Of a stretch of DNA of 64,000 bases, positions 1 to 64,000 are shown piece after piece. This DNA comes from a virus. Taxonomy: Duplodnaviria > Caudoviricetes. Position 1 is the first letter of the stretch. Each line of letters starts with the position of its first letter. Where the stretch lies: IMG/VR virus record IMGVR_UViG_3300036803_000035, positions 793 through 64,792 of that record. One strand, written 5' to 3'. Made by a program: the position numbers and the translations under genes. Under the pieces are notes generated by a model. It ran no database searches and was not told the origin of the DNA. It saw only the letters and a program-made list of their open reading frames with translations.

Positions 1-1
1 T

Positions 2-445
2 CTCGAAGGCATCCCGCCGGGCGGCGTCATCTTCGCGGACATGCCCGACATCAACGCGGCCGGGATCTTTGCGAAAGTCGTCATCGGTCAGATGGCGCTG
101 TGGGCCGAGGCCGAGGCGAAGATCAATTCCGACCGCACCAAGGCGGCGCTCAAGGCAGCGAAAGCACGCGGCGTAAAGCTGGGCGGACCGAATTTCAGAT
201 CAGGCGATCGCGTTGCGCAACGCGCCGGTCACCGATCGCAGAGCGAACGATCGAAACAGCGAGCGGCCGATCTGCTGCCGCACATCCTCGACGCACAACG
301 GACGGGAGCCAAGTCGCTGCGCGAAGTCGCAGCCAAACTCACCGCCTGGTCGATCCCGCCGCCTTCGGGCGGCGCAACGTGGCACGCCGTACAGGTGCGC
401 CGCATCATAAAGGCAGGGAAAGACGCACATGGATCAGAGGGGTGA
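2..445 (+). CDS. Small serine recombinase (resolvase family) with C-terminal DNA-binding domain, 5'-truncated by the window edge
   Basis: Frame is open from base 2. FADMPD...ALWAEAEAKINSDRTKAALKAAKARGVKLG matches the resolvase helix-E motif (E.E...ISERTK.AL.AAKARG.KLG). It is followed by SLREVAAKL...G.TWHAVQVRRI. Confidence 0.85.
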   Translation, partial: LEGIPPGGVIFADMPDINAAGIFAKVVIGQMALWAEAEAKINSDRTKAALKAAKARGVKLGGPNFRSGDRVAQRAGHRSQSERSKQRAADLLPHILDAQRTGAKSLREVAAKLTAWSIPPPSGGATWHAVQVRRIIKAGKDAHGSEG

Positions 446-677
446 GCGTGTTCTAACTCTCGGCGAAAAGCGCGTGCGGCTCGGCTTCAATCCGAGCGGC
501 AATGAGCGCGTCGACAAGATTAAGCGGATCGCGGCCGATCTGATCGACCTGTGCGAGGAAGTGAAGGTCGATCACATTGCGACCGAGGGCAGCAGCGAAG
601 TGTTCCGCCTGCTCGCGCTCGCGCAAACGCACGCCGAGGACGCGGCGATGTGGGCGGTCAAGGCTGCGACCGCATGA
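429..677 (+). CDS. Acb2/Tad1-like helical hairpin protein (candidate nucleotide-signal sponge)
   Basis: 82 aa with GFNPSG...VDKIKRIAADLID and LALAQTHAEDAAMWAVKAAT, which resembles the Tad1/Acb2 C-terminal helix (Tad1 ALTHVEEALMW). Recalled similarity, not searched. Confidence 0.6.
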   Translation: MDQRGERVLTLGEKRVRLGFNPSGNERVDKIKRIAADLIDLCEEVKVDHIATEGSSEVFRLLALAQTHAEDAAMWAVKAATA

Positions 678-916
678 GAACCAAACCCAGCACCGGCACC
701 GAGAACGTCAATCGCGAGCTCGCCCTGATCTATCGGCGGATGCGCAGCGATGACGCGCGGGCGATGGGACAATTCCACTCAGGGCGCCATCACAAGGGCT
801 CGCCAGCGAATTGCGCGGCGTGCCGAGCCGAATTGCGACGCCAGCGCGAGGAACGCGCCGAGCGCGTGAGCCGCGCCGACATCGAGGAGCGGGTCGATGG
901 CAGCGCCGCCGCCTGA
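674..916 (+). CDS. Hypothetical protein
   Basis: ATG at 674 overlaps the upstream TGA (ATGA coupling). Contains an H..G...C..C motif. Confidence 0.55.
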   Translation: MRTKPSTGTENVNRELALIYRRMRSDDARAMGQFHSGRHHKGSPANCAACRAELRRQREERAERVSRADIEERVDGSAAA

Positions 917-1154
917 TCCGCGGTTCGCGTCGGCGCAGACCACGAGCGGCGTGTCGCCGCCGCAGCCTGGTTGCCCGTTCTGTGGCGGACCGCACGGCTA
1001 CATGGCGTGCACGCGCGTCAAGGCGATTGAATGGCACGATGGCCCGATCGCCGGCATGTGGGGCTCGCCGAAGCGCGTCGAATTCGTGACGCCGTCGGAT
1101 TGGCTGCCGAGCGCGACGGGGCCGCTCCGCAATCCCGAGAAGTGGCCGCCATGA
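897..1154 (+). CDS. Hypothetical protein with CPFCG...H...C possible Zn-binding motif
   Basis: ORF track; overlaps both neighbours in operon fashion. Confidence 0.5.
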   Translation: MAAPPPDPRFASAQTTSGVSPPQPGCPFCGGPHGYMACTRVKAIEWHDGPIAGMWGSPKRVEFVTPSDWLPSATGPLRNPEKWPP

Positions 1155-1342
1155 GCACGCCGACAACCCAACACACCACCGAACATTTGATCCGCGAGAT
1201 CGAGGTAGCGCTATGCCTGCCGGTGACACAGCTTCGCGCTCATTGGAACGGCCTGGGAAAGCAGCTGATCGCGCACATGCGCCAGCTGGAAGCCGCGGCG
1301 CGACCGGCGCCGGCGATCGGCCAGCAACACCCGCAGTCATAG
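1151..1342 (+). CDS. Hypothetical protein
   Basis: ATGA-coupled start at 1151 (MSTPTTQHTTEHLIREIE...). Confidence 0.5.
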   Translation: MSTPTTQHTTEHLIREIEVALCLPVTQLRAHWNGLGKQLIAHMRQLEAAARPAPAIGQQHPQS

Positions 1343-1752
1343 GCGCACTCGCCTCGCTCGCCGAGGCCGGCTGGATCACGCGCGAGCAATACGAAGCGGG
1401 GTTGATGTTCGCCGATCTGTGGCGGCACCAGGATCCCCACTACGTGGCGATGCGCAACGAAGTCATGGTCGATCTCATGAAGATCGACGCGCTCGACCTG
1501 GCGACCCGAGTTTGCCGCGACAATCACATCCGCATCGCCTTCGATCGGATGCCTTCACTGCGCCACGCGCTCGACCTGATGATGCTGCGCTTTCAGCAAA
1601 TCGAGCGCTCGCTGGCGACCGAACCTCGGCGCAAACCGCCGAGCGCTGCCGAGGGACCGGGGGGTCTCCACCACGTGGCCGCTGACACCGCCACGATCGG
1701 CAGCAGCCGGGAGCGCGTGCTGGCTGCCGCGACTCCCGGCACCCCTTCCTAG
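1213..1752 (+). CDS. Hypothetical protein (true start probably near 1340)
   Basis: LAEAGWITREQYEAGLMFADLW is a natural-looking phage protein segment. Start is uncertain. Confidence 0.45.
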   Translation: MPAGDTASRSLERPGKAADRAHAPAGSRGATGAGDRPATPAVIGALASLAEAGWITREQYEAGLMFADLWRHQDPHYVAMRNEVMVDLMKIDALDLATRVCRDNHIRIAFDRMPSLRHALDLMMLRFQQIERSLATEPRRKPPSAAEGPGGLHHVAADTATIGSSRERVLAAATPGTPS

Positions 1753-1932
1753 CAGCCGATGCGCCTGCCCATCGCGCGCTCGACAACGGCGATCCATTCG
1801 CGGATTTGCGCTTCGGTTAAGTCCGGTCGGGTGCGCTTCATCGTTGCGATCAAGTCTCCGTAGAGCCGTCGCTCGGCCGGATCGCTGATCTGCCGCGGTT
1901 CGGTGTAGACGCCATCAAACACGGTTGCCTCC

Positions 1933-2373
1933 ATGAAAGTCGGGCTGCTCCGTCGCCTGCGCACGCTGGCGTCTCAAATGCGTTACGCGAGCACCGCCGA
2001 CGGGCTCGAATGGTACGCGCGCGAGATCGCCAGGACGATTGCAGAGGCGGACGCGACGTCCAAGGCATCGCCAGATATGGGGCACCATTGCCACTCGCCT
2101 CGCGCGGATGTGCACAACCTCCCACCAACGGGATCGGTTCACCCGAGCTCAGCGACCGATGGCCTGAACGCCGCGCCGCCTACCGAGATCGCGAATTCGC
2201 CGGCGCCGATAGCAGTCAACAAACCGGCGCCAGCCGAGCCCGGCGTGAGAAATGTTCCACGTGAAACATCGCGTGGTCAACGGGGCAAGCACCCGATCTT
2301 CGAGGATGATCCGCGCGCCGTCGCCGAATGCGAACGCGATCGCCGGCAATCGGCGTTTCGACCGTGGGCATGA
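1933..2373 (+). CDS. Hypothetical protein containing the parS site (encodes NVPRET)
   Basis: ORF track; its stop overlaps the next ATG. Confidence 0.45.
   Translation: MKVGLLRRLRTLASQMRYASTADGLEWYAREIARTIAEADATSKASPDMGHHCHSPRADVHNLPPTGSVHPSSATDGLNAAPPTEIANSPAPIAVNKPAPAEPGVRNVPRETSRGQRGKHPIFEDDPRAVAECERDRRQSAFRPWA
2253..2268. promoter_or_regulatory. parS: parS centromere site (TGTTCCACGTGAAACA)
   Basis: Exact 16/16 match to the bacterial consensus TGTTNCACGTGAAACA. An AT-rich near-palindrome in a GC-rich background. Confidence 0.8.
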
Positions 2374-2627
2374 TCACCGGCGGGCGATTGCCCGTTGAGG
2401 AATTCGAGCTCGGCTGGGCAGTGCTGGTCGGTCGCGGCTTCAACGGTGAGTCGCCGAGGCCGACGTTTCCGCAGCGCGCGCATTTTTACGACGCGCGCGA
2501 CCTGAATGCCCTTCGAGCGATCTGCGGCAATCACCTTGTCGCCATCACCGACGCGATCGCCTTCGATCCCGGCAATTGGCTCCGTTGCCAACATTGCCAG
2601 CGGATATTCGATCGCCGGTGGCAGTGA
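2370..2627 (+). CDS. Hypothetical protein with Cys/His motif (H...C...C..C)
   Basis: ATGA-coupled start at 2370. Confidence 0.5.
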   Translation: MITGGRLPVEEFELGWAVLVGRGFNGESPRPTFPQRAHFYDARDLNALRAICGNHLVAITDAIAFDPGNWLRCQHCQRIFDRRWQ

Positions 2628-2718
2628 TCGATCAACTTGCGCGCGCGCCGTGTTCCTCCCATGTTCCCGGCAAGCGGGGCGAGGGGGCGCCGCGTCCGAC
2701 CAGCCAGGGAGTCGGATC

Positions 2719-2904
2719 ATGCCCTCATCTGCCGAGGAAATTTGGGACAACTACCGCGCCGCCATCGTGCGGCGCTTCGATCATCCCGGTCCCGCCGCCG
2801 ATGCCGAAGTCGAGACTTGGCGCATCCGCCTGGTTGAGGCGATGGGCGAGGACCCGCACTCCACCAACGTAGTGCGTTTGGCCGATCGGCGGCGCGCTGC
2901 CTGA
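2719..2904 (+). CDS. Hypothetical protein
   Basis: GGGAG upstream of the ATG; ends NVVRLADRRRAA, a typical phage C-terminus. Confidence 0.5.
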   Translation: MPSSAEEIWDNYRAAIVRRFDHPGPAADAEVETWRIRLVEAMGEDPHSTNVVRLADRRRAA

Positions 2905-2976
2905 AAACTGTCACAGAACACGACCGATCGGGCTGCTACGCTGACCGCCTTGCAAATTTGCAAGGGAGCGTCCGTC

Positions 2977-3138
2977 ATGTCGCTGCCGCATCTTCGCAGC
3001 CATCTCCGAAGCGCCGATCTTCCGCGCCGCGATCGTCCGTTGCCTTACGGCCTCGCCGCGCTGCTGATCACCGGGCTCTCGGCTCTCAGCTGGGGAGTGG
3101 TGATCGTTGTCGTGCTGGGACTTCGCGCCGTAATCTGA
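2977..3138 (+). CDS. Small membrane protein
   Basis: AAGGGAG RBS; hydrophobic C-terminal half. Confidence 0.5.
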   Translation: MSLPHLRSHLRSADLPRRDRPLPYGLAALLITGLSALSWGVVIVVVLGLRAVI

Positions 3139-3216
3139 CGCCGCGCGCTGCTCGGGGTTGTGCGTTGCCTTAGTGGTCCCCGGCAGTTCCAACCGTGCCA
3201 CCGAGTAGCGCGCACC

Positions 3217-3579
3217 ATGCGACAGCCGAACGGCCGCAGCGCGGCGGCAATGCAGTATCGCCTGTGGTATCGCACGCGAGAGTGGGCACGGCTGCGCGCT
3301 GATCAGCTGGCTCGCGAACCTTGGTGCGAGTTCTGCCTTGCGATGGAGCGACGCACGCCGGCGACCGTTGCTGATCACCGCAGGCCTCACCGTGGTGATG
3401 CACGCCTGTTCTTCGACTCGGGCAACCTGCAATCGCTCTGCGCAACGCACCACGACAGCACGAAGGCACGAGCCGAGCGAGGCGGTCGCGTGACGATCGC
3501 AGTCGGTCGCGACGGCTGGCCGAAAGCAATCTCGGGACAGGGGGTAGGGGGTTTCCCGACCAAGGGGGGCAGCGGCTGA
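3217..3579 (+). CDS. HNH endonuclease (HK97 gp74-like packaging cofactor)
   Basis: WYRTREWARLRADQLAREPWCEFC...ATVADHRRPHRGD..LFFD..NLQSLC..HHDSTK. Confidence 0.9.
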   Translation: MRQPNGRSAAAMQYRLWYRTREWARLRADQLAREPWCEFCLAMERRTPATVADHRRPHRGDARLFFDSGNLQSLCATHHDSTKARAERGGRVTIAVGRDGWPKAISGQGVGGFPTKGGSG

Positions 3580-3640
3580 CCGTGGGGTCCCCTCAGCCCG
3601 TAGAGTCGCGAAATTGAGGGTGGGGGTCGATCCCTGCCAG
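3535..3640. other. Possible cos / packaging-initiation region
   Basis: G-run-rich segment straight after the HNH gene (ggggtagggggtt...gaccgtggggtccc...cgcgaaattgagggtggggg). This is where cos usually lies in HNH-terminase phages. Position-based inference only. Confidence 0.3.
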
Positions 3641-3702
3641 ATAGCGCCGTAGCCAGCCTCGAAGAGGCGCGAGCGCGGCAGTTTTCCAGGGGTTCTCACT
3701 GC

Positions 3703-4296
3703 ATGGCTGCAAGGAAGAAGCCGCCGGCGACACCGCCGGCGCCGCCGGCGGGACCGCGTCTCGCCGACAAGATCGTGCCGCGCGCGATCGCCGACCTGGT
3801 GCCGTACGCCAACAACGCGCGCACCCATTCGAAGCGGCAGGTTCAGCAGATCGCCGCCTCGATCAAGGAATTCGGGTTCACGAACCCCGTCCTGGTCGAC
3901 GCCGCCGGCGGGATCGTCGCCGGCCACGGCCGCGTGCTCGGCGCTCAGCTGTTGAAGATGCCCCAGGTGCCGACGATCGACGTCGGCTATCTGACCGAGG
4001 CGCAGCGCAAAGCCTACGTCCTGGCCGACAATAAGCTGGCGCTCAACGCCGGCTGGGATGTCGAGCTCCTCGGCGTCGAGCTCGGCGGGATCCTCGAGCT
4101 CGGCATTGATTCGGAGCTCGTCGGGTTCAGCGCCAAAGAGGTCGAGCGGATCACCGGCAAAAGCGACGGGCTCGATCCCGACGACATGCAGGACAGCTTC
4201 GAAATCCTGGTCGAGTGCACCGACGAGCCGCAGCAGCGCGCCCTGTTGGAGCGCCTCGCCGGCGAGGGGTACAAATGCAAATCACTGCTCCGCTGA
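3703..4296 (+). CDS. ParB/Srx N-terminal-domain protein of the type linked to phage DNA-modification genes
   Basis: LVPYANNARTHSKRQVQQIAASIKEFGFTNPVLVD...IVAGHGRVLGA...AYVLADNKLALNAGWD. No ParB HTH or dimerisation domain follows. Confidence 0.9.
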   Translation: MAARKKPPATPPAPPAGPRLADKIVPRAIADLVPYANNARTHSKRQVQQIAASIKEFGFTNPVLVDAAGGIVAGHGRVLGAQLLKMPQVPTIDVGYLTEAQRKAYVLADNKLALNAGWDVELLGVELGGILELGIDSELVGFSAKEVERITGKSDGLDPDDMQDSFEILVECTDEPQQRALLERLAGEGYKCKSLLR

Positions 4297-5399
4297 CCGC
4301 CGACATCGAGCGGAGCTCGCCGATCGCGCGATCCGGTCGCGTCATGCAGCTGGAAGGCATCTTCGATGTCCCGCCCAGCGAGCGATCGGCCGTGTCGTGG
4401 CACGTCTCGCTGCCGCTGCATGAACGCCCCTGGAACATCGGCCTGATCGTGGGCCCCTCGGGCTGCGGCAAGACGACGATCGCGAAGCACCTGTTCGGCG
4501 AGGCCTACGTTCGCGGCTTCGAATGGGACCCGAGCCGGTCCCTGGTCGATGACTTTCCGCAGGACATGAGCGTGAAGGAAATCACGCTGCTGATGTCCTC
4601 GGTGGGGTTTTCGAGCCCGCCATCCTGGGTTCGGCCGTTTCACGTGCTGTCCAACGGCGAGCAATTTCGCGCCGCGATGGCGCGCTCGCTCGCTGAAATG
4701 CGCGACCTGTGCGTCATGGACGAATTCACGTCGGTGGTCGATCGCACGGTGGCGCAGCTGGGGAGCGCGGCGATCGCCAAGACGGTGCGCCGACGCGGTC
4801 AGAAGTTCATCGCGGTGACCTGTCATTACGACGTCGAGGACTGGCTCGATCCCGATTGGGTGTTCGAGCCGGCGACGAACTCCTTCCGATGGAGGTTACT
4901 TCGGCGACGACCAGCAATCGAGCTCGCGATCTCGCGGGTCCATCATTCGGCATGGAAGCTATTCGCACCGCATCACTATCTGACGCGCTCGCTCAATCCG
5001 TCGGCGCGGTGCTTTTGCGCTTTCATCGATGAACGGCCGGTCGCCTTTCACGCGCTGCTGCCGTTCCTCGGTCGGTTGAGCAGCCGCAAAAAGGCCTATC
5101 GCGGTCACCGCTGCGTCGTGTTGCCCGACTTCCAGGGCGCCGGCATCGGCAATGCGCTCATGACGACGGACGCCTCGATCTTCGCCGCGCTCGGCTATCG
5201 CGTGTTTCGCCCGACCGGGCATCCGGCCGAGATCGCCTCGGCCTCGCGCGATCCGAATTGGCGCATGATCCGCAAGCCGAGCATGGTCGGTCACGACACC
5301 GATCGGCGCATCGCGCGAGCGACAGGGCGGCTCACCGCCAGTTTCGAGTTTGTGGGGACCCCGATGCCGATCGACGCGGCGCGGGCGATGGTGGCATGA
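4275..5399 (+). CDS. ABC-type ATPase fused to a GNAT (Mom-like) acyltransferase
   Basis: Walker A GPSGCGKTT, signature LSNGEQFR, Walker B VMDEF, H-loop VTCH. C-terminal W..FAPHHYL and GNAT motif A VVLPDFQGAGIG. No membrane partner. Confidence 0.85.
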   Translation: MQITAPLTADIERSSPIARSGRVMQLEGIFDVPPSERSAVSWHVSLPLHERPWNIGLIVGPSGCGKTTIAKHLFGEAYVRGFEWDPSRSLVDDFPQDMSVKEITLLMSSVGFSSPPSWVRPFHVLSNGEQFRAAMARSLAEMRDLCVMDEFTSVVDRTVAQLGSAAIAKTVRRRGQKFIAVTCHYDVEDWLDPDWVFEPATNSFRWRLLRRRPAIELAISRVHHSAWKLFAPHHYLTRSLNPSARCFCAFIDERPVAFHALLPFLGRLSSRKKAYRGHRCVVLPDFQGAGIGNALMTTDASIFAALGYRVFRPTGHPAEIASASRDPNWRMIRKPSMVGHDTDRRIARATGRLTASFEFVGTPMPIDAARAMVA

Positions 5400-6907
5400 G
5401 ACTCGCCCATCAGCTGTTGCTCGACCGCCCGGCGGTCCGCGCCGGCATCGCGTTGATGCACGGCGTCGCCGGATTTGACACTTATGCCGAGCTCTGCGAC
5501 CAGGTGCGCCGCGCCGCGACGGGGCTGCGCTCGCTCGGTTTGCAGCGTGGCGATCGCGTCGCGATCTTCCTCGACAAACGCCCCGAGACGGTCGCCGCGA
5601 TGTTCGCGACGATGGCCGCCGGCGGCGTCATGGTGCCGATCAACCCGGCGCTCAAGCCGCGCCAGGTCAAACACATCCTGACCGATTGCGAGGCGCGCTT
5701 CCTCGTCTCGACCGATCGCCTGCTCTCGGCGAGCGGCTCGACGGTGGTCCTGTCCGACCTGACGCTCGGGAAGCATCGCAATTGGTGTCAGCTGTACCTG
5801 TGCGACCCGAGCGAGCCGTCGCCGGCGATCGACCGGGACATGGCGGCGATCCTCTACACGTCGGGCAGCACCGGGCACCCCAAGGGGGTTGTCCTCTCGC
5901 ACCGCAACATCGTCGCCGGCGCCGAGAGTGTCGCCGAATATCTGCGGCTGAGCGCGAGCGATCGCCTGCTGGCCGTCCTGCCGCTTTCCTTCGATGCCGG
6001 GCTGAGCCAGCTGACAACCGCTTTCGTCGCCGGCGCCAGCGTCGTGCTTCTCAACTACGCCGGCCCCGAGGACCTGGTGCGCGCCTGCGCCCGTCACGGC
6101 GTGACCGGGATCACCGCGGTGCCGACCCTGTGGGGATCGCTCGCTCGCGTCGAGTGGCCTGCAGGTGCCCGGCGAGCACTGCGCTTCTTCGCCAATACCG
6201 GCGGCGCGATGCCGACCGATACCCTCACGCGGCTGCGCGCGCTGTTCCCCGACGCCGAGCCCTTCCTGATGTACGGGCTGACCGAAGCCTTTCGCTCGAC
6301 CTATTTGGATCCCCGCGAAGTCGATCGACGGCCGCTGTCGATCGGCAAGGCGATCCCCGGCGCCGAGGTCCTGGTCGTGCGGCCGAACGGCGAGCTCTGC
6401 GGCCCCGACGAGCTCGGCGAGCTCGTGCATCGCGGTCCGACCGTCGCGCTCGGCTACTGGAACGATCGCGAGCGAACCGCCGAGCGCTTCCGGCCGGCGC
6501 CCGGGCAGCCGCGACAGATGCCGCTTCCCGAGATCGCCGTGTGGTCGGGCGACCTGGTGCGCCGCGACGCCGAGGGCTTCCTGTATTTCGTCGGGCGCCG
6601 AGACGATCAGATCAAAACGTCGGGCTACCGCGTGAGCCCGGTGGAGATCGAGGAGGTCGCGATGGCGAGCGGGCTGATCTCCGCGGCCGCGGCGATCGGC
6701 GTCTCGCACCCGAAACTCGGGCAGGCAATCGTCCTTTACGTGATCGCCGCCGGCGAGCTCGACGCGAGCGCGCTGCTGGCGCATTGCGAGCGCGAATTGC
6801 CCCGATACATGATCCCGCAGCGGATCGAAGCGCGCGCGACCCTGCCCCTGAACGCCAATGGCAAGATCGATCGCAAAGCGCTCGCGCTCGACGTTAAGGA
6901 TCGTTAA
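5396..6907 (+). CDS. AMP-forming acyl-CoA ligase (adenylate-forming superfamily; resembles the exosortase A-associated type)
   Basis: LYTSGSTGHPKG, YGLTE, SGDLVRRDAEGFLYFVGRRDDQIK, NANGKIDRKAL. Its ATG at 5396 overlaps the GNAT stop. Confidence 0.9.
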   Translation: MRLAHQLLLDRPAVRAGIALMHGVAGFDTYAELCDQVRRAATGLRSLGLQRGDRVAIFLDKRPETVAAMFATMAAGGVMVPINPALKPRQVKHILTDCEARFLVSTDRLLSASGSTVVLSDLTLGKHRNWCQLYLCDPSEPSPAIDRDMAAILYTSGSTGHPKGVVLSHRNIVAGAESVAEYLRLSASDRLLAVLPLSFDAGLSQLTTAFVAGASVVLLNYAGPEDLVRACARHGVTGITAVPTLWGSLARVEWPAGARRALRFFANTGGAMPTDTLTRLRALFPDAEPFLMYGLTEAFRSTYLDPREVDRRPLSIGKAIPGAEVLVVRPNGELCGPDELGELVHRGPTVALGYWNDRERTAERFRPAPGQPRQMPLPEIAVWSGDLVRRDAEGFLYFVGRRDDQIKTSGYRVSPVEIEEVAMASGLISAAAAIGVSHPKLGQAIVLYVIAAGELDASALLAHCERELPRYMIPQRIEARATLPLNANGKIDRKALALDVKDR

Positions 6908-6911
6908 GGAT
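6892..6911. repeat. 10-bp perfect tandem duplication (CGTTAAGGAT x2)
   Basis: Read directly; the second copy supplies the ligase TAA stop. Confidence 0.9.
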
Positions 6912-6973
6912 CGACCCCCTTCCCAGGTCGATTTTAAGCGCCGCCAGAGGGCGGGAAGCGCCTGGGCTCTCAC

Positions 6974-7101
6974 TTGAGCGACCCTGATCGCTTCCCCCTC
7001 TGTGGCGAGCCCTGGCAGCGCCGCCCGACGTCTCCGATCGATCGCCCTCATAGGGGCGCGTGGGGCGCGCTCTGAGAGGGGAAAGCGCTCGGGTCACTCG
7101 A
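6974..7101. repeat. Imperfect inverted repeat with arms of about 28 bp, in the convergent intergenic gap
   Basis: ttgagcgaccctgatcgcttccccctc pairs with gaggggaaagcgctcgggtcactcga. Confidence 0.6.
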
Positions 7102-7155
7102 CAGCGCGCGATCCCGCTTCGCTCGCCAGCGAGCGCCGCCCGCGACCGCTGGGCC

Positions 7156-7188
7156 AAAAAAAAGCCCCCGCGATCTCTCGCGAGGGCT
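7156..7188 (-). terminator. Rho-independent terminator closing the leftward array
   Basis: Minus strand reads AGCCCTCGCGA-GAGA-TCGCGGGGGCT followed by a T run. Confidence 0.85.
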
Positions 7189-7194
7189 GATCTT

Positions 7195-7467
7195 CTATCG
7201 TCGCGGCGATCGTCGCCGTTCGATGCCGTGCCGATCGGCGACGCGCTGCGCTGCTGCCTCGAAGGCTTGATCGCGCGTCAGCGGCACTCTGTGGTCGCGG
7301 AGATCGACGAGGCGGGTTGCGAGTCGACTCTTGCCGACCATCGCTCGCTCCCAGCCCGGTTTCTTTTGATGCCCGTCCCACGTCGCGCACCGCTGTAGAC
7401 AGGCGATCGCCATGTTGAGCTCGGACAGGCTCAAGATCGGCTGATAGAAGCGATCGTCATCGGTCAT
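7195..7467 (-). CDS. Hypothetical protein
   Basis: ATG at 7467 overlaps the upstream stop; GGAG RBS. Confidence 0.55.
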   Translation of the reverse strand: MTDDDRFYQPILSLSELNMAIACLQRCATWDGHQKKPGWERAMVGKSRLATRLVDLRDHRVPLTRDQAFEAAAQRVADRHGIERRRSPRR

Positions 7468-7667
7468 GGGCGCGCTCCTGTCCGCAGCTGGTCGATCAAA
7501 CACACCGCGATCGCCCCGACGTGATCGACACGGCGTCGGTGCGGGCGCAGCTGTTTCAATTCGTAAGTCATCGCGAGCCCCAGCACTTCGATCGCGTCGG
7601 TCGGGCGCATGTCCTCGATCGCGCGGATCAGCGCAAGCGAGCGCTTGCCTTTCTCTGCATCGGTCAT
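7464..7667 (-). CDS. Hypothetical protein
   Basis: ATGA-coupled; GGAGG RBS. Confidence 0.6.
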   Translation of the reverse strand: MTDAEKGKRSLALIRAIEDMRPTDAIEVLGLAMTYELKQLRPHRRRVDHVGAIAVCLIDQLRTGARP

Positions 7668-8059
7668 TCGACGCCTCCTGCCGCCAGCTGAATTGAGCGA
7701 ACGCGCACCGAGTGCTCGTTTCGCGGGATGCCGAACTCGCTCGACATGATCTCGGCGATCCGCCGAAACTTGTGCCCGGCGATCTCAAGATCGAGGAGCC
7801 GCCGATCGTGCTCCTCAGAGTACGGATAGCGCTTCTGCCCGTTGGCGCATTGATACGGGCGCGGCGCGCGACGCGGCGGCTTATCCCAATACCCCGCTCG
7901 CAGCATGTACCAGTGCACGGTCGCCGGGTGTCGGTTGAGACGCAGCGCGATCTTACTCGGCGCCGGATCGGTCATCGTTTCGCATAGCCGATTGATCTCG
8001 GCCTTTTCCTCGGGCGACATTCGCCCGCGCTTGATCGTGTCATATCGCTGCGCGGTCAT
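7664..8059 (-). CDS. Protein with two Myb/GcrA-like HTH repeats
   Basis: RGRMSPEEKAEINRL...IALRLNRHPATV and YSEEHDRRLLDL...FRRIAEIM...RNEHSVRVR. AGGAGATC RBS. Confidence 0.55.
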   Translation of the reverse strand: MTAQRYDTIKRGRMSPEEKAEINRLCETMTDPAPSKIALRLNRHPATVHWYMLRAGYWDKPPRRAPRPYQCANGQKRYPYSEEHDRRLLDLEIAGHKFRRIAEIMSSEFGIPRNEHSVRVRSIQLAAGGVE

Positions 8060-8301
8060 CGCGATCTCCTCGGCAAGCGATCGTCGCGAATGACGGTGCG
8101 CAACACGGCGAGGCTTTCTTTCGCGTATTGCGCCGGCGAGGCGTCGAGCACCGCCCAAATCTTCGGCAGCTGTTCACTCAACCGCAGCCATGCGAGCGCG
8201 GCTGCAATCTCAGTGGCGCGCCCGTTTTCGCGTTGATAGTGAAGTTCCTCCGCTGCGACTTCGCATAGCCGTCGCGGGCTTATCCTGTTGCGCTTGGTCA
8301 T
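8056..8301 (-). CDS. Hypothetical protein
   Basis: GGAGATCACC RBS. Confidence 0.65.
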   Translation of the reverse strand: MTKRNRISPRRLCEVAAEELHYQRENGRATEIAAALAWLRLSEQLPKIWAVLDASPAQYAKESLAVLRTVIRDDRLPRRSR

Positions 8302-8501
8302 GGTGATCTCCGTTTCATCTTCGAGGGTCCGCCGGTAAGCGGGACGTCATGCGGCACGGCGCGACAGAGCGCCCCGTAATCGACGAGCATCGCCTCGACG
8401 GCGGCGAGCTCGACGGTGATCATCTTCGTCCCGCGTCGAGTGCGGGCGCATTGCTGGGTCACGTGATCCAGCTGCGCATCGGTGAGGGTCAATTCGATCA
8501 T
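8298..8501 (-). CDS. Hypothetical protein
   Basis: Overlap-coupled to both neighbours. Confidence 0.6.
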   Translation of the reverse strand: MIELTLTDAQLDHVTQQCARTRRGTKMITVELAAVEAMLVDYGALCRAVPHDVPLTGGPSKMKRRSP

Positions 8502-8689
8502 TCGCTCTCTCCGAGCGCGCGGCGCGCGGCGCTGTAGGCGCGTCGCATGGAGATCGGAATGTGATCGACGCTCGCGACCTTGTTGCAGAGATCGGCATAG
8601 GCTGAGACGAAGTCGCGCAACGCGCCCTCCATCGCCACGCGGCGTCGCTTGATCGCTTGCGCAATGTCGTTTGTTGTCGGGTCTGTCAT
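8498..8689 (-). CDS. Hypothetical protein
   Basis: AGGAGATCACCC RBS. Confidence 0.65.
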   Translation of the reverse strand: MTDPTTNDIAQAIKRRRVAMEGALRDFVSAYADLCNKVASVDHIPISMRRAYSAARRALGESE

Positions 8690-8737
8690 GGGTGATCTCC
8701 TGAGAGGGATGCGAGCGCCGAAGCGCCCGCCCCGTTG

Positions 8738-8911
8738 CTACGGCACGATCTCGATTACGACATAGCTTTTCGGCTTGTCGCCGCCGAACACGGCGCCTTG
8801 CATGTTGTCGAGGGCGCCGTCGAGCTCGGCGTTGGGGACGTTGCCCGCCATGTCGCGCACCTGTTCGACGGTGAGCGTGACCAATTCCAGATCGTCATCG
8901 TTGATGTTCAT
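8738..8911 (-). CDS. Small hypothetical protein (57 aa; below the ORF-track cutoff)
   Basis: AGGAGATCACGCG-ATG; translates as MNINDDDLELVTLTVEQVRDMAG...YVVIEIVP. Confidence 0.6.
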   Translation of the reverse strand: MNINDDDLELVTLTVEQVRDMAGNVPNAELDGALDNMQGAVFGGDKPKSYVVIEIVP

Positions 8912-8935
8912 CGCGTGATCTCCTAGCCGACGGGT

Positions 8936-9157
8936 TTAGAAGCGAGCGCGGATCGATGTCGGCATTCTCGACACCGCGCCCTTGAACTCGTCGAGCATCC
9001 GTCGCCAGCCGGGTGACGGGTTTCTGAGCGCGATCGTCAGATGCGCGATCGGCCCATCCTTTTCGGCAAGCAACACGACCAATGCGCGAACGGCTTCATC
9101 CAGCCGAGCAATCGACTCGATCAGCCGCTCGGTGCGTTCGATTTCGGCTTGGGTCAT
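8936..9157 (-). CDS. Hypothetical protein
   Basis: AGGAGATCACC RBS. Confidence 0.6.
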   Translation of the reverse strand: MTQAEIERTERLIESIARLDEAVRALVVLLAEKDGPIAHLTIALRNPSPGWRRMLDEFKGAVSRMPTSIRARF

Positions 9158-9405
9158 GGTGATCTCCTCGCGTTGGTGTTACCGATCGGGGCGCCCGGCT
9201 TTGCGGGCGCCAATCGCCAGCGATAGCGGCGGCAGATGTTGCGAATGTTGTCCGCCGAGCGCGGGTGCATCATCGTCGCGATCTCGCGCGCGGTGTAGCC
9301 AGCGCCCGCCATGATCTCGATCAGGTCGAGCTCGACGGGGCTATAGGGTCGATTGGGCGGGCGGTTCGTTTTGTGATATGCGCGCCCGCAGCGAGGGCAC
9401 GCCAT
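9154..9405 (-). CDS. Small HTH protein with N-terminal CPRC and C-terminal GAPIGNTNA motif
   Basis: YSPVELDLIEIMAGAGYTAREIA...RSADNIRN; TGATG overlap with the upstream gene. Confidence 0.55.
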   Translation of the reverse strand: MACPRCGRAYHKTNRPPNRPYSPVELDLIEIMAGAGYTAREIATMMHPRSADNIRNICRRYRWRLAPAKPGAPIGNTNARRSP

Positions 9406-9821
9406 CACTCGCCCTCCTTCGCCGGCTCGTTGATGTTCATGTGGATCGCTTCGGCCGCCAACGCGGCGGCGTCGTCGAGATCGGACCAATCGATGCTCGC
9501 GCCGTCTCGCGCGCCGCGCTGATACGCGATGCAGAGTAGACGACAGGCGCGGATCGCTTTCTCGTTGTTCGGCTGCGGCCAGAAGCCAAGTTGATCGTGC
9601 AGCGTCGGCGTCGCCAGCTTGATCAGCGCGTCGGCGATCGCCGGCGCAGCGGTCATCGGCAGCGGGATTTGACAGCTGTTCGATGATGCGCCACGCGAGT
9701 CGATCGGATAGAGGAGCAATTCGTCAGGGCGCGCCGCCATGATATGAAGTCCGGTCGTGTTCATGAAGCGATTGCGACCGAGACTGAGATTGCGGCAGCG
9801 CTTTCCGTAATCGATTTTCAT
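9405..9821 (-). CDS. Hypothetical protein
   Basis: GGAGATCACCCA RBS. Confidence 0.55.
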   Translation of the reverse strand: MKIDYGKRCRNLSLGRNRFMNTTGLHIMAARPDELLLYPIDSRGASSNSCQIPLPMTAAPAIADALIKLATPTLHDQLGFWPQPNNEKAIRACRLLCIAYQRGARDGASIDWSDLDDAAALAAEAIHMNINEPAKEGE

Positions 9822-9913
9822 TGGGTGATCTCCGTTCGTTGCCGGCGTTTCTGGCGCCGGGGTGCAAGGCGCACCGGATAGCCTCGCGCGATGTCGGGGC
9901 TATGCGCTGCGCC

Positions 9914-10282
9914 CTACTCGGGCGGCAGCAGTCGTAATCGGATCATGGCGATCTCGGTGCCCGGCGCGAGCTCGCCGTAGTGCGAAGCGAGATCGATCCC
10001 GTCGAGGATCGGGTCGCCGACGCGCGCGATCTCGAATGCTTCGACTTTCGCGAGGCGCGAGGGGTAGCGTTTCAGATTGTAGTTGTAGGCGAGGCGCGCG
10101 ATGCGCCCGACGTAAAACACCCCTTCGGTGAACGGCGCGCGATGTCGCCGATACTCGACAGTCTTTTCGCCGCTGATGAACCGCTGGTAGATCGGTTTCA
10201 GCACGACGATCATCGGCGCTTTCAAATTTATGGGGAGCATGGCATTATCCAGTTGGGTCCCGCTGCGGCGGGACTTTCGCAT
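9914..10282 (-). CDS. ASCH (PUA-like) domain protein
   Basis: LKPIYQRFISGEKTVEYR matches the ASCH G.KT.E.R motif. Confidence 0.7.
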   Translation of the reverse strand: MRKSRRSGTQLDNAMLPINLKAPMIVVLKPIYQRFISGEKTVEYRRHRAPFTEGVFYVGRIARLAYNYNLKRYPSRLAKVEAFEIARVGDPILDGIDLASHYGELAPGTEIAMIRLRLLPPE

Positions 10283-10340
10283 GGATTGATCTCCGAATGC
10301 GAGGCGGGGCGGGCGTTTCTGGCGCCCGCCCTTTTCGCGT

Positions 10341-11501
10341 TCAATCGATCAGGCGGATGACTTCGCCCCACGGCGCGTTGACGCCGGCGGTCGAGCACCA
10401 CAGGACGGGGTATGGCGGCTCGGGTCCGAAGTCTTGGCAGTCGAGATCGGTAAAGTAGATCGCGCAAATCGGCTCGATGCCCGCTTCGGCGATCGCCTCG
10501 AATGCCGGGCGGAACTTCGTGCCGCCGCGACCCTTCATCGTCTTGCCGACAATCGGACCATCTTCTGGCGTGAACACGGCGTGATGATGGACTTTGGTGT
10601 CGCACTCGAAATAATCGACCGCTTCGGGCTGGACATCCTCGATCACGCTGTTGAACTCGCCGAGGCTTTCTTCGAGCGCTTTCCTCTCCATGCTGGCTGA
10701 CGTGTCGGTGATCCACGCGATGCGCCCGACCTTCTCGCTGTAGAGCGACGGCAGGAAAATGTTCTGCGAGACGAAGCGGCGGTTCGGTCGCGTCCAATCG
10801 TAATCCTCATGGGCGCGCTCGCGGACGAAGCGCTTCAATGCCTCGCGCCAATCGACGCGCGACTTTTTCATCGCGTCCACGACTTCCTCTAATTCGCCGG
10901 AGAGATCGCCGGAGCGCTTGGCGACGGACGCGGCTTGCATCGTCGCAATCGCCCAATCGCGCGCCAGCTGTTGCTGCTGATCTGGCGACATGGGTTGCTT
11001 CTTCTGCGGGTCTTTCGGATCGCCGGGCTGGCTGAACACGCCGCAGCCGCCGACATTGCCCGACTTGCCGCCGCCGCCGCCTTTCGGTTTCGGCGGCAGC
11101 TTCGCATAGACTTCCTCGGCTGACATGCCGGCATACTGCGGATCGAGCAGCGCGCCGTCGGGCAACGTGACGCCGGCATCCTCGAGGATTTTGTTGATCA
11201 CGTAATCGCAAGCCTCGTTGAAGCGCTCATGCTCGCGATTGCCGAGCCGCATCGGATGACCGGCGGCGCAGTGCATCGTCTCGTGGGCGACGAGGCCGAC
11301 GCGCTGATCATGCGTCATGTTGCGGACGAAGTCGGGGTTATAGCGCATCGTGATGCCGTCCACGTCGGCGGTTTCGACACTCGGCGTTGGCACCATTTTG
11401 AGTCGCAGCGCGAGCGTTCCGAAGAACACGAATGCCGGGTTGAGGATCAGCGAAGTGCGCGCCTTGATCATGAGGCGCTCGACGTCGGAATAATCGGTCA
11501 T
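10341..11501 (-). CDS. DUF2201-type protein: HExxH metallopeptidase-like domain plus C-terminal vWA domain
   Basis: TADVDGITMRYNPDF...LVAHETMH...NEACDYVIN; ITDTSASM (MIDAS-like), GRGGTKFRP, IYFTDL. RBS-supported start at 11501. Confidence 0.85.
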   Translation of the reverse strand: MTDYSDVERLMIKARTSLILNPAFVFFGTLALRLKMVPTPSVETADVDGITMRYNPDFVRNMTHDQRVGLVAHETMHCAAGHPMRLGNREHERFNEACDYVINKILEDAGVTLPDGALLDPQYAGMSAEEVYAKLPPKPKGGGGGKSGNVGGCGVFSQPGDPKDPQKKQPMSPDQQQQLARDWAIATMQAASVAKRSGDLSGELEEVVDAMKKSRVDWREALKRFVRERAHEDYDWTRPNRRFVSQNIFLPSLYSEKVGRIAWITDTSASMERKALEESLGEFNSVIEDVQPEAVDYFECDTKVHHHAVFTPEDGPIVGKTMKGRGGTKFRPAFEAIAEAGIEPICAIYFTDLDCQDFGPEPPYPVLWCSTAGVNAPWGEVIRLID

Positions 11502-11526
11502 GGGGTTGATCTCCTGTTGAACGGGT

Positions 11527-12399
11527 TCACGCCATAAAGTCGGAGACGTCTTTGAGGATCGCCTCGGCTTTCTTGGCGACAGCGCGGCGCTTTTTCGCAT
11601 CGTCGCGCAATTCGGGCGCGCTCACTTCGAGCAATTCCTCGGAGAGGCGTTGGCGTATCACTTCGAGGCTGTTGCTGTTGGTGACATTGAGCGCGGGCAG
11701 TATGTCGACCAATTCGCGGATGTTCTCGACAAGCGAGTCGCGAAAGGTGTTCTGCACCTTGCCGTCATCGTCCACGTGATAGGCTTTCAATCGCTCGGTC
11801 ATGTGGCCGACGTGTTTCGCGATCCGCTCCCACACGTCGCGAACGCAACCCTGCGCCGCTTCGCCGAGCCGCGCTTCAAGCTGTTCGCGGACGCGCTTTT
11901 CTTCCATGTCGCCGAGGGCGATGCGGAAGTCCTCCGCCTCGGGCAGCGGCATGACATCGATCGCATAGGCGAACTTGCGCTGCATGTCGCTGATCGATGG
12001 GTAGTCGCTCGCTTTGAACATCGTGCCGAGCGCTTTTTTGGCTTCGGTGATGACGTCGGGATATTCGGTCAGGAATTGCGCGACGGCGGTATCGAACTGC
12101 GCCTTGAACGCATTCTGCCGCTGCATGTAATCGAAGTAGGACGCGGCGGGCAGGATGCGCGCGCCATTGTCGAGCCACGGCAGCGTGTTTTCGTAGTGGT
12201 GATACCGCGCGCCCTTCCCGAGCTCCCGCAGCTTGTCGAGCCGCTCGGCAGCGACCAGCCGTTTATTGAAGCGACCGGCGCCGTCATGGGCGCCGGCATC
12301 GCGGATCACTTTCTCGGTGATCGCGCGATCGGTGATCGATGCTTGCCAGCGCGAAATGCGGACTGAGACGAGCATCGCCTTTTCGGTAAGTGTCGTCAT
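11527..12399 (-). CDS. DUF3150-like protein
   Basis: MTTLTEKAMLVSVRISRW...TLPWLDNGARILP...DYPS; lies between the AAA and vWA genes; AGGAGATCACC RBS. Family label is from memory. Confidence 0.55.
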   Translation of the reverse strand: MTTLTEKAMLVSVRISRWQASITDRAITEKVIRDAGAHDGAGRFNKRLVAAERLDKLRELGKGARYHHYENTLPWLDNGARILPAASYFDYMQRQNAFKAQFDTAVAQFLTEYPDVITEAKKALGTMFKASDYPSISDMQRKFAYAIDVMPLPEAEDFRIALGDMEEKRVREQLEARLGEAAQGCVRDVWERIAKHVGHMTERLKAYHVDDDGKVQNTFRDSLVENIRELVDILPALNVTNSNSLEVIRQRLSEELLEVSAPELRDDAKKRRAVAKKAEAILKDVSDFMA

Positions 12400-12425
12400 G
12401 GTGATCTCCTCAATGTGCGGGCGGC

Positions 12426-13427
12426 TCAGCCCATGATGTCGGAATTTTCGCTCGCGTATTTGATGAAGGCTTTGGTGTGCTCCACTTCGGGGCGCAGCCG
12501 CGCGCTGTCTTTGATGCAGTAGACGCCCCATTCCTTCGGCATCCGATCGACATAGCGCACGACGCGGTCGAAGTTGGTTTCGGTGGCCTTGCGCGCGAGT
12601 CCCGTTGCGATCGCGAGGCACGGCCCCGGATCGGTCGGCACTTTCGCTTTGTCGGGGTTGAGCAAGATGCCGTCGAGCGATGGCAGCTGGCGGTAGATTT
12701 GCAGGAAGCCGGCGAGCTCGCCCGCCGGTCCGCTGCCCACTGCACCTTCGAGCATCGGCAATTCGATCGTCGGCTTGATACCCTTCGCGAGGATCTGGCT
12801 GACAAACTGCCACGAGCGCGGCGACGGGTAGGACTTCTCGGTCGATTGGCGATCGTAGGCGTGCAACAGGTGCGGTCGAAAACGGATGAACGCGACCAAT
12901 TCGGGCGCGATGTCGTGATCGAGCGCCCACGTGCACCAATCGTTCACGTCAGGGACGAAGGTCGCGTGGAGGAAGCGGTTCGCTTGCGCTTCGGTCATCC
13001 GCGTGACGCCGCGATAGCTGTCGGGGTTGCCGGCGGCGATCATCGCGACTTTCGGCGGCAGCACATAATCGCCGGTGCGGCGATCCAGTGTCAGCTGCAA
13101 CAGCGAGTTTTGCACGAGCGTCGCGCCGCGATTGATCTCGTCGAAGAAGATCACGACATCATCATTCGGATCGCTCGGCAGCCAATCGGGTGCCGCCCAA
13201 TGCGAGCGACCGTCGCCGTTGATATGCGGCAGACCCCGAATGTCGGTCGCGTCAAGCTGCGCCGATCGGATGTCGATAAGTCGCCGCTTCAACTTCGAAC
13301 AGGCTTGGGCGACAAGCTGCGACTTGCCGACACCAGCCTCGCCCTCGATGTAAAGCGGGCGCTGCAATTCGATGCAGAGAATGATCACGTCGAGAAGGTC
13401 GGAAGGTTTCATCATTGCTACGGGCAT
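12426..13427 (-). CDS. MoxR-like AAA+ ATPase
   Basis: Walker A GEAGVGKS, Walker B IFFDEINR, IAAGN, ANRFLH, PSPRSW. Confidence 0.9.
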   Translation of the reverse strand: MPVAMMKPSDLLDVIILCIELQRPLYIEGEAGVGKSQLVAQACSKLKRRLIDIRSAQLDATDIRGLPHINGDGRSHWAAPDWLPSDPNDDVVIFFDEINRGATLVQNSLLQLTLDRRTGDYVLPPKVAMIAAGNPDSYRGVTRMTEAQANRFLHATFVPDVNDWCTWALDHDIAPELVAFIRFRPHLLHAYDRQSTEKSYPSPRSWQFVSQILAKGIKPTIELPMLEGAVGSGPAGELAGFLQIYRQLPSLDGILLNPDKAKVPTDPGPCLAIATGLARKATETNFDRVVRYVDRMPKEWGVYCIKDSARLRPEVEHTKAFIKYASENSDIMG

Positions 13428-13440
13428 GGTTGATCTCCTG

Positions 13441-13707
13441 TTAGAGGGTGATGATCAGCACGTCGCGGCGGGATGCCATGACGTGATCGTGTAGACGGTC
13501 GCGGAGAATGTGGAGCGGGCAGTCGTATTGCTCGCTCCATATCTGCAACCAATTTGGCGTCGCTTGCACACCGCCGCGCTCCCACGCGGTGATGCACGTG
13601 CCGGCGCCTCTCTCGAAAAGCACGACGCGGAATGTCCCGCGATCGTGCCGCTTCTCCGTTATGCGCGCTTTCAACGCGCCGCTCGGATGTTCGATCGTGA
13701 TGGTCAT
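13441..13707 (-). CDS. Hypothetical protein
   Basis: ATGA-coupled start at 13707. Confidence 0.5.
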   Translation of the reverse strand: MTITIEHPSGALKARITEKRHDRGTFRVVLFERGAGTCITAWERGGVQATPNWLQIWSEQYDCPLHILRDRLHDHVMASRRDVLIITL

Positions 13708-13946
13708 CGGCACAATTCCTCGGGACCGAAGCGGCGAGGCGACATCTGCCCCCTTTCCCACACCGTGACGATGTACGGATCGGGCTTGCCGTTCGAACCG
13801 GCATCAAATTCGAACATGCCCTTGGTGCGAAGCGCCTCGACGATTTCGGCGACTTCATACTCGATGCTCTCGGCGAGCGCGGCGATGGTGCAGACATCGT
13901 CGCCAACTTGGACGCGCGTTCTGCCGGTGATGTTGTTGACTGTCAT
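13704..13946 (-). CDS. Hypothetical protein
   Basis: GGAGATCACC RBS. Confidence 0.6.
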   Translation of the reverse strand: MTVNNITGRTRVQVGDDVCTIAALAESIEYEVAEIVEALRTKGMFEFDAGSNGKPDPYIVTVWERGQMSPRRFGPEELCR

Positions 13947-13968
13947 GGTGATCTCCGTTGCTGAGGGG

Positions 13969-14139
13969 TTACTGGTCGCGACAGGCGACACAGGTCGCGG
14001 CGTCGCCGTCGCACTTCGGATTGCCGCAGTAGAACCGGCGGCACGGCGGGTTGCGATTTGCGGCTCGCGCGGCGAGGACTTCCTCAAGAGTGCGGAGCGG
14101 CAGTTTCAGGTACGGTGACACGTCATCATCTGGCGTCAT
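13969..14139 (-). CDS. Small Cys-rich protein (C...C...C......C..C)
   Basis: AGGAGATCGCCC RBS; MTPDDDVSPYLKLPLRTLEEV... Confidence 0.55.
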   Translation of the reverse strand: MTPDDDVSPYLKLPLRTLEEVLAARAANRNPPCRRFYCGNPKCDGDAATCVACRDQ

Positions 14140-14149
14140 GGGCGATCTC

Positions 14150-14290
14150 CTATCGGGCGTGGCTGATGCGGTTCGCGTATTGCTGAGCGGCGGCGATCTG
14201 CCCGAATGTTTCGAGCACGATCGGGCGGACTTGTTGCGCAACGAAGATGGCGAACACACCGGCGAAAGCGGTCAGGACTAAATACTTCAT
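14150..14290 (-). CDS. Small membrane or secreted protein, first gene of the leftward array
   Basis: GGAGATCACCC RBS; MKYLVLTAFAGVFAIFVAQQ. Confidence 0.55.
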   Translation of the reverse strand: MKYLVLTAFAGVFAIFVAQQVRPIVLETFGQIAAAQQYANRISHAR

Positions 14291-14468
14291 GGGTGATCTC
14301 CGTGGTTGCTGTGTGGGACAATTCCCAGCGCAGCGGTCAACGTCGCATTCGGGAGCGGCGCTGACCGCTACGCTGGCATCACGCGCGATGCCGCAATGCA
14401 GCGGCAACCGCGTGGCGTAGCGGTTTGCTTTTCTCGACGATCTGTTTTCTCTCGCTGGGGCTTCGATC

Positions 14469-14559
14469 GATCGCTACTCGTGCGGCGGTGCGCGGCTTGG
14501 CGATCTGCGATCAGCTACTCATGCGGCGAAGCGCGCTTCGCTGATCATCTACTCGGGCG
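14469..14559. repeat. Three imperfect direct repeats GATC(A)(G/T)CTACTC..GCG
   Basis: Copies at 14469, 14509 and 14543. Confidence 0.7.
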
Positions 14560-14748
14560 AGATTTTTCTCTGCGTCGCGACTTGACTCGGATTTCACACC
14601 GTTACTTCGGTCGGGCTCTATGAGCGCGGAAGCATTGCGGCTCTCGGCAGAGTGGCATTCGTCGAGGGCTCTTTTCTTAGCGTCGATCGCAGCTGGGTGG
14701 ATCGCTGGGTCGCTTGCGCGACTGTGAGACGCTCTTTTTCTTGCGCTC

Positions 14749-14777
14749 ATTATCTCTTATGGCGTCTCAGGGGTCAC
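14749..14777 (-). promoter_or_regulatory. Candidate sigma70 promoter for the leftward array
   Basis: Minus strand GTGACC-N17-GATAAT in an AT-richer divergent intergenic region. Confidence 0.45.
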
Positions 14778-14917
14778 CTGAAAAACGAGCGCGTTCAATA
14801 GGCGTTTTCCGCAGTTTCCCGCGGCTCCCAGGAAATCGCTTCGGTTTCGAACGATCGGGAGCGCTGGGAGGGGTTTTCGCGACCCCCCGCGCTGGTCGCG
14901 TGATCAGTCGAGGCAAC

Positions 14918-15403
14918 GTGTCGCGAGGTCGCAAACCGAAGCCGTCTTATCTGCGCATTGTCGGCGGCAATGCAGGACGTCGCCCGCTCAATACCCGCGA
15001 GCCGACGGCGCCGCTCAGCGTGCCCTCGCCGCCGTCGATCTTATACGGCGACGCGAAGTTGGAATGGCGGCGCGTGGCGCGCTCGCTCGCCGAGATGGGC
15101 GTCCTGTCATCGATCGATCGCGCGGCGCTCGCCGCCTACTGCCAAGCCTACGGGGTTTGGTTGCAGGCCGAGCGTCACATCAAAACGCTCGCCGACAGCG
15201 GCGACAAATACGGCGGGCTGCTGACCAAGACCACCAACGGCAACGTGATCCAGAACCCGCTCGTCGGCATCGCCAACAAGGCGCGCGCCGACATGGTCCG
15301 CTTCGCTGCCGAGTTTGGAATGACGCCGAGTGGTCGCAGCCGTGTCCAGATCGACCCGAACGCAAAGCAAAAGCAGGCGGACCCCGCCCGCAAGTATTTC
15401 TGA
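14918..15403 (+). CDS. terS: Terminase small subunit (P27 family)
   Basis: GRKPKP..LRIVGGNAGRRPLN...P.PP...EWRRV..L...GVL..IDRAALAAYC...NPLV...FGMTPSGRSR. Confidence 0.92.
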   Translation: MSRGRKPKPSYLRIVGGNAGRRPLNTREPTAPLSVPSPPSILYGDAKLEWRRVARSLAEMGVLSSIDRAALAAYCQAYGVWLQAERHIKTLADSGDKYGGLLTKTTNGNVIQNPLVGIANKARADMVRFAAEFGMTPSGRSRVQIDPNAKQKQADPARKYF

Positions 15404-17180
15404 TCCAGTAACAGCCTGGGCCGAGGCTGTGGTCGCCGGCAGTGTCGTGGCGGGCCCTCATGTCCGCAACGCCTGCCGGCGGCATCTCCTCGATCTCGAA
15501 AACGGATCGCAGCGCGGCCTTAGCTGGGACTTGGAAGCGGCGCTATGGGCGATCAACTTTTTCCACGACGTGTTGCGATTGAACGGCGGCCAATTCGAGG
15601 GTCGACCATTCGACTTGCACCCGTCGCAGATATTCAAGACCGGCGCGCTGTTCGGGTGGAAGCGAGCCGACGGGTCGCGAAGGTTTCGCCGCGCCTACAT
15701 CGAGGAGGGGAAGGGCAACGGTAAGTCACCGTGGGCCGCCGGCACCGGCATGTATTGCCTCCTCGCCGACGATGAAGCGCGCGCCGAGGTCTACGCCGCG
15801 GCGAGCAAAAAGGATCAGGCGTTCGTTCTGTTTCGTGACGCCGTGGCGATGCAGGAGCAATCGCCGGCGCTGTCGGAGCGGCTCGTAAAATCGGGCGGCA
15901 ACCCCGTCTGGAATTTGGCCGATCATCAAACCGGATCGTTCTTCCGGCCGATCTCGTCGGATGACGGGCAATCGGGACCGCGACCGCATTGCGCGCTGCT
16001 CGACGAAGTGCACGAGCACAAAGACGGCAAGATGGTCGAGATGTTGGAGCGCGGCTTCAAATGGCGCCGCCAGCCGCTCCTCATCATGATCACGAATTCG
16101 GGCAGCGATCGGAACTCGGTGTGCTGGCAAGAGCATCAGCACGCGGTCCGCGTCGCCGCCGGCACGATGACGCCCGACGAGGCCTTCACCTTCGTGGGCG
16201 AGCCGATCGATGATCAGACGTTCTCCTTTGTCTGCGCCCTCGATCGTGAGGATGACCCGTTCGAGGATCCCGACTGCTGGGTGAAAACCAACCCGCTGCT
16301 CGGCGTGACGGTGCAGAACGATTACCTCGCCGGCGTCGTGAAGCAGGCGAAGCAAATCCCCGGCAAACAGAACACGATCCTGCGGCTGCACTTCTGCGTG
16401 TGGACCGACGCCGACACCGCCTGGATGTCCCGCCAGGCGCTCGAAGCCTGCCTCGCCGACTTCGATCCGGCCGAGCACTACGGCAAGCCCTGCTATCTCG
16501 GGCTCGATCTGTCCGCGACGCGCGATCTGACCGCGATGGCGTTCCTCGTGCCGACCGGCATGATGACCGTCGAACGCACCGAGGCGAGCGGCCTGACTCG
16601 CGTCGTGCAGGCGGCGACCTTCGACTGCTGGATCGAGGCGTGGACGCCGGCCGAGACGATCACCGCGCGCGCGCTGCAAGATCAGGCGCCCTACGATGTG
16701 TGGGCCGATCAAGGCTGGCTCAACGCGACCCCGGGCAGCCTGGTGCGGTACGACATCCTCGCCGCGCGCGTCGCCGAGGCGGCGAACGAATACGAAATTC
16801 GCGCGCTCGCTTACGACAGCTATGCCTTCCAGAAGCATTTCGTGCCGGAGCTCGACCAGGTCGGTTGCACCGTGCCGATCGTCGAGCACCCGCAAGGCGG
16901 CAAACGGAAGGCGGCCGAGAGCGGTTTGTGGATGCCGGGCTCCGTCAAGGAGCTCGAAGCGCTGATCCTCGAAAAGCGCGTCCGCATTCTGCGATCGCCG
17001 GTGACGATCTCGGCGATCATGTCGGCGGTCATCGAGGCCGATCCCTTCGACAACAAGTGGTTTTCGAAGCGCAAGGCGACCAATCGCATCGATCCGGCCG
17101 TGGCGCTGGCGATGGCGACGGGCGCCGCCACGAGCGTCGCGGGATCACCCTACGAAAAGCGGGGCCTATTGGTACTCTGA
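15330..17180 (+). CDS. terL: Terminase large subunit
   Basis: EEGKGNGKS Walker A, LLDEVHEH Walker B, GLDLSATRDLTA nuclease motif, RIDPAVALAMA. Exact start uncertain. Confidence 0.95.
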   Translation: MVAAVSRSTRTQSKSRRTPPASISDPVTAWAEAVVAGSVVAGPHVRNACRRHLLDLENGSQRGLSWDLEAALWAINFFHDVLRLNGGQFEGRPFDLHPSQIFKTGALFGWKRADGSRRFRRAYIEEGKGNGKSPWAAGTGMYCLLADDEARAEVYAAASKKDQAFVLFRDAVAMQEQSPALSERLVKSGGNPVWNLADHQTGSFFRPISSDDGQSGPRPHCALLDEVHEHKDGKMVEMLERGFKWRRQPLLIMITNSGSDRNSVCWQEHQHAVRVAAGTMTPDEAFTFVGEPIDDQTFSFVCALDREDDPFEDPDCWVKTNPLLGVTVQNDYLAGVVKQAKQIPGKQNTILRLHFCVWTDADTAWMSRQALEACLADFDPAEHYGKPCYLGLDLSATRDLTAMAFLVPTGMMTVERTEASGLTRVVQAATFDCWIEAWTPAETITARALQDQAPYDVWADQGWLNATPGSLVRYDILAARVAEAANEYEIRALAYDSYAFQKHFVPELDQVGCTVPIVEHPQGGKRKAAESGLWMPGSVKELEALILEKRVRILRSPVTISAIMSAVIEADPFDNKWFSKRKATNRIDPAVALAMATGAATSVAGSPYEKRGLLVL

Positions 17181-17193
17181 CGGAGGCCGCGCG

Positions 17194-18636
17194 ATGGCTT
17201 TTCCCTTTTTCGGGCGCCTGATCGCGCCGTTCCGGCGTGCGCAAACGACCGGCGTTCCCAGCTACGGATTGATCCCGCCGCTCGGCAGCGTGCAATCCGC
17301 TACCGGGCTGCTGATCAGCCAAGCCACGGCAATGACCGTGGCGGGTGTCAATCGCGCCGTGACGGTGCGCGCGAACAGCGTCGCGCTGTGCCGACCGACA
17401 CTGTACGCGGTCGCCGACGACGGCACGCACACGCCGCTCAAATCGGCCGATCACCCGCTCGTGCAGCTGTTGAAGCGCCCGAACCGGGTCCAGACGCGGT
17501 TCGAATTCATTCGCGATACCTGGATCGCGCTGTTGCTTCGCGGCAATGCCTATTGGGCGATCAAGCGCGATCGCCGCGGCACGCCGATCGAACTCATCTG
17601 GATCAATCCCGACGCGGTGATGATCCTCGAAGCGGTCGACGGCCAGTGGTTCTACAACGTGAACCGCATCGGTCTTTTCATGATCGAGGCGCTCCGCGAA
17701 TTCCCGATCTCGATCCCGGCCGAGGACATCATTCATTTCCGCGGGCCGTCATTCAACATGCTGGTCGCCGCCTCGACGATCGGCCTGGCGCGCGACACGA
17801 TCGGCCTCTCGATGGGGCAGACTCAACAGCAGGCGCGGTGGCTCGGCAACGGCGCGCGCCCCGGCGTGGTCCTCGAAGCATCGAAGCCGCTGTCCGATGC
17901 GGCGGCGAAGCGGTTGAAGCAATCGTGGGAAGATTACAACGCCGGCATTCAGAACATCGGTCGCACCGCCGTCCTCGAAGATGGCGTGACCGCCAAGCAA
18001 ATGTCGCTGACGTCGGTCGATCTCGAATTCGTTGCGCAATCGAACCTGACCATGCAGGACATCGCCCGATTTTTCGGGGTGCCGCTGCGCAAGCTGTACC
18101 AGCCCGACACATCGCGCGGCTCGACCGTCATCCAAGAGGATCAGGCTTTCGTCAATGAGACGGTGAGCCCCGATCTCGAAATGCTCGAACAGAAATTGGA
18201 TCGGGAGTTTAGCCTCGACGAGGACGGCCTGGTGCTCGACTTCGACGAGTCGCCGCTACTCCGTGCGGATCCCAAGACCCGCTACGACATCGGCCGGATC
18301 GGCGTGCTGTCGGGGCTGGTCGCGCCGAACGAATTCCGCAAGAGCGAACGGCTGCCGCCGGTGCCGGATGGCGACACCGTGCGCGCGCCGGTCAACCTGG
18401 CCGCGCTCGGCAGCGACATGACAGGCACCGCCGGCGACGGCGCCGGGCGGCCGGCGAACGGCGAGGAGCCCGAGCCAGGCGTGCCCACGCAGGGCGGCGG
18501 CGGCAAGACGAAACGCGATCTGCCGATCGCGCTGACGATCAACGTCGAGGCGGCCAAGCCGTCGCGACGGACCGGCACGATCACGCGGCGCGAGGACGGC
18601 TCGGCCGAGCTCGACCTGGTGGAGGCTGCGGAATGA
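17194..18636 (+). CDS. Portal protein, HK97 family
   Basis: LLRGNAYW, DIIHFRG, NGARPGVVL, LEDG, IARFFGVP, NEFRKSERLPP. Confidence 0.95.
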   Translation: MAFPFFGRLIAPFRRAQTTGVPSYGLIPPLGSVQSATGLLISQATAMTVAGVNRAVTVRANSVALCRPTLYAVADDGTHTPLKSADHPLVQLLKRPNRVQTRFEFIRDTWIALLLRGNAYWAIKRDRRGTPIELIWINPDAVMILEAVDGQWFYNVNRIGLFMIEALREFPISIPAEDIIHFRGPSFNMLVAASTIGLARDTIGLSMGQTQQQARWLGNGARPGVVLEASKPLSDAAAKRLKQSWEDYNAGIQNIGRTAVLEDGVTAKQMSLTSVDLEFVAQSNLTMQDIARFFGVPLRKLYQPDTSRGSTVIQEDQAFVNETVSPDLEMLEQKLDREFSLDEDGLVLDFDESPLLRADPKTRYDIGRIGVLSGLVAPNEFRKSERLPPVPDGDTVRAPVNLAALGSDMTGTAGDGAGRPANGEEPEPGVPTQGGGGKTKRDLPIALTINVEAAKPSRRTGTITRREDGSAELDLVEAAE

Positions 18637-19025
18637 GGCTCGTGCTCTCCGCAGCGGCGCAGGACATCATGCTGGAAGCGATGGCGCGCGCCCTCGAAGG
18701 CGGCTCCATCACGATCTACGATCGATCGCCGCCGATGTCGGCCGACGAGGCGCCCACCGATCAGCGCGCGCTCGCCGATCTCGAATTCGACAATGCGAAA
18801 TTCGCCGACCACCAATTGAACGCTGCGCTCCGCGACGGCATCGCGAAGGGCAGCGGCAAGGCCACGTGGGCGCGCATCTTCGATCGCCACAAAGTCGCGG
18901 TCCTCGATTGCGACGTCGGCGAAGTGGACAGCGGCGCCGCCATCGAAATGAACACCGCCGACATCCGCAAAGGCGGCCCGGTTCTCATCGACAGTTTCCG
19001 CGCGGGAATGGGGCGGCGAGCATGA
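18633..19025 (+). CDS. Putative virion accessory protein (paralogue of the next gene)
   Basis: Shares the ..G..P..AD......LA.....G.A...R..D.....GGD......I..G..V.I pattern with 19022..19429. Confidence 0.6.
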   Translation: MRLVLSAAAQDIMLEAMARALEGGSITIYDRSPPMSADEAPTDQRALADLEFDNAKFADHQLNAALRDGIAKGSGKATWARIFDRHKVAVLDCDVGEVDSGAAIEMNTADIRKGGPVLIDSFRAGMGRRA

Positions 19026-19429
19026 GCCTTCAATTCAGCACGACCTATCGCAACGCCCTGCTCGATCAGCTGGCGACGACGCTCGGCGGCTCCGAAGTGG
19101 TGAAGTTCTTCACCGGGTCATTGCCGGCGAATTGCGCTGCTGCCGACAGCGGCACGAAGGTCGCCGAATTCGATCTCGCCGCGTCGAGCGATTGGGCAGC
19201 CGCGAGCGGCGGCACGAAAGCGCTCGCCAGCCTGCCGCTATCCGTCACCGGCGCTGCGGCCGGCGTCGCCGGCTATTTCCGGTTCTACGACGCGGGCGCG
19301 GTCTGTCACATGCAAGGCACGCTGACGCTGACCGGCGGCGGCGGCGACATGACGCTCGACAACACGAACATCCAGAGCGGGCAGACCGTCAAGATCACCG
19401 GCTTCACGCTCACCGCGCCGGGCGCCTGA
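19022..19429 (+). CDS. Putative virion accessory protein
   Basis: MSLQFSTTYRNALLD...GYFRFYD...GGGGDMTLDNTNIQSGQTVKITGFTLTAP; beta-rich, typical of phage structural regions. Confidence 0.65.
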   Translation: MSLQFSTTYRNALLDQLATTLGGSEVVKFFTGSLPANCAAADSGTKVAEFDLAASSDWAAASGGTKALASLPLSVTGAAAGVAGYFRFYDAGAVCHMQGTLTLTGGGGDMTLDNTNIQSGQTVKITGFTLTAPGA

Positions 19430-19430
19430 T

Positions 19431-19724
19431 ATGGCCGACAGCACGATCTCGGTCGGTGTCGACACCGGCAAGCTGGTCGACAACAGCCAGGTCACCAATC
19501 AGAGCGGGCAGACCGTCAATCGCCAGCGCGTTGTGATCGCCGATCCCGATGATCCGACCGACCTGTTCAGCCTCGACAAATTGCGCTTCGACCGACAGCT
19601 GCTCGAAATCGAAGCGATCGAGTCGGTCAATCAATCACTCGATGCCGAGGCGCGCGGTCGCGACTTCCGCACGCCGTCATTGCACAGCCGTGGGTCGAGC
19701 CTCGGCAGAGGAGCAACACGATGA
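19431..19724 (+). CDS. Hypothetical protein
   Basis: ORF track; in the late operon. Confidence 0.6.
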   Translation: MADSTISVGVDTGKLVDNSQVTNQSGQTVNRQRVVIADPDDPTDLFSLDKLRFDRQLLEIEAIESVNQSLDAEARGRDFRTPSLHSRGSSLGRGATR

Positions 19725-20383
19725 TTATGGAAGGTTTCGTCCGCCGCTTTCTGGCGATGAAGTCGGGCAAGAACCAAACCGAACTTCGCTTCACGCATCA
19801 GGAGAGTGTCGCGGTTGGGCTGGTCGAGCCGATCAACTTCGAATTTACGCGCGCCGGCCGACGGTTCTTCCTCGGCAACAGCGCGGCGGCAACGGGTATC
19901 GCGCCGGTGCAGGCGGTCCCCACGACGGCCGCACAGTGGGTCATCTGGAACGCCGATCCGGCTGCGACTTATTTCTTCGAGGAACTCGGCGCAATTCTCG
20001 CGTCGGGCACCCCGGGGCTCGGCGCCAGCCTGTTGTTCGCGCTGTTTTCGGCGCCAGCGCAAACCGGATCGAGCGCGACCGGCATGTCGGTCCAATCGGC
20101 ATCACAGGGCTCGCGCGCGAGCAAGGCGATCATCAAGTCGGGCGTGACGATCACGACGCCGGCGGCACCGGCCTGGTTTCAGCTGGACGAAAGTCGCGAT
20201 GCTATTGCTGCGGCGGCTTTCTCGACGGGCTATGCGAACGGGCTATTTCGACGCGATCTCGCCGGCGCGATCGCCATTCAGCCCGGCCAGGGGCTCGGCC
20301 TCGCGGTCATGGCACCGACCGGCACGACGCCGCTCTACATCCCGATGGCGCGCTGGGTCGAACAAGAAACCGACATGGAATAA
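19721..20383 (+). CDS. Hypothetical beta-rich protein
   Basis: GAGGAG RBS; ORF track. Confidence 0.65.
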   Translation: MIMEGFVRRFLAMKSGKNQTELRFTHQESVAVGLVEPINFEFTRAGRRFFLGNSAAATGIAPVQAVPTTAAQWVIWNADPAATYFFEELGAILASGTPGLGASLLFALFSAPAQTGSSATGMSVQSASQGSRASKAIIKSGVTITTPAAPAWFQLDESRDAIAAAAFSTGYANGLFRRDLAGAIAIQPGQGLGLAVMAPTGTTPLYIPMARWVEQETDME

Positions 20384-20406
20384 TTTCACTGACTTCACTG
20401 ACCGCA

Positions 20407-20428
20407 CCGCCCGCCTGGGCGGTTTTTT
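20407..20428 (+). terminator. Intrinsic terminator-like hairpin
   Basis: CCGCCC-GCCT-GGGCGG-TTTTTT. Confidence 0.65.
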
Positions 20429-20448
20429 AATGCCCGAAGGGAGCGCGC

Positions 20449-21588
20449 ATGTCGCTCGGCCTTTGGGAATTCAGCTGGGACATTTGGGCGGCGCACGCTA
20501 CGGCGACGGCGACCATCGCGCCGATCACGCTGGCTGCGACCGCCACCGCCGAAGTCCATGCGACGTGCTCGGCGACGATCGACCCGATCACCCTCGTGGC
20601 GACCGGCGTTGTCGAGGTTCACGCCACCGACAGCGAGACGATCGGCGCCATCACCCTCGCCGGCACCGGCGCGGTTGAAGTCCATGCCGCGCTCTCGGAA
20701 ACGATCGACCCGATCACGCTGGCTGCAACCGGGGCCGTCGAGGTCCACGCCACGAGCTCGGCGGCGATCGCGCCGATCACCCTGGCCGCGACGGGCATCG
20801 TCGAGGTTCATGCGAGCGATGCCGAGACGATCGGCAATATCGCGATCACCGCAACGGGCGCGGTCGAGGTTCACGCCGCGGCCGCCGTCACGATCGACCC
20901 GATCACGGCCGCCGGCGCCGGCCAGGTCGAAGTTCACGCCACGAGCTCGGCGACCCTCGATCCGATCACGCTGGTCGCGACCGGCACGGTGCAGGCCAAC
21001 GAAGTCAGCGCCACCGCCGACGCGACGATCGACCCGATCACGCTCAGCGCCACCGGCCAGGTCGAGATCAGCGCGACCCTCAACGCGACGATCGACCCGA
21101 TCACGGCGTCCACCGGCCCTGTTTTTGACATTCGCGCACAGGCGATCGCGGCACAGGGGATCCTCGGCGGGCCCGGCGTCCGCCGGCGACGGCCGCGACC
21201 CCGCAAGGGCAGCGCGAGCCTCAGCCTTCCGCCGCCCTGGCTCAACGCCCGCGGCTCCGTCTCGCCGCCGGCGACGGGTCGCTTCCTCGCCGAGCTCGAC
21301 AATCCGCTGACGCTGCACGCTCGCGGCGTGGTCGGCACGACAGGCCGCTTTGCCGGGCATCTCGCCAACCCTTTGACACTCCGCGCGCACGGCGCGATCG
21401 GCAATGCCGGTCGGGCAGCAATGGAATTCCATTGGGATCCCATTGTCGCCGCGCGCGCCTGGGCCGCCCCGGTTGGTCAGAGCCGCCCCGTCACGATCAT
21501 CGCGGCGCCCTCGATGCGCGCGATCGGTCGGCACCAGCATTTCACCGACGCCGAGCTCGACGAGATCGTTGCCCTGCTCGCCGCCTAA
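20449..21588 (+). CDS. Repeat protein with about ten 21-aa TIDPITL.ATG.VEVHA units and a basic C-terminal part
   Basis: Repeat visible in the protein and as roughly 63-bp DNA units (about 20503-21120). Confidence 0.75.
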   Translation: MSLGLWEFSWDIWAAHATATATIAPITLAATATAEVHATCSATIDPITLVATGVVEVHATDSETIGAITLAGTGAVEVHAALSETIDPITLAATGAVEVHATSSAAIAPITLAATGIVEVHASDAETIGNIAITATGAVEVHAAAAVTIDPITAAGAGQVEVHATSSATLDPITLVATGTVQANEVSATADATIDPITLSATGQVEISATLNATIDPITASTGPVFDIRAQAIAAQGILGGPGVRRRRPRPRKGSASLSLPPPWLNARGSVSPPATGRFLAELDNPLTLHARGVVGTTGRFAGHLANPLTLRAHGAIGNAGRAAMEFHWDPIVAARAWAAPVGQSRPVTIIAAPSMRAIGRHQHFTDAELDEIVALLAA

Positions 21589-21601
21589 ACGAGGATTGAT
21601 C

Positions 21602-21880
21602 ATGAGCGAAAGCCGTACCGTGAAAGCCGGCACCGCCGGCGGCGTCGACATCAACGTGAACCATCTGCCTTTCGATCACGCGGTGCCGAAGAAGGTCCAA
21701 CTGAGCGCCGATTACATCTTCACGCCGGCGCCCGGCTACGTGACGCCGCCCGACATGACCGGCGCCGCGCCCTCCAAACGGATGCAGCAGACGCAAACGC
21801 GGCTCAGCGGCACCACGGTCACGCTGTTGAAGGCCGAGGCCGACGCGCTGATCGCCGCCGGGAAGGCGACGGCTGTTTGA
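21602..21880 (+). CDS. Hypothetical protein
   Basis: GAGGA RBS, ATG at 21602. Confidence 0.6.
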   Translation: MSESRTVKAGTAGGVDINVNHLPFDHAVPKKVQLSADYIFTPAPGYVTPPDMTGAAPSKRMQQTQTRLSGTTVTLLKAEADALIAAGKATAV

Positions 21881-22158
21881 TGCCGATCGATCTACCGCCT
21901 GAGCCGCCGATCGACGAGTCGCGGCGCGGCATCCTGACGATCAACGAGGGCGGCTTGCTCGCGCTCTTGGGGCTCAAGGGACATCGCATCGAGGAGATGC
22001 GGATCACGACCGGCGGCAATCTGCAAGTCGAGCTCGTCGGCGAGGACATGCCGATCGGCACGCTGCCGAAGCCGGTCGTGCTGATCTGCCACGTCGGCGG
22101 CGACCAGCGCGAATTGTCGTGGGAACACAAACCCGAGAAACGATGGCGGGTGCGATGA
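21877..22158 (+). CDS. Hypothetical protein
   Basis: Overlap-coupled. Confidence 0.55.
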   Translation: MMPIDLPPEPPIDESRRGILTINEGGLLALLGLKGHRIEEMRITTGGNLQVELVGEDMPIGTLPKPVVLICHVGGDQRELSWEHKPEKRWRVR

Positions 22159-22433
22159 GGACTTACAACGGACTGATCTTCGCCGGCGCGAACGGCTCGC
22201 TGTTTGCCGCCGTGCATGTGGTCGATGCCGAGGACGTGGTCGCCGGCAAGGCGGCATTCGGGATCGGCGCCACGCGCATCTTCGGTCAGGCCGTGCAAAT
22301 CGTGCGCGCCGGCGCGATGGTCACCGACGATGTCATGATCGATAATTCGAATGCCGTCCTGACCATTTCGAACGGCGTCGCCTATGAGCTCACCGTCGGC
22401 GACGTGATCAACGTCGTGGCGCTCGGCGCCTGA
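22155..22433 (+). CDS. Hypothetical protein
   Basis: ATGA-coupled start at 22155. Confidence 0.55.
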   Translation: MRTYNGLIFAGANGSLFAAVHVVDAEDVVAGKAAFGIGATRIFGQAVQIVRAGAMVTDDVMIDNSNAVLTISNGVAYELTVGDVINVVALGA

Positions 22434-22505
22434 TCAGGGAGAAGCACATTGACGCAGCCGCCGCCGATTACGCCGAACGCCGGTCAATTCATCCTCGAAG
22501 GCCTG

Positions 22506-22907
22506 CTATGTGGCGGCGGCCTCGTCGTGGTCGGGTTGCTGATCGCCCTTGCGATCGTCACTTGGCGCGATCGTCGGCTGCGGCGGAAGTATCACCTGAA
22601 TTGACGCCATGAACGTCCGCAGGCGATAGCCGTCCCACTTCGCCTCGATTTGCAGATGCGCCGCGATCTGCTGCGCGATTTCATTCGCGACGCTGCGGCG
22701 TATGTGATCCATCGGCAAGTGCACCATGCCGGCCGCGTCGGTCGCGAAATAGCGCGCGCCGGTCGCGATCAATAAGCGGTCGATCGGCACGAGCACAAAC
22801 CCGGCATCCTTCGCCGCTTCTGCCAGCGTGATCGGCACCGGATCGGGCGCATCGACGCCTTCGGTCATCGCGTAGAGCCTCACCATCGAAAGCCTCTCCC
22901 ATGACAA
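22506..22907 (-). CDS. Possible reverse-strand moron, hypothetical
   Basis: Fills the 22434-22900 gap; natural amino-acid composition; start uncertain. Confidence 0.4.
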   Translation of the reverse strand: MSWERLSMVRLYAMTEGVDAPDPVPITLAEAAKDAGFVLVPIDRLLIATGARYFATDAAGMVHLPMDHIRRSVANEIAQQIAAHLQIEAKWDGYRLRTFMASIQVILPPQPTIAPSDDRKGDQQPDHDEAAAT

Positions 22908-24091
22908 TGATCCGCGGCGTTGTCGCCGCTGAAATCCGCGCGCTCGGTGATGACGAAGTCGAGGTCATCATGTCAACCGGCATGATCGCGCGCGACGGGC
23001 ACATCCTGGTGCCGCAAGGCGCGATCCTCGACAACTATCGCAACAACCCGATTTTCCTGTGGCAGCACGACCAGCGAATCCCGGTCGGTCGCGCCGAGGA
23101 AATCGCCATCGAGGGCGACAAGATCAGGGCGCGCGTGCGCTTCGCGCCGACCGGCATCTCGGCTGACGCCGACAAAGTCCGCGGCCTGGTCAAGAGCGAC
23201 ATCGTTCGCGCCGTCTCGGTCGGCTTCGATCCGCTCGACGGCGAGCCGCTCGATCCGAAAAAGCCGAAAGGCGGCCAGCGCTTCACCCGGTGGGAGCTCC
23301 TCGAATGCTCATTCGTGAGCGTGCCCGCCGATCCAGGCGCGGTCGTGACCGCGCGCGACATGGAGACACCCGACATGACGGAAGGCACCACGGCGGCGAC
23401 CGCAACGCGCGCCGCTGAACCGATCTATTACGCCAACATTCGCGGCCTGTGGGACGTCGCGCGCCTTGCCTGCCTCCTCGAGGATTTGGGCTGGGAGCAA
23501 GCCTGCGCCCGGTTCGAGGCGGAGCTCGAAGGCGACGGCTCGGCCGTGCCGGGGATGCTCGCGAACGCATTGTCCTCGCTCGGCGAGGCGCTGATCACGA
23601 TGACGCAGGAGGAGGTCGGCGAGTTCCTCGAAGGTCGCGGCATCGAGATCGACGAGGATGAGGAGCTCGACGAGCTCGACGACGACGATCGCGCCACGGT
23701 CGCGGCTTCGGCCAATCCCGCATTGAAGCGCTTTCGCCTGGCGGTCCGCCGCGCGCGACGCCTCCAAAAGCGCGACGATGATGCCGCCGGCGAGATCACG
23801 ATGTCGGCCGGCGCGATCGCGCGCTGCCGCGAGCACCTGGCGCACCACGAGTCGGCGATGGAAAACCATCGCGCTGCGATGCGGGCGCACAAGCGCGCCG
23901 CCGATTGCATCCGCTCCATCCCCGGCGTCGGCGACGGCGACGAAAACGACGGCCAGCAAATCCAGACATCGGCCGGCACCGCCAAGAGCGATGGCTCGGA
24001 AGGCGATCGCGCCGCCGAGGCGCTGGCGCGTACCGCCGACATCGATCGGCTGCGCCGGCTCGGCGAGCTCAACGCGCGGTCCCTGTCGTAA
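22901..24091 (+). CDS. Prohead (maturation) protease, HK97 family, with a long acidic C-terminal extension
   Basis: NPIFLWQH...PVGR, AVSVGF, ELLECSFVSVPADPGA. Confidence 0.9.
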   Translation: MTMIRGVVAAEIRALGDDEVEVIMSTGMIARDGHILVPQGAILDNYRNNPIFLWQHDQRIPVGRAEEIAIEGDKIRARVRFAPTGISADADKVRGLVKSDIVRAVSVGFDPLDGEPLDPKKPKGGQRFTRWELLECSFVSVPADPGAVVTARDMETPDMTEGTTAATATRAAEPIYYANIRGLWDVARLACLLEDLGWEQACARFEAELEGDGSAVPGMLANALSSLGEALITMTQEEVGEFLEGRGIEIDEDEELDELDDDDRATVAASANPALKRFRLAVRRARRLQKRDDDAAGEITMSAGAIARCREHLAHHESAMENHRAAMRAHKRAADCIRSIPGVGDGDENDGQQIQTSAGTAKSDGSEGDRAAEALARTADIDRLRRLGELNARSLS

Positions 24092-24574
24092 ATGCCGAGC
24101 GATCGCCGCGTTGTGCGGGCGCAAGGCACGGTGACATCGAACAACCGCCGGCAGATCGGCGTGTTGGTCGAGCACGCGACCTTCGAACGCCTCGCCGACA
24201 TGGCACACCGGCGCTCGATTTCCGTCGCAGCGCTGATCCGTGAAGTGCTCCCCAAAGCGCTCGGCGGACCTATCAGTTTCGCCGTCGTGCCAACCGGCTC
24301 GCGCGTGATCCTGCCAACCGGCGAGATCATCGAGGGCGCGCCGATCGACAGCGACGATTACCGCGCGACGGCGCGTGATCTCGGCTATGGCGAGGACACC
24401 CTCGCTATGTGCCAGGAGCACGATCCGCTCCACGCGCGGCTCTGCAATTGGCTTGGCGTCGAGAGTCACGCGCTGCGGCACGCCGCTGGTTTGCCGCACG
24501 ACGCTCGCCTCGCCACGCTCGAAGAAGCCGCGGTTCTCGCGGTGCAAAAGTTCACCCGCGCAATGCGCGCGTGA
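24092..24574 (+). CDS. Protein with N-terminal ribbon-helix-helix (CopG-like) domain
   Basis: RQIGVLVEHATFERLADMAHRRSISVAALIREVL fits the RHH pattern. Confidence 0.5.
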   Translation: MPSDRRVVRAQGTVTSNNRRQIGVLVEHATFERLADMAHRRSISVAALIREVLPKALGGPISFAVVPTGSRVILPTGEIIEGAPIDSDDYRATARDLGYGEDTLAMCQEHDPLHARLCNWLGVESHALRHAAGLPHDARLATLEEAAVLAVQKFTRAMRA

Positions 24575-24668
24575 GTCGCGGGCGCGATCCAACGCGCTCG
24601 CCTTTCCTGCCAACGATCACCGCGCCGAACGGCCCGACGGCGCATCCCTCCCATTGATTGAGGTTTCC

Positions 24669-26117
24669 ATGACCGAAAACACTCGGGTCGCAGACCTTTT
24701 GCGTCAACGCGGCGAGGCGTTCGATCGCTTCGCAGCGCTCGCCGAAAAAGACACCCTCACCGCCGAGGAGCAAACCGCCTACACGACGGCGCGCGCCGAG
24801 GTCGATCAACACGACGCGGCAATCGCCCGCGCGAAGGAATTGCAGACACGCTCGGCTGCAACCGCTCGCCCGGTCGCCGGCCAGGAGAATCAGCGCGCTC
24901 GCCTGTTCGCCTCGCCGGAGAACGATCCGTATCTGTCGGACGAAGCGGCTCGCAACCGCGGCCTCGAAACCAAAAAGGGCCTCGTCGTCGGCGGCATGAT
25001 GCGCATGATCGGCGGCGCCGCGACGCACGAAAATCCGGCGCTTCTCGCGGCGCAGCTGTATGGCGAAAGCCATCCGGTTACGCGCGCGCTCGTGGTCGGC
25101 ACCGGCTCGGCCGGCGGCCTGATCGTGCCGCCCGATTACATGAGTGAGATTATCGAATTGCTGCGCCCGAAGGCACAGGTGCGCGGCGCCGGTCCTCGCG
25201 TCATTCCGATGCCGCGCGGCACGATGCGCATTCCCGGCCAGGACGCCGCGGCGACCGCCTCGTATCAGAACGAAACGAAGGCGATCACGCAGTCTCAGCA
25301 ACGGCTGCGCAGCATCATCGCAGCTTACAAAAAGCTGACCGCGTTGGTGCCTGTCAGCAATGACATGATGAGGTACGCCGACCCGGCGGTCGACGCATTC
25401 GTTCGCGACGATCTCGTCAAGGTCATCGCGCTCCGTGAGGACAAGGCCTTCCTGCTCGACGACGGCACGCAGGACACGCCGAAAGGAATGCTCGCTTTCG
25501 CGAATTCCTGGGTCGAGGCCAATGCTGGCACGGTTGGCGTGTTCTCGACCACGGCCGCGTCAACGCTCGCGGTCAATGGTGCCGATCCGGCGAACAGCAC
25601 CGGCGGCAACTTCATCACGTCAACGTCGGGCTACACGCTGGCGACGGTCGCAAGCGAGCTCGGCGGCGCGATCAATCGCCTCGACCAGGCGAATGTGCCC
25701 GACGATCGCCGCGTGTGGTTCATGAACCCGCGTTCGAAGAATTACCTGTTCAATGTCCAGAACTCCCTCGGCGTCTACGTGTACCGCGAGGAGATGAGCG
25801 ACGGGACGCTGCTCGGGTATCCCTTCAAGCTGACGACGCAGATCGGCACGAGCTATTGGGACGCGAGCGCGACCAATAAGGACCTGTCGTTCGTATTCCT
25901 CGCCGAGATGACCGAGGCGATGATCCTCGACTCCATGCAGATGGAGCTCGCGGTGTCGCGCGAGGGCACGTACGTCGACTCCAATTCGAACACGGTCAGC
26001 GCGTTCCAGAGTGATCAGACGATCATTCGGGCAATCGCCGAGCATGACTTCCAGCTTCGCCACGACCAAGCGGTTGCGGTGATCCAGGCGGTCCGCTGGG
26101 CGCCGGCGATCAGCTAA
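24669..26117 (+). CDS. Major capsid protein, HK97 fold, with coiled-coil delta domain
   Basis: AGGLIVPPDY...IIELLRP, KKLTALVPVSNDMM, TLLGYPF, AFQSDQTIIRAIAEHDF.LRH; GAGG RBS before ATG 24669. Confidence 0.95.
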   Translation: MTENTRVADLLRQRGEAFDRFAALAEKDTLTAEEQTAYTTARAEVDQHDAAIARAKELQTRSAATARPVAGQENQRARLFASPENDPYLSDEAARNRGLETKKGLVVGGMMRMIGGAATHENPALLAAQLYGESHPVTRALVVGTGSAGGLIVPPDYMSEIIELLRPKAQVRGAGPRVIPMPRGTMRIPGQDAAATASYQNETKAITQSQQRLRSIIAAYKKLTALVPVSNDMMRYADPAVDAFVRDDLVKVIALREDKAFLLDDGTQDTPKGMLAFANSWVEANAGTVGVFSTTAASTLAVNGADPANSTGGNFITSTSGYTLATVASELGGAINRLDQANVPDDRRVWFMNPRSKNYLFNVQNSLGVYVYREEMSDGTLLGYPFKLTTQIGTSYWDASATNKDLSFVFLAEMTEAMILDSMQMELAVSREGTYVDSNSNTVSAFQSDQTIIRAIAEHDFQLRHDQAVAVIQAVRWAPAIS

Positions 26118-26203
26118 TCGCCCACGCGACCGATTGAGTGAGCCCCGGCCATTGCGCCGGGGCTTCTCGTCTCTGCCTGCCTTCACCTTTCGGGAGATTT
26201 CCG

Positions 26204-26686
26204 ATGACGGACATCCTTGTGTCCAAGAACATTGGTGCAATCGTCACTGTCAAAAACGGTTCCACCAACAACACGCTGACCGCTGCGGGCGCCGGCGACA
26301 ACACCACGAAGAACGGCGTCGCGATCGATCGCATGGGCCTCGGCGCCGGTATGCCGCTGTCGATGGTCGCTTCGGTGCTGTTCGATGCGACACTCGCCTC
26401 GGGCTCGACGCTGACGGCTCTGATCACGGTTTCCGACAGCGCCGACAATTCGACCTTCGCCGCTTATGCGAGCGAGGCGGCCGCAGTGACGGTCGCGACC
26501 GGCCCGTCCGGTGGCGGCGTCGTCAGCGGGTGCCATTCCCTCGCGGTCGATCTGTCGAGCGCGCGCCGGTGGGTCCGTGTCGATCACGTGCCGCATCTGA
26601 CCCGCGCTGGCACCGATACCGCGATCACGCGCGCGGCCGCCACGCTGGCCGGCTTCGATCGCCTCGTCGCGCCGGCGTCGGTCTAA
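26204..26686 (+). CDS. Putative head decoration protein
   Basis: Immediately after the capsid gene; beta-rich, ends VDLSSARRWVR...ATLAGFDRL; GGGAGA RBS. Confidence 0.55.
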   Translation: MTDILVSKNIGAIVTVKNGSTNNTLTAAGAGDNTTKNGVAIDRMGLGAGMPLSMVASVLFDATLASGSTLTALITVSDSADNSTFAAYASEAAAVTVATGPSGGGVVSGCHSLAVDLSSARRWVRVDHVPHLTRAGTDTAITRAAATLAGFDRLVAPASV

Positions 26687-26716
26687 GCGCACGGCTAAAG
26701 CGCACGCGGTGCGGTT

Positions 26717-27250
26717 ATGCCCGAATTCGGGCCACGGACGAGCGACGAGGACATCGCCGCTCTCCGTGCGCTCGTCTCACGGCTGCACCGCCCGCGTGTC
26801 ATCGAAATCGGGTCCTGGCTCGGTCGCACCGCGCTCGCGATGCGCCAGGCCGGGGCCGACCAGGTGCATTGCGTTGATACCTGGCTCGGCACCGACGATC
26901 CGACCGATCTGACCTTCGAGCTCGGCCGCCATCATGGTCACGCCGGGCTCCTGCGCGCCTTTTGCGAGAACGTCGGCGAGGACCTCGGGGTCGGGGTTTT
27001 CCCGTATGTCGGCGAGTCGATCTTTTGGGCGGCGCACTGGCAATGGCAAGCCGATCTGATCTTCATCGACGCCACGCACTCCTACGAGGCCGCGATCGCC
27101 GACATCCGCGCCTGGACGCCGCACGTGCGCAAGGGCGGGATCCTCTGCGGCCACGACTATTGCCCCGCCTGGCCGGGCGTTAAACGCGCCGTGCAGGAAA
27201 CCGGCGGCTTTCAGGTCAACGCCACCGTTTGGTGGCGCCTCGTCATGTGA
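26717..27250 (+). CDS. Class I SAM-dependent methyltransferase (Methyltransf_24-like)
   Basis: VIEIGSWLGRT, HCVDTW, DLIFIDATHSYE...DI..W...VRKGGILCGHDY...WPGV..AV. Confidence 0.9.
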   Translation: MPEFGPRTSDEDIAALRALVSRLHRPRVIEIGSWLGRTALAMRQAGADQVHCVDTWLGTDDPTDLTFELGRHHGHAGLLRAFCENVGEDLGVGVFPYVGESIFWAAHWQWQADLIFIDATHSYEAAIADIRAWTPHVRKGGILCGHDYCPAWPGVKRAVQETGGFQVNATVWWRLVM

Positions 27251-27427
27251 TCCGCGGTCGCCAACCCCGCGGGGGGCCCGATCCGCAGTGTTGCCCCTGG
27301 CGCTGCGGGTCGGGTCGGCGACCGAGTCTCGAGTTTTTTGGCGGTCCGGAAATCCGGACTCGCGAGCAAAGCCGCCGCCGATATCGGTGATAACCGGTTG
27401 TCAACGCGCCCGCCTTACGGTCGCTCG

Positions 27428-27637
27428 ATGAACCGACGTCGCCGGGGGCGGACGATCGCGGTGCCGGCGGTGCTGAGCGCCGAATTCGATGAGCGCTATC
27501 GCGCCGCTCGGGCAGTCGATCCCGAGCGAGCCCAGCGCTTGCTCGACCTTGAGGTTCGCCGGCAAGGCGTGGTCTGCGCCGCACCGGTTCGGGCGCGGCG
27601 ATCGCGCCGTATCGGCCACAACCGAGGCGCACGATGA
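27428..27637 (+). CDS. Hypothetical protein
   Basis: In-frame part of ORF 27338..27637; its stop overlaps the radical SAM ATG. Confidence 0.4.
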   Translation: MNRRRRGRTIAVPAVLSAEFDERYRAARAVDPERAQRLLDLEVRRQGVVCAAPVRARRSRRIGHNRGAR

Positions 27638-28869
27638 CCGACGGGGTTTACCGTCATCCGCCGGGCAAGCTGAGCCGCTGGGGCGTCGTCGATGTCGGGC
27701 TGAAATGCCCGCATTCCTGCCAGTTTTGCTACTACGTCCATCTCGACGGCGCCGAGGACCCGTTCAGCGGGATGCGCCGCGCCAAGTTTCATTCGACCGG
27801 CCACATCCTCGAACTCGCCCGCGCGCTCAAAACGGCCGACTTTGTCGGCTTCGATGTGACCGGCGGCGAGCCCAGCTTGCACCCGGGGATCGTCGATCTC
27901 GCGGTCGAGGCCAAGCGGCTCGACCTGGCCATGCGCGTCATCACGCTGGGTCAATTCCTGACCCGCAAGGTGCCGGCCTCCGGCAGCGATACGCTATTGG
28001 ACGCGCTGCTCAAGGCCGGCGTCGCCGACTTCCTGCTCTCGGTTCACGCCGTCGAGGAGGAGCAATATCACCGGATCACCGGCGGCAGCTGGGCGAAGCT
28101 GCTGCAGGCCATGCGCGAGCTCGACCGCGCCGGCTTCGACTACTGCACCAACACGACCGTCCACGAGGGCAATTTCCGCGAGCTCCCGGCGATCGCCGAC
28201 GAGATCGCCAGCCACCGGGTCTATGTCGCCAACCTCATCATCATGAATGCCTACTACGCCTGGTCGCGGCCGGGCGCCGAGGCGCAGGGCGTCCAGGCGC
28301 ATTATTCGGCGGTCCGCCCCTACGTGCTCGAAGCGCGCGACCGGCTCGAAGCGGCCGGCATCGCGGTCAACGTCCGATATGCGCCGCTCTGCACGATGCG
28401 CGGGGCCGAGCGCAACCTGGTGGGCATTGTGGGGGTCAGACACGATCCGCACGAATGGATGAACGCGATCGACCACATCGAGCCGCGATCGCCGAGCTCG
28501 ATGGGTCAGCGCCTCGCCCTGCAGGACCACGACGCCGGCGCGCCCTTCATCCCGGCCCCGCCCGGCGAGATGATCACCGTCGGCGGCCGGCCGCTGCCTC
28601 TCCTGGCGCGGCGCCACGGCAAGGTCTTTCCGAGCTCCTGTCGCGGCTGCGCGGCCGCCTATGTCTGCGACGGCGTCGATCCGCGCTATCTCGCCGAGCG
28701 CGGCGATCACGAGCTCGAACCCTACAGCACGTTCCGCGGCGACCTCATCGATCGGGAGCGGCTGGCCTACCAACCCGCCTTCATCTGCAAAACGGCCCCG
28801 CTGGCGCCCGCCCGTGAGGCTGTGAGGGCCGCTTTCAATCGGGGGGACAATGTGGCTGCTGCCGAGTAA
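27634..28869 (+). CDS. Radical SAM enzyme with C-terminal auxiliary Cys cluster (SPASM/twitch-like)
   Basis: CPHSCQFC (CxxxCxxC), TGGEPSLHP, C-terminal CRGCAAAYVCDG. Confidence 0.9.
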   Translation: MTDGVYRHPPGKLSRWGVVDVGLKCPHSCQFCYYVHLDGAEDPFSGMRRAKFHSTGHILELARALKTADFVGFDVTGGEPSLHPGIVDLAVEAKRLDLAMRVITLGQFLTRKVPASGSDTLLDALLKAGVADFLLSVHAVEEEQYHRITGGSWAKLLQAMRELDRAGFDYCTNTTVHEGNFRELPAIADEIASHRVYVANLIIMNAYYAWSRPGAEAQGVQAHYSAVRPYVLEARDRLEAAGIAVNVRYAPLCTMRGAERNLVGIVGVRHDPHEWMNAIDHIEPRSPSSMGQRLALQDHDAGAPFIPAPPGEMITVGGRPLPLLARRHGKVFPSSCRGCAAAYVCDGVDPRYLAERGDHELEPYSTFRGDLIDRERLAYQPAFICKTAPLAPAREAVRAAFNRGDNVAAAE

Positions 28870-30307
28870 GGCGCGTCCAGCGAGCCTGGCGCGCTTCTTT
28901 GGGGCGTTCGAAAAGACCGGCGGATCGACGCCGGGGCTCGTGATCGTCGATCACGTCGATTGGTCGGCGCACGTCGAGGCCTACGAGACGATCGCCCTGC
29001 CGATCGGCTGGTCGTGGCGAATCACCGACGGGGTGACCCAGGGCGACAAGCTGCGCGAGATTTGGGTCGACGTCGAAAACTGCGCCTGGCTCGGGCTGAT
29101 CGGCGACGATTGCGTTCCGGAAACGACCGGCTGGGATCGCGCCCTGGTCGGCGAGCTCGACGGCAGCAATTTCGTCCACTGCAATGACGGCTGGCAGGCA
29201 CCGCGCCGGGTCGGCAATTGCTGGATCATGGCCGGCGACCTGGTGCGCGCGGTCGGCTACATCTTCCCGCCGGGGCTGCATCACCTGTTTGTCGACGACG
29301 TGTGGGAGGAGCTCTCGCGTCGAGTCCGCGGCATCCGCATGTGCCGCATGGACGTGATGGTCCGCCACCGGCACGTCATGGCCGGCATGGCGGCAGCCGA
29401 CGACACCCACCGCTCCGTCTACGGCACCGGCTTTTCAGGCGAGCAGGGCGCTCCCGATCGGAAGAACGGGTTATGGACAACCGACGAGGCGACCTACACC
29501 GCCTGGCTCGCCGGCGACGCCGAGCGAGCGGCCGAAGCCATTCGTGCCTTACGGCGCGTTGACGCCCAGGTCAACAACGAGGCCGAGCTCCAACAGAAGC
29601 GCATGGCGCGGGTCGCCAAGCGATCGGTGCTATTCGCGCTGCCGGTGCACGACAAGTTCGAAGCCGGCTGTTTCGTCTCGTGGACCGAGACGATCACGCT
29701 CCTCGAACGGATGAAAATCCGGCGCAGCGAGCAGCTGATCATCGGGAGCTCGAACCTACCCAAGGCGCGCAACCGCCTCTGCGCCTACTTCCTCGCCGGC
29801 GATTGGGACGATCTCGTTTTCATCGACAGCGACATGGAGTGGCCCGCCGGCGGGATCGTGCGGCTGCTGGCGTCGGACAAGCCGATCATCGGCGCGGTCG
29901 GTCGGCGCAAGTGCGAGGAGCTCAGCTGGTGCACGCTCTTGATGCCGAAGGGCTCGCTGGTCAATCAGGATGATATGGGCGCTCTCGAAGTGCGCCGCGT
30001 CGGCACCGGGCTGTTGAAGATTTCGCGCGAGGCCTTCGAAACGATCATGAAGGCGCGACCGGATTTACACTGCGAGCCCGCCGATCCCGACATGAGCGAG
30101 GCCGAGCGCGCGCTCTATCATCGATTTTTCCAGCACGGCGAGGCCGACGCCGGCGAGGATTATTTCTTCTGCGATCTGTATCGCGAATGTGGCGGTCAGA
30201 TTTGGATCGATCCGACGATCAAGCTGGGGCACACCGGAACACATACGTGGTTCGGCACCTTCGGCGACGAGCTCGGCGGTCTGTTCGAAGTCGCCGAGGC
30301 GGCATGA
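28850..30307 (+). CDS. Two-domain GT-A fold glycosyltransferase
   Basis: Domain 1: LIGDDCVP..GWD...HLFVDDVW. Domain 2: NLPKARN...LVFIDSDMEW...GEDYFFC...GGQIWIDPTIKLGHTG. Confidence 0.8.
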   Translation: MWLLPSKARPASLARFFGAFEKTGGSTPGLVIVDHVDWSAHVEAYETIALPIGWSWRITDGVTQGDKLREIWVDVENCAWLGLIGDDCVPETTGWDRALVGELDGSNFVHCNDGWQAPRRVGNCWIMAGDLVRAVGYIFPPGLHHLFVDDVWEELSRRVRGIRMCRMDVMVRHRHVMAGMAAADDTHRSVYGTGFSGEQGAPDRKNGLWTTDEATYTAWLAGDAERAAEAIRALRRVDAQVNNEAELQQKRMARVAKRSVLFALPVHDKFEAGCFVSWTETITLLERMKIRRSEQLIIGSSNLPKARNRLCAYFLAGDWDDLVFIDSDMEWPAGGIVRLLASDKPIIGAVGRRKCEELSWCTLLMPKGSLVNQDDMGALEVRRVGTGLLKISREAFETIMKARPDLHCEPADPDMSEAERALYHRFFQHGEADAGEDYFFCDLYRECGGQIWIDPTIKLGHTGTHTWFGTFGDELGGLFEVAEAA

Positions 30308-30648
30308 CAGACTGCAAGATCGAGACAGGGGCCGGCTGGATCAAATTTCACTCGTGCCCCTCAGTCGCCGAGTGCTCGCTATTCCGTCGATGCCGATTGT
30401 CGCCGATCCCGCTGGGCGTGCTGGGCGTGCGATCGGGCGACGGCATCGCCGTTCTCAAATGCGCGCAGCCGATCAGCGCGGCGCAAGAGCAACGCATCCG
30501 CGATATGTGGCAATGGCTCAACGATCCGAAGTGGCATCGATCGACGCCGCCGCTCGCCATCCTCGAACCGGGCTGCGATCTCACGATCCTGCGCGACGAC
30601 GCGCGGGCGAACGCCAACTATTCGGCGATCTTCGGCGACAGCGCATGA
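30304..30648 (+). CDS. Hypothetical protein
   Basis: ATGA-coupled. Confidence 0.5.
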   Translation: MTDCKIETGAGWIKFHSCPSVAECSLFRRCRLSPIPLGVLGVRSGDGIAVLKCAQPISAAQEQRIRDMWQWLNDPKWHRSTPPLAILEPGCDLTILRDDARANANYSAIFGDSA

Positions 30649-30752
30649 TCACGACCATCGTCCTCCTCGTCGCGCTGATCATGTGCGGCGGCGAAAGCCC
30701 GATGCCATTCATCGCCGCGATCTTCGCGGTGATCATGTTCAACGTGTTCTGA
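30645..30752 (+). CDS. Small hydrophobic membrane peptide
   Basis: ATGA-coupled; 35 aa, almost all hydrophobic. Confidence 0.45.
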   Translation: MITTIVLLVALIMCGGESPMPFIAAIFAVIMFNVF

Positions 30753-30850
30753 AAACATCAGGGGCGGGGAGCACCCGAAACTCCCCGCCCCTTCCTCGGC
30801 CGGCTGGCGGACCGCACCCAACGGTCGATCACCCTCCTACAGGACGAACA

Positions 30851-31135
30851 ATGCTTTCGCAACCGGGTCGCTTCATGCGGCCCTTTTTTGTGGCGCAACC
30901 GTCGATGCCTCAACCGTGGAAATTGATCGAATTCGTCGAGCACTACCCCGGCGGATTTCAGATCGGCACGCAACGCGGCGTCCCGCCCGACGTCGCCGAA
31001 AAGCTGGTCGGCGAGGGCGTCGCGCGAATCCTTCGCACGCTCGGCGAGGAGCCGACGCCGGCGCCGGTCACTGCGCCCAGCCCCACACCCGAACATCATC
31101 GCGGCAAGCCGCCGCGTCATGAGAGGACGCGATGA
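30851..31135 (+). CDS. Small hypothetical head-associated protein
   Basis: AGGA RBS; VPPDVAEKLVGEGVA pattern typical of short genes before head-tail connectors. Confidence 0.5.
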   Translation: MLSQPGRFMRPFFVAQPSMPQPWKLIEFVEHYPGGFQIGTQRGVPPDVAEKLVGEGVARILRTLGEEPTPAPVTAPSPTPEHHRGKPPRHERTR

Positions 31136-31554
31136 ACCTCCTGCAAAGTTACGCGATCGGCGCAGCCGTCACCGGGCAGACGCCGGGGCCTGTCGTCAAG
31201 TTCAACGCGCAACCGCGCGCGCTCACGATCCAGGCGAATTTCGTCTATGGCGCCGGCGGCACCACCGCGACCGCTTACGTGCAGACTTCGCACGATGGCG
31301 GCGCGAATTGGACCGACATCGCGGCCTTGCAATTCACCACGGCGGGCGGCCGCAAGACCGTCAATCTGACATCGCGCACGCCGGTCACCACGCCGGTCGT
31401 GCCGAGCGATGGCTCGATGACCGCGAACACGTGCCAGGACGGCATCTTGGGGCCGATGTACCGCGTCAAGGTCACCACGACCGGCACGTACACCGGCACC
31501 ACGACGCTCTCCGTCGACATCGCCAGCGATCAGGCGACTTTCCCGAACGCCTAA
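31132..31554 (+). CDS. Hypothetical beta-sandwich virion protein
   Basis: Thr/Gly-rich; GAGAGGA RBS. Confidence 0.6.
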   Translation: MNLLQSYAIGAAVTGQTPGPVVKFNAQPRALTIQANFVYGAGGTTATAYVQTSHDGGANWTDIAALQFTTAGGRKTVNLTSRTPVTTPVVPSDGSMTANTCQDGILGPMYRVKVTTTGTYTGTTTLSVDIASDQATFPNA

Positions 31555-31570
31555 AACCGGAGCGACGCGG

Positions 31571-32260
31571 ATGGCAATGCGGTGCATCACCACTCTGCTG
31601 TCGCCGGCGGACAGCTATGACCTGGTCACGCTCGACGTGGTCAAGGCCGAGCTCCAGCTGACCGACGATGCAAGTGATCCCTGGCTGAAAACCGCGATCA
31701 CTCAGGTGTCCGCCGCGATGGCGCGCTTTTGCAATCGATCGAACGCGATCGCGAGCGAGGCATCCTTCGCCGTCGAGACGGTGCAAGACCTGTTCTACCC
31801 CGAGCGCGACGCCTATCCGTTCCAGGTGCCCGGCGGCGCCTCCGTGTTGCAGCTGTCGCACTGGCCGGTCACGAACATCCTCGAAGTCAACATCACCGAT
31901 CCGGCGGGCGCCACGCCGCAGATTTTGGTCGCGGACACCGATTACGTGCTCGACGCCTCGGTTGGGCAGCTGATCAGGCTTGACGCCTTCATGGCGTACC
32001 CGACGCAATGGGTGCCGATCCGCACCGCCGTCAAATACTCGGGCGGCTTTGACCCGATCCCCGATGATGTGGTCGATGCCGCGCTGCGCTGGGTCACGAT
32101 GCGGTGGTCCGATCGTGGCCGCGACCCGAACCTGAAATCGCTCGAACAGCCGATGGTCGGCACCAAGACCTATTGGGTCGGGGCGCAGCCGATGACCGAG
32201 GGCGTTCCGACCGAGATCGCGAGCCTCCTGATCAAGTATCGCGTGCCGGTCAGCGCATGA
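31571..32260 (+). CDS. Head-tail connector (gp6/gp15-like adaptor)
   Basis: LVTLDVVKAEL...D..L...I...S.....CNR; VKYSGGF..IPDDV..AAL; position in the operon. Confidence 0.8.
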   Translation: MAMRCITTLLSPADSYDLVTLDVVKAELQLTDDASDPWLKTAITQVSAAMARFCNRSNAIASEASFAVETVQDLFYPERDAYPFQVPGGASVLQLSHWPVTNILEVNITDPAGATPQILVADTDYVLDASVGQLIRLDAFMAYPTQWVPIRTAVKYSGGFDPIPDDVVDAALRWVTMRWSDRGRDPNLKSLEQPMVGTKTYWVGAQPMTEGVPTEIASLLIKYRVPVSA

Positions 32261-32757
32261 TCGAATTCACGATCGACGTCAACACCAACCACATCATCGC
32301 GCAATTCGAACAGCTGCCGGCGGCGTTGCAAGTCCGCCTGCGCGCGATCATCCAAACGCAGACCGAGCGGCTTCTCGCGATGGTGCAAGGCGGCGAGCCG
32401 GTCCGCACCGGCGCGCTGCGATCGCACACGACCAGCTTCATCGACGCCGGCGAGGACTTCGTTCGCGGCCGCGTGCGAATTCTCAACGATGCCTCGGGCA
32501 AGTTCCATGCGCGCGCCGGCGCCCTCGAATATGGCGCACATCGCGCGACGCGAGTGTCGGCGCATCAGATGATGCTCGGCCATGCGTGGGGCGCAGCCAT
32601 CGAGCCGCGCGCGGTCATGGTCGAGGCCTACACGCGGCAGCTGAATTTGCCGGAACTGCGCTTCCTGCGCGGACCCTTCGAACAGATACGCGCTGCGGTG
32701 CTCGCCGAAGTGCAGCGCGCCGTCGACGCCGAGATCAGCCGGGCGCACAGCGCCTAG
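32257..32757 (+). CDS. HK97 gp10-like neck / tail completion protein
   Basis: EPVRTGALRS, ALEYG, FLRGPFE. Confidence 0.7.
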   Translation: MIEFTIDVNTNHIIAQFEQLPAALQVRLRAIIQTQTERLLAMVQGGEPVRTGALRSHTTSFIDAGEDFVRGRVRILNDASGKFHARAGALEYGAHRATRVSAHQMMLGHAWGAAIEPRAVMVEAYTRQLNLPELRFLRGPFEQIRAAVLAEVQRAVDAEISRAHSA

Positions 32758-32805
32758 TCCAGTTTAACGCGGTGCGCATCGCGCATCCGTGCGCGAGGGC
32801 GTGTC

Positions 32806-33462
32806 ATGAATCGAAATCTGATTCTCGACACGCTGCTGGCAAAGCTGGCGGTGCCGCCCCTCTCGTTTCAATTCGCGGCCGACATTCAGGCCAATCAGGT
32901 CTCGCTCAACAGCGTGAGCCTCGCCGATCTGGCGAACCTGTTGCCGGGGATGCCATTGCGCGGGCTCGGGCTCGGTCCCGATTGCGTCCTCGCCACGGTT
33001 GATCCGCCCACGATGTCGGTGCCGGCGATCAGCACCGGAATTCAGGTCACGATCCAACAGGGCGTCGCGACGATCGGGCGCCGATTGAAGATGTGGACCG
33101 AAGTGCCGGTGCAGCCGGCTCTGTTCCTGGTCGAAGCGAATGAAGAATACCCGCCGCGCCCGTCGAGCGCGCCGGCGCGGTCAAACCTCGATGCCTTCGT
33201 GTGGGTCTACTACCGCACCACCGGCCCCGAAGCGGTGCCGGCGAAGGTGTTGAACGGGCTCCTCGACGGGATCGAGGCAGCGCTGACGCCGCCGCGCAAT
33301 TCGCCGACCGGCGTTTGGCAAAATCTTGGCCTCGGCACCGTCATTCACGCGCGCATCGAAGGCCATGTCCTCAAAGACCCGGGGCATCTCGACGGTCAAG
33401 CGATCGCGCGAGTGCCGCTGGTCATCCAGGTCGCGCAAACCGGCACGACCAAACCGCTCTAA
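32806..33462 (+). CDS. Tail terminator-like protein with an inserted beta module
   Basis: N-terminal RNLILDTLLAKL and C-terminal QPALFL...LNGLLDGIEAAL...QNLG.G.V.HARIEG...DPGHLDGQA; insert at about aa 22-85. Confidence 0.6.
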   Translation: MNRNLILDTLLAKLAVPPLSFQFAADIQANQVSLNSVSLADLANLLPGMPLRGLGLGPDCVLATVDPPTMSVPAISTGIQVTIQQGVATIGRRLKMWTEVPVQPALFLVEANEEYPPRPSSAPARSNLDAFVWVYYRTTGPEAVPAKVLNGLLDGIEAALTPPRNSPTGVWQNLGLGTVIHARIEGHVLKDPGHLDGQAIARVPLVIQVAQTGTTKPL

Positions 33463-33477
33463 CCTCGGAGAACCGCC

Positions 33478-33861
33478 ATGAGTTTCACGCACACCCTCGG
33501 CGTCACGTACAAAACCGGCGAAGGCACGGTCATCTCGGTCAATCAGAACTATGTGGCCGACGGTCAGATGGACATCGACGACATCGTGCCGCCGTCCACG
33601 ACCAACAAGGAATACGATCTGCCGATCACGCTCGCCAACGTGAAGTCGCTGGTTATTTCGTCCGATCAGGCGCTCACGATCAAGACCAATTCGAGCGTCA
33701 CGCCGTCGGACACCATCACCGTCAAGGCCGGCATTCCGATCACCTGGAATACCGACAACATCAATTCGATCCCGTTCGCGACCAACGTCGCCAAGATGTT
33801 CATCACGAACGGCGGATCGAACAGCGCCAATCTCAAGGTGCGCGTCGCCACGACGATCTAA
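33478..33861 (+). CDS. Hypothetical virion protein
   Basis: GGAGA RBS; Thr/Asn-rich beta protein. Confidence 0.65.
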   Translation: MSFTHTLGVTYKTGEGTVISVNQNYVADGQMDIDDIVPPSTTNKEYDLPITLANVKSLVISSDQALTIKTNSSVTPSDTITVKAGIPITWNTDNINSIPFATNVAKMFITNGGSNSANLKVRVATTI

Positions 33862-33888
33862 CGCCGCTCGCTCGGCGAGATCGCAGCA

Positions 33889-33919
33889 GCCGCCGGGGAA
33901 ACTCGGCGGCTTTCTTTTT
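33889..33919 (+). terminator. Intrinsic terminator-like hairpin
   Basis: GCCGCCGGG-GAAA-CTCGGCGGC-TTTCTTTTT. Confidence 0.7.
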
Positions 33920-33940
33920 GCCTAAAGACGGAGACGCCCA

Positions 33941-34444
33941 ATGGGCACGCCTGTCACCTATCAAATTCTGCAATCCGGCCAGCTACAGGTCGGGGTGCAA
34001 TTCATCGGCGCGAACAGCGTCGGCCCGCAATTGACGATGACTCTGCCGCGCGTGCTGATCACGCCGGCGGCATCGCTCAACATGATCCACGATGAGTGGG
34101 GCCAGCTGACGCTCGACGGCGAGGTCCTGGTCGACATCACGACCGGATCATTCGGCACGATCGTCCATCCCGACAGCGGCGCCACGTCGCCTCTGCCCGA
34201 TGAGTATTACATCGGCAAGGGCATCGTGAGCATTCAGCAGGCCACCGACACGTCGTACATCGATGTCGGCAACGTGCCGCAATTCGAATTCACGCCGGAA
34301 GTCAAAAAGCTGGATCACTACAGCAGCCGGCTCGGCATCAAGACCAAGGATAAAACCGTCGTGCAGGAGAAGGCGGCGAAACTCAAGATCGTCCTCGACG
34401 AGTGGACCGCTCGCAATCTGCAAATGATGCTGATGGGAGTCTGA
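33941..34444 (+). CDS. Tail tube (major tail) protein, apparently circularly permuted
   Basis: Contains YYIGKGIVS...GNVPQFEFTPEVKKLDHYSSR...KDK...DEWTARNL..LMG and F.GAN.VGP...DEWGQL...GEVL...GSFGT; lies just before the chaperone and tape measure genes. Confidence 0.75.
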   Translation: MGTPVTYQILQSGQLQVGVQFIGANSVGPQLTMTLPRVLITPAASLNMIHDEWGQLTLDGEVLVDITTGSFGTIVHPDSGATSPLPDEYYIGKGIVSIQQATDTSYIDVGNVPQFEFTPEVKKLDHYSSRLGIKTKDKTVVQEKAAKLKIVLDEWTARNLQMMLMGV

Positions 34445-34462
34445 TCGGACTCCATCGGGAAT

Positions 34463-34489
34463 GCCGCCCGCCGCGAGGCGGCTTTTTTT
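34463..34489 (+). terminator. Intrinsic terminator-like hairpin after the tail tube gene
   Basis: GCCGCC-CGCCGCGA-GGCGGC-TTTTTTT. Confidence 0.65.
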
Positions 34490-34502
34490 ATGAGGTTGGC
34501 AA

Positions 34503-34967
34503 ATGCCGGTTGGCTTACTCGACATCGCGCCGCGAGACGAACGGCGCGAGACGCTCAAGGTCGGAGATCAGGAGATCGAAATTCGCGGGCTCACCGTTCC
34601 CGAGATGGGGCGGCTGTGCAAGCGGTTCCCCGATCTTCGCATCTCGCTGTTCAATGACAGCGCGCCCGAGGATGTCAAGGCAGCCGGGATGCTCGAAGCC
34701 TGGCCGGCGATCGTCGCGCTCGGCGTCGTCAAACAGCCCGGCGAAACGGCGACCGATGCAGAGCGGGAAGCGGCGATCAATCGGATGCCGCAGGAGATGA
34801 TGCTGGCGATCGGCACCGCGATCATGCGCGTGACCAACCCCGAGAAGCCGAAGGATGGTGAACGCCCTTTGGCGCCGGCGGCGGAGGCAGCGCTGGCGGC
34901 CGCCCTCGAAGAAGCACGAGCGGCCGGAGCGGCGAGCACGAGCTCTGCGCCGCCCTCGAACTCCTAA
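34503..34967 (+). CDS. Tail assembly chaperone (G)
   Basis: Lies between the tube and tape measure genes; IEIRGLTVPEMGRL..RFP. Confidence 0.75.
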   Translation: MPVGLLDIAPRDERRETLKVGDQEIEIRGLTVPEMGRLCKRFPDLRISLFNDSAPEDVKAAGMLEAWPAIVALGVVKQPGETATDAEREAAINRMPQEMMLAIGTAIMRVTNPEKPKDGERPLAPAAEAALAAALEEARAAGAASTSSAPPSNS

Positions 34968-35152
34968 TCGCCTGCGGGCACCGGCGCGAGGACCTGTGGC
35001 ACTACACGCCGCGGGAAATCGTCGCCTGGGCCACGCTCGCGAATGAACGCCGGCGGCGGGAGCTCGCCGAAAATCTGACCGTCGCGGTGCTCGGCGCGCG
35101 CGGCGAAAAGAGCGAAGTCGAAACCCGCCTGCGCGAGTGGTCCGATGGCTGA
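34865..35152 (+). other. Programmed -1 frameshift site C CCT TTG (34865-34871) and the GT extension frame
   Basis: X XXY YYZ heptamer in the correct phase of G. The -1 frame is open to TGA 35150-35152 and encodes LIACGH...W.YTPREI..W..LA..RRRRELA, with no start codon of its own. Confidence 0.8.
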
Positions 35153-37319
35153 CAATCTGACGATCGCAATCGGCGCAGATAGCACCAAGCTGCGCAGCGA
35201 TCTCGCCGTCGTGCAGGCGCAAATGCGCCAGTTCGGCACCGAGCTCCGGCGCGCGGCACAGGACTCGCTCAAGACCGGCGACACGTCGGGGCTGGCCTCG
35301 ATCGCGAAGAATTTCGAGGCGGCGCGGGTCAAGGCGGGCGAGCTCACCGCCGCGCTGCGCACCCAAGCGACCGAGCACGCCGGTTTCCGCGGCGCCCTTC
35401 TGAGGTCCGCAGAGGCACTCCGCGGCGCTCGCGAACACATGCACGCCTTCGGGGAGTCGGCTCGCAATGTCGGCGAGCGCGTGTTCCCGCACTTCCGCGA
35501 AATCCTCGCCCTCAGCGTCGGCGTCGCCATCGTCGAATTTGTGCGCAAGCTGAAAGAGGCGAACGCCGAAATCCGCGAAACCGAGAACCTGGCGAAAGCG
35601 CTCGGCGTCACGAATGAGGCGATGGAAGGCCTCGAATTGGTCGGGGCGCAAGCTGGGCTGTCGATGGGCACGTTCGGTCGCGCGCTGGCGATCTCGGCAC
35701 GCCATATCGGCGAGGTCAGAGAGGAGACGATCACCGCCACCGGGCAGATGCCGGGCGCTGTCTCGGAATTGCGCGGCAACATGGCGCACATCGCCGACGT
35801 CGGCACGCGCCTCGCCGGCGGGATGAATCAGGCCAATCAGAGCATTCTGGCCGCCACCACGATCATGCGCGGCGGCGTGAAGCCGGCGATCGATTTCAAA
35901 CACACCTTCGACGATCTGATCAATGACACGCAGAAATTCCCGGCGACGCTCGAAGGCAATTTGAAACTCCAAGTCGCCATCGCCGATCGCATCACCCACA
36001 TGAAGGATAAGACCGTCCAGGCGGCATTGGCGCAAAAGCAATACGGGCGCAATTGGTTCGAAGTCATCGCCGCGCTGGAAAATCTCGGTCCGAAATTGAA
36101 GGCGGCCACCGAGGACATCGAGCACAGCCATCTCGCGATCACCGACACCGATCGCAAGCGCGCGCGAGCGTTCAATTCCGAAACCGCCGTGATGGGCGTC
36201 TACGTCAACAACCTGAAAAAGATCGTCGCCGCCGCGCTCGGCCAGGGACTCATCCCGTTTTTCAAGGGCATGGAGGCGGTGCTCAAGGGCAACGCCGACT
36301 CGATCCGCGCCTGGGCCGAGCAAGCCGGCAAATACATCGGCGACACCGCGCAAGATTTCCTCGCGCTGTTCTCATTCGGGAAGGTGCAATCGAACGCGAC
36401 CGGCTTGACGAAAACGCTGGTCAGCCTCGGGGAGACTGCCGCACGCACGTTCCGCATTTTTCGGGGCGCGCTCGATTACATGCGAATCGCCCTCGACGCG
36501 ATCGCCGCCGGGTTCAATCAGGCGTTCGGCACGCATATCAACGCCGAATTGGTCGGCGCTGTGTTGCTGTTCGGCAAACTGAGCGGCCTGTTCTCGCTGG
36601 CGGCGACCGGCGTTGGATTGCTGACCGACGCCTTTCGCGGTTTTGTCATCGTGTCGCGGTTCTTCGTGACGACGCCGCTCGGCATGATCCTGTTCGCGAT
36701 CGCGACCGTTGCGCTCGTGATCTACAAAAATTGGGACACGCTCAAGCCGCTGTTTGTCGCGACCTGGAACTTGATGAAAGCCTTCGGCGGCTGGGTCAGC
36801 GATACCTTCACCGGCATTTGGAGCAAATCGGTCGGCGCGATCGAGGACCTGTTCAACGGCCTGTGGAATTGGATCAAGGCGGTTTTCGACAAGGTCATCA
36901 ACGCGGCGAAGGAAGCGGCGAAGTGGGTCGCGAAGGCGTTCGGCGCCAGCAGCGGCGGCAGCACCGATAACGCGCCCGAGACGGCCGGCGGTCACGCGCG
37001 CGGCGGCTATATCCGCGGCCCCGGCAGCGGATCGAGCGACAGCATCCCGGCCTACCTGTCGAATGGCGAGTATGTCGTGCGCGCCGCATCGGTCGCGCGC
37101 ATCGGCGTGCCGGCTCTGAACCGCATCAATTCGGGATCGGTGCCGAAATTCGCCGAAGGCGGCCTCGTCGGCGGCGGCGGGACGCCCCTGCATCTGCATC
37201 TCGGCTCGCGCAGCTATGCCGCCAGCGCCTCGCGCGGTGTCACCGACAGCCTGATCCACGAAGCGCGCACCCGGCACATGGTCACGACCGGGCGCAAACC
37301 CAGCTGGGCCGGCACATGA
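35145..37319 (+). CDS. Tape measure protein (724 aa)
   Basis: DNLTIAIGADSTKL N-terminus, long Ala/helical body, W-spaced repeats, C-terminal ARGGYIRGPG.G.SDSIPAYLSNGEYV. Confidence 0.9.
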   Translation: MADNLTIAIGADSTKLRSDLAVVQAQMRQFGTELRRAAQDSLKTGDTSGLASIAKNFEAARVKAGELTAALRTQATEHAGFRGALLRSAEALRGAREHMHAFGESARNVGERVFPHFREILALSVGVAIVEFVRKLKEANAEIRETENLAKALGVTNEAMEGLELVGAQAGLSMGTFGRALAISARHIGEVREETITATGQMPGAVSELRGNMAHIADVGTRLAGGMNQANQSILAATTIMRGGVKPAIDFKHTFDDLINDTQKFPATLEGNLKLQVAIADRITHMKDKTVQAALAQKQYGRNWFEVIAALENLGPKLKAATEDIEHSHLAITDTDRKRARAFNSETAVMGVYVNNLKKIVAAALGQGLIPFFKGMEAVLKGNADSIRAWAEQAGKYIGDTAQDFLALFSFGKVQSNATGLTKTLVSLGETAARTFRIFRGALDYMRIALDAIAAGFNQAFGTHINAELVGAVLLFGKLSGLFSLAATGVGLLTDAFRGFVIVSRFFVTTPLGMILFAIATVALVIYKNWDTLKPLFVATWNLMKAFGGWVSDTFTGIWSKSVGAIEDLFNGLWNWIKAVFDKVINAAKEAAKWVAKAFGASSGGSTDNAPETAGGHARGGYIRGPGSGSSDSIPAYLSNGEYVVRAASVARIGVPALNRINSGSVPKFAEGGLVGGGGTPLHLHLGSRSYAASASRGVTDSLIHEARTRHMVTTGRKPSWAGT

Positions 37320-37744
37320 CGGACATCACCACGCTGCTGACGTTGTCGGGCGACAATCTGCCGCCCTATTCGGCGCGCGGCCTGCGCCAAACGCTCGAAC
37401 CGATCGGCCAGGCCTCGGCGCTGCATCGATCGGTCAATGGTCGGCTGCTCAACTTCGCGCCGTCACAGTTTCAGCTTTTCAAGACCGAGATCAGCGGCAA
37501 CGATCAGCAGGCGCCGGCGCTCACGAAGGTGTGGCCCGGTACGCCGATCACCGTCAGCACGGTGGCGGAGCTCGCCTATCTGACCGCCAACAACGTCCCT
37601 GAGCGGCTGATCGCCGGGTCATTCATCGACGGCGATTACACGTTTTATCGCCTTGTGCTGAATTGCATCGTGGTCAACTGGAACCTCGACAAGGCCGAGT
37701 GGGAAGCGATGACGGGCTGGCGGATCGATTTGGAGGAAGCATGA
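37316..37744 (+). CDS. Distal tail (Dit)-like protein
   Basis: Immediately after the tape measure gene; PPYSARGL.QTL.PI...RS.NG.L. Confidence 0.65.
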   Translation: MTDITTLLTLSGDNLPPYSARGLRQTLEPIGQASALHRSVNGRLLNFAPSQFQLFKTEISGNDQQAPALTKVWPGTPITVSTVAELAYLTANNVPERLIAGSFIDGDYTFYRLVLNCIVVNWNLDKAEWEAMTGWRIDLEEA

Positions 37745-37828
37745 TCGACCACCTACTCGTGGCCGCTGGGGTGATCCTCGCCATGTTGGCTTTTCTGTCG
37801 CCGCTGCTGGCGATCCACTAATTCGATC

Positions 37829-38017
37829 CTAGCGCAGATCGCTCTTCCAGCGATCGAGCGCGCGCGCCAGCGCAATGATCCGCGGACTGTTGCAATCGAC
37901 ATCCAGCGTCATCGTCCCAGCCGCGCTCGGCTGCGGCAGATTGTGCATAACGCGCGCGAAGGCGACGGCGAGAGCGAGCGAGGCCCCGCTTGGTGCCACC
38001 GATTGAGGTTCGTCCAT
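37829..38017 (-). CDS. Possible small reverse-strand moron
   Basis: ORF fills the gap between Dit and the hub gene. Confidence 0.35.
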   Translation of the reverse strand: MDEPQSVAPSGASLALAVAFARVMHNLPQPSAAGTMTLDVDCNSPRIIALARALDRWKSDLR

Positions 38018-40940
38018 GCCCGGTCCTTTCTACTTCGCCTGGGTTGGCGGACAGATGCCGGCTGCGCAAACGCTGCTGGCGACGCGCGGCGACACTCACG
38101 GCGCCGTGCTTAGCACGATCAGCATCACCGGCGACATCGCCAACACCCAGCGCACGATCCTCAATGTCGGCAACATCGGCGCGCTGTCGATCGGCGCGCT
38201 CTACGGCATCGAGGGTCCCGGCGTCTCCGACGTCGTGGTCTATGACGGCGGCAATCTCTTAGAACTGAGCTCGCCGGCGACGGCGACGATCACCCAAGCC
38301 ACCTTCGTGCTGACCGCGGCGATCGACGTCCTCAACACCAATGCCTCGATCACCGCCGGCAACGTGCACGCGACGCTCGCCGACATCAGCGGCTTGGAGC
38401 TCGGCGCCGTCCACGGCATCGCCGGCGCCGGCTTCGCGCAGGGCTCGACCTTCGTTTTCGCCGGCAGCGCGGACATCGTGCTCTCGCTGGCGCCGCTCGA
38501 CACGTTCAACCCGGTCGCGGTCACGATCAGCGCCGTCTCGCCGCGCGCTCCGTTCCTGATCGACGGCATCGAGGACCTGTCGCCGCTGACGCCGGGGCTG
38601 ACCTACAACATCGGCGGGCCCGGGATCCCCGACGGCGCCGGCTTTGTCGCGCCGGCGAGCGGCAACGCGATCACGATCGACGTCCCCACCACCGACACCC
38701 GCACGCTCGGGCCGCTGGTCATCACCGGACCGAGGCTCGAGGACGGCGGCGGCTTTTCGACCGACTTCGTGCGCGAGGATGACACCGAGATCGTTCGCAT
38801 TTCGATCGAACAAGAGGAAGGCGACTTCGCCGTCCTGACGATCGAAACGCGCAACCCGTTTGTCGGGCTCCTGGCACCTGGCCGGGAGATTTGGGGCTGG
38901 CTCTCCTGGGATGACGGCACCGGCAATATCGTGCCGCTGTTCCACGGCCGCCTCGTCGGCCTGCCGAGCGACCTGATCGGCGAGCGGATCGAGCTCAAGT
39001 TCATCGCGCAGCCGAATGACTTCGCGGCGCAGAAATTGACTCTCGCGGAGTCGATGAAGGTCGCGCCCTATTGGGACCCGGTGTGGCTGCAACCGCGCCT
39101 AGCTGATCCCGACGCGGTGCTCGAAAGCTATTCCGCGCTCTGGCATGTCGATCGCGTGACGCTCGTGGTCACGGCCTCCGACATCATCATCGGCGAGGAC
39201 GGCACGATCGAGATCGGCCAGGACGATCACCTTTACGAGCCGATGACGACGGCGATCGCGCAGCCGCCGCAGACCTCGATCATCCTCACCGGCACGGTCA
39301 CCTGGTTGCAGACCGCCGGCGGCACGATCGACTTCACGCGCAAGATTTGCTCGGCGTTCCAGGCGGGCGGCTCGCCCTATGCCTATCCGCTGATCTGCAC
39401 ATTGACCGGCGACGGGCTCAAGGGATCGTGGCCGGCGCCCGGGACATCGATCGGCGGCGGCTGGTCGGTCGCGGACACCAATTCGCTCGTGACCGCGACG
39501 CCGCGCCAAAGCCTCCTCAACTACTCCTATTCGCCGGTCTTGGGCTTCACAAATGGCTGGATCACGCCCTACGAATACAAGGTCACTTACACCGCGCAAT
39601 TGCAGGCGACCCCGACGCAGACCTTCGCGTCGCAGTTCTTCCAGAATTGGGGAACGTTCACGCTCTCCTTCCCGCTGACGGTGTTCCAAATCCTGTTCGC
39701 GGCGCAATACTCGGCCGCGCGCAAGCGCACCGAAACGGTCACCGCGACGATGTTCGCCGATTTGCAGCCGGTGTTGACCGATGCTGCGAAGGGCGAGGAC
39801 ACCATCGAGCTCAACAGCGAATATGTTGGCCTCGCGGTCGATGATGACGGCAGCATCCCGATCGGTGATCTGCGCTCGCCCTCCTACTTCAAGACCGATC
39901 GCGGCGCGCAGAGTTTCGAATATATGCTCCTGCTCGGTCGCGCCAAGCTGCGCTATCGCGCGCGATGCTTTGACATCGCCATCACCGTGCCGTGGTCGAT
40001 TGCGATCCAGGCGACATGCCGCAAAACGGTGCAGCTGACCGACTATCGGCTGCCCGGCGGCGCGGCGCTCGGCAAGATCAAGCACTATGCGATCGTCATC
40101 GATGACCAAGGCGCGCGCGGCGAGCTCACGCTCGCGTGCTGCATCGGGCGCGGCAGCACCGTGACCGAGGATCCCGGCGTCGGCGACTATGCCGGCTCGG
40201 GCTACATGCAGACCGGCTACCAGCGGATGTCGGGCGCGCAATTGAGCGTCGTGGAGGGCGAGCTCGTCTATCAGACCTTCGACGATTTCGGCATCAACGA
40301 TGACGGCGTCGATCTGTTCAACATGAACGCCGACACGTGCCTCCTCAATTACACGACCTCGGATATTCCGGCGGTCGGGTTCTCGGTAAGCGGCGAGCTC
40401 ACGCAGGGCTCGACCGTCGTTTCCAATCTCTCGGACCTGTCCGGTTTCATCGCCGCGACAACGGTCGTGAAGTCGCGCACCTTCGGCGTCAAGGGCACCG
40501 GCATCCCGCTCGGCTCGCGCGCAACCTATTCGGACGGCAAGCTGACGCTGAGCAATCCGGCGAATTTCTTCCCGGGTCGGCCGCTCGGCAGCATCCCGAG
40601 CGTCGGCACGCAAACCGTTTCGATCGCCGTCACCGGCTCGCATCTCAATTCGGGGATCGTCGAGGGCGGGCTCCGCGACCAGGTCAACGCGATCCGCGGG
40701 GTCGGCGTCGTCATTCCCCCCATATCAACCGGCGGCTTCCTCGCTCACCAATTCGGCGGCGGGCTCGGCGGGATCACGACACCAGGCGCGCTCGGCATCG
40801 ATCCGATCGGCGGCATTTCGCAGATGCCGACCGTGATCACGCTCGACCTTCCCGATCTGACGGCTGAATTCGCGACTTCGTTTGCGCCGCAAGTGCAACC
40901 GCTCGCGCTGCCAAAAACGATCGATCTCGAAGCCAGCTGA
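38016..40940 (+). CDS. Large tail hub / baseplate protein (974 aa) with inserted beta modules
   Basis: MPGPFYFAW start, EQEEGDFA.L.IE..NP..GLL..GR.IW.WLSWD...PLF.GRL core; position in the operon. Confidence 0.75.
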   Translation: MPGPFYFAWVGGQMPAAQTLLATRGDTHGAVLSTISITGDIANTQRTILNVGNIGALSIGALYGIEGPGVSDVVVYDGGNLLELSSPATATITQATFVLTAAIDVLNTNASITAGNVHATLADISGLELGAVHGIAGAGFAQGSTFVFAGSADIVLSLAPLDTFNPVAVTISAVSPRAPFLIDGIEDLSPLTPGLTYNIGGPGIPDGAGFVAPASGNAITIDVPTTDTRTLGPLVITGPRLEDGGGFSTDFVREDDTEIVRISIEQEEGDFAVLTIETRNPFVGLLAPGREIWGWLSWDDGTGNIVPLFHGRLVGLPSDLIGERIELKFIAQPNDFAAQKLTLAESMKVAPYWDPVWLQPRLADPDAVLESYSALWHVDRVTLVVTASDIIIGEDGTIEIGQDDHLYEPMTTAIAQPPQTSIILTGTVTWLQTAGGTIDFTRKICSAFQAGGSPYAYPLICTLTGDGLKGSWPAPGTSIGGGWSVADTNSLVTATPRQSLLNYSYSPVLGFTNGWITPYEYKVTYTAQLQATPTQTFASQFFQNWGTFTLSFPLTVFQILFAAQYSAARKRTETVTATMFADLQPVLTDAAKGEDTIELNSEYVGLAVDDDGSIPIGDLRSPSYFKTDRGAQSFEYMLLLGRAKLRYRARCFDIAITVPWSIAIQATCRKTVQLTDYRLPGGAALGKIKHYAIVIDDQGARGELTLACCIGRGSTVTEDPGVGDYAGSGYMQTGYQRMSGAQLSVVEGELVYQTFDDFGINDDGVDLFNMNADTCLLNYTTSDIPAVGFSVSGELTQGSTVVSNLSDLSGFIAATTVVKSRTFGVKGTGIPLGSRATYSDGKLTLSNPANFFPGRPLGSIPSVGTQTVSIAVTGSHLNSGIVEGGLRDQVNAIRGVGVVIPPISTGGFLAHQFGGGLGGITTPGALGIDPIGGISQMPTVITLDLPDLTAEFATSFAPQVQPLALPKTIDLEAS

Positions 40941-40951
40941 GCGAGGCCGCC

Positions 40952-41401
40952 ATGTTCGAAGAATTGGTTCGGCCGTTTCAGCGGCCGGTGGTCATCTCGC
41001 TCGGCAATCGGATCCCGGTCACCATCGTCAAGGTTACCGGCGGCGTCTCGGAAATTCGCTGGGGCGATGTCGGCGCGTTGCCGCAACCGCAGAGCGCCGG
41101 CGTCAATTTCGGCCTCTGCAATGAGACGATGACCGAGACGAGCCGCGAGACGGACACCATTCGGATCGAGAACCCCGACGACTCTTCGCAATTCATCATG
41201 GTGAAGCGCGCCAAGTCGATGAAGTTCGACAAGACCAATCAAAAGGCGCCGGTGCTGAATTCGGATTTCAATATCGGCGTCGAGGCGGCGCTGTCGGATT
41301 TTTCCAGCGATCTCGGCGCGTTCGGCACGCAAAGCGGTTCCTCGACCGATCACTGCCAGGTCACGGTCACTCTTTCGAATAACACGGCGGGCGCGGGATG
41401 A
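40952..41401 (+). CDS. Tail-associated hypothetical protein
   Basis: MFEELVRPFQ...ETSRET..IRIENPDD...F..VKRAKS. Confidence 0.65.
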   Translation: MFEELVRPFQRPVVISLGNRIPVTIVKVTGGVSEIRWGDVGALPQPQSAGVNFGLCNETMTETSRETDTIRIENPDDSSQFIMVKRAKSMKFDKTNQKAPVLNSDFNIGVEAALSDFSSDLGAFGTQSGSSTDHCQVTVTLSNNTAGAG

Positions 41402-42483
41402 GCGACGGCGTCGGATCGGTGAGCAAGCCCTACGGCGAGCATCCTTTCGATCGGATCAGCGAAGTAGGTTGGGGCGGCGGCGCGATGGTGCTCGCCGAGA
41501 TCGGCTTTCCGATCATCCTGACGTCGGACAATGACAACATCGGCTCGACTTTCGCCACCGGCTCGACCGGCAAGTATCCGCCCGGCGGCGAAATCCCGAA
41601 AACCGCGCATCCGCCGCCGGGCGAGTTCGGCATGGTGGGTTATACCGATGTCGCGTTCCTGTCGCCGTCTCTCGACGACGGCAATCCGATCGGCCGATTT
41701 CCGGGCGGGCTGGGGGTGCAGCACGACCGATACACCGTCCTGCTCCCGCTCAAGCGCGGCGACGTGTATTGGGGTTTCGGTGGCCGCATTCCGCAAGCGG
41801 CGGTTGAAAACGGCTTCACTCGATCGGGCATTTTTTTTGGCGATCCGGGTTCGTGGAACGCCCTGTGGAATTTCGTCGCCTTCAATTTTCCCGCCGATCC
41901 GCATCTGATCAGCACGGACGAATTTGTCTACAAGTTTTGGGACGAATTCGCCGACAACAGCGGCGATCATCTTATCGATCACGCGCCGTTCGGCATCCAC
42001 TTCCCCGATCGCTTCCAGAATTGGGTCGCGGTTTTTGAGTCGCATCAAATCGGCGTGCGACAGACCTTCGCGATCAGTCCGATGCTGGTCAATCTGCTCG
42101 CCAATCCGAAAAACCCGCCTGACGGCTGGGCGACCGAAACCAAGTCGAAGAAAATCACACTAACGACGCCGGCGGTCGGACCGATTGATAACACGTCGAC
42201 CGGCTTCGACGATTTCCTGCCCGAAGCCGACTCGTCGTTTTATCTGCCGTCGCGCTTCCGTTGCTATCGTGGCGGCACGTTCATCCTGCAAGCGACGCCG
42301 ACGGATAGCAGCACGCTATGGGACACCGGCATCGTGAATGGGTTCAATGACATAGCGATCGGCGACGTCGTCAATGTCGGCGGCACGTTGGTTTGGGACA
42401 CCGGCGACATCGCGCCGGTGCCGTTCGATGGCACGGTGCACCAGCTTGGTAGCTTCACTGCATCAGCCTTTACGCCGCCATGA
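41398..42483 (+). CDS. Putative receptor-binding or tail tip protein
   Basis: Aromatic/Gly/Pro-rich; position in the operon. Confidence 0.55.
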   Translation: MSDGVGSVSKPYGEHPFDRISEVGWGGGAMVLAEIGFPIILTSDNDNIGSTFATGSTGKYPPGGEIPKTAHPPPGEFGMVGYTDVAFLSPSLDDGNPIGRFPGGLGVQHDRYTVLLPLKRGDVYWGFGGRIPQAAVENGFTRSGIFFGDPGSWNALWNFVAFNFPADPHLISTDEFVYKFWDEFADNSGDHLIDHAPFGIHFPDRFQNWVAVFESHQIGVRQTFAISPMLVNLLANPKNPPDGWATETKSKKITLTTPAVGPIDNTSTGFDDFLPEADSSFYLPSRFRCYRGGTFILQATPTDSSTLWDTGIVNGFNDIAIGDVVNVGGTLVWDTGDIAPVPFDGTVHQLGSFTASAFTPP

Positions 42484-42597
42484 TCTGCGCCGGATGCGAA
42501 CGCCGGCGCGAAGCGCTGCGCCAGGTCATTTGGCGCGTCGCGCGAAAGGCGCGCATCGAGCCGCCGCCTGATCAATCGAACGAGCCGCCCCAGCCGC

Positions 42598-42623
42598 CGC
42601 CGCCTTCGGGCGGCGATTTTTTT
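42598..42623 (+). terminator. Intrinsic terminator-like hairpin
   Basis: CGCCGCC-TTCG-GGCGGCG-A-TTTTTTT. Confidence 0.65.
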
Positions 42624-42636
42624 GGAGTAAAGCCGA

Positions 42637-44748
42637 GTGACGATCTATCGCACAGATGATCCCGCGCGGTGGGGCAATGGCATCGGTCGCGACCTGACCG
42701 CGGCCGAGATCGATCTCAATTTCTACGGCCACGAGCTCCGGCTCACCAATCTCGAAAACAACCCGCCGCTCCCCGACTCGATCGCCAATATCGGCGTGTC
42801 GGGAACGCAGCTGAGCATCACGCTGCAATCGGGGACGATCTTCGGACCGTTCCCGCTGCCGGTGCTCATGTTCCGCTGGCGCGGCGATTGGGCGCCGGCG
42901 ACGTCTTACGCCCAGCTGGACACCTTTCGGGTGACCGGCCAGGGCCTTTACGTGGTGCTGGTCGATCACACGAGCTCGGCCGGCACGTTCGCCGAGGGGG
43001 CGGTCGATGGCACCGGCGCGGCACTCTACCTGAAACTGTTCGGGTTCTCCGGCGCCGCCGGCGTGCACGTCTCCGACCTGGTCGATGTCGCGCTGACCTC
43101 GCTGGCCGATAAGCAAATCCTGCAATGGAACGCGACCGACGGTAAGTGGGAGAACGTCAATCCCGGCATCGTGACCGGGCTCGCCTCGCTCTCGGACGTG
43201 CTGTTCACCGGGCTGATCAACAATCAGGTCCTCCGGTACGACAGCGCGAGCGGCAAGTGGAAGAACGTCCTGCTCGGCTCGATGGCCGATCAGAACGCGA
43301 GCGCCGTCGCGATCACCGGCGGCACGATCACCGGCCTCTCCGATCCGTCGGTCAATAGCGACGTCGCCACGAAGCATTACGTCGATTTGGTCGGCGCCGG
43401 TGGGCTGCCGTCGATCGGCGACGGCCTGCTTCTCGCGAATGAAACCGGCGGCTCGCACACGCCGAGCGGCGTCTCGCTGACGTCATTGCTCGATTACGTG
43501 ATGGGCAATGCGCGCGGCTCGGTGCTGTTTCGCGGCGCCTCGGGCTGGGTAGTTCTGACGCCGGGCACCGCCGGCCAGTTTTTGAAAACCGGCGGCGCCG
43601 GCGCGGATGTGTCATGGGCGGCACCGAGCGGCAGCGGCACGGTCACGAGCATCACCGCCGGCACCGGCCTCGCCGGCGGCACGATCACGAACACCGGCAC
43701 GATCTCGCTCGGCACAGTCGCCGACGGCGATCTCTTGGCGAACACGTCGGGCGGCGTCGCCGTGCCGATCGCCACGACCCTCTCGGCGCTGATTGATTAC
43801 GCGCTGTCGAGCCTGCGGGGCGCGATCCTCTATCGCGGCGCCTCGGGCTGGACCGCGCTCGCCCCGAGCACGTCGGGGAAATTCCTCAAGACGCAAGGCA
43901 GCGGCGCCGATCCGGTGTGGGACAGCCCCGCCGGCAGCGGCACGGTCACGAGCATCACCGCCGGCACCGGGCTCTCGGGCGGCACGATCACCACGACCGG
44001 CACGATCGCCCTGGCCGCGATCGCCGACGCTGATCTGCTGGCGAACACGTCGGGCGGCTCGGCCGCGCCGGTCCCGACCACATTGTCGGCGCTGATCGAC
44101 TATGCGCTCGGCTCGACGCGCGGCGACGTCCTCTATCGCGGCGCCTCGGGCTGGGCGGTCCTGACCCCGGGCACCGCCGGCCAGGTGCTCTCGACGGGCG
44201 GCGCCGGCGCGGACCCCAGCTGGGTCAATTCAGGCACCGGCAGCGCGATCGCCGACGCGCGCATCCTCGCCAATATCAGCGGCGGCAGCGCGATCGCGGC
44301 TGCGAACACGCTGACCAACATCCTCGATTACATCCTCGGCTCGTCGCAGGGCGACCTGATCCAGCGCGGCGCGTCCGCCTGGGTGGTGCTGGCGCCCGGC
44401 ACCGCCGGCCAGGTCCTCAAGACCGGCGGCGCGGCGGCGAACAACGTTTGGGCCGACATCGCCGGGATCCTCGACGCGATTTCCTCGACCCGCGGCACGA
44501 TCCTTTACCGGGGCGCAACCACCTGGGTCGCACTATCGCCCGGCACGAGCGGTCAGCTGCTCGCGACGCAGGGCGCCGGCGCCGATCCGCAATGGATCAC
44601 CGCCAGCGGCACCGGAACGGTCACCAGCGTAGCGACCGGCAATGGACTGACCGGCGGCACGATCACCGGCAGCGGCACCGTGTCGATGGACGATACCTCT
44701 TTCGCCGCTCGCAATTTGTCGCTGCACGCGACTTGCTCGGGGGTCTGA
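42637..44748 (+). CDS. Tail fibre protein with five internal repeats
   Basis: N-terminal IYRT.D..RWG.G.G..LT..E.D.NF; repeats of RG..LYRGASGW..L.PGT.GQ.L.T.G.GADP.W; DVATKHYVD. Confidence 0.85.
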   Translation: MTIYRTDDPARWGNGIGRDLTAAEIDLNFYGHELRLTNLENNPPLPDSIANIGVSGTQLSITLQSGTIFGPFPLPVLMFRWRGDWAPATSYAQLDTFRVTGQGLYVVLVDHTSSAGTFAEGAVDGTGAALYLKLFGFSGAAGVHVSDLVDVALTSLADKQILQWNATDGKWENVNPGIVTGLASLSDVLFTGLINNQVLRYDSASGKWKNVLLGSMADQNASAVAITGGTITGLSDPSVNSDVATKHYVDLVGAGGLPSIGDGLLLANETGGSHTPSGVSLTSLLDYVMGNARGSVLFRGASGWVVLTPGTAGQFLKTGGAGADVSWAAPSGSGTVTSITAGTGLAGGTITNTGTISLGTVADGDLLANTSGGVAVPIATTLSALIDYALSSLRGAILYRGASGWTALAPSTSGKFLKTQGSGADPVWDSPAGSGTVTSITAGTGLSGGTITTTGTIALAAIADADLLANTSGGSAAPVPTTLSALIDYALGSTRGDVLYRGASGWAVLTPGTAGQVLSTGGAGADPSWVNSGTGSAIADARILANISGGSAIAAANTLTNILDYILGSSQGDLIQRGASAWVVLAPGTAGQVLKTGGAAANNVWADIAGILDAISSTRGTILYRGATTWVALSPGTSGQLLATQGAGADPQWITASGTGTVTSVATGNGLTGGTITGSGTVSMDDTSFAARNLSLHATCSGV

Positions 44749-44749
44749 A

Positions 44750-45175
44750 ATGCCTTTCACGCAGAACGTCAAACCGACGTTCCCTCTCCAGCCGATCGTC
44801 AGTCGCGTCCAGATCGCGAATGCCGACGCGCAGGCGCAAAAGACCGGCTACACCGCCGGCGCGAACGGTTCGAAGATCGTCGGCGTCATTGCGGCGAGCG
44901 ATGACACGTCGAACCGCGACATTCAAATCTCGCTGACCAACGGTGGCACGTCCTATCCGCTCGCCACGAAAACGGTGCCGCTGGCGTCGGGCACATCAGC
45001 CGCCGCAGCCCCGGTCAACTTGCTCGACCCATCGGTGATCCCGGGCCTTCCGCTCGACAGCGACGGCAACCCATTCCTGTACCTGATCAGCGGCGACACG
45101 CTGACCTTCGAGGCGCTAGTCACGGTCACGAGCGGCAAACACGTCACCATCCATGTCATCGGCGCGGATTTCTGA
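44750..45175 (+). CDS. Fibre-associated beta protein
   Basis: Adjacent to the fibre gene; ends TIHVIGADF. Confidence 0.6.
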   Translation: MPFTQNVKPTFPLQPIVSRVQIANADAQAQKTGYTAGANGSKIVGVIAASDDTSNRDIQISLTNGGTSYPLATKTVPLASGTSAAAAPVNLLDPSVIPGLPLDSDGNPFLYLISGDTLTFEALVTVTSGKHVTIHVIGADF

Positions 45176-45178
45176 TCG

Positions 45179-46492
45179 ATGTTCATCACACCAGGCTCCC
45201 GCGCTCAGCCGCGACCGCTGCCGAAATTCCTGTCCGGAGTTTTGCGCGCGGCGCGCGGCGCGCTGATGTTCCGCGGCTCGAACGGTTGGTCGGCGCTCGC
45301 GGCAGGCGCATCGGGTGCGCTGTTGAAATCGGGCGGCGCCGGCGCCGATCCTGCCTTCACTGGCAAGATCACCGAAAACGGCTCGCAGATCACCGTCAAT
45401 TACAACGCCGCGACGCTGCCCGGGACGCTGCCGACCAATACCGTCATGCAAGTTGGCGGCGTCGATGGCACGCAAACCCGATCGATCGTCGACTCCTTCG
45501 GTGCCGCAGCGCAACTGGTTGTGCGCCGCGCCAATACCTCTGCCGCTTCCCCTTCCGGCGTGTCAAGTGGCGACGTCATCGGCTCTTTTGTGGGGTTGGC
45601 GCACAACAATAGCGCCTACATCACCGGCGGCGCCGCGTCGCTTCGCTTTTATGCAGCGGAAACGTGGTCGTCATCGGCCAATGGGACGCAAGCCAAACTC
45701 GGCGTCATCAAAAAGACGACGACAACATTGATCGATGCGTTGTCGGTCGAAGATGACGGCGGCGTCCTGATCCTCGACAGCAGCGGCAGCAATCCGACCG
45801 GCAATTCGAAAGGCGCCGGCACGCTGAATGTCGCCGGCGGTCTATACGTCAACGGCGCCTCGGTAAGCGGCGGCGGCGGCAGAAATCCGTTTACCGAAGG
45901 CTTCGCAAATTTCGGCACGGTCCCGACGCAAGCAGGCACCGGGTTCAGCGCATGGATGAACCAGCCGACGAGCTCCACTGTCGCCGACGACGCCAACGGC
46001 GTTGCGGTATTCGAGCCGTCGCAGGGCGCCAATCACACCCTCGCGATTATCAAGAAGGATGTTAGCGGCGTCAGCACGCCCTACCAATACGACGCGGCGA
46101 TTTGGGCGTTCCCGGATGCGCGCATTACGACCTTCGGCGGCCCGGTATTTGGTTTTTCGGATGGCACGAAGTTTAACGGTCTCATGGTCGAGAGCTCGCA
46201 ATTCTTTGGGACGTCGCACACCAACATTTTTGCGAACGCGACTCTGACGTGGGACGTGCAAGAGAGCGATGGTACTCCCCCGAATTTAACCGCCTGCCTG
46301 TATTTTCTGCGTGTCAAGAATGACGGCACGAACCTGATCTTCTCGACCAGCCGAGACGGCGTTCACTGGCGGCAAATTCAATCCGTCGCCAAGGGCACAA
46401 ACCTATCGAATCAAAACTGGCTCGTGTTCGGGAACGACAACTATTCCGTCGCTTCTACCAGCGTTCTCACCGGCTTTTTCAAGAGCCTCTAA
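45179..46492 (+). CDS. Second fibre / receptor-binding protein
   Basis: Starts with a sixth copy of the fibre repeat (RGALMFRGSNGW..LAAGASGALLKSGGAGADP); C-terminal lectin-like beta region; lower GC. Confidence 0.7.
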   Translation: MFITPGSRAQPRPLPKFLSGVLRAARGALMFRGSNGWSALAAGASGALLKSGGAGADPAFTGKITENGSQITVNYNAATLPGTLPTNTVMQVGGVDGTQTRSIVDSFGAAAQLVVRRANTSAASPSGVSSGDVIGSFVGLAHNNSAYITGGAASLRFYAAETWSSSANGTQAKLGVIKKTTTTLIDALSVEDDGGVLILDSSGSNPTGNSKGAGTLNVAGGLYVNGASVSGGGGRNPFTEGFANFGTVPTQAGTGFSAWMNQPTSSTVADDANGVAVFEPSQGANHTLAIIKKDVSGVSTPYQYDAAIWAFPDARITTFGGPVFGFSDGTKFNGLMVESSQFFGTSHTNIFANATLTWDVQESDGTPPNLTACLYFLRVKNDGTNLIFSTSRDGVHWRQIQSVAKGTNLSNQNWLVFGNDNYSVASTSVLTGFFKSL

Positions 46493-46522
46493 TCCCCTCA
46501 CCGCAATTCGGAGGTTGGCCCG

Positions 46523-47485
46523 ATGCGCGCCGATTTACTCGACGTGGTTTTCACCTATTACAACCCGGAGCGTTGGCACTCGCGGCTTGAGAACTTCCGA
46601 CGCGCGGAAGATCACATGATCGCCTCGGGTGTCCGCTATTCGACCGTCGAGCTCGCCAATGGCGATCGACCGTTCGATCTCCCCGACCGCGACGGCGTGC
46701 GGCGCATCCGCCTGCGCGGCAATGACGTGATGTGGTTCAAGGAAAATCAGGCGAACATCGCCGAAAAGGAATTGGCGCCCGATCGGCAGTATTTCGCCCT
46801 CGTCGATGGCGACGTGCTGTTCTACGACTACGAATGGGCCGCCAACACGGTGCACGCGCTGCAATTGCACCCGATCGTCCAGGTCAGCGATCGCGTGATC
46901 TGGCTCGGACCCAAGGGGCAATATCTCGACGCCGGCATCTCGCTCATGCGCTCATTCAGAGCGGCGCGCCGCGTGCACTACCAAAACCACTACTATCATC
47001 CGTCGAACCCGTTCGAACTTGAACAGGGATACCCGGGCCACGCCTGGGCCTATCGGCGCGACTTCTTCCGCGCGATGGGCGGCCTCCTCGATGTCTGCAT
47101 CCTCGGCGCCGGCGACTATCACATGGCGATGGGGTTGCTCGACCTTCCCGATCGACTGACCGAGGACGGCGACTACACGCAGGGTTACCGCGACGCGATC
47201 GCCACCTGGTCGGCGCGCGCGCGTCAGGCGCTCGGTCGCGAGACGGTCGGCTATGTGCCGGGGATCACGTTCCACCTGTGGCACGGCAACCTCGCGAGCC
47301 GCGCCTACTCGACGCGCGAGCAAATCCTGATCCGCAATCAATTCGATCCGGCGGCCGATCTGTCGCGCGATCACCAGGGCGTGCTGCAATTCGCCAGCAC
47401 GAAACCGAAGTTGGTCGCCGACATCCGCGCCTACTTCGCCGAGCGCGACGAGGACTCGACCTGGCTCGGGCACGGCATTTTCTGA
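46523..47485 (+). CDS. GT-A fold glycosyltransferase-like protein
   Basis: MWFKENQANIA...FALVDGDVLF (DxD), GYPGHAWAYRR..F..MGGL....ILGAGD, ITFHLWHG. Confidence 0.65.
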   Translation: MRADLLDVVFTYYNPERWHSRLENFRRAEDHMIASGVRYSTVELANGDRPFDLPDRDGVRRIRLRGNDVMWFKENQANIAEKELAPDRQYFALVDGDVLFYDYEWAANTVHALQLHPIVQVSDRVIWLGPKGQYLDAGISLMRSFRAARRVHYQNHYYHPSNPFELEQGYPGHAWAYRRDFFRAMGGLLDVCILGAGDYHMAMGLLDLPDRLTEDGDYTQGYRDAIATWSARARQALGRETVGYVPGITFHLWHGNLASRAYSTREQILIRNQFDPAADLSRDHQGVLQFASTKPKLVADIRAYFAERDEDSTWLGHGIF

Positions 47486-47496
47486 GGAGCTCCCCG

Positions 47497-47706
47497 ATGA
47501 AGAATGTTTTCCTCGCCGCGGCGCTCGCGGCGAGCCTATCCGGCTGTCATGTCCTCATGGCGCCGGCGGTGGTCGCGCTTTCGACGGCGGTCGGCACCGC
47601 GTCGGGCGCCGCGAGCATCGCAAAGGACGTCCTCGAAATCGACGTGAGCGCGCGCTCGCTGTTCGGCGTGCAGCCGTTCAAGGCGTCGCCGGCGGCCGTC
47701 CAGTGA
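47497..47706 (+). CDS. Small lipoprotein
   Basis: GAGGAG RBS; MKNVFLAAALAASLSGC lipobox. Confidence 0.6.
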   Translation: MKNVFLAAALAASLSGCHVLMAPAVVALSTAVGTASGAASIAKDVLEIDVSARSLFGVQPFKASPAAVQ

Positions 47707-47719
47707 GGAGGGCGCCGAC

Positions 47720-48148
47720 ATGCCCGAGGCAACCGACCGGGAATTGCTCTCCGAGGCGATCGACGCCTTAAACGGCGCTCGCGCCGCGCAAGGCGAGCGG
47801 GTCGCGATAGTCGAGACAAAAATCGGAGGGCTCGAAAAGGACACCGCCGTCATTCGAGCCACGCTGCATCAAATGAACGGCGAGCTCCAACGATCGGCGT
47901 TGCACGAGGCGGATTGCGCGCGCTCGCTGGCGCTGATCGCCGATCAGACCAAAGGGCTCCCCGAGCTCGTCGGCAAGATCGCCAATCTCGAAGCGACCAA
48001 GCCGAAGATCGAAGCGCTCTTGGAGGAGGCCTCGCGCCGCAAAGGCGCCTGGCGCGGGCTCGTGCTGATGGGGACCGCGATCGGCGGCTTGATGGCGATC
48101 GCCGCAGCGCTGGCGACCGTCCTGGCCTTTCTGCTGGCGCACCACTGA
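47720..48148 (+). CDS. Coiled-coil protein with C-terminal membrane anchor (lysis region; holin- or spanin-like)
   Basis: GAGGAGGG RBS; heptad-like pattern, then GLVLMGTAIGGLMAIAAALATVLAFLL. Confidence 0.55.
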   Translation: MPEATDRELLSEAIDALNGARAAQGERVAIVETKIGGLEKDTAVIRATLHQMNGELQRSALHEADCARSLALIADQTKGLPELVGKIANLEATKPKIEALLEEASRRKGAWRGLVLMGTAIGGLMAIAAALATVLAFLLAHH

Positions 48149-48357
48149 CCAAGGAGCTCGCGATGCAAACAGCCGATCTGCTGATGTTTCCGTGCGCCCG
48201 CATCGTCGCTCGCCGCGAGCGCTGTGCGACAAATGGCGGTCAATTGTCGGACAGGCCGCCGGCCGAGATCGTCGCCTGCGACTTCGTGCTCGGCACTCAG
48301 GAACGGCGGGATGCTCTCGCCGGCACCGAGCCCGGCGCCGGCGAGGAGCGCGCCTGA

Positions 48358-48945
48358 TTACGCGGCCTGCTGCTGCCCCTGCTGCATCGCCGCAACCGAG
48401 CGCCCGTAGAGCGCGGTCTTGCCGCGGCCGCTGCGGGTCAGCTGCTTTTTCTTCACAAGTCCCTGGACCGATCGGCCGACCGTGGTCGGATTGATGCCCG
48501 TCCGCGCCGAGATTTGCGTGACCGACAGGTGCTCGCTGTTGTTGAGCGCGTTCATGACCTGTTGCTGCGGCTGGGTCAGCTTGATCGTGCTGGCGATCGC
48601 GGTCTGACCGCCGCGCGCGACGCCGGGTGCACGTGCGGCACGTGTCGTGCGCGTCGTGCGCGTCGTGCCCGCCATCGTCGGCACCTGACCATTGAACGCC
48701 GTCGGGCCGATAAGCTGTTGGGCGCTTTCGCCCAACACCCGCTGCACGTTCTCGATGCCGGGGATGTTGTAGTTCCGCATCACGGCGATCGTTTCGTTGC
48801 CGCAGATCAGGAGCTCATTGAGCCCGTTGCCATTGGCCCCGATCCGACCGCGTGCGGTGCGCGACGCCGTCGTCTGACGCCGGCTCGTGCTCGGGTTGGT
48901 CTTGCGGGCATTGCTGTTCCGGCGACGTCGCCGTGTGGCTGCCAT
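48358..48945 (-). CDS. Basic Arg-rich protein with C-terminal winged HTH (reverse-strand moron)
   Basis: AGGAG RBS before ATG 48945; LTQPQQQVMNAL...LSVTQISARTGINPTTVGRSVQGLVKKKQL. Confidence 0.7.
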   Translation of the reverse strand: MAATRRRRRNSNARKTNPSTSRRQTTASRTARGRIGANGNGLNELLICGNETIAVMRNYNIPGIENVQRVLGESAQQLIGPTAFNGQVPTMAGTTRTTRTTRAARAPGVARGGQTAIASTIKLTQPQQQVMNALNNSEHLSVTQISARTGINPTTVGRSVQGLVKKKQLTRSGRGKTALYGRSVAAMQQGQQQAA

Positions 48946-49039
48946 CTCGGCATCTCCTCTGATTGAAGCGCGCGACTGCTGAGCGGGCCAATACGCGGCC
49001 CCGAGCGCAATTGCAATCCCGATAACAGGTGATCGATCG

Positions 49040-49891
49040 ATGACCGACACGCCGGTGCCATTCGACATGCCGCCGGCGAGCGCCGGGTTCGATGCACGCG
49101 CCGGCTGGGTCGTGCAGCATTTGATGGTCGATCTGTCGGAGGCGAAACTCAATCACGCCGGCGCGATCGTCGGCAACCTCGGCGGCGAAAGCGGGCTCAC
49201 GGCGATCAACGAGCGACACCCGCTGCTGCCGGGATCGCGAGGCGGCTTCGGCTGGGGTCAGTGGACCGGGCCGCGCCGGGTGGCCTTCGAGAAGTTCTGC
49301 GCCGATCACGCCCTGGCCATCACCAGCGACGAAGGTAACTACCGATGGCTCCTCGACGAGCTCCGCGGTGGCGAGCACCACGCGCTCGACCAGGTCCTCA
49401 AGACCTCGACGATCGAGGCGGCCACCGAGACGTTCGAGGCGTATTACGAGCGCCCGGCCGATCTGCAGGCCGGCCTGGATGACCGCATCGCCTACGCCAA
49501 GCGCGCGATCGCCGCCGCCCTCGGCCTGGCGCATGTCGACCACTTCCTCGGACCGGCTCGATCTGCGATTCCGGCGAGCTCGCCGGCGGCCGCGAGCTCG
49601 AGGTCGTTTGTCACTCCCGCCGACGGATCCGCCGACCAGGTGGGCACACCAGGTCGCCGTCGGCCGCCGGCTCACGCGCTACATCTGGCTGGCGGCATGG
49701 GCATCGGGCTGGCTCTTTGCGACACGCTGACCTGGGTGCTGGGACCGGCTGTGTGCGGCGTCTTAACGGGTCATTCGTTCGTGGTGCCCCAGGATGTCAG
49801 CGCCGGCTGGGTGCTGCTCCTCGCCATCCCTGGCGCGATCCTGCTGCATCGGATGCCGTGGCTGCGAACCGAACTCGGAGACAAGCTGTGA
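49040..49891 (+). CDS. Endolysin, phage-tail-lysozyme type, with hydrophobic C-terminal helices
   Basis: AGAIVGNLGGESG, GFGWGQWTGPRR, ETFEAYYERP, RIAYA; C-terminal hydrophobic segments. Confidence 0.8.
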   Translation: MTDTPVPFDMPPASAGFDARAGWVVQHLMVDLSEAKLNHAGAIVGNLGGESGLTAINERHPLLPGSRGGFGWGQWTGPRRVAFEKFCADHALAITSDEGNYRWLLDELRGGEHHALDQVLKTSTIEAATETFEAYYERPADLQAGLDDRIAYAKRAIAAALGLAHVDHFLGPARSAIPASSPAAASSRSFVTPADGSADQVGTPGRRRPPAHALHLAGGMGIGLALCDTLTWVLGPAVCGVLTGHSFVVPQDVSAGWVLLLAIPGAILLHRMPWLRTELGDKL

Positions 49892-50172
49892 AACTGGATT
49901 TGAAGGCGGTCCAAGAGGGCGCCACCGTCGCGTTGAGCGTTGCCGAATTGGCGACGCGCATAATCGGCCACGTGCGCCAGGTCGATTGCTTCGAGAAGCT
50001 GGGTCCCGTCCTCGATGATCTCGCCGAGGGCGTGCCGCAGATGATCGAGGCGGTCAAGACCGGCACGGTCGCCGAGCACGAGGACAACCCGGAATCCGGC
50101 GCCGACCAGGCCGACCAGGTCGAGGAGCCGGCGCAGCCGACCGACTCGCAGAAATCCGAGCCTCAATCGTGA
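49888..50172 (+). CDS. Hypothetical lysis-region protein
   Basis: GTGA-coupled to the endolysin stop. Confidence 0.55.
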   Translation: MKLDLKAVQEGATVALSVAELATRIIGHVRQVDCFEKLGPVLDDLAEGVPQMIEAVKTGTVAEHEDNPESGADQADQVEEPAQPTDSQKSEPQS

Positions 50173-50531
50173 GTCGGTTCCGACTCGCTTTCGGCTCTCT
50201 GCTGCTGGCGATCGCCGGCTGCGTCCACGCGCCGCCCTCGCCGACCGAGATCGCGCGAGTCGACCAGGACACCGCGCGGGTCACCCGCGACATCGCTGCA
50301 ACCTGTCTCGGCTCGGGGCTGTTCAAAATGGCAGATGGCGCGGTCGCGCGCTCGATGCCAGCCGCCGAGCTCCCGATCGATGTCATCAACGCCGGCGTCG
50401 ATGTCGTCTGTAGCCGACCCGATCTCTTTGCTCGGGACGCCGCGACGATCGAATGGTTGGCTCGCAATTTACGCGATGCGATACGCCGCCGACGTGCAAA
50501 TGAATTGACGCCGAAGCCGGAAAGCCGGTAA
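50169..50531 (+). CDS. Lipoprotein (possible o-spanin)
   Basis: MSRFRLAFGSLLLAIAGC lipobox; last gene before the terminator. Confidence 0.55.
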   Translation: MSRFRLAFGSLLLAIAGCVHAPPSPTEIARVDQDTARVTRDIAATCLGSGLFKMADGAVARSMPAAELPIDVINAGVDVVCSRPDLFARDAATIEWLARNLRDAIRRRRANELTPKPESR

Positions 50532-50582
50532 CTCGGCAGTCTCGTTGGTTGAACCGCGCTGCGGCGTGGTTTGGAATTTCCT

Positions 50583-50619
50583 GCGCTGGCCCCTTCGCGG
50601 GGGTCAGCGCTCTTTTTTT
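50583..50619 (+). terminator. Late-operon terminator
   Basis: GCGCTGGCCCC-TTCGCG-GGGGTCAGCGC-TCTTTTTTT at the convergence of the two arms. Confidence 0.85.
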
Positions 50620-50873
50620 GTGCCTGCGCCGAGGCGATCGACCGCCTGTTGAGCCGCGACACCGCGCTTGACGAAGTCCATCGCCTGATCAAGCGATACC
50701 GGCGCCAGAGGCGGGCTGATCTCGATGGCGATCGACCGCAAATGACCGGCCGCGCCTTCAAGACCGACGCGAGAGGGACCATTCAGCGCGCGCGCCGCGA
50801 GCGCGTCGACCCGAGCGGCCGCCCATTCGAGCGTGCGGCGGTCGAGCCACGGCGGAAGCGGTTCGCTAGGCAT
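50604..50873 (-). CDS. Hypothetical protein
   Basis: AGGAG RBS before ATG 50873. Confidence 0.5.
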   Translation of the reverse strand: MPSEPLPPWLDRRTLEWAAARVDALAARALNGPSRVGLEGAAGHLRSIAIEISPPLAPVSLDQAMDFVKRGVAAQQAVDRLGAGTKKER

Positions 50874-51444
50874 TGTCGCGCTCCTGTTGCTGCAAGAGCT
50901 CAAGCGCGAGATGAGTGCGATCCGTTTCCTTGCGCGTCGGCGGCTGAGGATCGGCGGTGAGACGGTTGCCGTCGGCATCCATCCAGAATGAACGACACAT
51001 TTGCCCGCGTACCGGATCGAAGGTTCGCCACAGAACGGCCATGCCGGCGACGCACACCGAGCCGATCAAGTCCTGCACCGGCGAATTCGGATCGCGCCAA
51101 TCGTCCTCGTGGCCGCGCTCGACCCAAAACTGCATCGCCGGCTTTTCGATCACGACGCCGTTCTCGGGATTGCGCAGCCCGAAGGTGGTCGGGAGGATGT
51201 CGACCACGACGCCGCAGCGATCGGGGCGCAATTCGTCAGACCAGCCCGGTTCGGCGTGCCACTGGCAATTCCACAGCGCGCAGCTGGTCGGGCGAGTGGG
51301 ATAGATCGCGCAACCGACCATCGCCGCCGGCGGGCGCCGTTCGTGCGGACAGCCTTGCCATGCGCGAAGGTTCAATTCGCGCACCGGCACGATATGGCAG
51401 CACGCGGTACACGACCCGCAGCTTTTGCCGGGGACCGTTTTCAT
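50866..51444 (-). CDS. YkgJ-like Cys-cluster (CxxCxxCC) protein
   Basis: CGSCTACC...C...C.IY..RP..C..W.C.W...LRPDRCG. Confidence 0.7.
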   Translation of the reverse strand: MKTVPGKSCGSCTACCHIVPVRELNLRAWQGCPHERRPPAAMVGCAIYPTRPTSCALWNCQWHAEPGWSDELRPDRCGVVVDILPTTFGLRNPENGVVIEKPAMQFWVERGHEDDWRDPNSPVQDLIGSVCVAGMAVLWRTFDPVRGQMCRSFWMDADGNRLTADPQPPTRKETDRTHLALELLQQQERDNA

Positions 51445-51713
51445 TTCAGCGTCTCCACGATCTCGCGATTTGAGAAGCGCACGAGGCGCACCGGCTGCGC
51501 GGTCATGATGCGCGCGGCGATCGCATGTTCGCGCAACGACTCGATGCGCGCGCGGTCGGCTCCGATCAGCGGCATGATCCGTCCGCCGATCATCGCGGCC
51601 GGAATCCCCTCGCCGCCACGCGCGTCCTCGACAACCCAGGCGAAAATCTCGGTGACGTCCTGCCTCGAACCATCGTCGAAATGCCGGATCGGCTCTCGTC
51701 GTGCATCGCTCAT
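51441..51713 (-). CDS. Hypothetical protein
   Basis: ATGA-coupled; FAWV..D..G.EG...MPL.GAD..R..SLR. Confidence 0.6.
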   Translation of the reverse strand: MSDARREPIRHFDDGSRQDVTEIFAWVVEDARGGEGIPAAMIGGRIMPLIGADRARIESLREHAIAARIMTAQPVRLVRFSNREIVETLK

Positions 51714-51889
51714 GGTGCGCCCTTCGCTTTCTTCGCTTCGAGGAACCGCACGATCTCGGCCTGGACCGCGATCTCGCGATCGCACGCCGCCTGCGTCATG
51801 CGCCGGATTTCGACGAGTCGCGGATAGGCGGCACGCCGCTTGTGGAGCTCGGCCGTGGCGCAGGCGATCATGTCGGCGATGGTGATCAT
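51710..51889 (-). CDS. Small hypothetical protein (59 aa; paralogue of the adjacent gene at 51886..52200)
   Basis: MITIADMIACATAELHKRRAAYPRLVEIRRMTQAACDREIAV; below the ORF-track cutoff. Confidence 0.6.
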   Translation of the reverse strand: MITIADMIACATAELHKRRAAYPRLVEIRRMTQAACDREIAVQAEIVRFLEAKKAKGAP

Positions 51890-52200
51890 CGCGTGAACCG
51901 ATCGTAGGCGCCGAGCGCGCGATCCAGATCGACGGCGAGCGCCGGATCGAGCATGGCGCCGTTCTGATCACGCACCGCCCGCGCCGCGCTGATCACTTCG
52001 ACCGCGCGCGCCAGCGCTTCCAGGTCGGCCAGGACGCCGGTCATCAACGCGATCTCCTGGTCGGCATCCGCCTGCGTCATGCGATTGTCGCGCACCAGCC
52101 GGGGATAGACGCGCCGGCGGTAGCCGAGCTCGCGTTTGACACAGCCGAGCCGCGCGGCGAGTCCCTGCTCCTGGGGCGTGCGGAACAGGTCGCCGCTCAT
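51886..52200 (-). CDS. Hypothetical protein
   Basis: RLGCVKRELGYRRRVYPRLVRDNRMTQADADQEIALM. Confidence 0.65.
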   Translation of the reverse strand: MSGDLFRTPQEQGLAARLGCVKRELGYRRRVYPRLVRDNRMTQADADQEIALMTGVLADLEALARAVEVISAARAVRDQNGAMLDPALAVDLDRALGAYDRFTR

Positions 52201-52503
52201 GGTCGATGATCGCGCAGCGTGCGGATTGCCAAGCCGATCCCCGGTCGGTCCTTTTCCTCGGTTGCCGGATCGATCAATAGATCGGTCAGCAGATCGATGG
52301 CGGGCCGCATCGCGGGCGGCACACCACTCGTCTTCCGGGCACGGCCTCTTGAACCACGAACAGTAGCCGCCGGTGCATTCGGCGGGCCATTGGTGCTCGA
52401 CGTTTCGCTGGTGCTCATGGGCGTCCATCTTCCCCTAACCCGTTGGCGTTTGGTGCTAAGCCGTTGATGTTCTCGTGCACGTGCACGCGCGCGCGCACGA
52501 GGG

Positions 52504-53922
52504 TCACACTTCGCTCGACCGATCGCTGAGCGCGAGATCGATGTCCTGCAGCAGCGCCGGCGGGCACTCCATGCGATAGCGCGAGACTTGACCGTTGATC
52601 TCGGCGAGGCGCCCGCGACTATCGGCGGCGCGGATCGCGCGGATCACTTCCTCGCTCCACTTCACCCAATCGGCGCCGGCGGGGCTGCGCTCGGGTGTCA
52701 AGGGCGGTTGCTGCCGAGCCCCGGCGGGCGAGCCACCGGCCGCGGTGGAGCGGTTCGGCTCGGCAGCGCCACCGGCGCCCGTGGTCCCGGTGCCGGCGGT
52801 ATCCTGCTGGGAGTCGTTCTGACTCCCGTTTTCCTTCATCCCGTTGCCGGCAAGGGCGAACGGATCGAGCTCGCGCGTGATCTCGTCATAGCGCGCCTTG
52901 ATGCGCGCGGCATCCTCGGCGTTCCAATCCCGCAGCGCGTTGTAGGTTTCGCGGTTGTTGGTGGCGATCGTCTCGACGGCTCGGCGCGCCTCGCCCTTGT
53001 CCGGTCGCTTCGCAGCGAGATCGAGGGCGGCGATGATCGCGTCGGCGACATTGCTGCGCAGATATTCGACGATCTCGCCCTCGGCGTCGGTCACGTCCAT
53101 GACCGGCTCGGCGGGCGCTGGCGGCGGTGGCGGCGGTGGCGATGCCGTCTGTTCGATGTATTGCTGGCGCTGCGGGCGCGCCGGCATTCCGCCCTCGACG
53201 GTCGGCGAGTGATCGATGACCTGGCCCCACATTTCCTCGGCCGAGTAAGTGTTGCCGAGCTCCTCGGGGAAACCGCTGCGCAGCGCGGCCGCCTCGGCGC
53301 ACTTCACCAGCTGACCGATCGGGCGCTTTTTCCACATGCTGTTCGGCGCGAGCGTGTCTTTCTTCGCCGTCGCATAGGTTTCGCGCCAGTAGACTTTCGG
53401 CCCCACGATCGCCTGCTTCCTGCCGAGCCGATCCAGCCGGTAGACCGTCACCTGTGCCCACTCGGGATAGTCGAGCGTGACGGTGTCGAGGCTGGCCTTC
53501 ACCATCGGCCCCAGCTTCGCGTCATCGATGCCGCCGTAATCCTTCGTGCGCATCGCGGTGGTGCGGAGCTCGCCGATCCCCGGCCACACCGACTCGATCT
53601 CGCGCCCGAGTGTCGAATTCCAAATCGGCACGACATGAACCGGCCGCTTGAACGGATCGAGATTGCGCGACCGGCAATAATCGAGCGCGAGCATGACGCC
53701 TTGCGGTGTCTTGGCGCTCGGCCACACGACATCCACGAATTGCTGCCATTGACCGAGCTCGTATCCCATGCGCTGCGCTTCGAGCGGCATCGGGATCCTC
53801 GGGCGATAGACCGCGACGGCGCCCTGATTGACCGGCTGCTGCGGCGGCGCCTGCTGCTGGCGCGGCGGCGGGCGCGTTTGCGTCGTGCGACCGCGTGACT
53901 GCTGACCCTGTGCCATGTTCAC
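52504..53922 (-). CDS. bet: Bet/RecT-family single-strand annealing protein with a long C-terminal tail
   Basis: LDYCRSRNLDPFKRPVHVVP, GIGELRTTA.RT..YGG, NSMWKKRPIGQLVKCAEAAALRSGFPEE.G..YSAEEM. Confidence 0.88.
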   Translation of the reverse strand: MNMAQGQQSRGRTTQTRPPPRQQQAPPQQPVNQGAVAVYRPRIPMPLEAQRMGYELGQWQQFVDVVWPSAKTPQGVMLALDYCRSRNLDPFKRPVHVVPIWNSTLGREIESVWPGIGELRTTAMRTKDYGGIDDAKLGPMVKASLDTVTLDYPEWAQVTVYRLDRLGRKQAIVGPKVYWRETYATAKKDTLAPNSMWKKRPIGQLVKCAEAAALRSGFPEELGNTYSAEEMWGQVIDHSPTVEGGMPARPQRQQYIEQTASPPPPPPPAPAEPVMDVTDAEGEIVEYLRSNVADAIIAALDLAAKRPDKGEARRAVETIATNNRETYNALRDWNAEDAARIKARYDEITRELDPFALAGNGMKENGSQNDSQQDTAGTGTTGAGGAAEPNRSTAAGGSPAGARQQPPLTPERSPAGADWVKWSEEVIRAIRAADSRGRLAEINGQVSRYRMECPPALLQDIDLALSDRSSEV

Positions 53923-53956
53923 TCCTGCTTCGGGGATTTGTTGTCGGTGGTGTTCA

Positions 53957-54790
53957 TCATCGCACCCTCAATGCTGTGTCCTCTTTGATCGTCGCGCCGG
54001 TGATCTCCCGGCCGCCCGCCTTGATGAAACTACGGAGCGCCTTTTCGATGCAGTCGGTCGGCAGATGCGGGCGCAGCGCTTCGAGGTCGATCGTGTCGCG
54101 GTTCAGATCGGTGAAAATGAACACGCGCTGCAAGGTGCCGAGCGCGCCCAATTCGGTGCGCGTGCGCGCGAGCTCGGCCGGCTTCGCCTCGGCGGCGCGG
54201 GTCGCCACGACCGCGACCGTCTCGGCCTTCGAGGCAGCCTCGCCGGCGGCGATCGCGGTGTCGAGGTCCTCAACCGTCGGCTCGACTTTCTCCATCATCG
54301 CCTGCTCGGCCGCTTCCGCCTCGGCGCGCTGGCGAGCGGCTTCCTCCTCGGCGGCACGCTGCGCCGCGATCCTGGCCTTGCGCTCGGCCTCGGCCTTGTC
54401 GTCGAGGTACTTTTTCGCCCGGCGATCGACGTCCACACGGACCGTCACGACGCGGTCGCGGAGCTCGTGCCAGCGATTGTCGACCAGCTGGCCGCCGGCG
54501 AGGAACGGTTGCTTGCGCGCCGTGTGGTCGGCATCGACCAGCTTGATCAACGTGCCCAGCTGTTTCGAGAAGTCGAGGCAGCGCTTGTGGGTTTCATCGT
54601 CGCCGATCTTTGCCGGCACCCGCGTGTAGGCGTCGAGGAGCTCGGTGCGCCGTTCGACCAGCGATTGCTGCGCCTCGATCAGGTATTCGCGCAGGGCGTC
54701 GGCCGCGAGACCGCCATCCTCGTTGAAGAAATTCAGGTTGTGACCGACGCGCGGCGGCGGTGCGGTTTCGATCGCTGGTGCTTCGCTCAT
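53957..54790 (-). CDS. Coiled-coil phage recombination-arm protein
   Basis: PRVGHN start, RKQPFLAGGQLVD, IEKALRSFIKAG.REI.GA.I; usual neighbour of Bet. Confidence 0.65.
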   Translation of the reverse strand: MSEAPAIETAPPPRVGHNLNFFNEDGGLAADALREYLIEAQQSLVERRTELLDAYTRVPAKIGDDETHKRCLDFSKQLGTLIKLVDADHTARKQPFLAGGQLVDNRWHELRDRVVTVRVDVDRRAKKYLDDKAEAERKARIAAQRAAEEEAARQRAEAEAAEQAMMEKVEPTVEDLDTAIAAGEAASKAETVAVVATRAAEAKPAELARTRTELGALGTLQRVFIFTDLNRDTIDLEALRPHLPTDCIEKALRSFIKAGGREITGATIKEDTALRVR

Positions 54791-54798
54791 GTTCCCCC

Positions 54799-55221
54799 TC
54801 AGAATGCCGGCGGTGTGTCGTACCAATCGACGCGCTGCCGGGGGCGCGCGATTGCCTCTCTCGGTTTGAAGCCCTTCGCCCAGCGCTGATCATCAACGCG
54901 GAAGCGATAATCGCCCTCGGTGATTTCCTCGCGCTGGCGCGCCCGCCATACGGCGTCGAGATCAGCTGGCTCCTCGAGAATGAAGGCGGCGAGAAAGCGG
55001 CTCCGCTCCATGACATTCTCGGGCAACCCCGGCTCGTGCAATGTCTCCACCCAGCGGATGCACGCCGGCGCCGGCGGTCCACCTTTCACAAGTCGGATCA
55101 CCCAATATCCCGGCTCGGGTCCACCGGAAGGGTCGAGCTCGCCGCGCACGGCTCGCCGCATGAGCTCGCGCGCGATCATCGCCGGCGTCATCGCATCGAA
55201 GATCGAGCCGCGCGGCGTCAA
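54799..55221 (-). CDS. Hypothetical protein
   Basis: PEPGYW.IRLVKGGP..PA.I; GGAGG RBS near a TTG start. Confidence 0.6.
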   Translation of the reverse strand: MTPRGSIFDAMTPAMIARELMRRAVRGELDPSGGPEPGYWVIRLVKGGPPAPACIRWVETLHEPGLPENVMERSRFLAAFILEEPADLDAVWRARQREEITEGDYRFRVDDQRWAKGFKPREAIARPRQRVDWYDTPPAF

Positions 55222-55586
55222 TGAAACCTCCCGAGCTCGCGGTCGATCGCGGCCATGCGTTCGCGATAGCGTGCCGCCTCTGGCGAGTTTGACGCCACAG
55301 CCGCGAGCCGCGCCATCAATGCCGACTTTTCCTGGCGCAGCCGTTCGCCGAGCGGGATCCCGGGCGGCGGCGGCAGGTCGGCGTCCTGCATGTCGATCTC
55401 GATGGTGACCGCCTCCTGGCAATGCGGGCAGGTGATTGTCAGAGGGCCCATGCGAATATGCGGCAGCGGCGGCGGGGCCTTCGGCCACCAGCGCTCGCGC
55501 AATATCCGACCCAGCGCGTAGCCGATCGAACCGAAAATCACGCCGCATATCAAGCCGGTCAGGGCGGCGATAAAGGCTGTTTCCAT
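55218..55586 (-). CDS. Membrane-anchored protein with CPHC motif
   Basis: N-terminal TM helix; first gene of the leftward arm. Confidence 0.55.
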   Translation of the reverse strand: METAFIAALTGLICGVIFGSIGYALGRILRERWWPKAPPPLPHIRMGPLTITCPHCQEAVTIEIDMQDADLPPPPGIPLGERLRQEKSALMARLAAVASNSPEAARYRERMAAIDRELGRFH

Positions 55587-55687
55587 TTTTGTTCCCGTTG
55601 GCGTCTCAGGTTACTCCGCACGAGGATTTCCCTGCAAGAGACTCCGGCCTATTGACTCCGGGTTTGCCGGCAAGGAATCCTGTCGGC

Positions 55688-55942
55688 ATGGCGCGACCCA
55701 CAGCACGATACAAGGAACGGTTACGCCAGAAGCGCGGTGCGCGTTTTCGATCGCGCGCCACGGAAAGAGCCATCAAAGCCGCCGGCGGCGTGACCGAGCT
55801 CGCCGCCATGCTGCGCCTCAGCCCGCAGTCGGTGTCCGAGTGGGCATTGGTCCCGCCCGAGCGTTGCCTCAAGGTCGAGGAGCTCACCGGCGTCAGTCGC
55901 CACGAATTGCGTCCCGACATCTACGGCAGAGCGCCGACCTAA
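55688..55942 (+). CDS. Cro-like / YdaS-family HTH regulator
   Basis: AIKAAGGVTELAAMLRLSPQSVSEW..VPPERCLKVEELTGVSRHELRPDIY. Confidence 0.85.
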   Translation: MARPTARYKERLRQKRGARFRSRATERAIKAAGGVTELAAMLRLSPQSVSEWALVPPERCLKVEELTGVSRHELRPDIYGRAPT

Positions 55943-56012
55943 AACGACCAACGCCCCGACCGGCAGATCGGGGCGCTGGCAACGTGCACATTTTGCACCG
56001 GCAGGGGGACCG

Positions 56013-56798
56013 ATGCCTTCGCGAACGCCGCACAATACACAAGGGAACGGCTCAGCGCCACAAAAGGCGGAAACTCCGCCACAGGTTACTCCGGATCACG
56101 GCGTCGCCGAACAGCGCTTGCGAGCCTACGTCGAGCGCATTCAACGCCTTGAAGCCGAGATCAAGGCGCTCAACGATGACAAGTCGGAAGTCTACAGCGA
56201 AGCCAAGTCGGTCGGCTTCAACGTCGCCATCCTGCGAATCGTGATCAAGCGGCTGAAAATGGATGACGGCGATCGCCGCGAGCAGGACACCCTGGTCGAT
56301 CTCTATGAGCGGGTCATCGCCGGGCAATCGATGGCGATGGCGAGCGGCTATGCCGAGCGCGATGCGAGCGCCGCCGAGGAAGCGCGCATCAACCTCATTC
56401 GGATGCAGGCGCGCGATCTCGGGCGCATGGACGCCCGCGCCGGCAATCGCGACCACGCCGATCAATATCCGAACGGTACCGATGGCTGCGCCGATTACGA
56501 GCTCGGGCACCAGGACATCGAATTGGAACGCGAGGCGCGGATAAAGAACCGCGCCAATTCGGCAACCGGGCTCGGGCAGGCCGCAGCGCGCGCCTACAAG
56601 CTGCAACCAAATCCCGAGAACGATCGCGCGAGCAACCCCTATGAGCCGGATAGCGATCTGGCGAAGCTGTGGGATGCCGCCTGGGAATACGAGGTCGGGC
56701 AGCGTCACGACACCACGCAGCCGACCGGCGCCGCGGACGGTTCTCGCGTTTCGCCCGAGCCGCGGCGCCGTCCCTCTCGCCGGAAGAAAGCCGCGTGA
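56013..56798 (+). CDS. GapR/DUF2312 domain protein with C-terminal extension
   Basis: AEQRLRAYVERIQRLEAEIKALNDDKSEVYSEAKSVGFNVAILRIVIKRLKMD..DRREQDTLVDLYE. Confidence 0.85.
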   Translation: MPSRTPHNTQGNGSAPQKAETPPQVTPDHGVAEQRLRAYVERIQRLEAEIKALNDDKSEVYSEAKSVGFNVAILRIVIKRLKMDDGDRREQDTLVDLYERVIAGQSMAMASGYAERDASAAEEARINLIRMQARDLGRMDARAGNRDHADQYPNGTDGCADYELGHQDIELEREARIKNRANSATGLGQAAARAYKLQPNPENDRASNPYEPDSDLAKLWDAAWEYEVGQRHDTTQPTGAADGSRVSPEPRRRPSRRKKAA

Positions 56799-57001
56799 GC
56801 GACGCGCAGCGAACGGGTGCGGAGCTCGCCGATCGGCTGCTGGTCGATTTGAAAGCCGGTCGCCGCGAGAAGGTCGGTCTTGAGGACATCGAGGAGGCGG
56901 CGGCGAAGATCGTCGCGCGATCAATGCCGAGCGGCGCCTTGGAGCATCGCCTCATCGTCGATTGGACGATCAGGTTCCTCGTCGAGAGGCTGTCGCGTTG
57001 A
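56795..57001 (+). CDS. Hypothetical protein
   Basis: GTGA-coupled. Confidence 0.5.
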   Translation: MSDAQRTGAELADRLLVDLKAGRREKVGLEDIEEAAAKIVARSMPSGALEHRLIVDWTIRFLVERLSR

Positions 57002-57471
57002 ATTCACAATACGAGCGCACGCTCCAACAAGAGATCATCTGGCGGACCAACCGCCTGCCGATCAAAGTCGCGCCGATCCCGAACGGGATTTGGATACCCT
57101 CGCGAAGCATCGGCGACATCCGGTGCCCGAATTGCAGTTTTGAATTCGAGGCGCCCGGCCAAGAAAAACTCGTGGCGCGCATCATCAATCGGCTCAAGAC
57201 CGACGGGATGTTGGTGCCCGGTCTACCTGATCTTGCCGTGATCTGGCACGGCGGCGGCGGCTTCCTCGAATTGAAGCGGCCGGCGTCAAAAGACCTATTC
57301 GGCGTGCGCACCCCGGCAGGGCGCCCGTCCGACACACAAAAACAATTCGCCGAGGAGTGCGGCCGGCTCGGGGTCAATCACGCATTTTGCTCGACCTGGG
57401 AAGAAACGCGCGACCGCCTGCGCCAATGGGGAGCGTTGAACGATGACCGGCAGCATCGGGTTTCAGACTGA
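56998..57471 (+). CDS. VRR-NUC / PD-(D/E)XK endonuclease with CPNC insert
   Basis: IPNG...GMLVPGLPDL....FLELKRP...GRPSDTQKQF. Confidence 0.8.
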   Translation: MNSQYERTLQQEIIWRTNRLPIKVAPIPNGIWIPSRSIGDIRCPNCSFEFEAPGQEKLVARIINRLKTDGMLVPGLPDLAVIWHGGGGFLELKRPASKDLFGVRTPAGRPSDTQKQFAEECGRLGVNHAFCSTWEETRDRLRQWGALNDDRQHRVSD

Positions 57472-57683
57472 CGCCGCAACCACGAGGGAAATGATCGAAT
57501 GGATATGGCTCGCGCGAGATATTGACAGCACGATCGCCGACGCGCGGCTGCACACCAGCGCGGCGCGTTTCGATTGGCGATCGTTGGGGTTATCGGGGCC
57601 GGCGACGTGGGAGATATATCGTCGCGCGATGCTTCGATGGGCGATCGATCAACAGCTTTGCTCACAGTGGGGGGACCACGACC

Positions 57684-58355
57684 ATGCTCGCCAACATCAC
57701 CGTCTCAGCCGACCCGTTGTTGAACCTCGCCGATCGGCACATGCGCCTGATTTTGGTGCTGCGGCAATTCGCTGACCGCAACGGCAAATGCTTCCCGTCG
57801 CTGCGCACGATCGCGGATCGGGCGAAACGATCGCTCGCCTGGGTCGGCAAACAGCTGCGCGAGATGGAGTCGCTCGGCTACTTCGAACGCGAGCGCAACG
57901 TCGGCTCCTACTGCTACCGTTTGGCAAAGCAATTCCTGAGTCCACCACGTATGGACTCCAGTAAAAGACCAGCAGTCGCGCCGCGCTCGCAGACTTACCA
58001 ACAGGAGCCGGAGTCCACCGGGAGTGCACAGAAAGAGTCGAAGGATATTTTTGATTCTAAGAGTGTCACAGGGACGTTCCGCCGCTTCGCGGCGCGAAAG
58101 GGGAGCACGCCGGAAGGCAAAGCCAAGGCTCGCGACCGATGGATCGCGAAGTTAGGGCGATTTGCGGCCGCGCGCGGGTTTGTCGGCGAGTTCTGGACGC
58201 GCTGCATGGGTGATGCCGCCGCCGCCGCCAGCTATCTCGAAACGGTCAATGCTCGGATGCGCGGCGAGGGTTGGGACGATCGCCGCTCGGATTTCGCCGA
58301 CAAGGAAGCGCGGCGGCAGGCGTCGGTGGAGGGCGTCAATGCGACCTATCGGTGA
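57684..58355 (+). CDS. Helix-turn-helix replication-initiator-like protein
   Basis: LRQFADRNGKCFPSLRTIADRAKRS...V.KQLREMESLGY.ER. Confidence 0.7.
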   Translation: MLANITVSADPLLNLADRHMRLILVLRQFADRNGKCFPSLRTIADRAKRSLAWVGKQLREMESLGYFERERNVGSYCYRLAKQFLSPPRMDSSKRPAVAPRSQTYQQEPESTGSAQKESKDIFDSKSVTGTFRRFAARKGSTPEGKAKARDRWIAKLGRFAAARGFVGEFWTRCMGDAAAAASYLETVNARMRGEGWDDRRSDFADKEARRQASVEGVNATYR

Positions 58356-58572
58356 AGCCGTCGATGACCTGATCGACGTCTCGCTCGCCGGCACACGGCG
58401 CTGGTCGGAAGCGCAGGAAAAGGCGCGCCGCGTGGCGATCGACCGCCGGCTGCGCGTCGAGATCGAGCGGTTGCGCAAGCGCGCGAAGGTGTATTTCGAC
58501 CTCGGCGATGAGGCCGGCGTGCTCGAATGCTTCGCAGCGATCAACGTGCTGAATGAGGGAGCCGAGCGATGA
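58339..58572 (+). CDS. Hypothetical protein
   Basis: GGAGG RBS; overlap-coupled. Confidence 0.5.
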   Translation: MRPIGEAVDDLIDVSLAGTRRWSEAQEKARRVAIDRRLRVEIERLRKRAKVYFDLGDEAGVLECFAAINVLNEGAER

Positions 58573-59201
58573 GGAATCTGTTCGAGTCTGCCGAGGAACG
58601 CGAGACGCGGGAAATCATCAAGCGACGCACGCCGGTCGCCTTGCGGTCGGAGGACGTTCAATTTTGCTGGGGTATTTCGATTGCGCGCAGCGCTCGCGCC
58701 AAAACCGCAAGGCGGCGCGACACGACCGGCAAAAACAATCGGCACGGTCCCGAACAGCGGCGCGGTCTATTGGGCGAAAACGCCGGCTGGCTGTATCTCG
58801 ACGAGCCGAAGTGGGTGCCGTTCGAAATGGACCCCAAGCCCGACGCCGCCGATCTTGCCGACTTCATCGATGTGAAGTGCCGCGAGAAAGGCACGCATAT
58901 GTGCATCTATCCCGCGAACGGGAGCGGCGAGTGCAAGGTCAATCCCGACTTCGCCTATATCTGCGCCGTGGCGCCCGGCTTCACTCGGTTTAGCCGCCGA
59001 GTGCTGGACAACGGGATGACCGTGTACTTGTGCGGCTGGATGTGGGGCCGCGACGTCCTCGAACGATATTCGATCACCGACAAGATGCACACCGGGCGAC
59101 CGTGCTATTGGGTGCCGGAGATCGATCTCTATCCGATGCCCGAGCTCCGCGAGATCAATCGACGCCGCGCCGCCGGTCGCAATTTCCGCGTGGTGTGCTG
59201 A
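58569..59201 (+). CDS. Hypothetical protein
   Basis: ATGA-coupled; 210 aa; IDVK and VYLCGW motifs. Confidence 0.65.
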   Translation: MRNLFESAEERETREIIKRRTPVALRSEDVQFCWGISIARSARAKTARRRDTTGKNNRHGPEQRRGLLGENAGWLYLDEPKWVPFEMDPKPDAADLADFIDVKCREKGTHMCIYPANGSGECKVNPDFAYICAVAPGFTRFSRRVLDNGMTVYLCGWMWGRDVLERYSITDKMHTGRPCYWVPEIDLYPMPELREINRRRAAGRNFRVVC

Positions 59202-62200
59202 TGACCTGGCTGCACGACATCGCTCGCAATCCGTTCGCCGTCGCGTTGGTGATCTCGGCGCTGATCATCCTGTTTTCGGAGTGGATGGCATGGCAGTGAA
59301 CCTCCCCTGGCCGAAGCAACCGACCGCCGACGATGACGACGAGGCCGATCGGCAAATGCTCGTGCTGGCGATCGCCGAATTGGCGCTGCGCCGCCCGGGC
59401 TGGGACAACACGCTGCGCCGGCTGGCCGGGCGGCTGCACGGTGAGGGCATGTTCGTCGCGTTCAAAAACACGAGTCGGGGTGTTGTCGATGACGGGAAAC
59501 TCGACGAGGCATTGCGCCTGCTGCGCAAGATCGACGCGGCACAGGTGTGCTCGTGAGGCGCCTGCAACAGCAGCTTGACGATCTCTCGGCGATGGTCGGT
59601 CGCCCGGTGTGCTGCGTTTGCGAAAACCCGCCGACCTTCAACGCGCCGCTCTATCGGTTGAACGGGCTGCCGGCGGGTCCGCTGTGGGCGTGCTGGGGCC
59701 ACTACGTCGCGGTGAAACTGCGCAAGCCGGCGACGTCAACGCCAACCTTGGAGGCGAAATGAAGCGCGGCTCGCTGAAACTCAATCAGCCGGTGCGCCGC
59801 AAAGGGCTGTACCACACGCGAGATCGGTCCATGTCGGCGCGCGCCGTCGGTCCTGATCTCGTGGCAAACTCGCTCGACGTGCCGCCGCTCAATGTCGCCT
59901 TCGAGCCGCTCGCCGACGTGGCGAAGGCGCAACGGCGCCAGCTGATCCGCGATGCGCTGCGCCGGCACGGTCTACTGCGGGAGGATCGAGAATGAACGAC
60001 CCAAAGGAAATCGCCGACGCGCTGCTGCTTCGGCTCAAGAGCGGCGAGCTCGCCAAGATCGGCATCGAGGAAGTTCGCGCCGCCGCATTGCAAGCGACCG
60101 GCATTGCGGCGACCGTCGAATTCGAGGAGGCCGTGTGCCGCGCGATCGTTTATAGCGCCGGCGCCGGCGGCATCGATCTGGCCTTTCCATACGCCACGGA
60201 CGAGACGCCGCTTGATGCCGCCGCGATCGACCGCCTTTCGGCCGAACTCATGCTGCGATGCCAGCAGCACATGCGCCAACGAGGCGGGGTTGCCGGCAAG
60301 CGGTCAGCCGTCCTCGAAGTCATCAACGCCGCCGCACAAGTGGTCGCCGTGCTGCTGGCGGGCACGTCCTTTGATCCCAAGGCGTTCGAATTCCTCCGGC
60401 GCGCGCTCGCGGACAATCTCGCGATGGTCGCCCTGTCGGAAGGGCAGAACGAAGCGATCGAAGCGCGATTACAGGGGCGCCGGATCACGCCGCCCTGGCT
60501 CGATTATGGCCGCGCGGCGCACATTCTGATCGACCACGAAGGCTATCGCGGGCTGGTCGCCGGCAAGGAAGTGATCGCCACCGACAAGATCAGCGGCGAG
60601 CTCGTGCATCTGCTGCTACAGGACATCGGCTTTCGCACGATGCGCGCCGCGATCGATGATGCCGAACGCGCGTAGGGGGGAATGGGAGCCGCCCGGACCC
60701 GAGATCGTGTTTCGATTGAACTACGATCAGGCGGTTGACGTGTTCGAAGCCTACAAGGCGTCGCGCTTTGGCCGCCCGCGCACGGTCGAGATCGTCAAGA
60801 CGATGGCAGCGGCACTCGCGCGCGTCGATCCCGAGCGCTTCGGCTGGTATGGGGCGCACCTGTGATCACGATCAAGAGCCGCCGCCCGTCGCTGAAACCG
60901 ACCACGCTCTATCGCGACTATGCTTTCGCGTGGACAATCAGCGGGCTCAATGTGATCCGCGCTCGATCGCGGGCAGAGGCGCGCGAGAAGTTTGATCGAA
61001 TGTCGCGGGCGACGATGCTCAATCGCGGCGGCTGGACCTTTCACATTGTCGCCGTCCGATCGCCGGGAGAGGAGATCGATTGATGCGGCGCCCGCTTCGC
61101 CCGTATCGCGGCACGGCTCGCGTTGCGCGCAACATCACCGGACACCGGGAAGGCGCACCCTATGCGCCGCCGCCGCCCTCGAAGCTGCCGCCGAAACCGT
61201 CCTGGCTGAAACTCGGCGCTCGCGTCGCGCTGCTGACGCGGATCAGCGATCGGTGCGCCAGTGGCATAGTCGGCGCGATTTACGAGATCAGACCGACCGA
61301 GGATGGCGAGACATGGGAAGTCGGCTGCACGCTGCCGCCGGATGGCCGATCGGCGAATCGTCGCTATCGCCTGAATGAGATCGCGCTGTGGCAGGAAGCG
61401 GCAAGCCCCGACAATGCCGCCATTCTTCCCGATGACTAGCCGCGACCTGTACCGCATTGTACCGCGCGGTGCATGGGCGAGCTCGTGTCGTTCGCGGATC
61501 ACAATGACGGCCGCTGGCTGGAGGTTCGACTGACCGCCGTCGCTCGCGGCGAGCACGGCAAGTTCGCCGGGCAATTCCCGCGCGCCGCGCCGGCGTGGTA
61601 CGTGGTGCGCACCTGTCCCTGCTGTCGCGGCGAGCTCGTGACCATCCCGCTCGAAACCCGCGACCAGGCCGAGACGGCGCGCACGGCGATGATCGAAGTC
61701 GCCAAGGCGCTATCGCGCAGGGACACCCCAAAGGCGGCGGTCGCATGATCCGGCCGCGGTGGTTGGCATGGCTGCTGGCTCACGCTCGCGGGTTTTTCTG
61801 GCTGCCGTGCCCGATCTGCAATCGCGGCTTCGCCGGTTTCGAAAGTGGCGAACACGATCTGCTGGCGCCCGATTTCGCGACCGGCCGCGTCGTGTGCTCG
61901 CGCACCGAATGCCAGGAGGCGGCGATCCGGCACAACCGACAGCTGTCGCGGGAGAACAAGGCGGCCGGCCGCATGTGGTCGCCCGGGTATCTCTCCGACA
62001 AATATGCGCACCTCGATGAGCCGCCGGCATGAGCCTGAAAAACGAGGACGCCTGGGCCAAGACGGCAATCGCCTTCGGGATCCTGGTCGGGGTGCCGCTG
62101 CTCGCGATCGCGGTGCTGCTGGCGATCGTCGAATGAGCATGGCGCGCTGTGCCTTTTGCGGCGGCGACGGGATCCCCGACACCTATCGGCCGATCGGCGG

Positions 62201-62372
62201 GCTCTATCGCGGCAAGACCCATCGCGTGAATTACGACTCGGTGCACCAGGTCGCGATCTGCATTTACTGCACGCGCGCGGCGCTTCGATGCTTTGGCGAA
62301 GTGCCTGACGTCGAGCCGAACGTCCTAGACTTCACGGCGGCAAGAGAAGCGCGGCGCCCCGATCGTGAGTAG
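59201..62372 (+). other. Run of about 12 short, tightly overlapping hypothetical CDSs (e.g. 59290-59556, 59759-59995, 59992-60675, 60656-60865, 60862-61083, 61080-61439, 61473-61748, 61745-62032, 62134-62372)
   Basis: Consecutive start/stop overlaps on the + strand; no recognised domains. Individual starts are approximate. Confidence 0.55.
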
Positions 62373-62464
62373 TTGCCGGATTAGCGGCGCTGCTCTATCA
62401 ACCATCGGTTTTCCATTTCCCAGGAACGGGGAACGCCGGCGTGTTCGCCGTCCTATGTGGATTG

Positions 62465-62788
62465 ATGGCACCGAATGGACTGCCTTCGAAGCGCTTCACG
62501 CCGGATGCGCTGCAGGCCTGGCGCATCGGCCACGGCCTGTTCATCCGCGAGATGGCGCACGCCTTCGGCTTCTCGGTCGGCCGCCTAAAGGACAAGCTGT
62601 ACGGCAGGACGCCGATCACCGAGCAAGTCGATCGACTGACCGAGATGACCGATCTGCTGCTGCATCGAGGCATCCGACCGCCGGCGTGGCCCGATCGACT
62701 CGCGCGCCGCATTCACGCCAACATCGTCGGCTATAACGATCGGCATTCGGCGCAAAATCGCGACTCATCCCCAACAGAATCGCCCTAA
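62465..62788 (+). CDS. XRE-like HTH protein
   Basis: FTPDALQAWRIGHGLFIREMAHAFGFS...L..G.TPI. Confidence 0.55.
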   Translation: MAPNGLPSKRFTPDALQAWRIGHGLFIREMAHAFGFSVGRLKDKLYGRTPITEQVDRLTEMTDLLLHRGIRPPAWPDRLARRIHANIVGYNDRHSAQNRDSSPTESP

Positions 62789-62820
62789 AGGCTGATTCTC
62801 CGCCGCCGATTTCCTGGCTT

Positions 62821-63765
62821 TTGCCGCGATCCGTTTTCACGCTGTTAAGCGATCGGGCGGAAACTGCCTCGTCTCGAAGGTGTCAGCCAGCCGCGCACGT
62901 TTACCGGGGATTCACGGTCGTGGGTGTAACCGCGTTCGAAATTGTAGTGCTGCCGAATTCCGCCCGCCCGGTCTTACCCGCCGCGGCGGGTTTGGCATCC
63001 CCGGGAGAGGCTGTGGCAAGACGCGGCCGCCCCAAGCACCCCGGACCGCGCAAGCCGTGCGGACGCCTCGCGATCGCGATCGACGAGGGGCACCCGATGG
63101 TCTTGGAACGCCGCGCCGAGCTCGTCGGCGAGTATGCGAAGCGCAGCAAATACGCCGGCTTCGTGGTCGGTCATCTCTACCTGGCCGGCGCCTTTCAGCC
63201 GAGCGTCGAGAATGACGCCGACGAAAAGGCGGTGAAGCGCGCCATCGAGCGCAGCGATCGCCGCCGCGACATCCTGATCGAATTCGCCAAAATCCATTTC
63301 TGGCTGTGGGGCTCCGGCACCGCGCCGAGCCATCTGCGCAACGCCGTCGCCGGTGGCGGCGGCATCTCCTCGCCGGGCGATGATCGCGCCGAGATCGAGG
63401 CGAAGTGGCGCAAATGGTGCACGCTGGCGATGCTCGTGCCGCCTGGCCGCAGCCGCGTTCTCGCGCACCAGGTCCTCGAACGAGCCGCCCTGTACGAGAT
63501 CGCGCCGGCGAACGCCGCCGAGCTCGACTGCCTGATCCGCGTCGCCGATCGGCTGATCGCTTTCGACAAGGAGGAGCGGCGCCGCAATCGCAAGAGCCGC
63601 GGCGATCGGGAAGATTTCCCCAAATCGACCCAGGTCACTCGCACGGCGCGCCGCGATCGGATGCTCGACATCTATTCGCGCGGCGTCTTTGGGCCCTCCG
63701 ACGAGGAGCTCGCCGAGGCGCTGGCGCGGTTCCGAGTTTTACCCACGCTCGGCTCGGCCGACTGA
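62821..63765 (+). CDS. Hypothetical protein (true start probably downstream of 62821)
   Basis: Long ORF with natural composition from about HPMVLERRAEL onward. Confidence 0.55.
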   Translation: MPRSVFTLLSDRAETASSRRCQPAAHVYRGFTVVGVTAFEIVVLPNSARPVLPAAAGLASPGEAVARRGRPKHPGPRKPCGRLAIAIDEGHPMVLERRAELVGEYAKRSKYAGFVVGHLYLAGAFQPSVENDADEKAVKRAIERSDRRRDILIEFAKIHFWLWGSGTAPSHLRNAVAGGGGISSPGDDRAEIEAKWRKWCTLAMLVPPGRSRVLAHQVLERAALYEIAPANAAELDCLIRVADRLIAFDKEERRRNRKSRGDREDFPKSTQVTRTARRDRMLDIYSRGVFGPSDEELAEALARFRVLPTLGSAD

Positions 63766-64000
63766 GGCAGCACGTCGGCGATGACGATGATCCGTTATCA
63801 GGAATGGCGCCATCCGGTGCGACCGGGGCTCGCGCTGTCAGTTTTCGCGCTGATCAATCGCGGCAAACAGTGGTTGCGACGTCGCCGGCGACGGTGGTCG
63901 CGATGACCGCGCGCGGTTTCAACGGTTGCAACGACCATTCACGGATGAAACGGCGGCAGGATGCCCCGACCGCGCTCACAGATGCGCGCTCAAGGCGCGA

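Follow-up and report, generated by a model that had tools for sequence, protein, structure and literature searches.

A soil-phage ParB-N/ABC::GNAT gene pair joined to an NRPS-like adenylating ligase gene, a candidate source of its acyl donor

Introduction

A gene for a ParB N-terminal-domain (ParB-N) protein followed by one for an ABC-type ATPase with a C-terminal GNAT acyltransferase (ABC::GNAT) forms a known, predicted phage module, PHROG 11143. Our full-text literature searches found no experiment on acyl transfer to DNA by its members and no description of accessory genes. Two better-known enzymes offer analogies for what the pair might do. Mom of phage Mu, a GNAT-like DNA adenine modifier, provides the working analogy, an enzyme of acyltransferase fold whose substrate is a nucleobase; in a comparison by family profiles alone, however, no Mom-named family was among the Pfam and PHROG matches of the proteins studied here. 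TmcA, a tRNA cytidine N4-acetyltransferase that combines an ATPase with a GNAT, is a top fold match and an analogy for ATP-driven acyl transfer to a nucleobase, although its ATPase is RecD-like, whereas that of the phage protein is ABC-type, and a nucleobase as target of the phage protein is a prediction.

One branch of the ABC::GNAT family carries further enzymes behind the pair. It comprises the cultured Rhodococcus phage Jace (gp85–gp88), a Hyphomicrobium prophage and five more distinct viral contigs. A mini CoA-transferase-III-like gene (PF02515) is found only directly after ABC::GNAT (7/7 viral contigs), and an aspartate decarboxylase gene (PF02261) lies between the two in 5/7 contigs; with duplicates merged and the Hyphomicrobium prophage included, the figure is 4/7 distinct elements. 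The cassette genes overlap by 4 nt in three of these loci (L205, L209 and L210). The ABC::GNATs linked to the CoA-transferase form an exclusive clade (support 1.0).

Bacterial adenylating ligases of family TIGR03098, named 'acyl-CoA ligase (AMP-forming), exosortase A system-associated', have a TIGR03099 decarboxylase as partner. In five of five sampled bacterial loci, the gene directly 3' of the ligase gene encodes a PLP decarboxylase and overlaps it by 4 nt; these are polysaccharide loci with glycosyltransferase, sulfotransferase and deacetylase genes, and a carrier protein accompanies the ligase in one of them. Two bacterial loci have small ORFs 5' of the ligase gene, but these lack any family match and are probably spurious. 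In phages, AMP-binding enzymes are extremely scarce. Here we describe a phage in which such a ligase gene follows the ParB-N/ABC::GNAT pair.

Results

The three-gene unit and its surroundings

The source is a complete 64.8-kb soil phage (IMG/VR record IMGVR_UViG_3300036803_000035), of which a stretch of 64,000 nt, hereafter the window, was analysed. Its positions 3703–6907 hold three overlapping rightward genes (Table 1). The original prediction had placed them between the HNH gene and the leftward array, with overlaps of 22 nt between ParB-N and ABC::GNAT and of an ATGA shared by the GNAT stop and the ligase start. On re-reading, the placement and coordinates proved exact: ABC::GNAT starts at the ATG at 4275, and the ATGA is shared because the ligase begins at the ATG at 5396. 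The genes thus stand as one tightly coupled rightward unit, and the terminator of the convergent array, read from 7188 to 7163 on the minus strand, marks where it ends.

Table 1. Features of the three-gene unit and its neighbourhood (window positions)
Feature	Position	Strand	Evidence
HNH endonuclease gene, packaging-associated type	3160..3579	+	phrog_2323 4.1e-28
ParB N-terminal-domain protein	3703..4296	+	197 aa; phrog_620 2.2e-47
ABC-type ATPase::C-terminal GNAT acyltransferase	4275..5399	+	374 aa; phrog_11143 1.9e-101, PF00005, PF00583
Stand-alone NRPS-like adenylating ligase, TIGR03098	5396..6907	+	503 aa; 683.6 bits
10-nt tandem duplication, GTTAAGGATC twice	6893..6912	+	read from sequence
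Intrinsic terminator of convergent leftward array	7163..7188	-	11-pair stem, then seven T
Leftward gene array	7195..13906	-	ORFs; PF13203/PF09967, PF07728 matches
Terminase small subunit (terS)	14714..15403	+	phrog_83 4.6e-41

In a second soil metagenome, of a different study, a 769-nt contig covers 4834–5602 with zero mismatches and so rules out an assembly chimera at the GNAT/ligase junction. At its other end, the ligase gene takes its stop codon from the second GTTAAGGATC copy of the tandem duplication, which may be a 3' recombination scar. Neither the decarboxylase nor the upstream ORF of the bacterial donor loci has left a remnant in the window.

HNH homologues 5' of ParB also occur in L002, L005 and L017–L019. 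The 3' side is less typical. In relatives, terS or terL is normally directly 3' of ABC::GNAT, and terS, terL or a portal gene begins within 0.1–1.3 kb of it in L002, L005 and L038. Here, this direct terminase neighbour is missing: terS lies 9.3 kb away, with the ligase gene and the leftward array interposed, and the segment from 5.4 to 14.7 kb is extra in comparison with those three loci. The array includes a DUF2201 metallopeptidase/vWA gene (PF13203/PF09967) and a MoxR AAA gene (PF07728); among the matches listed, none of 190 ABC::GNAT loci has homologues of it. The lack of a DNA methyltransferase in the window, already noticed, extends to the entire record, where neither PF01555 nor PF00145 finds a match. 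Of 176 ABC::GNAT loci, 19 have an ASCH-domain gene no further than 3 kb downstream; ASCH and Amidoligase_2 neighbours, counted without a base rate for phages in general, are suggestive at most.

ParB-N and ABC::GNAT form an ordinary member of the module

The ParB-N product gives a match (2.8e-46) to the ParB-N portion of phrog_498 'DNA methyltransferase', a weak one to PF02195 and none to an HTH. It is of the same type as the ParB-N domains fused to phage DNA methyltransferases, which bears out the proposed tie to phage DNA modification genes. Of 168 loci among the matches listed, 154 have a ParB homologue immediately 5' of ABC::GNAT.

In ABC::GNAT, the Walker A (GPSGCGKT), signature (LSNGEQ), Walker B (VMDEFTS) and H-loop (CH) motifs are invariant in 19 relatives. 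The same holds for the GNAT motifs that had been pointed out (W..F..HHYL and motif A), that is, W227, F230, H234-Y235-L236 and Q287-G288-x-G290-x-G292, so that the CoA-binding motif is intact. PF00005 is matched, as is PF00583 (4e-6). An AF2 model (pLDDT 76) retrieved GNATs (E 5e-7), TmcA (2zpa, E 4.8e-6) and ABC nucleotide-binding domains in a Foldseek search. Homologues were taken as the best 568 and 576 matches in larger collections; among these listed matches, about 190 share 45–66% identity with the window protein, and none in the viral, genome or metagenome collections exceeds 69%.

By its sequence families, the pair is an ordinary member of the PHROG 11143 module, with which it shares both genes, their order, the overlap habit, the invariant motifs and the position at the packaging end. 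It differs in the 1.5-kb ligase gene joined at its 3' end and in the 7-kb leftward array that parts it from terS; among the matches listed, ligase and array at this place are unique to the window phage. Tight overlap of ABC::GNAT with whatever gene comes next is found in 36 of 156 listed loci. In L038, the closest relative among the matches listed, an unrelated 190-aa gene fills the slot with a 4-nt overlap. The window ABC::GNAT falls outside the CoA-transferase-linked clade; at each of the seven positions that distinguish that clade it shows the plain residue, and it departs from the 90% consensus at two positions, the family median. The GNAT therefore gives no sign of co-adaptation to the ligase.

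The ligase is an intact, NRPS-like enzyme

The third gene had been read as an acyl-CoA ligase. A full AMP-forming enzyme it is, but its sequence identifies it as an NRPS-like amino-acid adenylating enzyme of TIGR03098, separated from its native partners, and what it makes may be something other than a CoA thioester. It scores above the curated cut-off of 592.35 bits and matches PF00501 (1.6e-82) and PF13193. The motifs YTSGSTGHPKG, YGLTE, SGD, GRRDDQIKTSGYRV and NGKIDRK are intact. It is a full-length protein. Of 197 positions that do not vary among 14 bacterial homologues, it retains 180, and D314L is one of the 17 changes; it has an internal 20-residue deletion and a shorter C-terminus relative to TIGR03098 members. 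A truncated N-terminus is ruled out by an alignment that begins at residue 1. Identity to bacterial family members reaches ~60% at best, and GC3 resembles that of the phage.

The best solved relatives by sequence are NRPS A domains, together with stand-alone enzymes that adenylate amino acids or beta-amino acids: LgrA (314 bits), the 3wvn NRPS protein and beta-aminoacyl-ACP synthetases. The likeness includes D200, the A4 'FD' aspartate, which binds the substrate amino group. Unlike A domains, the window ligase is a separate protein, and the phage encodes neither a carrier nor a condensation domain. The bacterial TIGR03098/TIGR03099 system shares with it a full-length ligase with all adenylation motifs; the difference is that here the ligase is phage-encoded and has no decarboxylase, carrier or polysaccharide genes beside it. 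Across the whole record, TIGR03099 has no match, and tblastn recovered no remnant.

The ligase is a one-off among the ABC::GNAT loci examined. Among the matches listed, no ligase stands behind ABC::GNAT in 172 viral or genome loci and 17 metagenome loci with downstream room, and 50 other whole virus records carrying ABC::GNAT have no AMP-binding enzyme. Other TIGR03098-type genes are absent from 2.9 million viral contigs and from GenBank phages, as they are from five genomes with related prophages. A full AMP-forming ligase beside a ParB/ABC::GNAT module is thus unprecedented, as had been suspected. By the criterion proposed along with it, co-location elsewhere, the idea of a ligase serving the GNAT fails: no other examined ABC::GNAT has an AMP-binding enzyme next to it.

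Discussion

The attachment of an adenylating ligase to the end of the gene pair means that the pair may produce its own acyl donor. We infer a DNA target, the donor chemistry and a coupling of ligase and GNAT as follows. The ParB-N protein would recruit the enzyme to DNA, the ABC domain would dimerise upon ATP, and the GNAT would move an acyl group from a thioester donor to phage DNA ahead of packaging. In this one phage lineage, recombination joined a bacterial TIGR03098 ligase gene to the extreme 3' end of the GNAT gene, with which it now appears to be co-transcribed and translationally coupled. From a host metabolite, the ligase would make an amino-acyl or other acyl thioester, or an adenylate, for the GNAT, and this donor would alter or boost the mark. 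The ligase would be the non-homologous counterpart of the aspartate decarboxylase and CoA-transferase cassette of the Jace type.

We favour a functional coupling in which the ligase provides a special donor, and hold it tentatively, at a little less than an even chance. Arguing for it are the exact start/stop overlap with its independently confirmed junction, the intact state of the ligase, and the fact that a type of gene so seldom met in phages stands immediately 3' of one whose enzyme requires an acyl-thioester donor. The sister clade adds a precedent. In the identical slot it holds enzymes of acyl-thioester metabolism coupled by 4-nt overlaps, and behind the Jace cassette come leftward genes before terS is reached, an interrupted layout like that of the window. 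Since an aspartate decarboxylase and a CoA-transferase occupy this slot, ABC::GNATs do recruit donor-making enzymes. The enzymes are nevertheless unrelated (PF02261 and PF02515 versus PF00501 in the window, where no homologue of the CoA-transferase-III-like gene was found), and the cassette recurs with its own ABC::GNAT clade, whereas the window ligase is single. The idea of a dedicated donor supply is therefore upheld as a concept by the sister clade and weakened for this locus by the failed co-location and the unaltered GNAT. Also against coupling are the single instance, the habitual tight overlaps in this operon, including that of the unrelated L038 gene, and the absence from the phage of the decarboxylase that partners the ligase in bacteria, as well as of the carrier present in one sampled locus. 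A complex prediction of ABC::GNAT with the ligase gave no support, which counts neither for nor against coupling.

Somewhat less probable, but a serious possibility, is that the phage captured the ligase gene independently, as a moron or auxiliary metabolic gene, out of a bacterial exosortase-A-type polysaccharide locus; it would use the ParB/ABC::GNAT transcript solely to be expressed, and its product would act on host metabolism. The ligase could, for example, feed or perturb amino-acyl decoration of host exopolysaccharide via a host decarboxylase and carrier. The score above the TIGR03098 cut-off, the consistent pairing of bacterial homologues with a PLP decarboxylase in polysaccharide-type loci, the lack of a ligase at every other ABC::GNAT examined and the unaltered GNAT all fit such a capture, as do the unrelated cargo in L038 and a sugar-tailoring-type cassette at 26.7–30.3 kb (methyltransferase, radical SAM and glycosyltransferase-like genes). 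Against it, neither partner of the bacterial ligase, decarboxylase or carrier, was brought along; the genomes with related prophages have no TIGR03098 gene; it is improbable that a gene so rare in phages should land by chance just where the gene for an acyl-thioester-using enzyme ends; and in the sister clade the slot carries donor-making enzymes.

A separate question, compatible with either reading, concerns the target. That ABC::GNAT acylates a protein (terminase, portal or a host factor) or a small molecule instead of DNA seems unlikely to us, if by no means negligible. The closest solved GNAT folds, among them RimI and phosphinothricin acetyltransferases, are protein or small-molecule N-acetyltransferases, and the literature searches gave no modified base for any module-carrying phage. 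The DNA target is favoured by the ParB-N partner, present at most of the listed loci and a homologue of the ParB-N domain that phage DNA methyltransferases carry, by the ASCH neighbours, by the terminase gene next in relatives, and by the presence of the cytidine-acetylating TmcA among the top fold matches.

Finally, a recent passenger without a role for the phage, a by-product of the rearrangement that placed the 7-kb leftward array before terS, would agree with the singleton status, the stop codon created by the duplication, the 17 altered positions and the extra 5.4–14.7 kb segment, but is improbable given an open frame of 503 codons with every catalytic motif intact, phage-like GC3, an identical sequence in at least two soil metagenomes from different studies, and only ~60% identity to any bacterial homologue, because of which the capture is not fresh.

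Returning to the coupled ligase and GNAT, a wider and rather unlikely extension is that members of the ParB-ABC::GNAT family decorate the bases of phage DNA with amino-acyl groups, by a donor route that differs between lineages: a host thioester in most, beta-alanyl-CoA via their own aspartate decarboxylase and CoA-transferase in the Jace clade, and a captured NRPS-like adenylating enzyme here. If this were true, the product would be a hypermodified base of a new kind, with a side chain selected by an A-domain-type specificity pocket.

Few unexplained gene pairs at the packaging end of phage genomes are as common as ParB-ABC::GNAT, which occurs across many bacterial phyla, and the donor-making enzymes behind ABC::GNAT hint at the identity of the transferred group. 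Since Jace is cultured, the prediction of DNA acylation is open to direct mass spectrometry. Its confirmation would reveal a new class of DNA hypermodification together with a programmable way of varying it, with a bearing on restriction evasion and on DNA-labelling tools.

The three-gene unit and its genome

The window (bases 793-64792 of a 64,792-bp IMG/VR virus record rated complete by CheckV) has a G+C content of about 65%, carries genes for a large terminase, a portal, a major head protein and a tape-measure protein, and belongs to a phage detected in three soil samples. The three overlapping genes of the original prediction, with an HNH gene on the 5′ side and a leftward array on the 3′ side, proved exact in their coordinates and in both overlaps. 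They encode a ParB-N protein, an ABC-type ATPase fused to a GNAT acyltransferase (ABC::GNAT) and an AMP-forming ligase. The GNAT/ligase junction is confirmed by a contig of another soil metagenome, from a different study, which covers positions 4834-5602 with 0 mismatches. Bacterial ligase genes likewise start with ATGA, and thus the TGA ending the phage GNAT is supplied by the first two codons of the ligase itself.

Features of the window and of other ABC::GNAT loci (L handles)
Feature	Location	Remarks
parS-type 16-mer, perfect	window 2253-2268	TGTTCCACGTGAAACA; 1.4 kb upstream of ParB-N gene
HNH endonuclease gene	window 3160-3579	upstream of ParB-N
ParB-N gene	window 3703-4296	start of three-gene unit
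ABC::GNAT gene	window 4275-5399	22-nt overlap with ParB
AMP-forming ligase gene	window 5396-6907	ATG overlaps GNAT stop (ATGA)
10-nt tandem duplication	window 6893-6912	GTTAAGGATC twice; ligase 3′ end
Terminator of leftward array	window 7188-7163	
Leftward array	window, begins 7195	leftward, convergent
DUF2201 metallopeptidase/vWA gene (phrog_1314) and MoxR-type AAA ATPase gene (phrog_1297)	window 10341-13427	in leftward array, one unassigned gene between
Second tailoring cassette	window 26717-30307	between head and tail genes
Methyltransf_24 enzyme	window 26717-27250	
Radical SAM enzyme	window 27634-28869	
Glycosyltransferase-like protein	window 28850-30307	485 aa
ParB / ABC::GNAT / aspartate decarboxylase / mini CoA-transferase-III-like cassette	L204:2947-5712 (Jace gp85-gp88); L205-L211; L113:4950-8772	
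Two tandem ParB-N genes before ABC::GNAT; LAGLIDADG homing endonuclease between ABC::GNAT and CoA-transferase-like gene	L113:3629-4712 and 7062-8033	
ASCH-domain genes	L156:1068-1553; L129:6634-7098; L127:6511-6897; L203:4619-4996	just past ABC::GNAT, usually convergent

ParB-N and ABC::GNAT

The window ParB matches phrog_620 and also the ParB-N portion of another PHROG, which bears the annotation DNA methyltransferase, and ABC::GNAT matches phrog_11143 end to end (2e-101). All ABC motifs are invariant among 19 relatives, as are the GNAT motifs named in the original prediction, all of which are present (W227, F230, HHYL and the CoA-binding motif A). The AlphaFold model of ABC::GNAT (pLDDT 76) predicts an ABC nucleotide-binding domain and, after it, a GNAT fold; its best structural matches are small GNATs and TmcA, an ATPase-GNAT enzyme. 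Across approximately 190 loci gathered from collections of viruses, genomes and metagenomes (174-176 distinct), ParB is the immediate same-strand upstream neighbour in 154 of the 168 with room, and the gene after ABC::GNAT is mostly the small or large terminase subunit. Of 176 loci, 19 have an ASCH-like ORF no more than 3 kb downstream, and one is present somewhere in 17 of 51 virus records; the window's phage has no ASCH-domain gene. Three records (those of L010, L122 and L159; G011, G029 and G043) have an Amidoligase_2 (PF12224) gene in the leftward array, 2.6-3.4 kb past ABC::GNAT, and in every case an ASCH gene accompanies it.

The window pair is an ordinary member of an already known, predicted module, on which no experimental work was found in the literature searched. 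DNA is the target of ABC::GNAT predicted from context, namely the ParB-N type, the ASCH neighbours and a position ahead of the packaging genes. Chance alone would give about 0.04 matches to the parS-type site; no HTH was matched in the phage ParB-N, and therefore a host ParB may read this site.

Identity and rarity of the ligase

The ligase scores 683.6 bits (cut-off 592) on TIGR03098 ('acyl-CoA ligase, exosortase A system-associated'), shares approximately 60% identity with many bacterial members and stands on a deep branch of its own. Its alignment starts at residue 1, no adenylation motif is missing, and 180 of the 197 positions invariant among 14 bacterial homologues are retained. Among proteins of solved structure, those closest to it are NRPS adenylation domains (LgrA, 314 bits) and stand-alone enzymes that adenylate amino acids or beta-amino acids. 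The A4 'FD' aspartate, a residue that binds the amino group of the substrate, is D200 here. On these grounds the name 'acyl-CoA ligase' is nominal. Each of the five sampled bacterial loci has a PLP decarboxylase (ornithine/DAP type; TIGR03099 in both tested) as the next gene, with a 4-nt overlap, among polysaccharide genes, and the Micromonospora locus also encodes a carrier protein. Neither partner, nor a remnant of either, was found in the phage. The ligase reading frame stops within the second copy of the 10-nt duplication, without which it would extend 22 codons further.

The ligase behind ABC::GNAT is a new variant, so far unique to this phage. A tblastn search beside other ABC::GNAT homologues, as originally proposed, covered 172 viral and genome loci offering 1.6 kb or more of downstream sequence and 17 further metagenome loci, and found no ligase homologue in any of them. 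The Pfam AMP-binding model had no match in 50 whole virus records carrying ABC::GNAT (19 at least 90% complete), and no TIGR03098-type protein was found among 2.9 million viral contigs; relatives in GenBank phages are generic only (≤30% identity, mostly doubtful records). In the nearest relatives (loci L002, L005 and L038), terS, terL and portal lie ~0.1-1.3 kb past ABC::GNAT, whereas in the window they are 9.3 kb away, so that it carries the ligase and a 7-kb leftward array in addition. The slot directly downstream of ABC::GNAT holds in L038 a different gene of 190 aa with no known function, likewise with a 4-nt overlap.

A decarboxylase and CoA-transferase-like cassette

Rhodococcus phage Jace shares the window's layout, with ParB (gp85), ABC::GNAT (gp86), slot enzymes (gp87 and gp88), leftward genes and terS. 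Gp87 is a bona fide aspartate decarboxylase (PF02261, 2e-33) and gp88 a short CoA-transferase-family-III-like protein (PF02515), whose invariant Asp143 aligns with the position of the catalytic Asp169 of formyl-CoA transferase. Among GenBank phages the transferase-like gene occurs only in Jace. Its IMG/VR relatives lie on seven contigs, with ABC::GNAT directly upstream in all seven and the decarboxylase between the two in five; it is likewise linked to ABC::GNAT in a Hyphomicrobium prophage (L113). With duplicates merged, the set comprises seven distinct elements, four with the decarboxylase. The contigs range from 47 to 68% G+C, and 4-nt overlaps occur in the cassettes of L205, L209 and L210. 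A tree built from 177 ABC::GNATs places those linked to the transferase in a clade that contains no others (support 1.0). ABC::GNATs have thus recruited enzymes with the potential to make a dedicated acyl-CoA, which in Jace would plausibly be beta-alanyl-CoA. No published description of this cassette was found.

Is the ligase coupled to the GNAT?

The original prediction, partly supported here, had the ligase supply a dedicated acyl donor to the GNAT. Recruitment of possible donor-making enzymes by the sister clade favours this idea, but the ligase is a single instance, and we place functional coupling just short of an even call. An extremely rare kind of phage gene stands exactly behind an acyl-thioester-requiring enzyme, translationally coupled to it, in the slot that holds donor-making enzymes in the sister clade. 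Against coupling, overlaps are habitual in this operon (36 of 156 loci), the natural ligase partners are missing, and the GNAT shows no sign of co-adaptation: each of its seven clade-specific positions has the plain residue, and its departures from consensus are at the family median. The further polysaccharide-type tailoring genes at 26.7-30.3 kb also count against coupling and fit a captured, host-directed gene.

That the ligase is such a captured gene, acting independently of the GNAT, is somewhat less likely than coupling, and that it is a functionless passenger is quite improbable.

Jace is a cultured phage, and the dedicated-donor reading predicts that its DNA would carry an acyl adduct, perhaps beta-alanyl, dependent on gp86-gp88.

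Follow-up and report, generated by a model that had tools for sequence, protein, structure and literature searches.

The actinobacteriophages in which glycosylation of the virion has been demonstrated are few, and Freeman et al. are said to have described it in 2023 for mycobacteriophages of clusters F and O. Accounts of these two clusters describe glycosyltransferases (GTs) that act together with an O-methyltransferase to modify capsid and tail tube proteins, with Che8/Rita as the cluster F examples and Corndog-type phages as those of cluster O, in which the O-methyltransferase precedes the GTs (PMC11256854, PMC11600133). In a eukaryotic giant virus, the A064R protein of PBCV-1 combines two rhamnosyltransferase domains with a methyltransferase domain for capsid N-glycans (PMC7826918, citing Speciale et al. 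2020).

The locus considered here lies in a 64,000-nucleotide stretch of viral DNA (the window), and it resembles the mycobacteriophage systems in that a methyltransferase and GT domains are encoded in the structural operon; in one relative, the cassette is found 3′ of the tail tube gene. Several features nonetheless set it apart. The host of this uncultured soil phage is a proteobacterium, probably an alphaproteobacterium, rather than an actinobacterium, and a DNA-level search of a phage collection returned one weak capsid match only, to Komagataeibacter phage phiKM1. The GT is one two-domain GT-A protein without a Pfam match, and the cassette includes a radical SAM enzyme, of which PMC11256854 and PMC11600133 make no mention. 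With respect to A064R, the likeness is one of composition: both are virus-encoded sets of two GT domains and a methyltransferase, with a GT-A fold, and in A064R they lengthen a glycan of the major capsid protein and cap it with methyl groups. A064R is, however, a single polypeptide without a radical SAM partner. We know of no radical SAM step in the sugar coating of phage particles. Overall, we consider it probable, at roughly 60%, that the cassette is expressed late and serves to assemble a glycan on a virion protein and to tailor it.

Organization of the cassette within the head operon

The cassette follows the genes for a prohead protease, an HK97-type capsid protein and a cement-like protein, and it precedes the head–tail adaptor gene, with the genes from the capsid gene onward on the + strand:

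24669..26117, + strand, major capsid protein with HK97 fold (Pfam Phage_capsid, E 2.3e-35; phrog_10 major head protein, E 2e-51, residues 98-573)
26204..26686, + strand, small beta-rich cement/decoration-like protein, 160 aa (ESM Atlas features and structure, together with position)
26717..27250, + strand, Methyltransf_24 methyltransferase (PF13578, E 1.2e-16)
27255..27345, + strand, hairpin with U6, terminator- or attenuator-like (RNA fold)
27634..28869, + strand, radical SAM enzyme (PF04055, E 5.3e-20)
28850..30307, + strand, two-domain GT-A glycosyltransferase (phrog_14945 and phrog_1574, predicted structure)
31571..32260, + strand, head–tail adaptor, downstream boundary of the cassette slot (phrog_442, E 5e-22)

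A preliminary description of this DNA had placed three co-oriented genes between a decoration gene and the head–tail connector, the last two overlapping by 20 nt. The coordinates, order and orientation were all borne out, and the overlap of the radical SAM and double-GT genes is exactly 20 nt (28850-28869). No transmembrane segments were found in the methyltransferase, the radical SAM enzyme or the double GT. Upstream of the cassette, the capsid reading frame is open from 24375, with the ATG at 24669 as its likely start. The cement-like protein, whose gene is kept 3′ of the capsid gene in relatives, has a Ser+Thr content of 21.9%. It matches phage clusters in the ESM Atlas with a feature score of 0.96 and a predicted-structure TM of 0.89, and PF21190 (Bbp16) is present in 23-42% of the members of these clusters. 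The PF21190 HMM itself gave no match to the phage genome at E ≤ 0.1, and it is by these ESM Atlas features, the predicted-structure TM and the place of its gene after that of the capsid that the protein appears to resemble Bbp16.

The methyltransferase and radical SAM genes are separated by 384 nt (27251-27633) of non-coding-like sequence that contains a strong hairpin and a U-run. The hairpin is long and GC-rich, and the RNA fold of 27245-27400 has an energy of -85.2 kcal/mol (z -3.9 versus shuffles). The hairpin region can be aligned in part with sequence 3′ of the cement gene in one relative (L002), and Rfam gave no match within 26000-31500, hairpin included. A small Arg-rich ORF at 27338-27637 was considered as the precursor of a RiPP. 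This reading was rejected, as the ORF has no homologue in relatives and its codon-position GC (0.75/0.61/0.71, versus ~0.69/0.48/0.85 in neighbouring genes) is of a non-coding kind.

Features of the three predicted enzymes

The methyltransferase gene encodes a 177-aa protein that matches PF13578 over the entire profile (positions 1-105 of 105; 61.9 bits versus a cut-off of 26.3), in agreement with the Methyltransf_24 identity first proposed for it. The product is a class I SAM-dependent methyltransferase that would serve as an accessory tailoring enzyme. Its sole PDB sequence match, 6g7d, is labelled ‘methyltransferase domain protein’, and we take this entry to be a mycobacterial mannoside 1-O-methyltransferase. 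The protein also aligns to positions 305-458 of the phrog_2675 profile, which spans a GT N-domain as well, indicating that the GT N-domain and the methyltransferase are fused in other phages.

The radical SAM enzyme (411 aa) matches PF04055 with 72.7 bits against a cut-off of 29.5. The CxxxCxxC site, where radical SAM enzymes hold the [4Fe-4S] cluster that cleaves SAM, and the extra CxxCxxxxxC cluster noted in the preliminary description are present as C25-x3-C29-x2-C32 and C336-x2-C339-x5-C345, and these six cysteines together with C253 are invariant in 28 homologues, as is the GGE SAM-binding motif (G77, G78 and E79) in homologues of the enzyme. The SPASM subgroup of radical SAM enzymes carries a seven-cysteine C-terminal motif that binds two auxiliary clusters. 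Here, just four invariant cysteines lie outside the SAM site (C253, C336, C339 and C345), which places the enzyme outside that subgroup and is compatible with one fully ligated, predicted twitch-like cluster of the type seen in BtrN, MoaA and SkfB, enzymes whose C-terminal domain is shortened and carries a single auxiliary Fe-S cluster.

In terms of structure, the radical SAM model (pLDDT 92.6) matches radical SAM cores, which have a partial TIM-barrel fold, with Z values of 14-19. The best matches are BlsE (Z 19.4), SuiB (19.3) and viperin (19.3), and SkfB (18.4), MoaA (16.9), PqqE and anSME are also among the matches, so that sugar-acting and peptide-acting enzymes are tied. BlsE (cytosylglucuronate decarboxylase, PDB 7VOB), which acts on a sugar nucleoside, is the top structural match over 274 residues at 18% identity, and it is also the best profile-to-PDB match (E 2.7e-11). 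The likeness has limits, however, in that the enzyme reaches just 31.9 bits with the BlsE model of NCBIfam, which has a cut-off of 400. All 36 matches to NCBIfam equivalogs (BlsE, PqqE, MoaA, viperin) in fact fall far below their cut-offs, the best being PqqE at 43 bits versus 381. The enzyme is a member of an uncharacterised family of ~290 representative clusters (at E ≤ 1e-30), of which the four-Cys auxiliary site and fusion to GTs are features. An N-terminal peptide-recognition (RRE-type) domain is absent, and the radical SAM motif begins at residue 25. This absence, along with the position of BlsE as the nearest solved relative by both profile and fold, argues for a sugar substrate.

The double GT (485 aa) matches PHROG 14945 ‘glycosyltransferase’ over residues 3-189 and PHROG 1574 over residues 250-466, and its N- and C-terminal domains (~28850-29434 and ~29621-30259) are joined by a helical linker. 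The two GT-A domains claimed for this protein are supported by these PHROG matches of each half and by the AlphaFold model (pLDDT 91.6), for which Foldseek returned LH3, PmHS2, K4CP, COLGALT1, Mimivirus R699, LARGE1 and STIV A197, as well as viral GT-A proteins. Human LH3/COLGALT1, Pasteurella PmHS2, E. coli K4CP, LARGE1 and R699 likewise have two tandem GT-A domains (Foldseek E 3e-11 to 1e-7), but identity is 9-12%, and global TM is 0.2-0.3 because the domain arrangement differs. The substrates of these enzymes (collagen hydroxylysine, glycosaminoglycans, matriglycan) are unrelated. Residues D86 D87, D149 D150, D326-x-D328 and E436 D437 are invariant in 31 double-GT homologues, and both halves combine a Rossmann-like GT-A fold in the predicted structure with a DxD-type acidic motif for metal and nucleotide-sugar (D86-D87 and D326-x-D328). 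The double-GT profile had no sequence match in the PDB, and PF00535 (Glycos_transf_2, GT2) was absent from the whole phage genome, with the positive control detected in 14/14 genomes. A third GT-like gene, at 46523-47485, was set aside, as it has no similarity to the double GT and no family match.

These structural matches also bear on the idea that a virion protein, and not a sugar, is the substrate of the radical SAM enzyme, which would act by either cross-linking it or creating a residue for the GT in the manner of lysyl hydroxylase and the collagen GTs. The peptide-modifying enzymes SuiB, SkfB, PqqE and anSME are among its structural matches, the top GT matches LH3 and COLGALT1 glycosylate a modified lysine, and fusions of bacterial homologues include TPR and GT41 domains, which are typically protein-binding. 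We nevertheless regard this alternative as unlikely, given the missing RRE-type domain, the best profile match to BlsE and the non-coding-like codon composition of the small ORF upstream. Moreover, full double-GT genes without a radical SAM gene occupy the same slot in three relatives (L158, L159, L161), which indicates that the GT does not depend on the radical SAM enzyme.

Conservation and genomic context

The radical SAM and double-GT proteins co-occur on at least 31 phage-sized contigs (identical length). A single-sequence scan of genome contigs gave no match, and matches were obtained with an alignment-based scan. Our synteny survey covered the loci found by pattern scans, in six readable lineages. 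In 6/6 lineages, the pair lies inside the structural module: it is 3′ of the cement gene in five (the window, L002, L003, L005-7 and L012) and 3′ of the tail-tube gene in one (L004). The preliminary description had asked whether the trio stays among structural genes; the radical SAM/double-GT pair does so, and the methyltransferase falls outside the conserved core. GT genes, with or without an O-methyltransferase, stand among structural genes in the cassette and its relatives just as they do in mycobacteriophage-type virion glycosylation systems.

What follows the cement gene varies between phages. The slot may be empty or hold a GT C-domain alone, a methyltransferase and GT, a double GT alone, or the radical SAM enzyme and double GT with or without a methyltransferase, and its methyltransferases come from four unrelated families (Methyltransf_24, FkbM, Methyltransf_23 and Methyltransf_11-like). 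The core of the slot is a GT, to which methyltransferases and the radical SAM enzyme may or may not be added. Fusions of the GT N-domain to Methyltransf_24 occur in phrog_2675 and P0198/P0199. A single glycan pathway for the three enzymes is supported by the GT–methyltransferase fusions, by the radical SAM–GT fusions and by the finding that three other methyltransferase families can stand in for Methyltransf_24.

The link between homologues and structural modules stands for close full-length homologues, which are always among structural genes. It fails for the wider GT family, because remote homologues that consist of the GT C-domain only (27-33% identity) are encoded in replication modules, with genes for SSB, DNA polymerase and helicases next to them; SSB adjoins at 20 loci, exonuclease is also found, and a Methyltransf_24 gene is present at 15 loci. 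This context would fit a cassette that modifies phage DNA, by base glycosylation and/or methylation prior to packaging, in order to evade host nucleases. PHROG 2675 carries the label ‘DNA methyltransferase’, and glycosylation of phage DNA by GT-A enzymes has precedent (bioRxiv 10.1101/2023.12.21.572611). We find such a role quite improbable, since the close full-length GT homologues keep to structural genes and the genome has neither a thymidylate-synthase-like hydroxymethylase nor a C5 DNA methyltransferase; a search of the genome for TET/JBP, run without a positive control, also gave no match. The bacterial relatives of the radical SAM enzyme speak against it as well, as they are domains of multi-GT/TPR glycan synthases near sugar-nucleotide enzymes.

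In bacteria, homologues of the radical SAM enzyme are fused to GT2, GT4, GT9, GT41 and TPR proteins of up to 3614 aa, and their neighbours include FkbM methyltransferases (19 loci), NDP-sugar epimerase/dehydratases and Maf-like proteins. Radical SAM–GT2 fusions of ~660 aa also exist; in MAGs, the genes around them gave no matches to structural PHROGs, and a prophage origin is unsupported. A flagellin-glycosylation context was rejected for the bacterial homologues, as no flagellin gene lay beside the locus in five genomes.

The placement of these homologues in large glycan-synthesis islands would suit a cassette that acts on the envelope of the infected host, where it would make or alter a polysaccharide, LPS or another surface glycan, perhaps as a barrier to superinfection or as an aid to release. 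So would the double GT-A architecture, which is common to PmHS2, K4CP and LARGE1; these are polysaccharide polymerases and not protein glycosyltransferases, a point that counts against the virion-protein reading. Action on the host envelope nonetheless seems unlikely to us. The three enzymes lack transmembrane segments, and neither a flippase nor a Gtr-type partner accompanies them. The cassette lies within the late head operon, where a search for a separate promoter-like site gave no match, and a tyrosine integrase was likewise not detected. In relatives, the cassette travels with capsid or tail-tube genes.

A proposed pathway for a virion glycan

Our preferred reading remains the assembly of a glycan on the virion. 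The cassette would share a transcript with the head genes, with RNA polymerase reading through the hairpin that lies 3′ of the capsid, cement and methyltransferase genes; late expression is suggested by gene position only. All three enzymes would be soluble, with the two-domain GT-A enzyme drawing on host nucleotide-sugars. As each GT domain has its own invariant acidic motif, two or more sugars are probably added by the double GT to a virion protein that is exposed. The genes immediately upstream encode the best candidates for this acceptor, namely the cement/decoration-like protein and the capsid protein. Hydrogen-atom abstraction by the radical SAM enzyme may take place on a sugar of the nucleotide-sugar donor or of the glycan once attached, with an oxygen-independent outcome such as oxidation, epimerisation, decarboxylation or deoxygenation, and the methyltransferase would subsequently O-methylate the glycan.

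The preliminary description had envisaged that late-expressed enzymes build and tailor a glycan on Ser/Thr-rich virion proteins. The synteny, the fusions and the methyltransferase swaps support the tailoring cassette, but no acceptor signature was found. An Asn-x-Ser/Thr motif in the cement protein was rejected as an acceptor site, as it is also kept in a relative that has no GT (L168). More tentatively, and with odds that we place a little short of even, the uncharacterised radical SAM family with one twitch-like cluster may modify a sugar O2-independently during glycan assembly and, in phages, tailor a capsid or tail glycan.

If this is correct, no earlier case of a radical SAM reaction that modifies virus particles would be known. 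In actinobacteriophages, virion glycosylation reportedly makes the neutralising antibody response weaker (PMC11600133), a point of interest for phage therapy. The cassette and its graded forms in relatives suggest a modular design for capsid-linked glycan kits, which would be common among soil phages of proteobacteria as well. The cassette likewise offers a lead on what the radical SAM family does, an unstudied family with many members inside giant bacterial glycan synthases, and its compact set of four genes (acceptor candidate, methyltransferase, radical SAM enzyme and double GT) offers a system in which to seek a new radical reaction on sugars.

Cassette enzymes within the late gene order

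The 64.8 kb viral record is nearly all covered by the window, is rated complete by CheckV and has a G+C content of ~65%. Its late genes are arranged as follows, with three enzyme genes (26717-30307, +; the cassette) lying after the gene for a beta-rich protein.

Late genes and cassette
15330-17180 (+), large terminase
17194-18636 (+), portal
22901-24091 (+), prohead protease
ORF from 24375, likely start 24669 (+), HK97-type major capsid protein
26204-26686 (+), 160-aa beta-rich protein, cement/decoration-like
26717-27250 (+), Methyltransf_24 gene
27634-28869 (+), radical SAM gene
28850-30307 (+), double glycosyltransferase (GT) gene
31571-32260 (+), head-tail adaptor
downstream of the adaptor (+), major tail protein and tape measure

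Codons 1-98 of the capsid ORF (24375-24668) are Arg/Ser-rich and fall outside the PHROG match, which begins at residue 98; translation probably begins at ATG 24669. The beta-rich protein resembles Bbp16, which serves Bordetella phage BPP-1 as capsid cement (PMC3863775): the ESM Atlas feature score is 0.96 and the TM of the predicted structure 0.89. It was not matched by the PF21190 HMM, and is therefore named cement/decoration-like rather than a family member. With respect to the host, a GapR-like DNA-binding protein encoded in the phage genome, a weak capsid match to a Komagataeibacter phage, the binning of the near relative L012 with an alphaproteobacterial MAG and a homologue named 'uncultured Rhodopila' together point to an alphaproteobacterium.

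All of the elements listed in the preliminary description (genes, motifs, domains and overlap) are present at the locus. Specifically, the first gene encodes a full-length Methyltransf_24 domain (E 1.2e-16) and the second a radical SAM enzyme (PF04055, E 5e-20) with the cysteines claimed for it, C25-x3-C29-x2-C32 and a C-terminal C336-x2-C339-x5-C345. These residues, a seventh cysteine (C253) and a GGE motif are invariant in an alignment of 28 homologues, which suits a predicted SAM cluster and, in addition, a single auxiliary cluster with a full set of ligands. This cysteine arrangement is twitch-like, unlike the seven-Cys SPASM motif.

The third gene overlaps the second by exactly 20 nt. Its product has no Pfam match; PHROG 14945 ('glycosyltransferase') matches the N-terminal half and PHROG 1574 the C-terminal half. 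The two GT-A domains ascribed to it are borne out by an AlphaFold model (pLDDT 91.6) that matches the two-domain GT-A enzymes LH3, PmHS2, K4CP, COLGALT1, Mimivirus R699 and LARGE1, as well as single-domain STIV A197 and many viral GT-A proteins. Acidic motifs of the N domain (D86-D87, D149-D150) and the C domain (D326-x-D328, E436-D437) are invariant across 31 homologues; as each half has its own, both domains are probably active. A further GT-like gene, located beyond the tail fibre genes (46523-47485, +), is matched by no Pfam or PHROG family and shows no similarity to the double GT by BLASTP.

The 384 nt separating the methyltransferase and radical SAM genes look non-coding. The methyltransferase stop codon is directly followed by a long GC-rich hairpin with a U6 tract after it (27255-27345, +; -85 kcal/mol, z -3.9). 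It may attenuate transcription, so that less of the enzymes is made than of the capsid proteins. Insertion of the methyltransferase gene seems to have taken place on the 5' side of this hairpin, which is partly alignable with the region 3' of the cement gene in the relative L002. The ~825 nt 3' of the double-GT gene (30308-31131) give no convincing coding signal; codon-position GC is flat in ORFs 30189-30752 and 30683-31135, and neither has a homologue in relatives. Terminator-like hairpins at 30760-30792 (-) and 30865-30883 (+, with a T-run) may delimit the head transcription unit at its 3' end.

A variable slot beside the cement gene

Detectable relatives number 208 for the radical SAM protein and 77 for the double GT. 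The two are common to at least 31 contigs, nearly all phage-sized, a lower bound obtained by counting contigs of identical length across both match lists. In every locus that could be read, this pair lies inside the structural module: directly 3' of the cement gene in the window and in relatives L002, L003, L005-L007 and L012. In L004 it comes after the genes for the head-tail adaptor, the neck and the tail tube. A search with the cement protein revealed graded contents of the slot 3' of the cement gene.

Slot contents in the window and its relatives
No enzyme: L168, L170
GT C-domain alone: L167, L172
Methyltransf_23 or Methyltransf_11-like gene + GT C-domain: L162/L164, L169
Full double GT alone: L158, L159, L161, L160
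Radical SAM + double GT: L002 (contig ends inside the radical SAM gene), L003
Radical SAM + FkbM + double GT: L005-L007
FkbM methyltransferase + radical SAM + double GT: L012
Methyltransf_24 + radical SAM + double GT: window

Given this gradation, the core of the slot is a GT, and the radical SAM enzyme and methyltransferases (four unrelated families) are optional additions, a pattern expected for tailoring enzymes acting on the GT product. Of the trio, the radical SAM-double GT pair stays among structural genes in the loci read; the methyltransferase is variable. The L005-L007 insert between the pair also holds an opposite-strand DUF4031 domain (L007:9850-10087, -, E 9e-25).

Likely substrate of the radical SAM enzyme

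The radical SAM enzyme belongs to no characterised family. All NCBIfam matches are far under cut-offs, Foldseek TM-scores are ~0.45, and the top VIA-align rows are tied (BlsE Z 19.4, SuiB 19.3, viperin 19.3, SkfB 18.4). Against the PDB, the family profile ranks BlsE first (E 2.7e-11), followed by PqqE, MoaA and AbmM; three of these four act on nucleosides, nucleotides or sugars. The motif starts at residue 25, and the enzyme thus lacks the N-terminal peptide-recognition domain of SuiB-type maturases.

Fusions tie these enzyme types together. PHROG 2675 (599 positions) spans the GT N-domain (profile 95-250) and Methyltransf_24 (305-458), a fusion also seen in proteins P0198 and P0199, and many ~660-aa proteins join the radical SAM domain to Glycos_transf_2 domains. 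In bacterial giants of up to 3614 aa the radical SAM domain is N-terminal, followed by GT2, GT4, GT9, GT41 and TPR domains. Three such single ORFs of 1770-3614 aa from bacterial MAGs (L013:8546-19390, L017:9752-15172, L024:9962-15274), with several GT domains and long TPR arrays, are candidate 'all-in-one' glycan synthases, as yet uncharacterised. In a tree, the phage-type, double-GT-linked enzymes fall into two groups, with the 660-aa fusions interspersed, and those of large bacterial contigs are basal (midpoint root, from which transfer direction is not readable).

The genes most often found nearby at 69 bacterial loci (Desulfovibrionales, Nostoc, Nitrospira, Magnetospirillum, Planctomycetota and others) encode additional GT2 or radical SAM proteins, FkbM methyltransferases (19 loci), NDP-sugar epimerase/dehydratases, B12-type radical SAM enzymes, TPR proteins and MptE/Maf-like proteins. 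No flagellin gene lies beside these loci in five genomes tested. In two Desulfobacteraceae glycan islands, two radical SAM/GT genes flank a gene for an AbiEii-type nucleotidyltransferase toxin, which is accompanied by a 211-aa partner (L030:11840-12628, L034:3084-3872).

Taken together, the profile ranking, the missing peptide-recognition domain, the GT fusions and the dispensability of the enzyme where the double GT stands alone favor a sugar or glycan as the substrate; a step directed at a protein residue is the less probable option.

Target of the cassette and known systems

The most serious counter-reading is modification of DNA. Where the GT C-domain occurs by itself in distant homologues (27-33% identity, 576 viral stretches), it clusters with genes for SSB (20 loci), DNA polymerase, exonuclease and helicases, and a Methyltransf_24 gene is frequently present as well; only about ten of these homologues come after a major head gene. 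Nonetheless, the close homologues stay within the structural module in all loci read, and this phage genome contains no thymidylate-synthase-like hydroxymethylase, no C5 DNA methyltransferase and no TET/JBP match (the last in a search without a positive control). The stand-alone loci (PHROG 1574; L097, L105, L141, L156 and ~70 further viral loci), where an SbcD-like gene is also found, could be cases in which the same GT-methyltransferase pair acts on DNA or nucleotides. Modification of the host envelope would suit the polymerase-like double GT-A architecture but otherwise fits poorly: the enzymes are soluble, with no transmembrane-like segment in any of the three and no flippase-type partners, and the cassette lies inside the late operon of a phage in which no tyrosine integrase was detected.

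The preliminary description had envisaged late-expressed enzymes that build and tailor a glycan on Ser/Thr-rich virion proteins. The gene observation is confirmed and this interpretation partly supported: the cassette very likely builds and tailors a glycan (probability about 0.85), and its target is more likely than not a virion protein.

The nearest documented systems are mycobacteriophage virion glycosylation and PBCV-1 A064R, a GT-GT-methyltransferase for capsid glycans (PMC7826918). Cluster O mycobacteriophages carry an O-methyltransferase gene and, after it, three genes for GTs that modify capsid and tail tube proteins (PMC11600133); capsid glycans are present in cluster F phages Che8 and Rita (PMC11256854). 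Neither mycobacteriophage account mentions a radical SAM enzyme, and a literature search, including radical SAM with glycosyltransferases, found no report of one in phage or virion glycosylation. Relative to known phage virion glycosylation, what the cassette would add is tailoring by a radical SAM enzyme of an uncharacterised family, together with a modular layout of exchangeable parts.

Follow-up and report, generated by a model that had tools for sequence, protein, structure and literature searches.

One conserved chain topology is assumed to be common to tail tube proteins and to their relatives in tailocins, in type VI secretion systems and in contractile injection systems. For P0001, the protein described here, the only solved relative that is detectable by sequence is the tube protein of phages YSD1 and Chi (YSD1_22, PDB entry 6XGR; Chi, PDB entry 8VHX). 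This protein has the canonical order of elements and 381 residues in total, with a domain 2 inserted after helix H1 and an Ig-like domain at the C-terminus. The YSD1 tube domain consists of a β-sandwich, a long β-hairpin and helix H1, the latter being wedged between neighbouring subunits (PMC7385642). The YSD1 subunits need a free N-terminal loop to associate into a tube, and premature ring formation is restrained by the β-hairpin (PMC7385642, PMC8718954). In T5 pb6 and in phiCbK, two tube domains are fused in a single chain that forms trimeric rings and a working tube (PMC8718954). Permutation is not mentioned in a review from 2022 on major tail proteins, and in the full-text literature we found no published description of a permuted tail tube protein, only of genome permutation and of a suggested permutation of the T7 nozzle protein.

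P0001 is encoded on a GC-rich (65%) phage contig from a soil metagenome, of which a stretch of 64 kb (the window) was analysed. With only 167 residues, it lacks both domain 2 and the Ig-like domain of the YSD1 and Chi proteins and has no room for either. The ends of its chain fall exactly at the site of YSD1 domain 2. The segment equivalent to the N-terminal loop, on which tube assembly in YSD1 depends, lies inside the P0001 chain as a closed linker. Nearer in size are the compact canonical relatives of 160–190 residues, namely P0176, P0184, P0059 and P0072 (a hypothetical protein of Rhodopseudomonas palustris). These contain the same two halves, here called A (N-terminal in the canonical order) and B (C-terminal), with 40–66% identity to P0001 in half A and 39–49% in half B, and the tail modules that encode them are laid out as in the window, the tape measure gene and the genes downstream being related. 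Their order is A–B, whereas that of P0001 is B–A: their free termini correspond to the linker of P0001 and their post-helix loop to its termini. We consider P0001 to be a natural circular permutant and the sole major tail tube protein of its phage, with a probability of about 0.88.

Family and genomic setting of the tube gene

The features to which we refer below are the following, with positions counted in the window.

32806–33462, + strand: neck/tail gene, 218 residues (PHROG 8150), with homologues in 19 of 58 permuted-tube loci
33888–33921, + strand: terminator-like hairpin with T run, 3′ of the preceding gene of 127 residues (consensus match only)
33930–33933, + strand: ribosome-binding site GGAG, 7 nt 5′ of the ATG (read directly from the sequence)
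33941–34444, + strand: gene of P0001, the putative circularly permuted major tail tube protein, 167 residues plus stop
33941–34174, + strand: half B, residues 1–78, equivalent to the C-terminal half of canonical tube proteins
34160–34204, + strand: junction linker, residues 74–88, IVHPDSGATSPLPDE, which ties the old C-terminus to the old N-terminus
34184–34441, + strand: half A, residues 82–167, equivalent to the canonical N-terminal half with strand β1 (YYIGKG), the long β-hairpin and helix H1
34409–34429, + strand: helix H1, residues 157–163, in the AlphaFold2 secondary structure; the last structural element, with the chain ending four residues on
34463–34489, + strand: terminator-like hairpin (34463–34482) with T7 run, 3′ of the tube gene
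34503–34967, + strand: tail assembly chaperone-like gene, 154 residues, with weak matches to PHROG 344 (E = 0.005) and Pfam Pre_tape_measure (E = 0.068)
35145–37319, + strand: tape measure protein, 724 residues (PHROG 58, 3547 and other tape measure families)

P0001 matches PHROG 807 ('major tail protein with Ig-like domain') in two stretches with an E-value of 6.3e-27, residues 87–166 aligning with positions 5–89 of the 256 in the profile, and phrog_885 with an E-value of 9e-5. In phmmer the YSD1_22/Chi tube protein (6XGR/8VHX) is found with an E-value of 1.4e-5; here residues 88–166 align with chain positions 8–91, and there is a weak alignment of residues 12–58 with positions 210–256. The segments 87–166 and 88–166 thus match N-terminal positions of the family, which makes the C-terminal half of P0001 the family's N-terminal block. 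Judged by these profile and sequence matches, P0001 is a siphophage major tail tube protein of the Chi/YSD1-related family (PHROG 807). It belongs to a compact branch of that family and not to the Chi-like phages proper, and its swapped chain order makes it a topological variant rather than a non-member by descent. The local copy of Pfam, which lacks the PF27730 model, gives no match for P0001, and PF27730 is the precomputed label on all of its homologues. No record in INPHARED covers 80% or more of P0001, and the permuted form is present in no cultured phage there.

The gene is located as a single copy between neck/terminator genes and the chaperone-like and tape measure genes, with head–tail adaptor and neck genes upstream and the chaperone-like gene 5′ of the tape measure gene. 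The same layout of the tail module is found in loci L003, L008, L012, L017 and L084. A sequence-only reading of this DNA had ascribed to the gene its own ribosome-binding site and flanking terminator-like hairpins. The ribosome-binding site stands. Both hairpins are present as well, the upstream one (33888–33911) having a stem of ten pairs, eight of them GC, followed by TTCTTTTT, but they are only suggestive: a scan of the region finds four terminator-like sites where 2.2 are expected.

That P0001 is a non-tube paralogue or a decaying relic, with the real tube protein encoded elsewhere, we regard as very improbable. Neither tblastn nor a six-frame HMM search finds a second tube-like ORF in the 64 kb window, the gene occupies the place between neck genes and chaperone and tape measure genes described above, and the N-terminus is without a signal peptide-like sequence. 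The permuted tube gene is under strong purifying selection. In a set of 46 distinct permuted genes, dN/dS values lie between 0.01 and 0.15 for the closest pairs, at dS values of 0.4–0.7, the median over 687 pairs of permuted genes is 0.22, and 23 columns are invariant in an alignment of 54 permuted proteins. A model of self-association that passes its controls (see below) also argues against a paralogue or relic. The earlier impression that the gene is intact agrees with its uniqueness as a tube gene in the window, its customary place in the tail module and the purifying selection on it.

Two neighbours deserve separate mention. Residues 530–680 of the tape measure protein match PHROG 971 ('endolysin') with an E-value of 3e-21 in addition to tape measure families, and this segment could be either cell-wall-acting or a mislabelled tape measure block. 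The ORF of 127 residues (33478–33861) directly upstream of the tube gene has a homologue in none of the 58 related permuted-tube loci; in the Atlas it falls in phage-only hypothetical clusters, with a cupin-like β-sandwich model. We considered it as a remnant of a duplicated tube half and rejected this, as it is similar to neither half and belongs to a separate phage-only family.

Order of the two halves

When P0001 is compared with P0059 (176 residues) using BLASTP, two segments are obtained in reversed order. Residues 82–166 align with residues 6–90 of P0059 (66% identity, E = 6e-44), and residues 5–73 align with residues 100–168 (39% identity, E = 4e-17). An HMM of the canonical order behaves likewise, matching the window ORF with its positions 97–168 first and 3–87 after. 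If P0059 is written twice in succession, P0001 aligns with it in one colinear local alignment with a single gap of five residues and a score of 434, compared with 316 for a single copy of P0059 and 30 ± 5 for shuffled queries. P0176 is among the canonical proteins closest to the B–A clade; when it is doubled, P0001 aligns with it over 162 residues without a gap, and the SP motif of the old N-terminus is in register. FGT and YY are separated by 15 residues, and this stretch equals exactly the C-terminal tail of P0176, a methionine and the N-terminal tail of P0176. Within this linker, Pro77, Asp78 and Ser83 are shared by 90% or more of the 54 permuted proteins, Pro84 in all of them, and His76 is the majority residue.

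A homologue search of 5.8 billion proteins gave about 120 relatives of similar size. For the classification of chain order, P0001 was split into half A (82–167) and half B (1–78) and both were located in each of 269 fetched homologues, the best 150 of 850 representative hits being inspected. The order is A–B in 182 of these proteins and B–A in 74, and in 13 a single half is seen; none of the 269 has an A–B–A or B–A–B form. Each half occupies one distinct site per homologue. In full-length B–A proteins the break falls at positions 90–110 of the canonical profile and, in all but two, at 90–100.

The sequence-only reading had proposed the swap from motif order and from the order of blocks that it ascribed to related alphaproteobacterial siphophage tube proteins, and it is borne out in these respects. 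The motifs occur in the translation of the ORF (33941–34444, 167 residues, + strand) as quoted; the canonical order that it gave, with the SP..Y.IGKG...LMG block as the N-terminal half, is that of the majority class above; homologues in that order align with P0001 as two blocks in reverse and, once doubled, in one piece. The break indeed lies in the loop after the helix that ends in LMG, and the HPDSGAT stretch, which had been named as a short linker, is part of the conserved 15-residue junction HPD...SP. That reading did not include the large clade of permuted proteins, the alignment without gaps to a doubled sister or the second type of permutation in the family.

Could the swapped order be an artefact of assembly or ORF calling, or an apparent swap caused by halves that are homologous to each other? 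Nothing speaks for the former beyond the prior expectation for metagenomic contigs, and halves A and B never match each other in any homologue. Among the best 80 loci in IMG/VR, 58 independent viral contigs have the B–A order and 21 the A–B order, and tandem tube copies occur in none of the 80; on the protein side the B–A form is represented by the 74 clusters. A metagenome-assembled genome of Vineibacter sp. contains a B–A ORF of 170 residues between homologues of the 218-residue gene of the window and of the chaperone-like gene, the former directly 5′ of the permuted tube gene. Two other soil metagenomes, which belong to different studies, yielded independently assembled contigs that match positions 33827–34351 and 34129–34345 without a mismatch; they cover parts of the stretch and together bridge the start codon and the junction, a point on which the earlier reading had left the possibility of mis-assembly to be excluded. 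A third run holds the whole stretch and may be the source sample. An artefact of either kind is therefore extremely improbable.

The permuted form defines a large clade of uncultured phages. B–A loci have in common with the window the adaptor and neck genes, the C-terminal part of the tape measure gene and the gene after it; A–B loci share only the last two. The adaptor and neck genes (31571–32757 in the window) are common to permuted-tube phages; in the comparison of the window with loci L059–L080, the sampled canonical-tube phages have only the C-terminal part of the tape measure and the next gene in common with it. The tube form may travel with the neck module.

Predicted fold and self-association

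An AlphaFold2 model of P0001 was built on the alignment of the 54 permuted proteins (pLDDT 89.4, pTM 0.80). It contains strands 15–23, 32–42, 56–62, 73–75, 94–99, 107–111, 114–130 and 133–152 and helix 157–163. The model of canonical P0059 (pLDDT 86.6) contains strands 18–23, 38–52 and 59–76, helix 81–88 and strands 91–96, 99–103, 110–118, 125–137, 151–157 and 168–172. In these predicted structures, the elements of P0001 are those of P0059 in cyclically shifted order.

For the P0059 model, a Foldseek search gives 33 matches at E ≤ 0.001, of which the tubes of YSD1, JBD30 and Chi come first (TMq 0.77), followed by those of Bxb1, HFTV1, 80alpha, the GTA tube and others. For the permuted P0001 model no match is obtained at E ≤ 0.001. 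Since an order-dependent aligner is expected to fail on a permutant, we rejected a new fold as the explanation for this blank. Using VIA-align, residues 9–78 of the P0001 model superpose on residues 208–276 of YSD1 (6xgr_A) with an r.m.s.d. of 1.4 Å over 69 residues. A wide VIA search with the P0001 model gives Z-scores of at most 4.6, and this low-scoring list otherwise consists mostly of tube and Hcp proteins. P0001 is thus predicted to adopt the same tube domain of a β-sandwich plus a helix.

A model with three copies of P0001 scores 0.60, compared with 0.00 for the best control; a mark of 0.60 is reached by 20 of 30 proteins that were solved as pairs of one chain and by one of 23 that were solved as single chains. 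The runs agree in at least 94% of the contacts and the partner pLDDT is at least 82. In the modelled interface, residues 1–14 and helix 153–165 of one copy pack against residues 68–94 of the next, which comprise the old last strand, the linker and β1. Residues 1–14 form the new N-terminal segment of half B, which is placed after helix H1 in canonical proteins. The position of H1 at the subunit contact is as in YSD1 (PMC7385642). The model supports self-association of P0001. Similar tube complexes have been solved, so the passing score may reflect likeness to known structures.

Breakpoints, origin and meaning of the permutation

Domain insertions in canonical relatives of P0001 are confined to two places on the profile. 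At the first, positions 21–25, six proteins carry inserts of 51–83 residues; at the second, positions 90–97, 24 canonical relatives carry inserts of 26–230 residues, and this is where domain 2 of YSD1 is located (PMC8718954). C-terminal extensions are also common in canonical relatives. The breakpoint of P0001 coincides with the second site, and a break after H1 is tolerated because this loop accepts large domain insertions in relatives.

The first site is used by permutants of a second type. P0228 and P0139 start at the strand that follows loop 1 and carry β1 (YFIGKG or YTIGKG) at the C-terminus, the break lying after β1 at about profile position 25. Both are colinear with doubled canonical relatives. 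As in P0001, which belongs to the same family, the old termini are joined and the new ones lie in an insertion-tolerant loop, but only β1 has moved. The P0228 cluster has ten members, and the type-2 form is present on three IMG/VR contigs (L081, L082 and L083), one of which contains a complete gene.

L082, 5001–5531: type-2 tube ORF, complete, with a ribosome-binding site and a downstream hairpin, then a chaperone-like ORF and a tape measure-like gene

P0139 is a singleton on a 2.5 kb contig, and a scan of viral contigs gave no match to it. In the unconstrained IQ-TREE phylogenies P0228 and P0139 are placed, with starred support, among canonical proteins that differ between the two, which suggests that the type-2 permutation arose twice and independently of the P0001 clade. 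One further candidate, L088 from Methylocystis parvus, was rejected: this relative, encoded at L088:5755–6429 in a prophage on the chromosome of Methylocystis parvus M6-2022, has the canonical order, with an insert of about 55 residues in loop 1. This prophage of a cultured methanotroph is a possible tractable system for the tube family.

The canonical order is taken as ancestral because all distant tube proteins are colinear with the canonical model. In a FastTree phylogeny of 197 re-ordered proteins, 66 of the 67 B–A rows fall in one clade (96); the 67th is on a long branch and its nearest rows are also B–A. In unconstrained IQ-TREE phylogenies the B–A label needs three changes, with the canonical proteins P0176, P0184, P0220 and P0221 inside the B–A group (SH-aLRT 95). 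This, together with the recurrence of permutation in the family as type-2 forms, is what would be expected if the B–A form had arisen more than once or if the nearby canonical proteins were re-permuted revertants. A tree constrained to B–A monophyly is nevertheless likelier by 13 units of lnL, monophyly is not rejected in the AU test (p = 0.705; 52 rows, LG+G4), and one breakpoint and the conserved HPD...SP linker are common to all B–A proteins. We hold several origins, or reversion, to be unlikely. One origin is the simplest, if unproven, reading of these trees, and the permuted lineage probably descends from a single event.

For the route to the permutation, we propose that a canonical gene resembling that of P0176 was duplicated in frame, head to tail, and that the outer half of each copy was then lost by trimming at both ends. 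The chain of P0001 starts just after the position of canonical helix H1, runs through an ordinary C-terminal half (residues 1–78), continues through the conserved linker into β1, the long β-hairpin and H1, and stops four residues later. Through H1 and its new N-terminal strand P0001 would contact its neighbour as tube proteins do in hexameric rings, with the rings stacked around the tape measure protein, and it would be functionally equivalent to its canonical relatives. The event would have taken place in an ancestor of a soil siphophage lineage, likely with hosts among the Alphaproteobacteria, with purifying selection ever since.

The gapless alignment with doubled P0176 favours such an in-frame tandem duplication with subsequent trimming. 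A different route, in which the gene was split at the post-helix loop and its pieces were reordered and fused again, would make the permutation no less real, and its break would likewise lie in a loop that tolerates interruption. It also fits the lack of duplication intermediates: forms such as A–B–A–B or B–A–B and tandem genes are found neither among the 269 proteins nor in the best 80 loci nor in the length class of 294–2000 residues. Split half-genes and shorter relatives (30–90 residues) were not found either, and the single-half proteins all look like fragments or have divergent remainders. As evidence against the existence of fused or split forms, these searches by length class are weak. 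The junction, made up of C-terminal tail, methionine and N-terminal tail, is predicted by read-through of a tandem gene and is not required by fission and fusion. In addition, chains with two tube domains fused in frame are known to assemble, as in T5 pb6 and phiCbK (PMC8718954), and these are the kind of intermediate that the duplication route requires, although they keep both full domains and have no detectable close sequence relation to P0001, in whose family the doubled form was not found. We therefore judge fission and re-fusion improbable, and duplication with trimming the most likely origin.

As a trace of permutation by duplication, the alignment without gaps to a doubled sister gene is unusually clean. 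P0001 also exposes a blind spot in annotation: its canonical homologue is recognized easily, while neither the local Pfam copy nor Foldseek succeeds on the permuted form; permuted tube genes are therefore likely to be filed as hypothetical. The two breakpoints mark loops where the fold can open or be decorated, which may be of use as display sites on tails and tailocins.

In P0001 the free ends would be H1 and the strand that follows it in the canonical order, and the old N-terminal segment would be internal. The protein is thus a natural test of the roles given to the free N-terminal arm and to H1. It is tempting, if still speculative, to regard the tube family as a natural series of circular permutants that arose in at least three independent events, one after H1 and two after β1, at exactly the two loops that accept insertions, with the YSD1-type arm locked inside and H1 and the next strand free at the interface. 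If this is true, the switch against early polymerization of monomers has moved to different elements, and the family provides a natural experiment on the control of tube assembly. A permutant that is maintained by selection as the only tube gene of its phage would mean that the helical assembly of tubes can accommodate a rewired chain.
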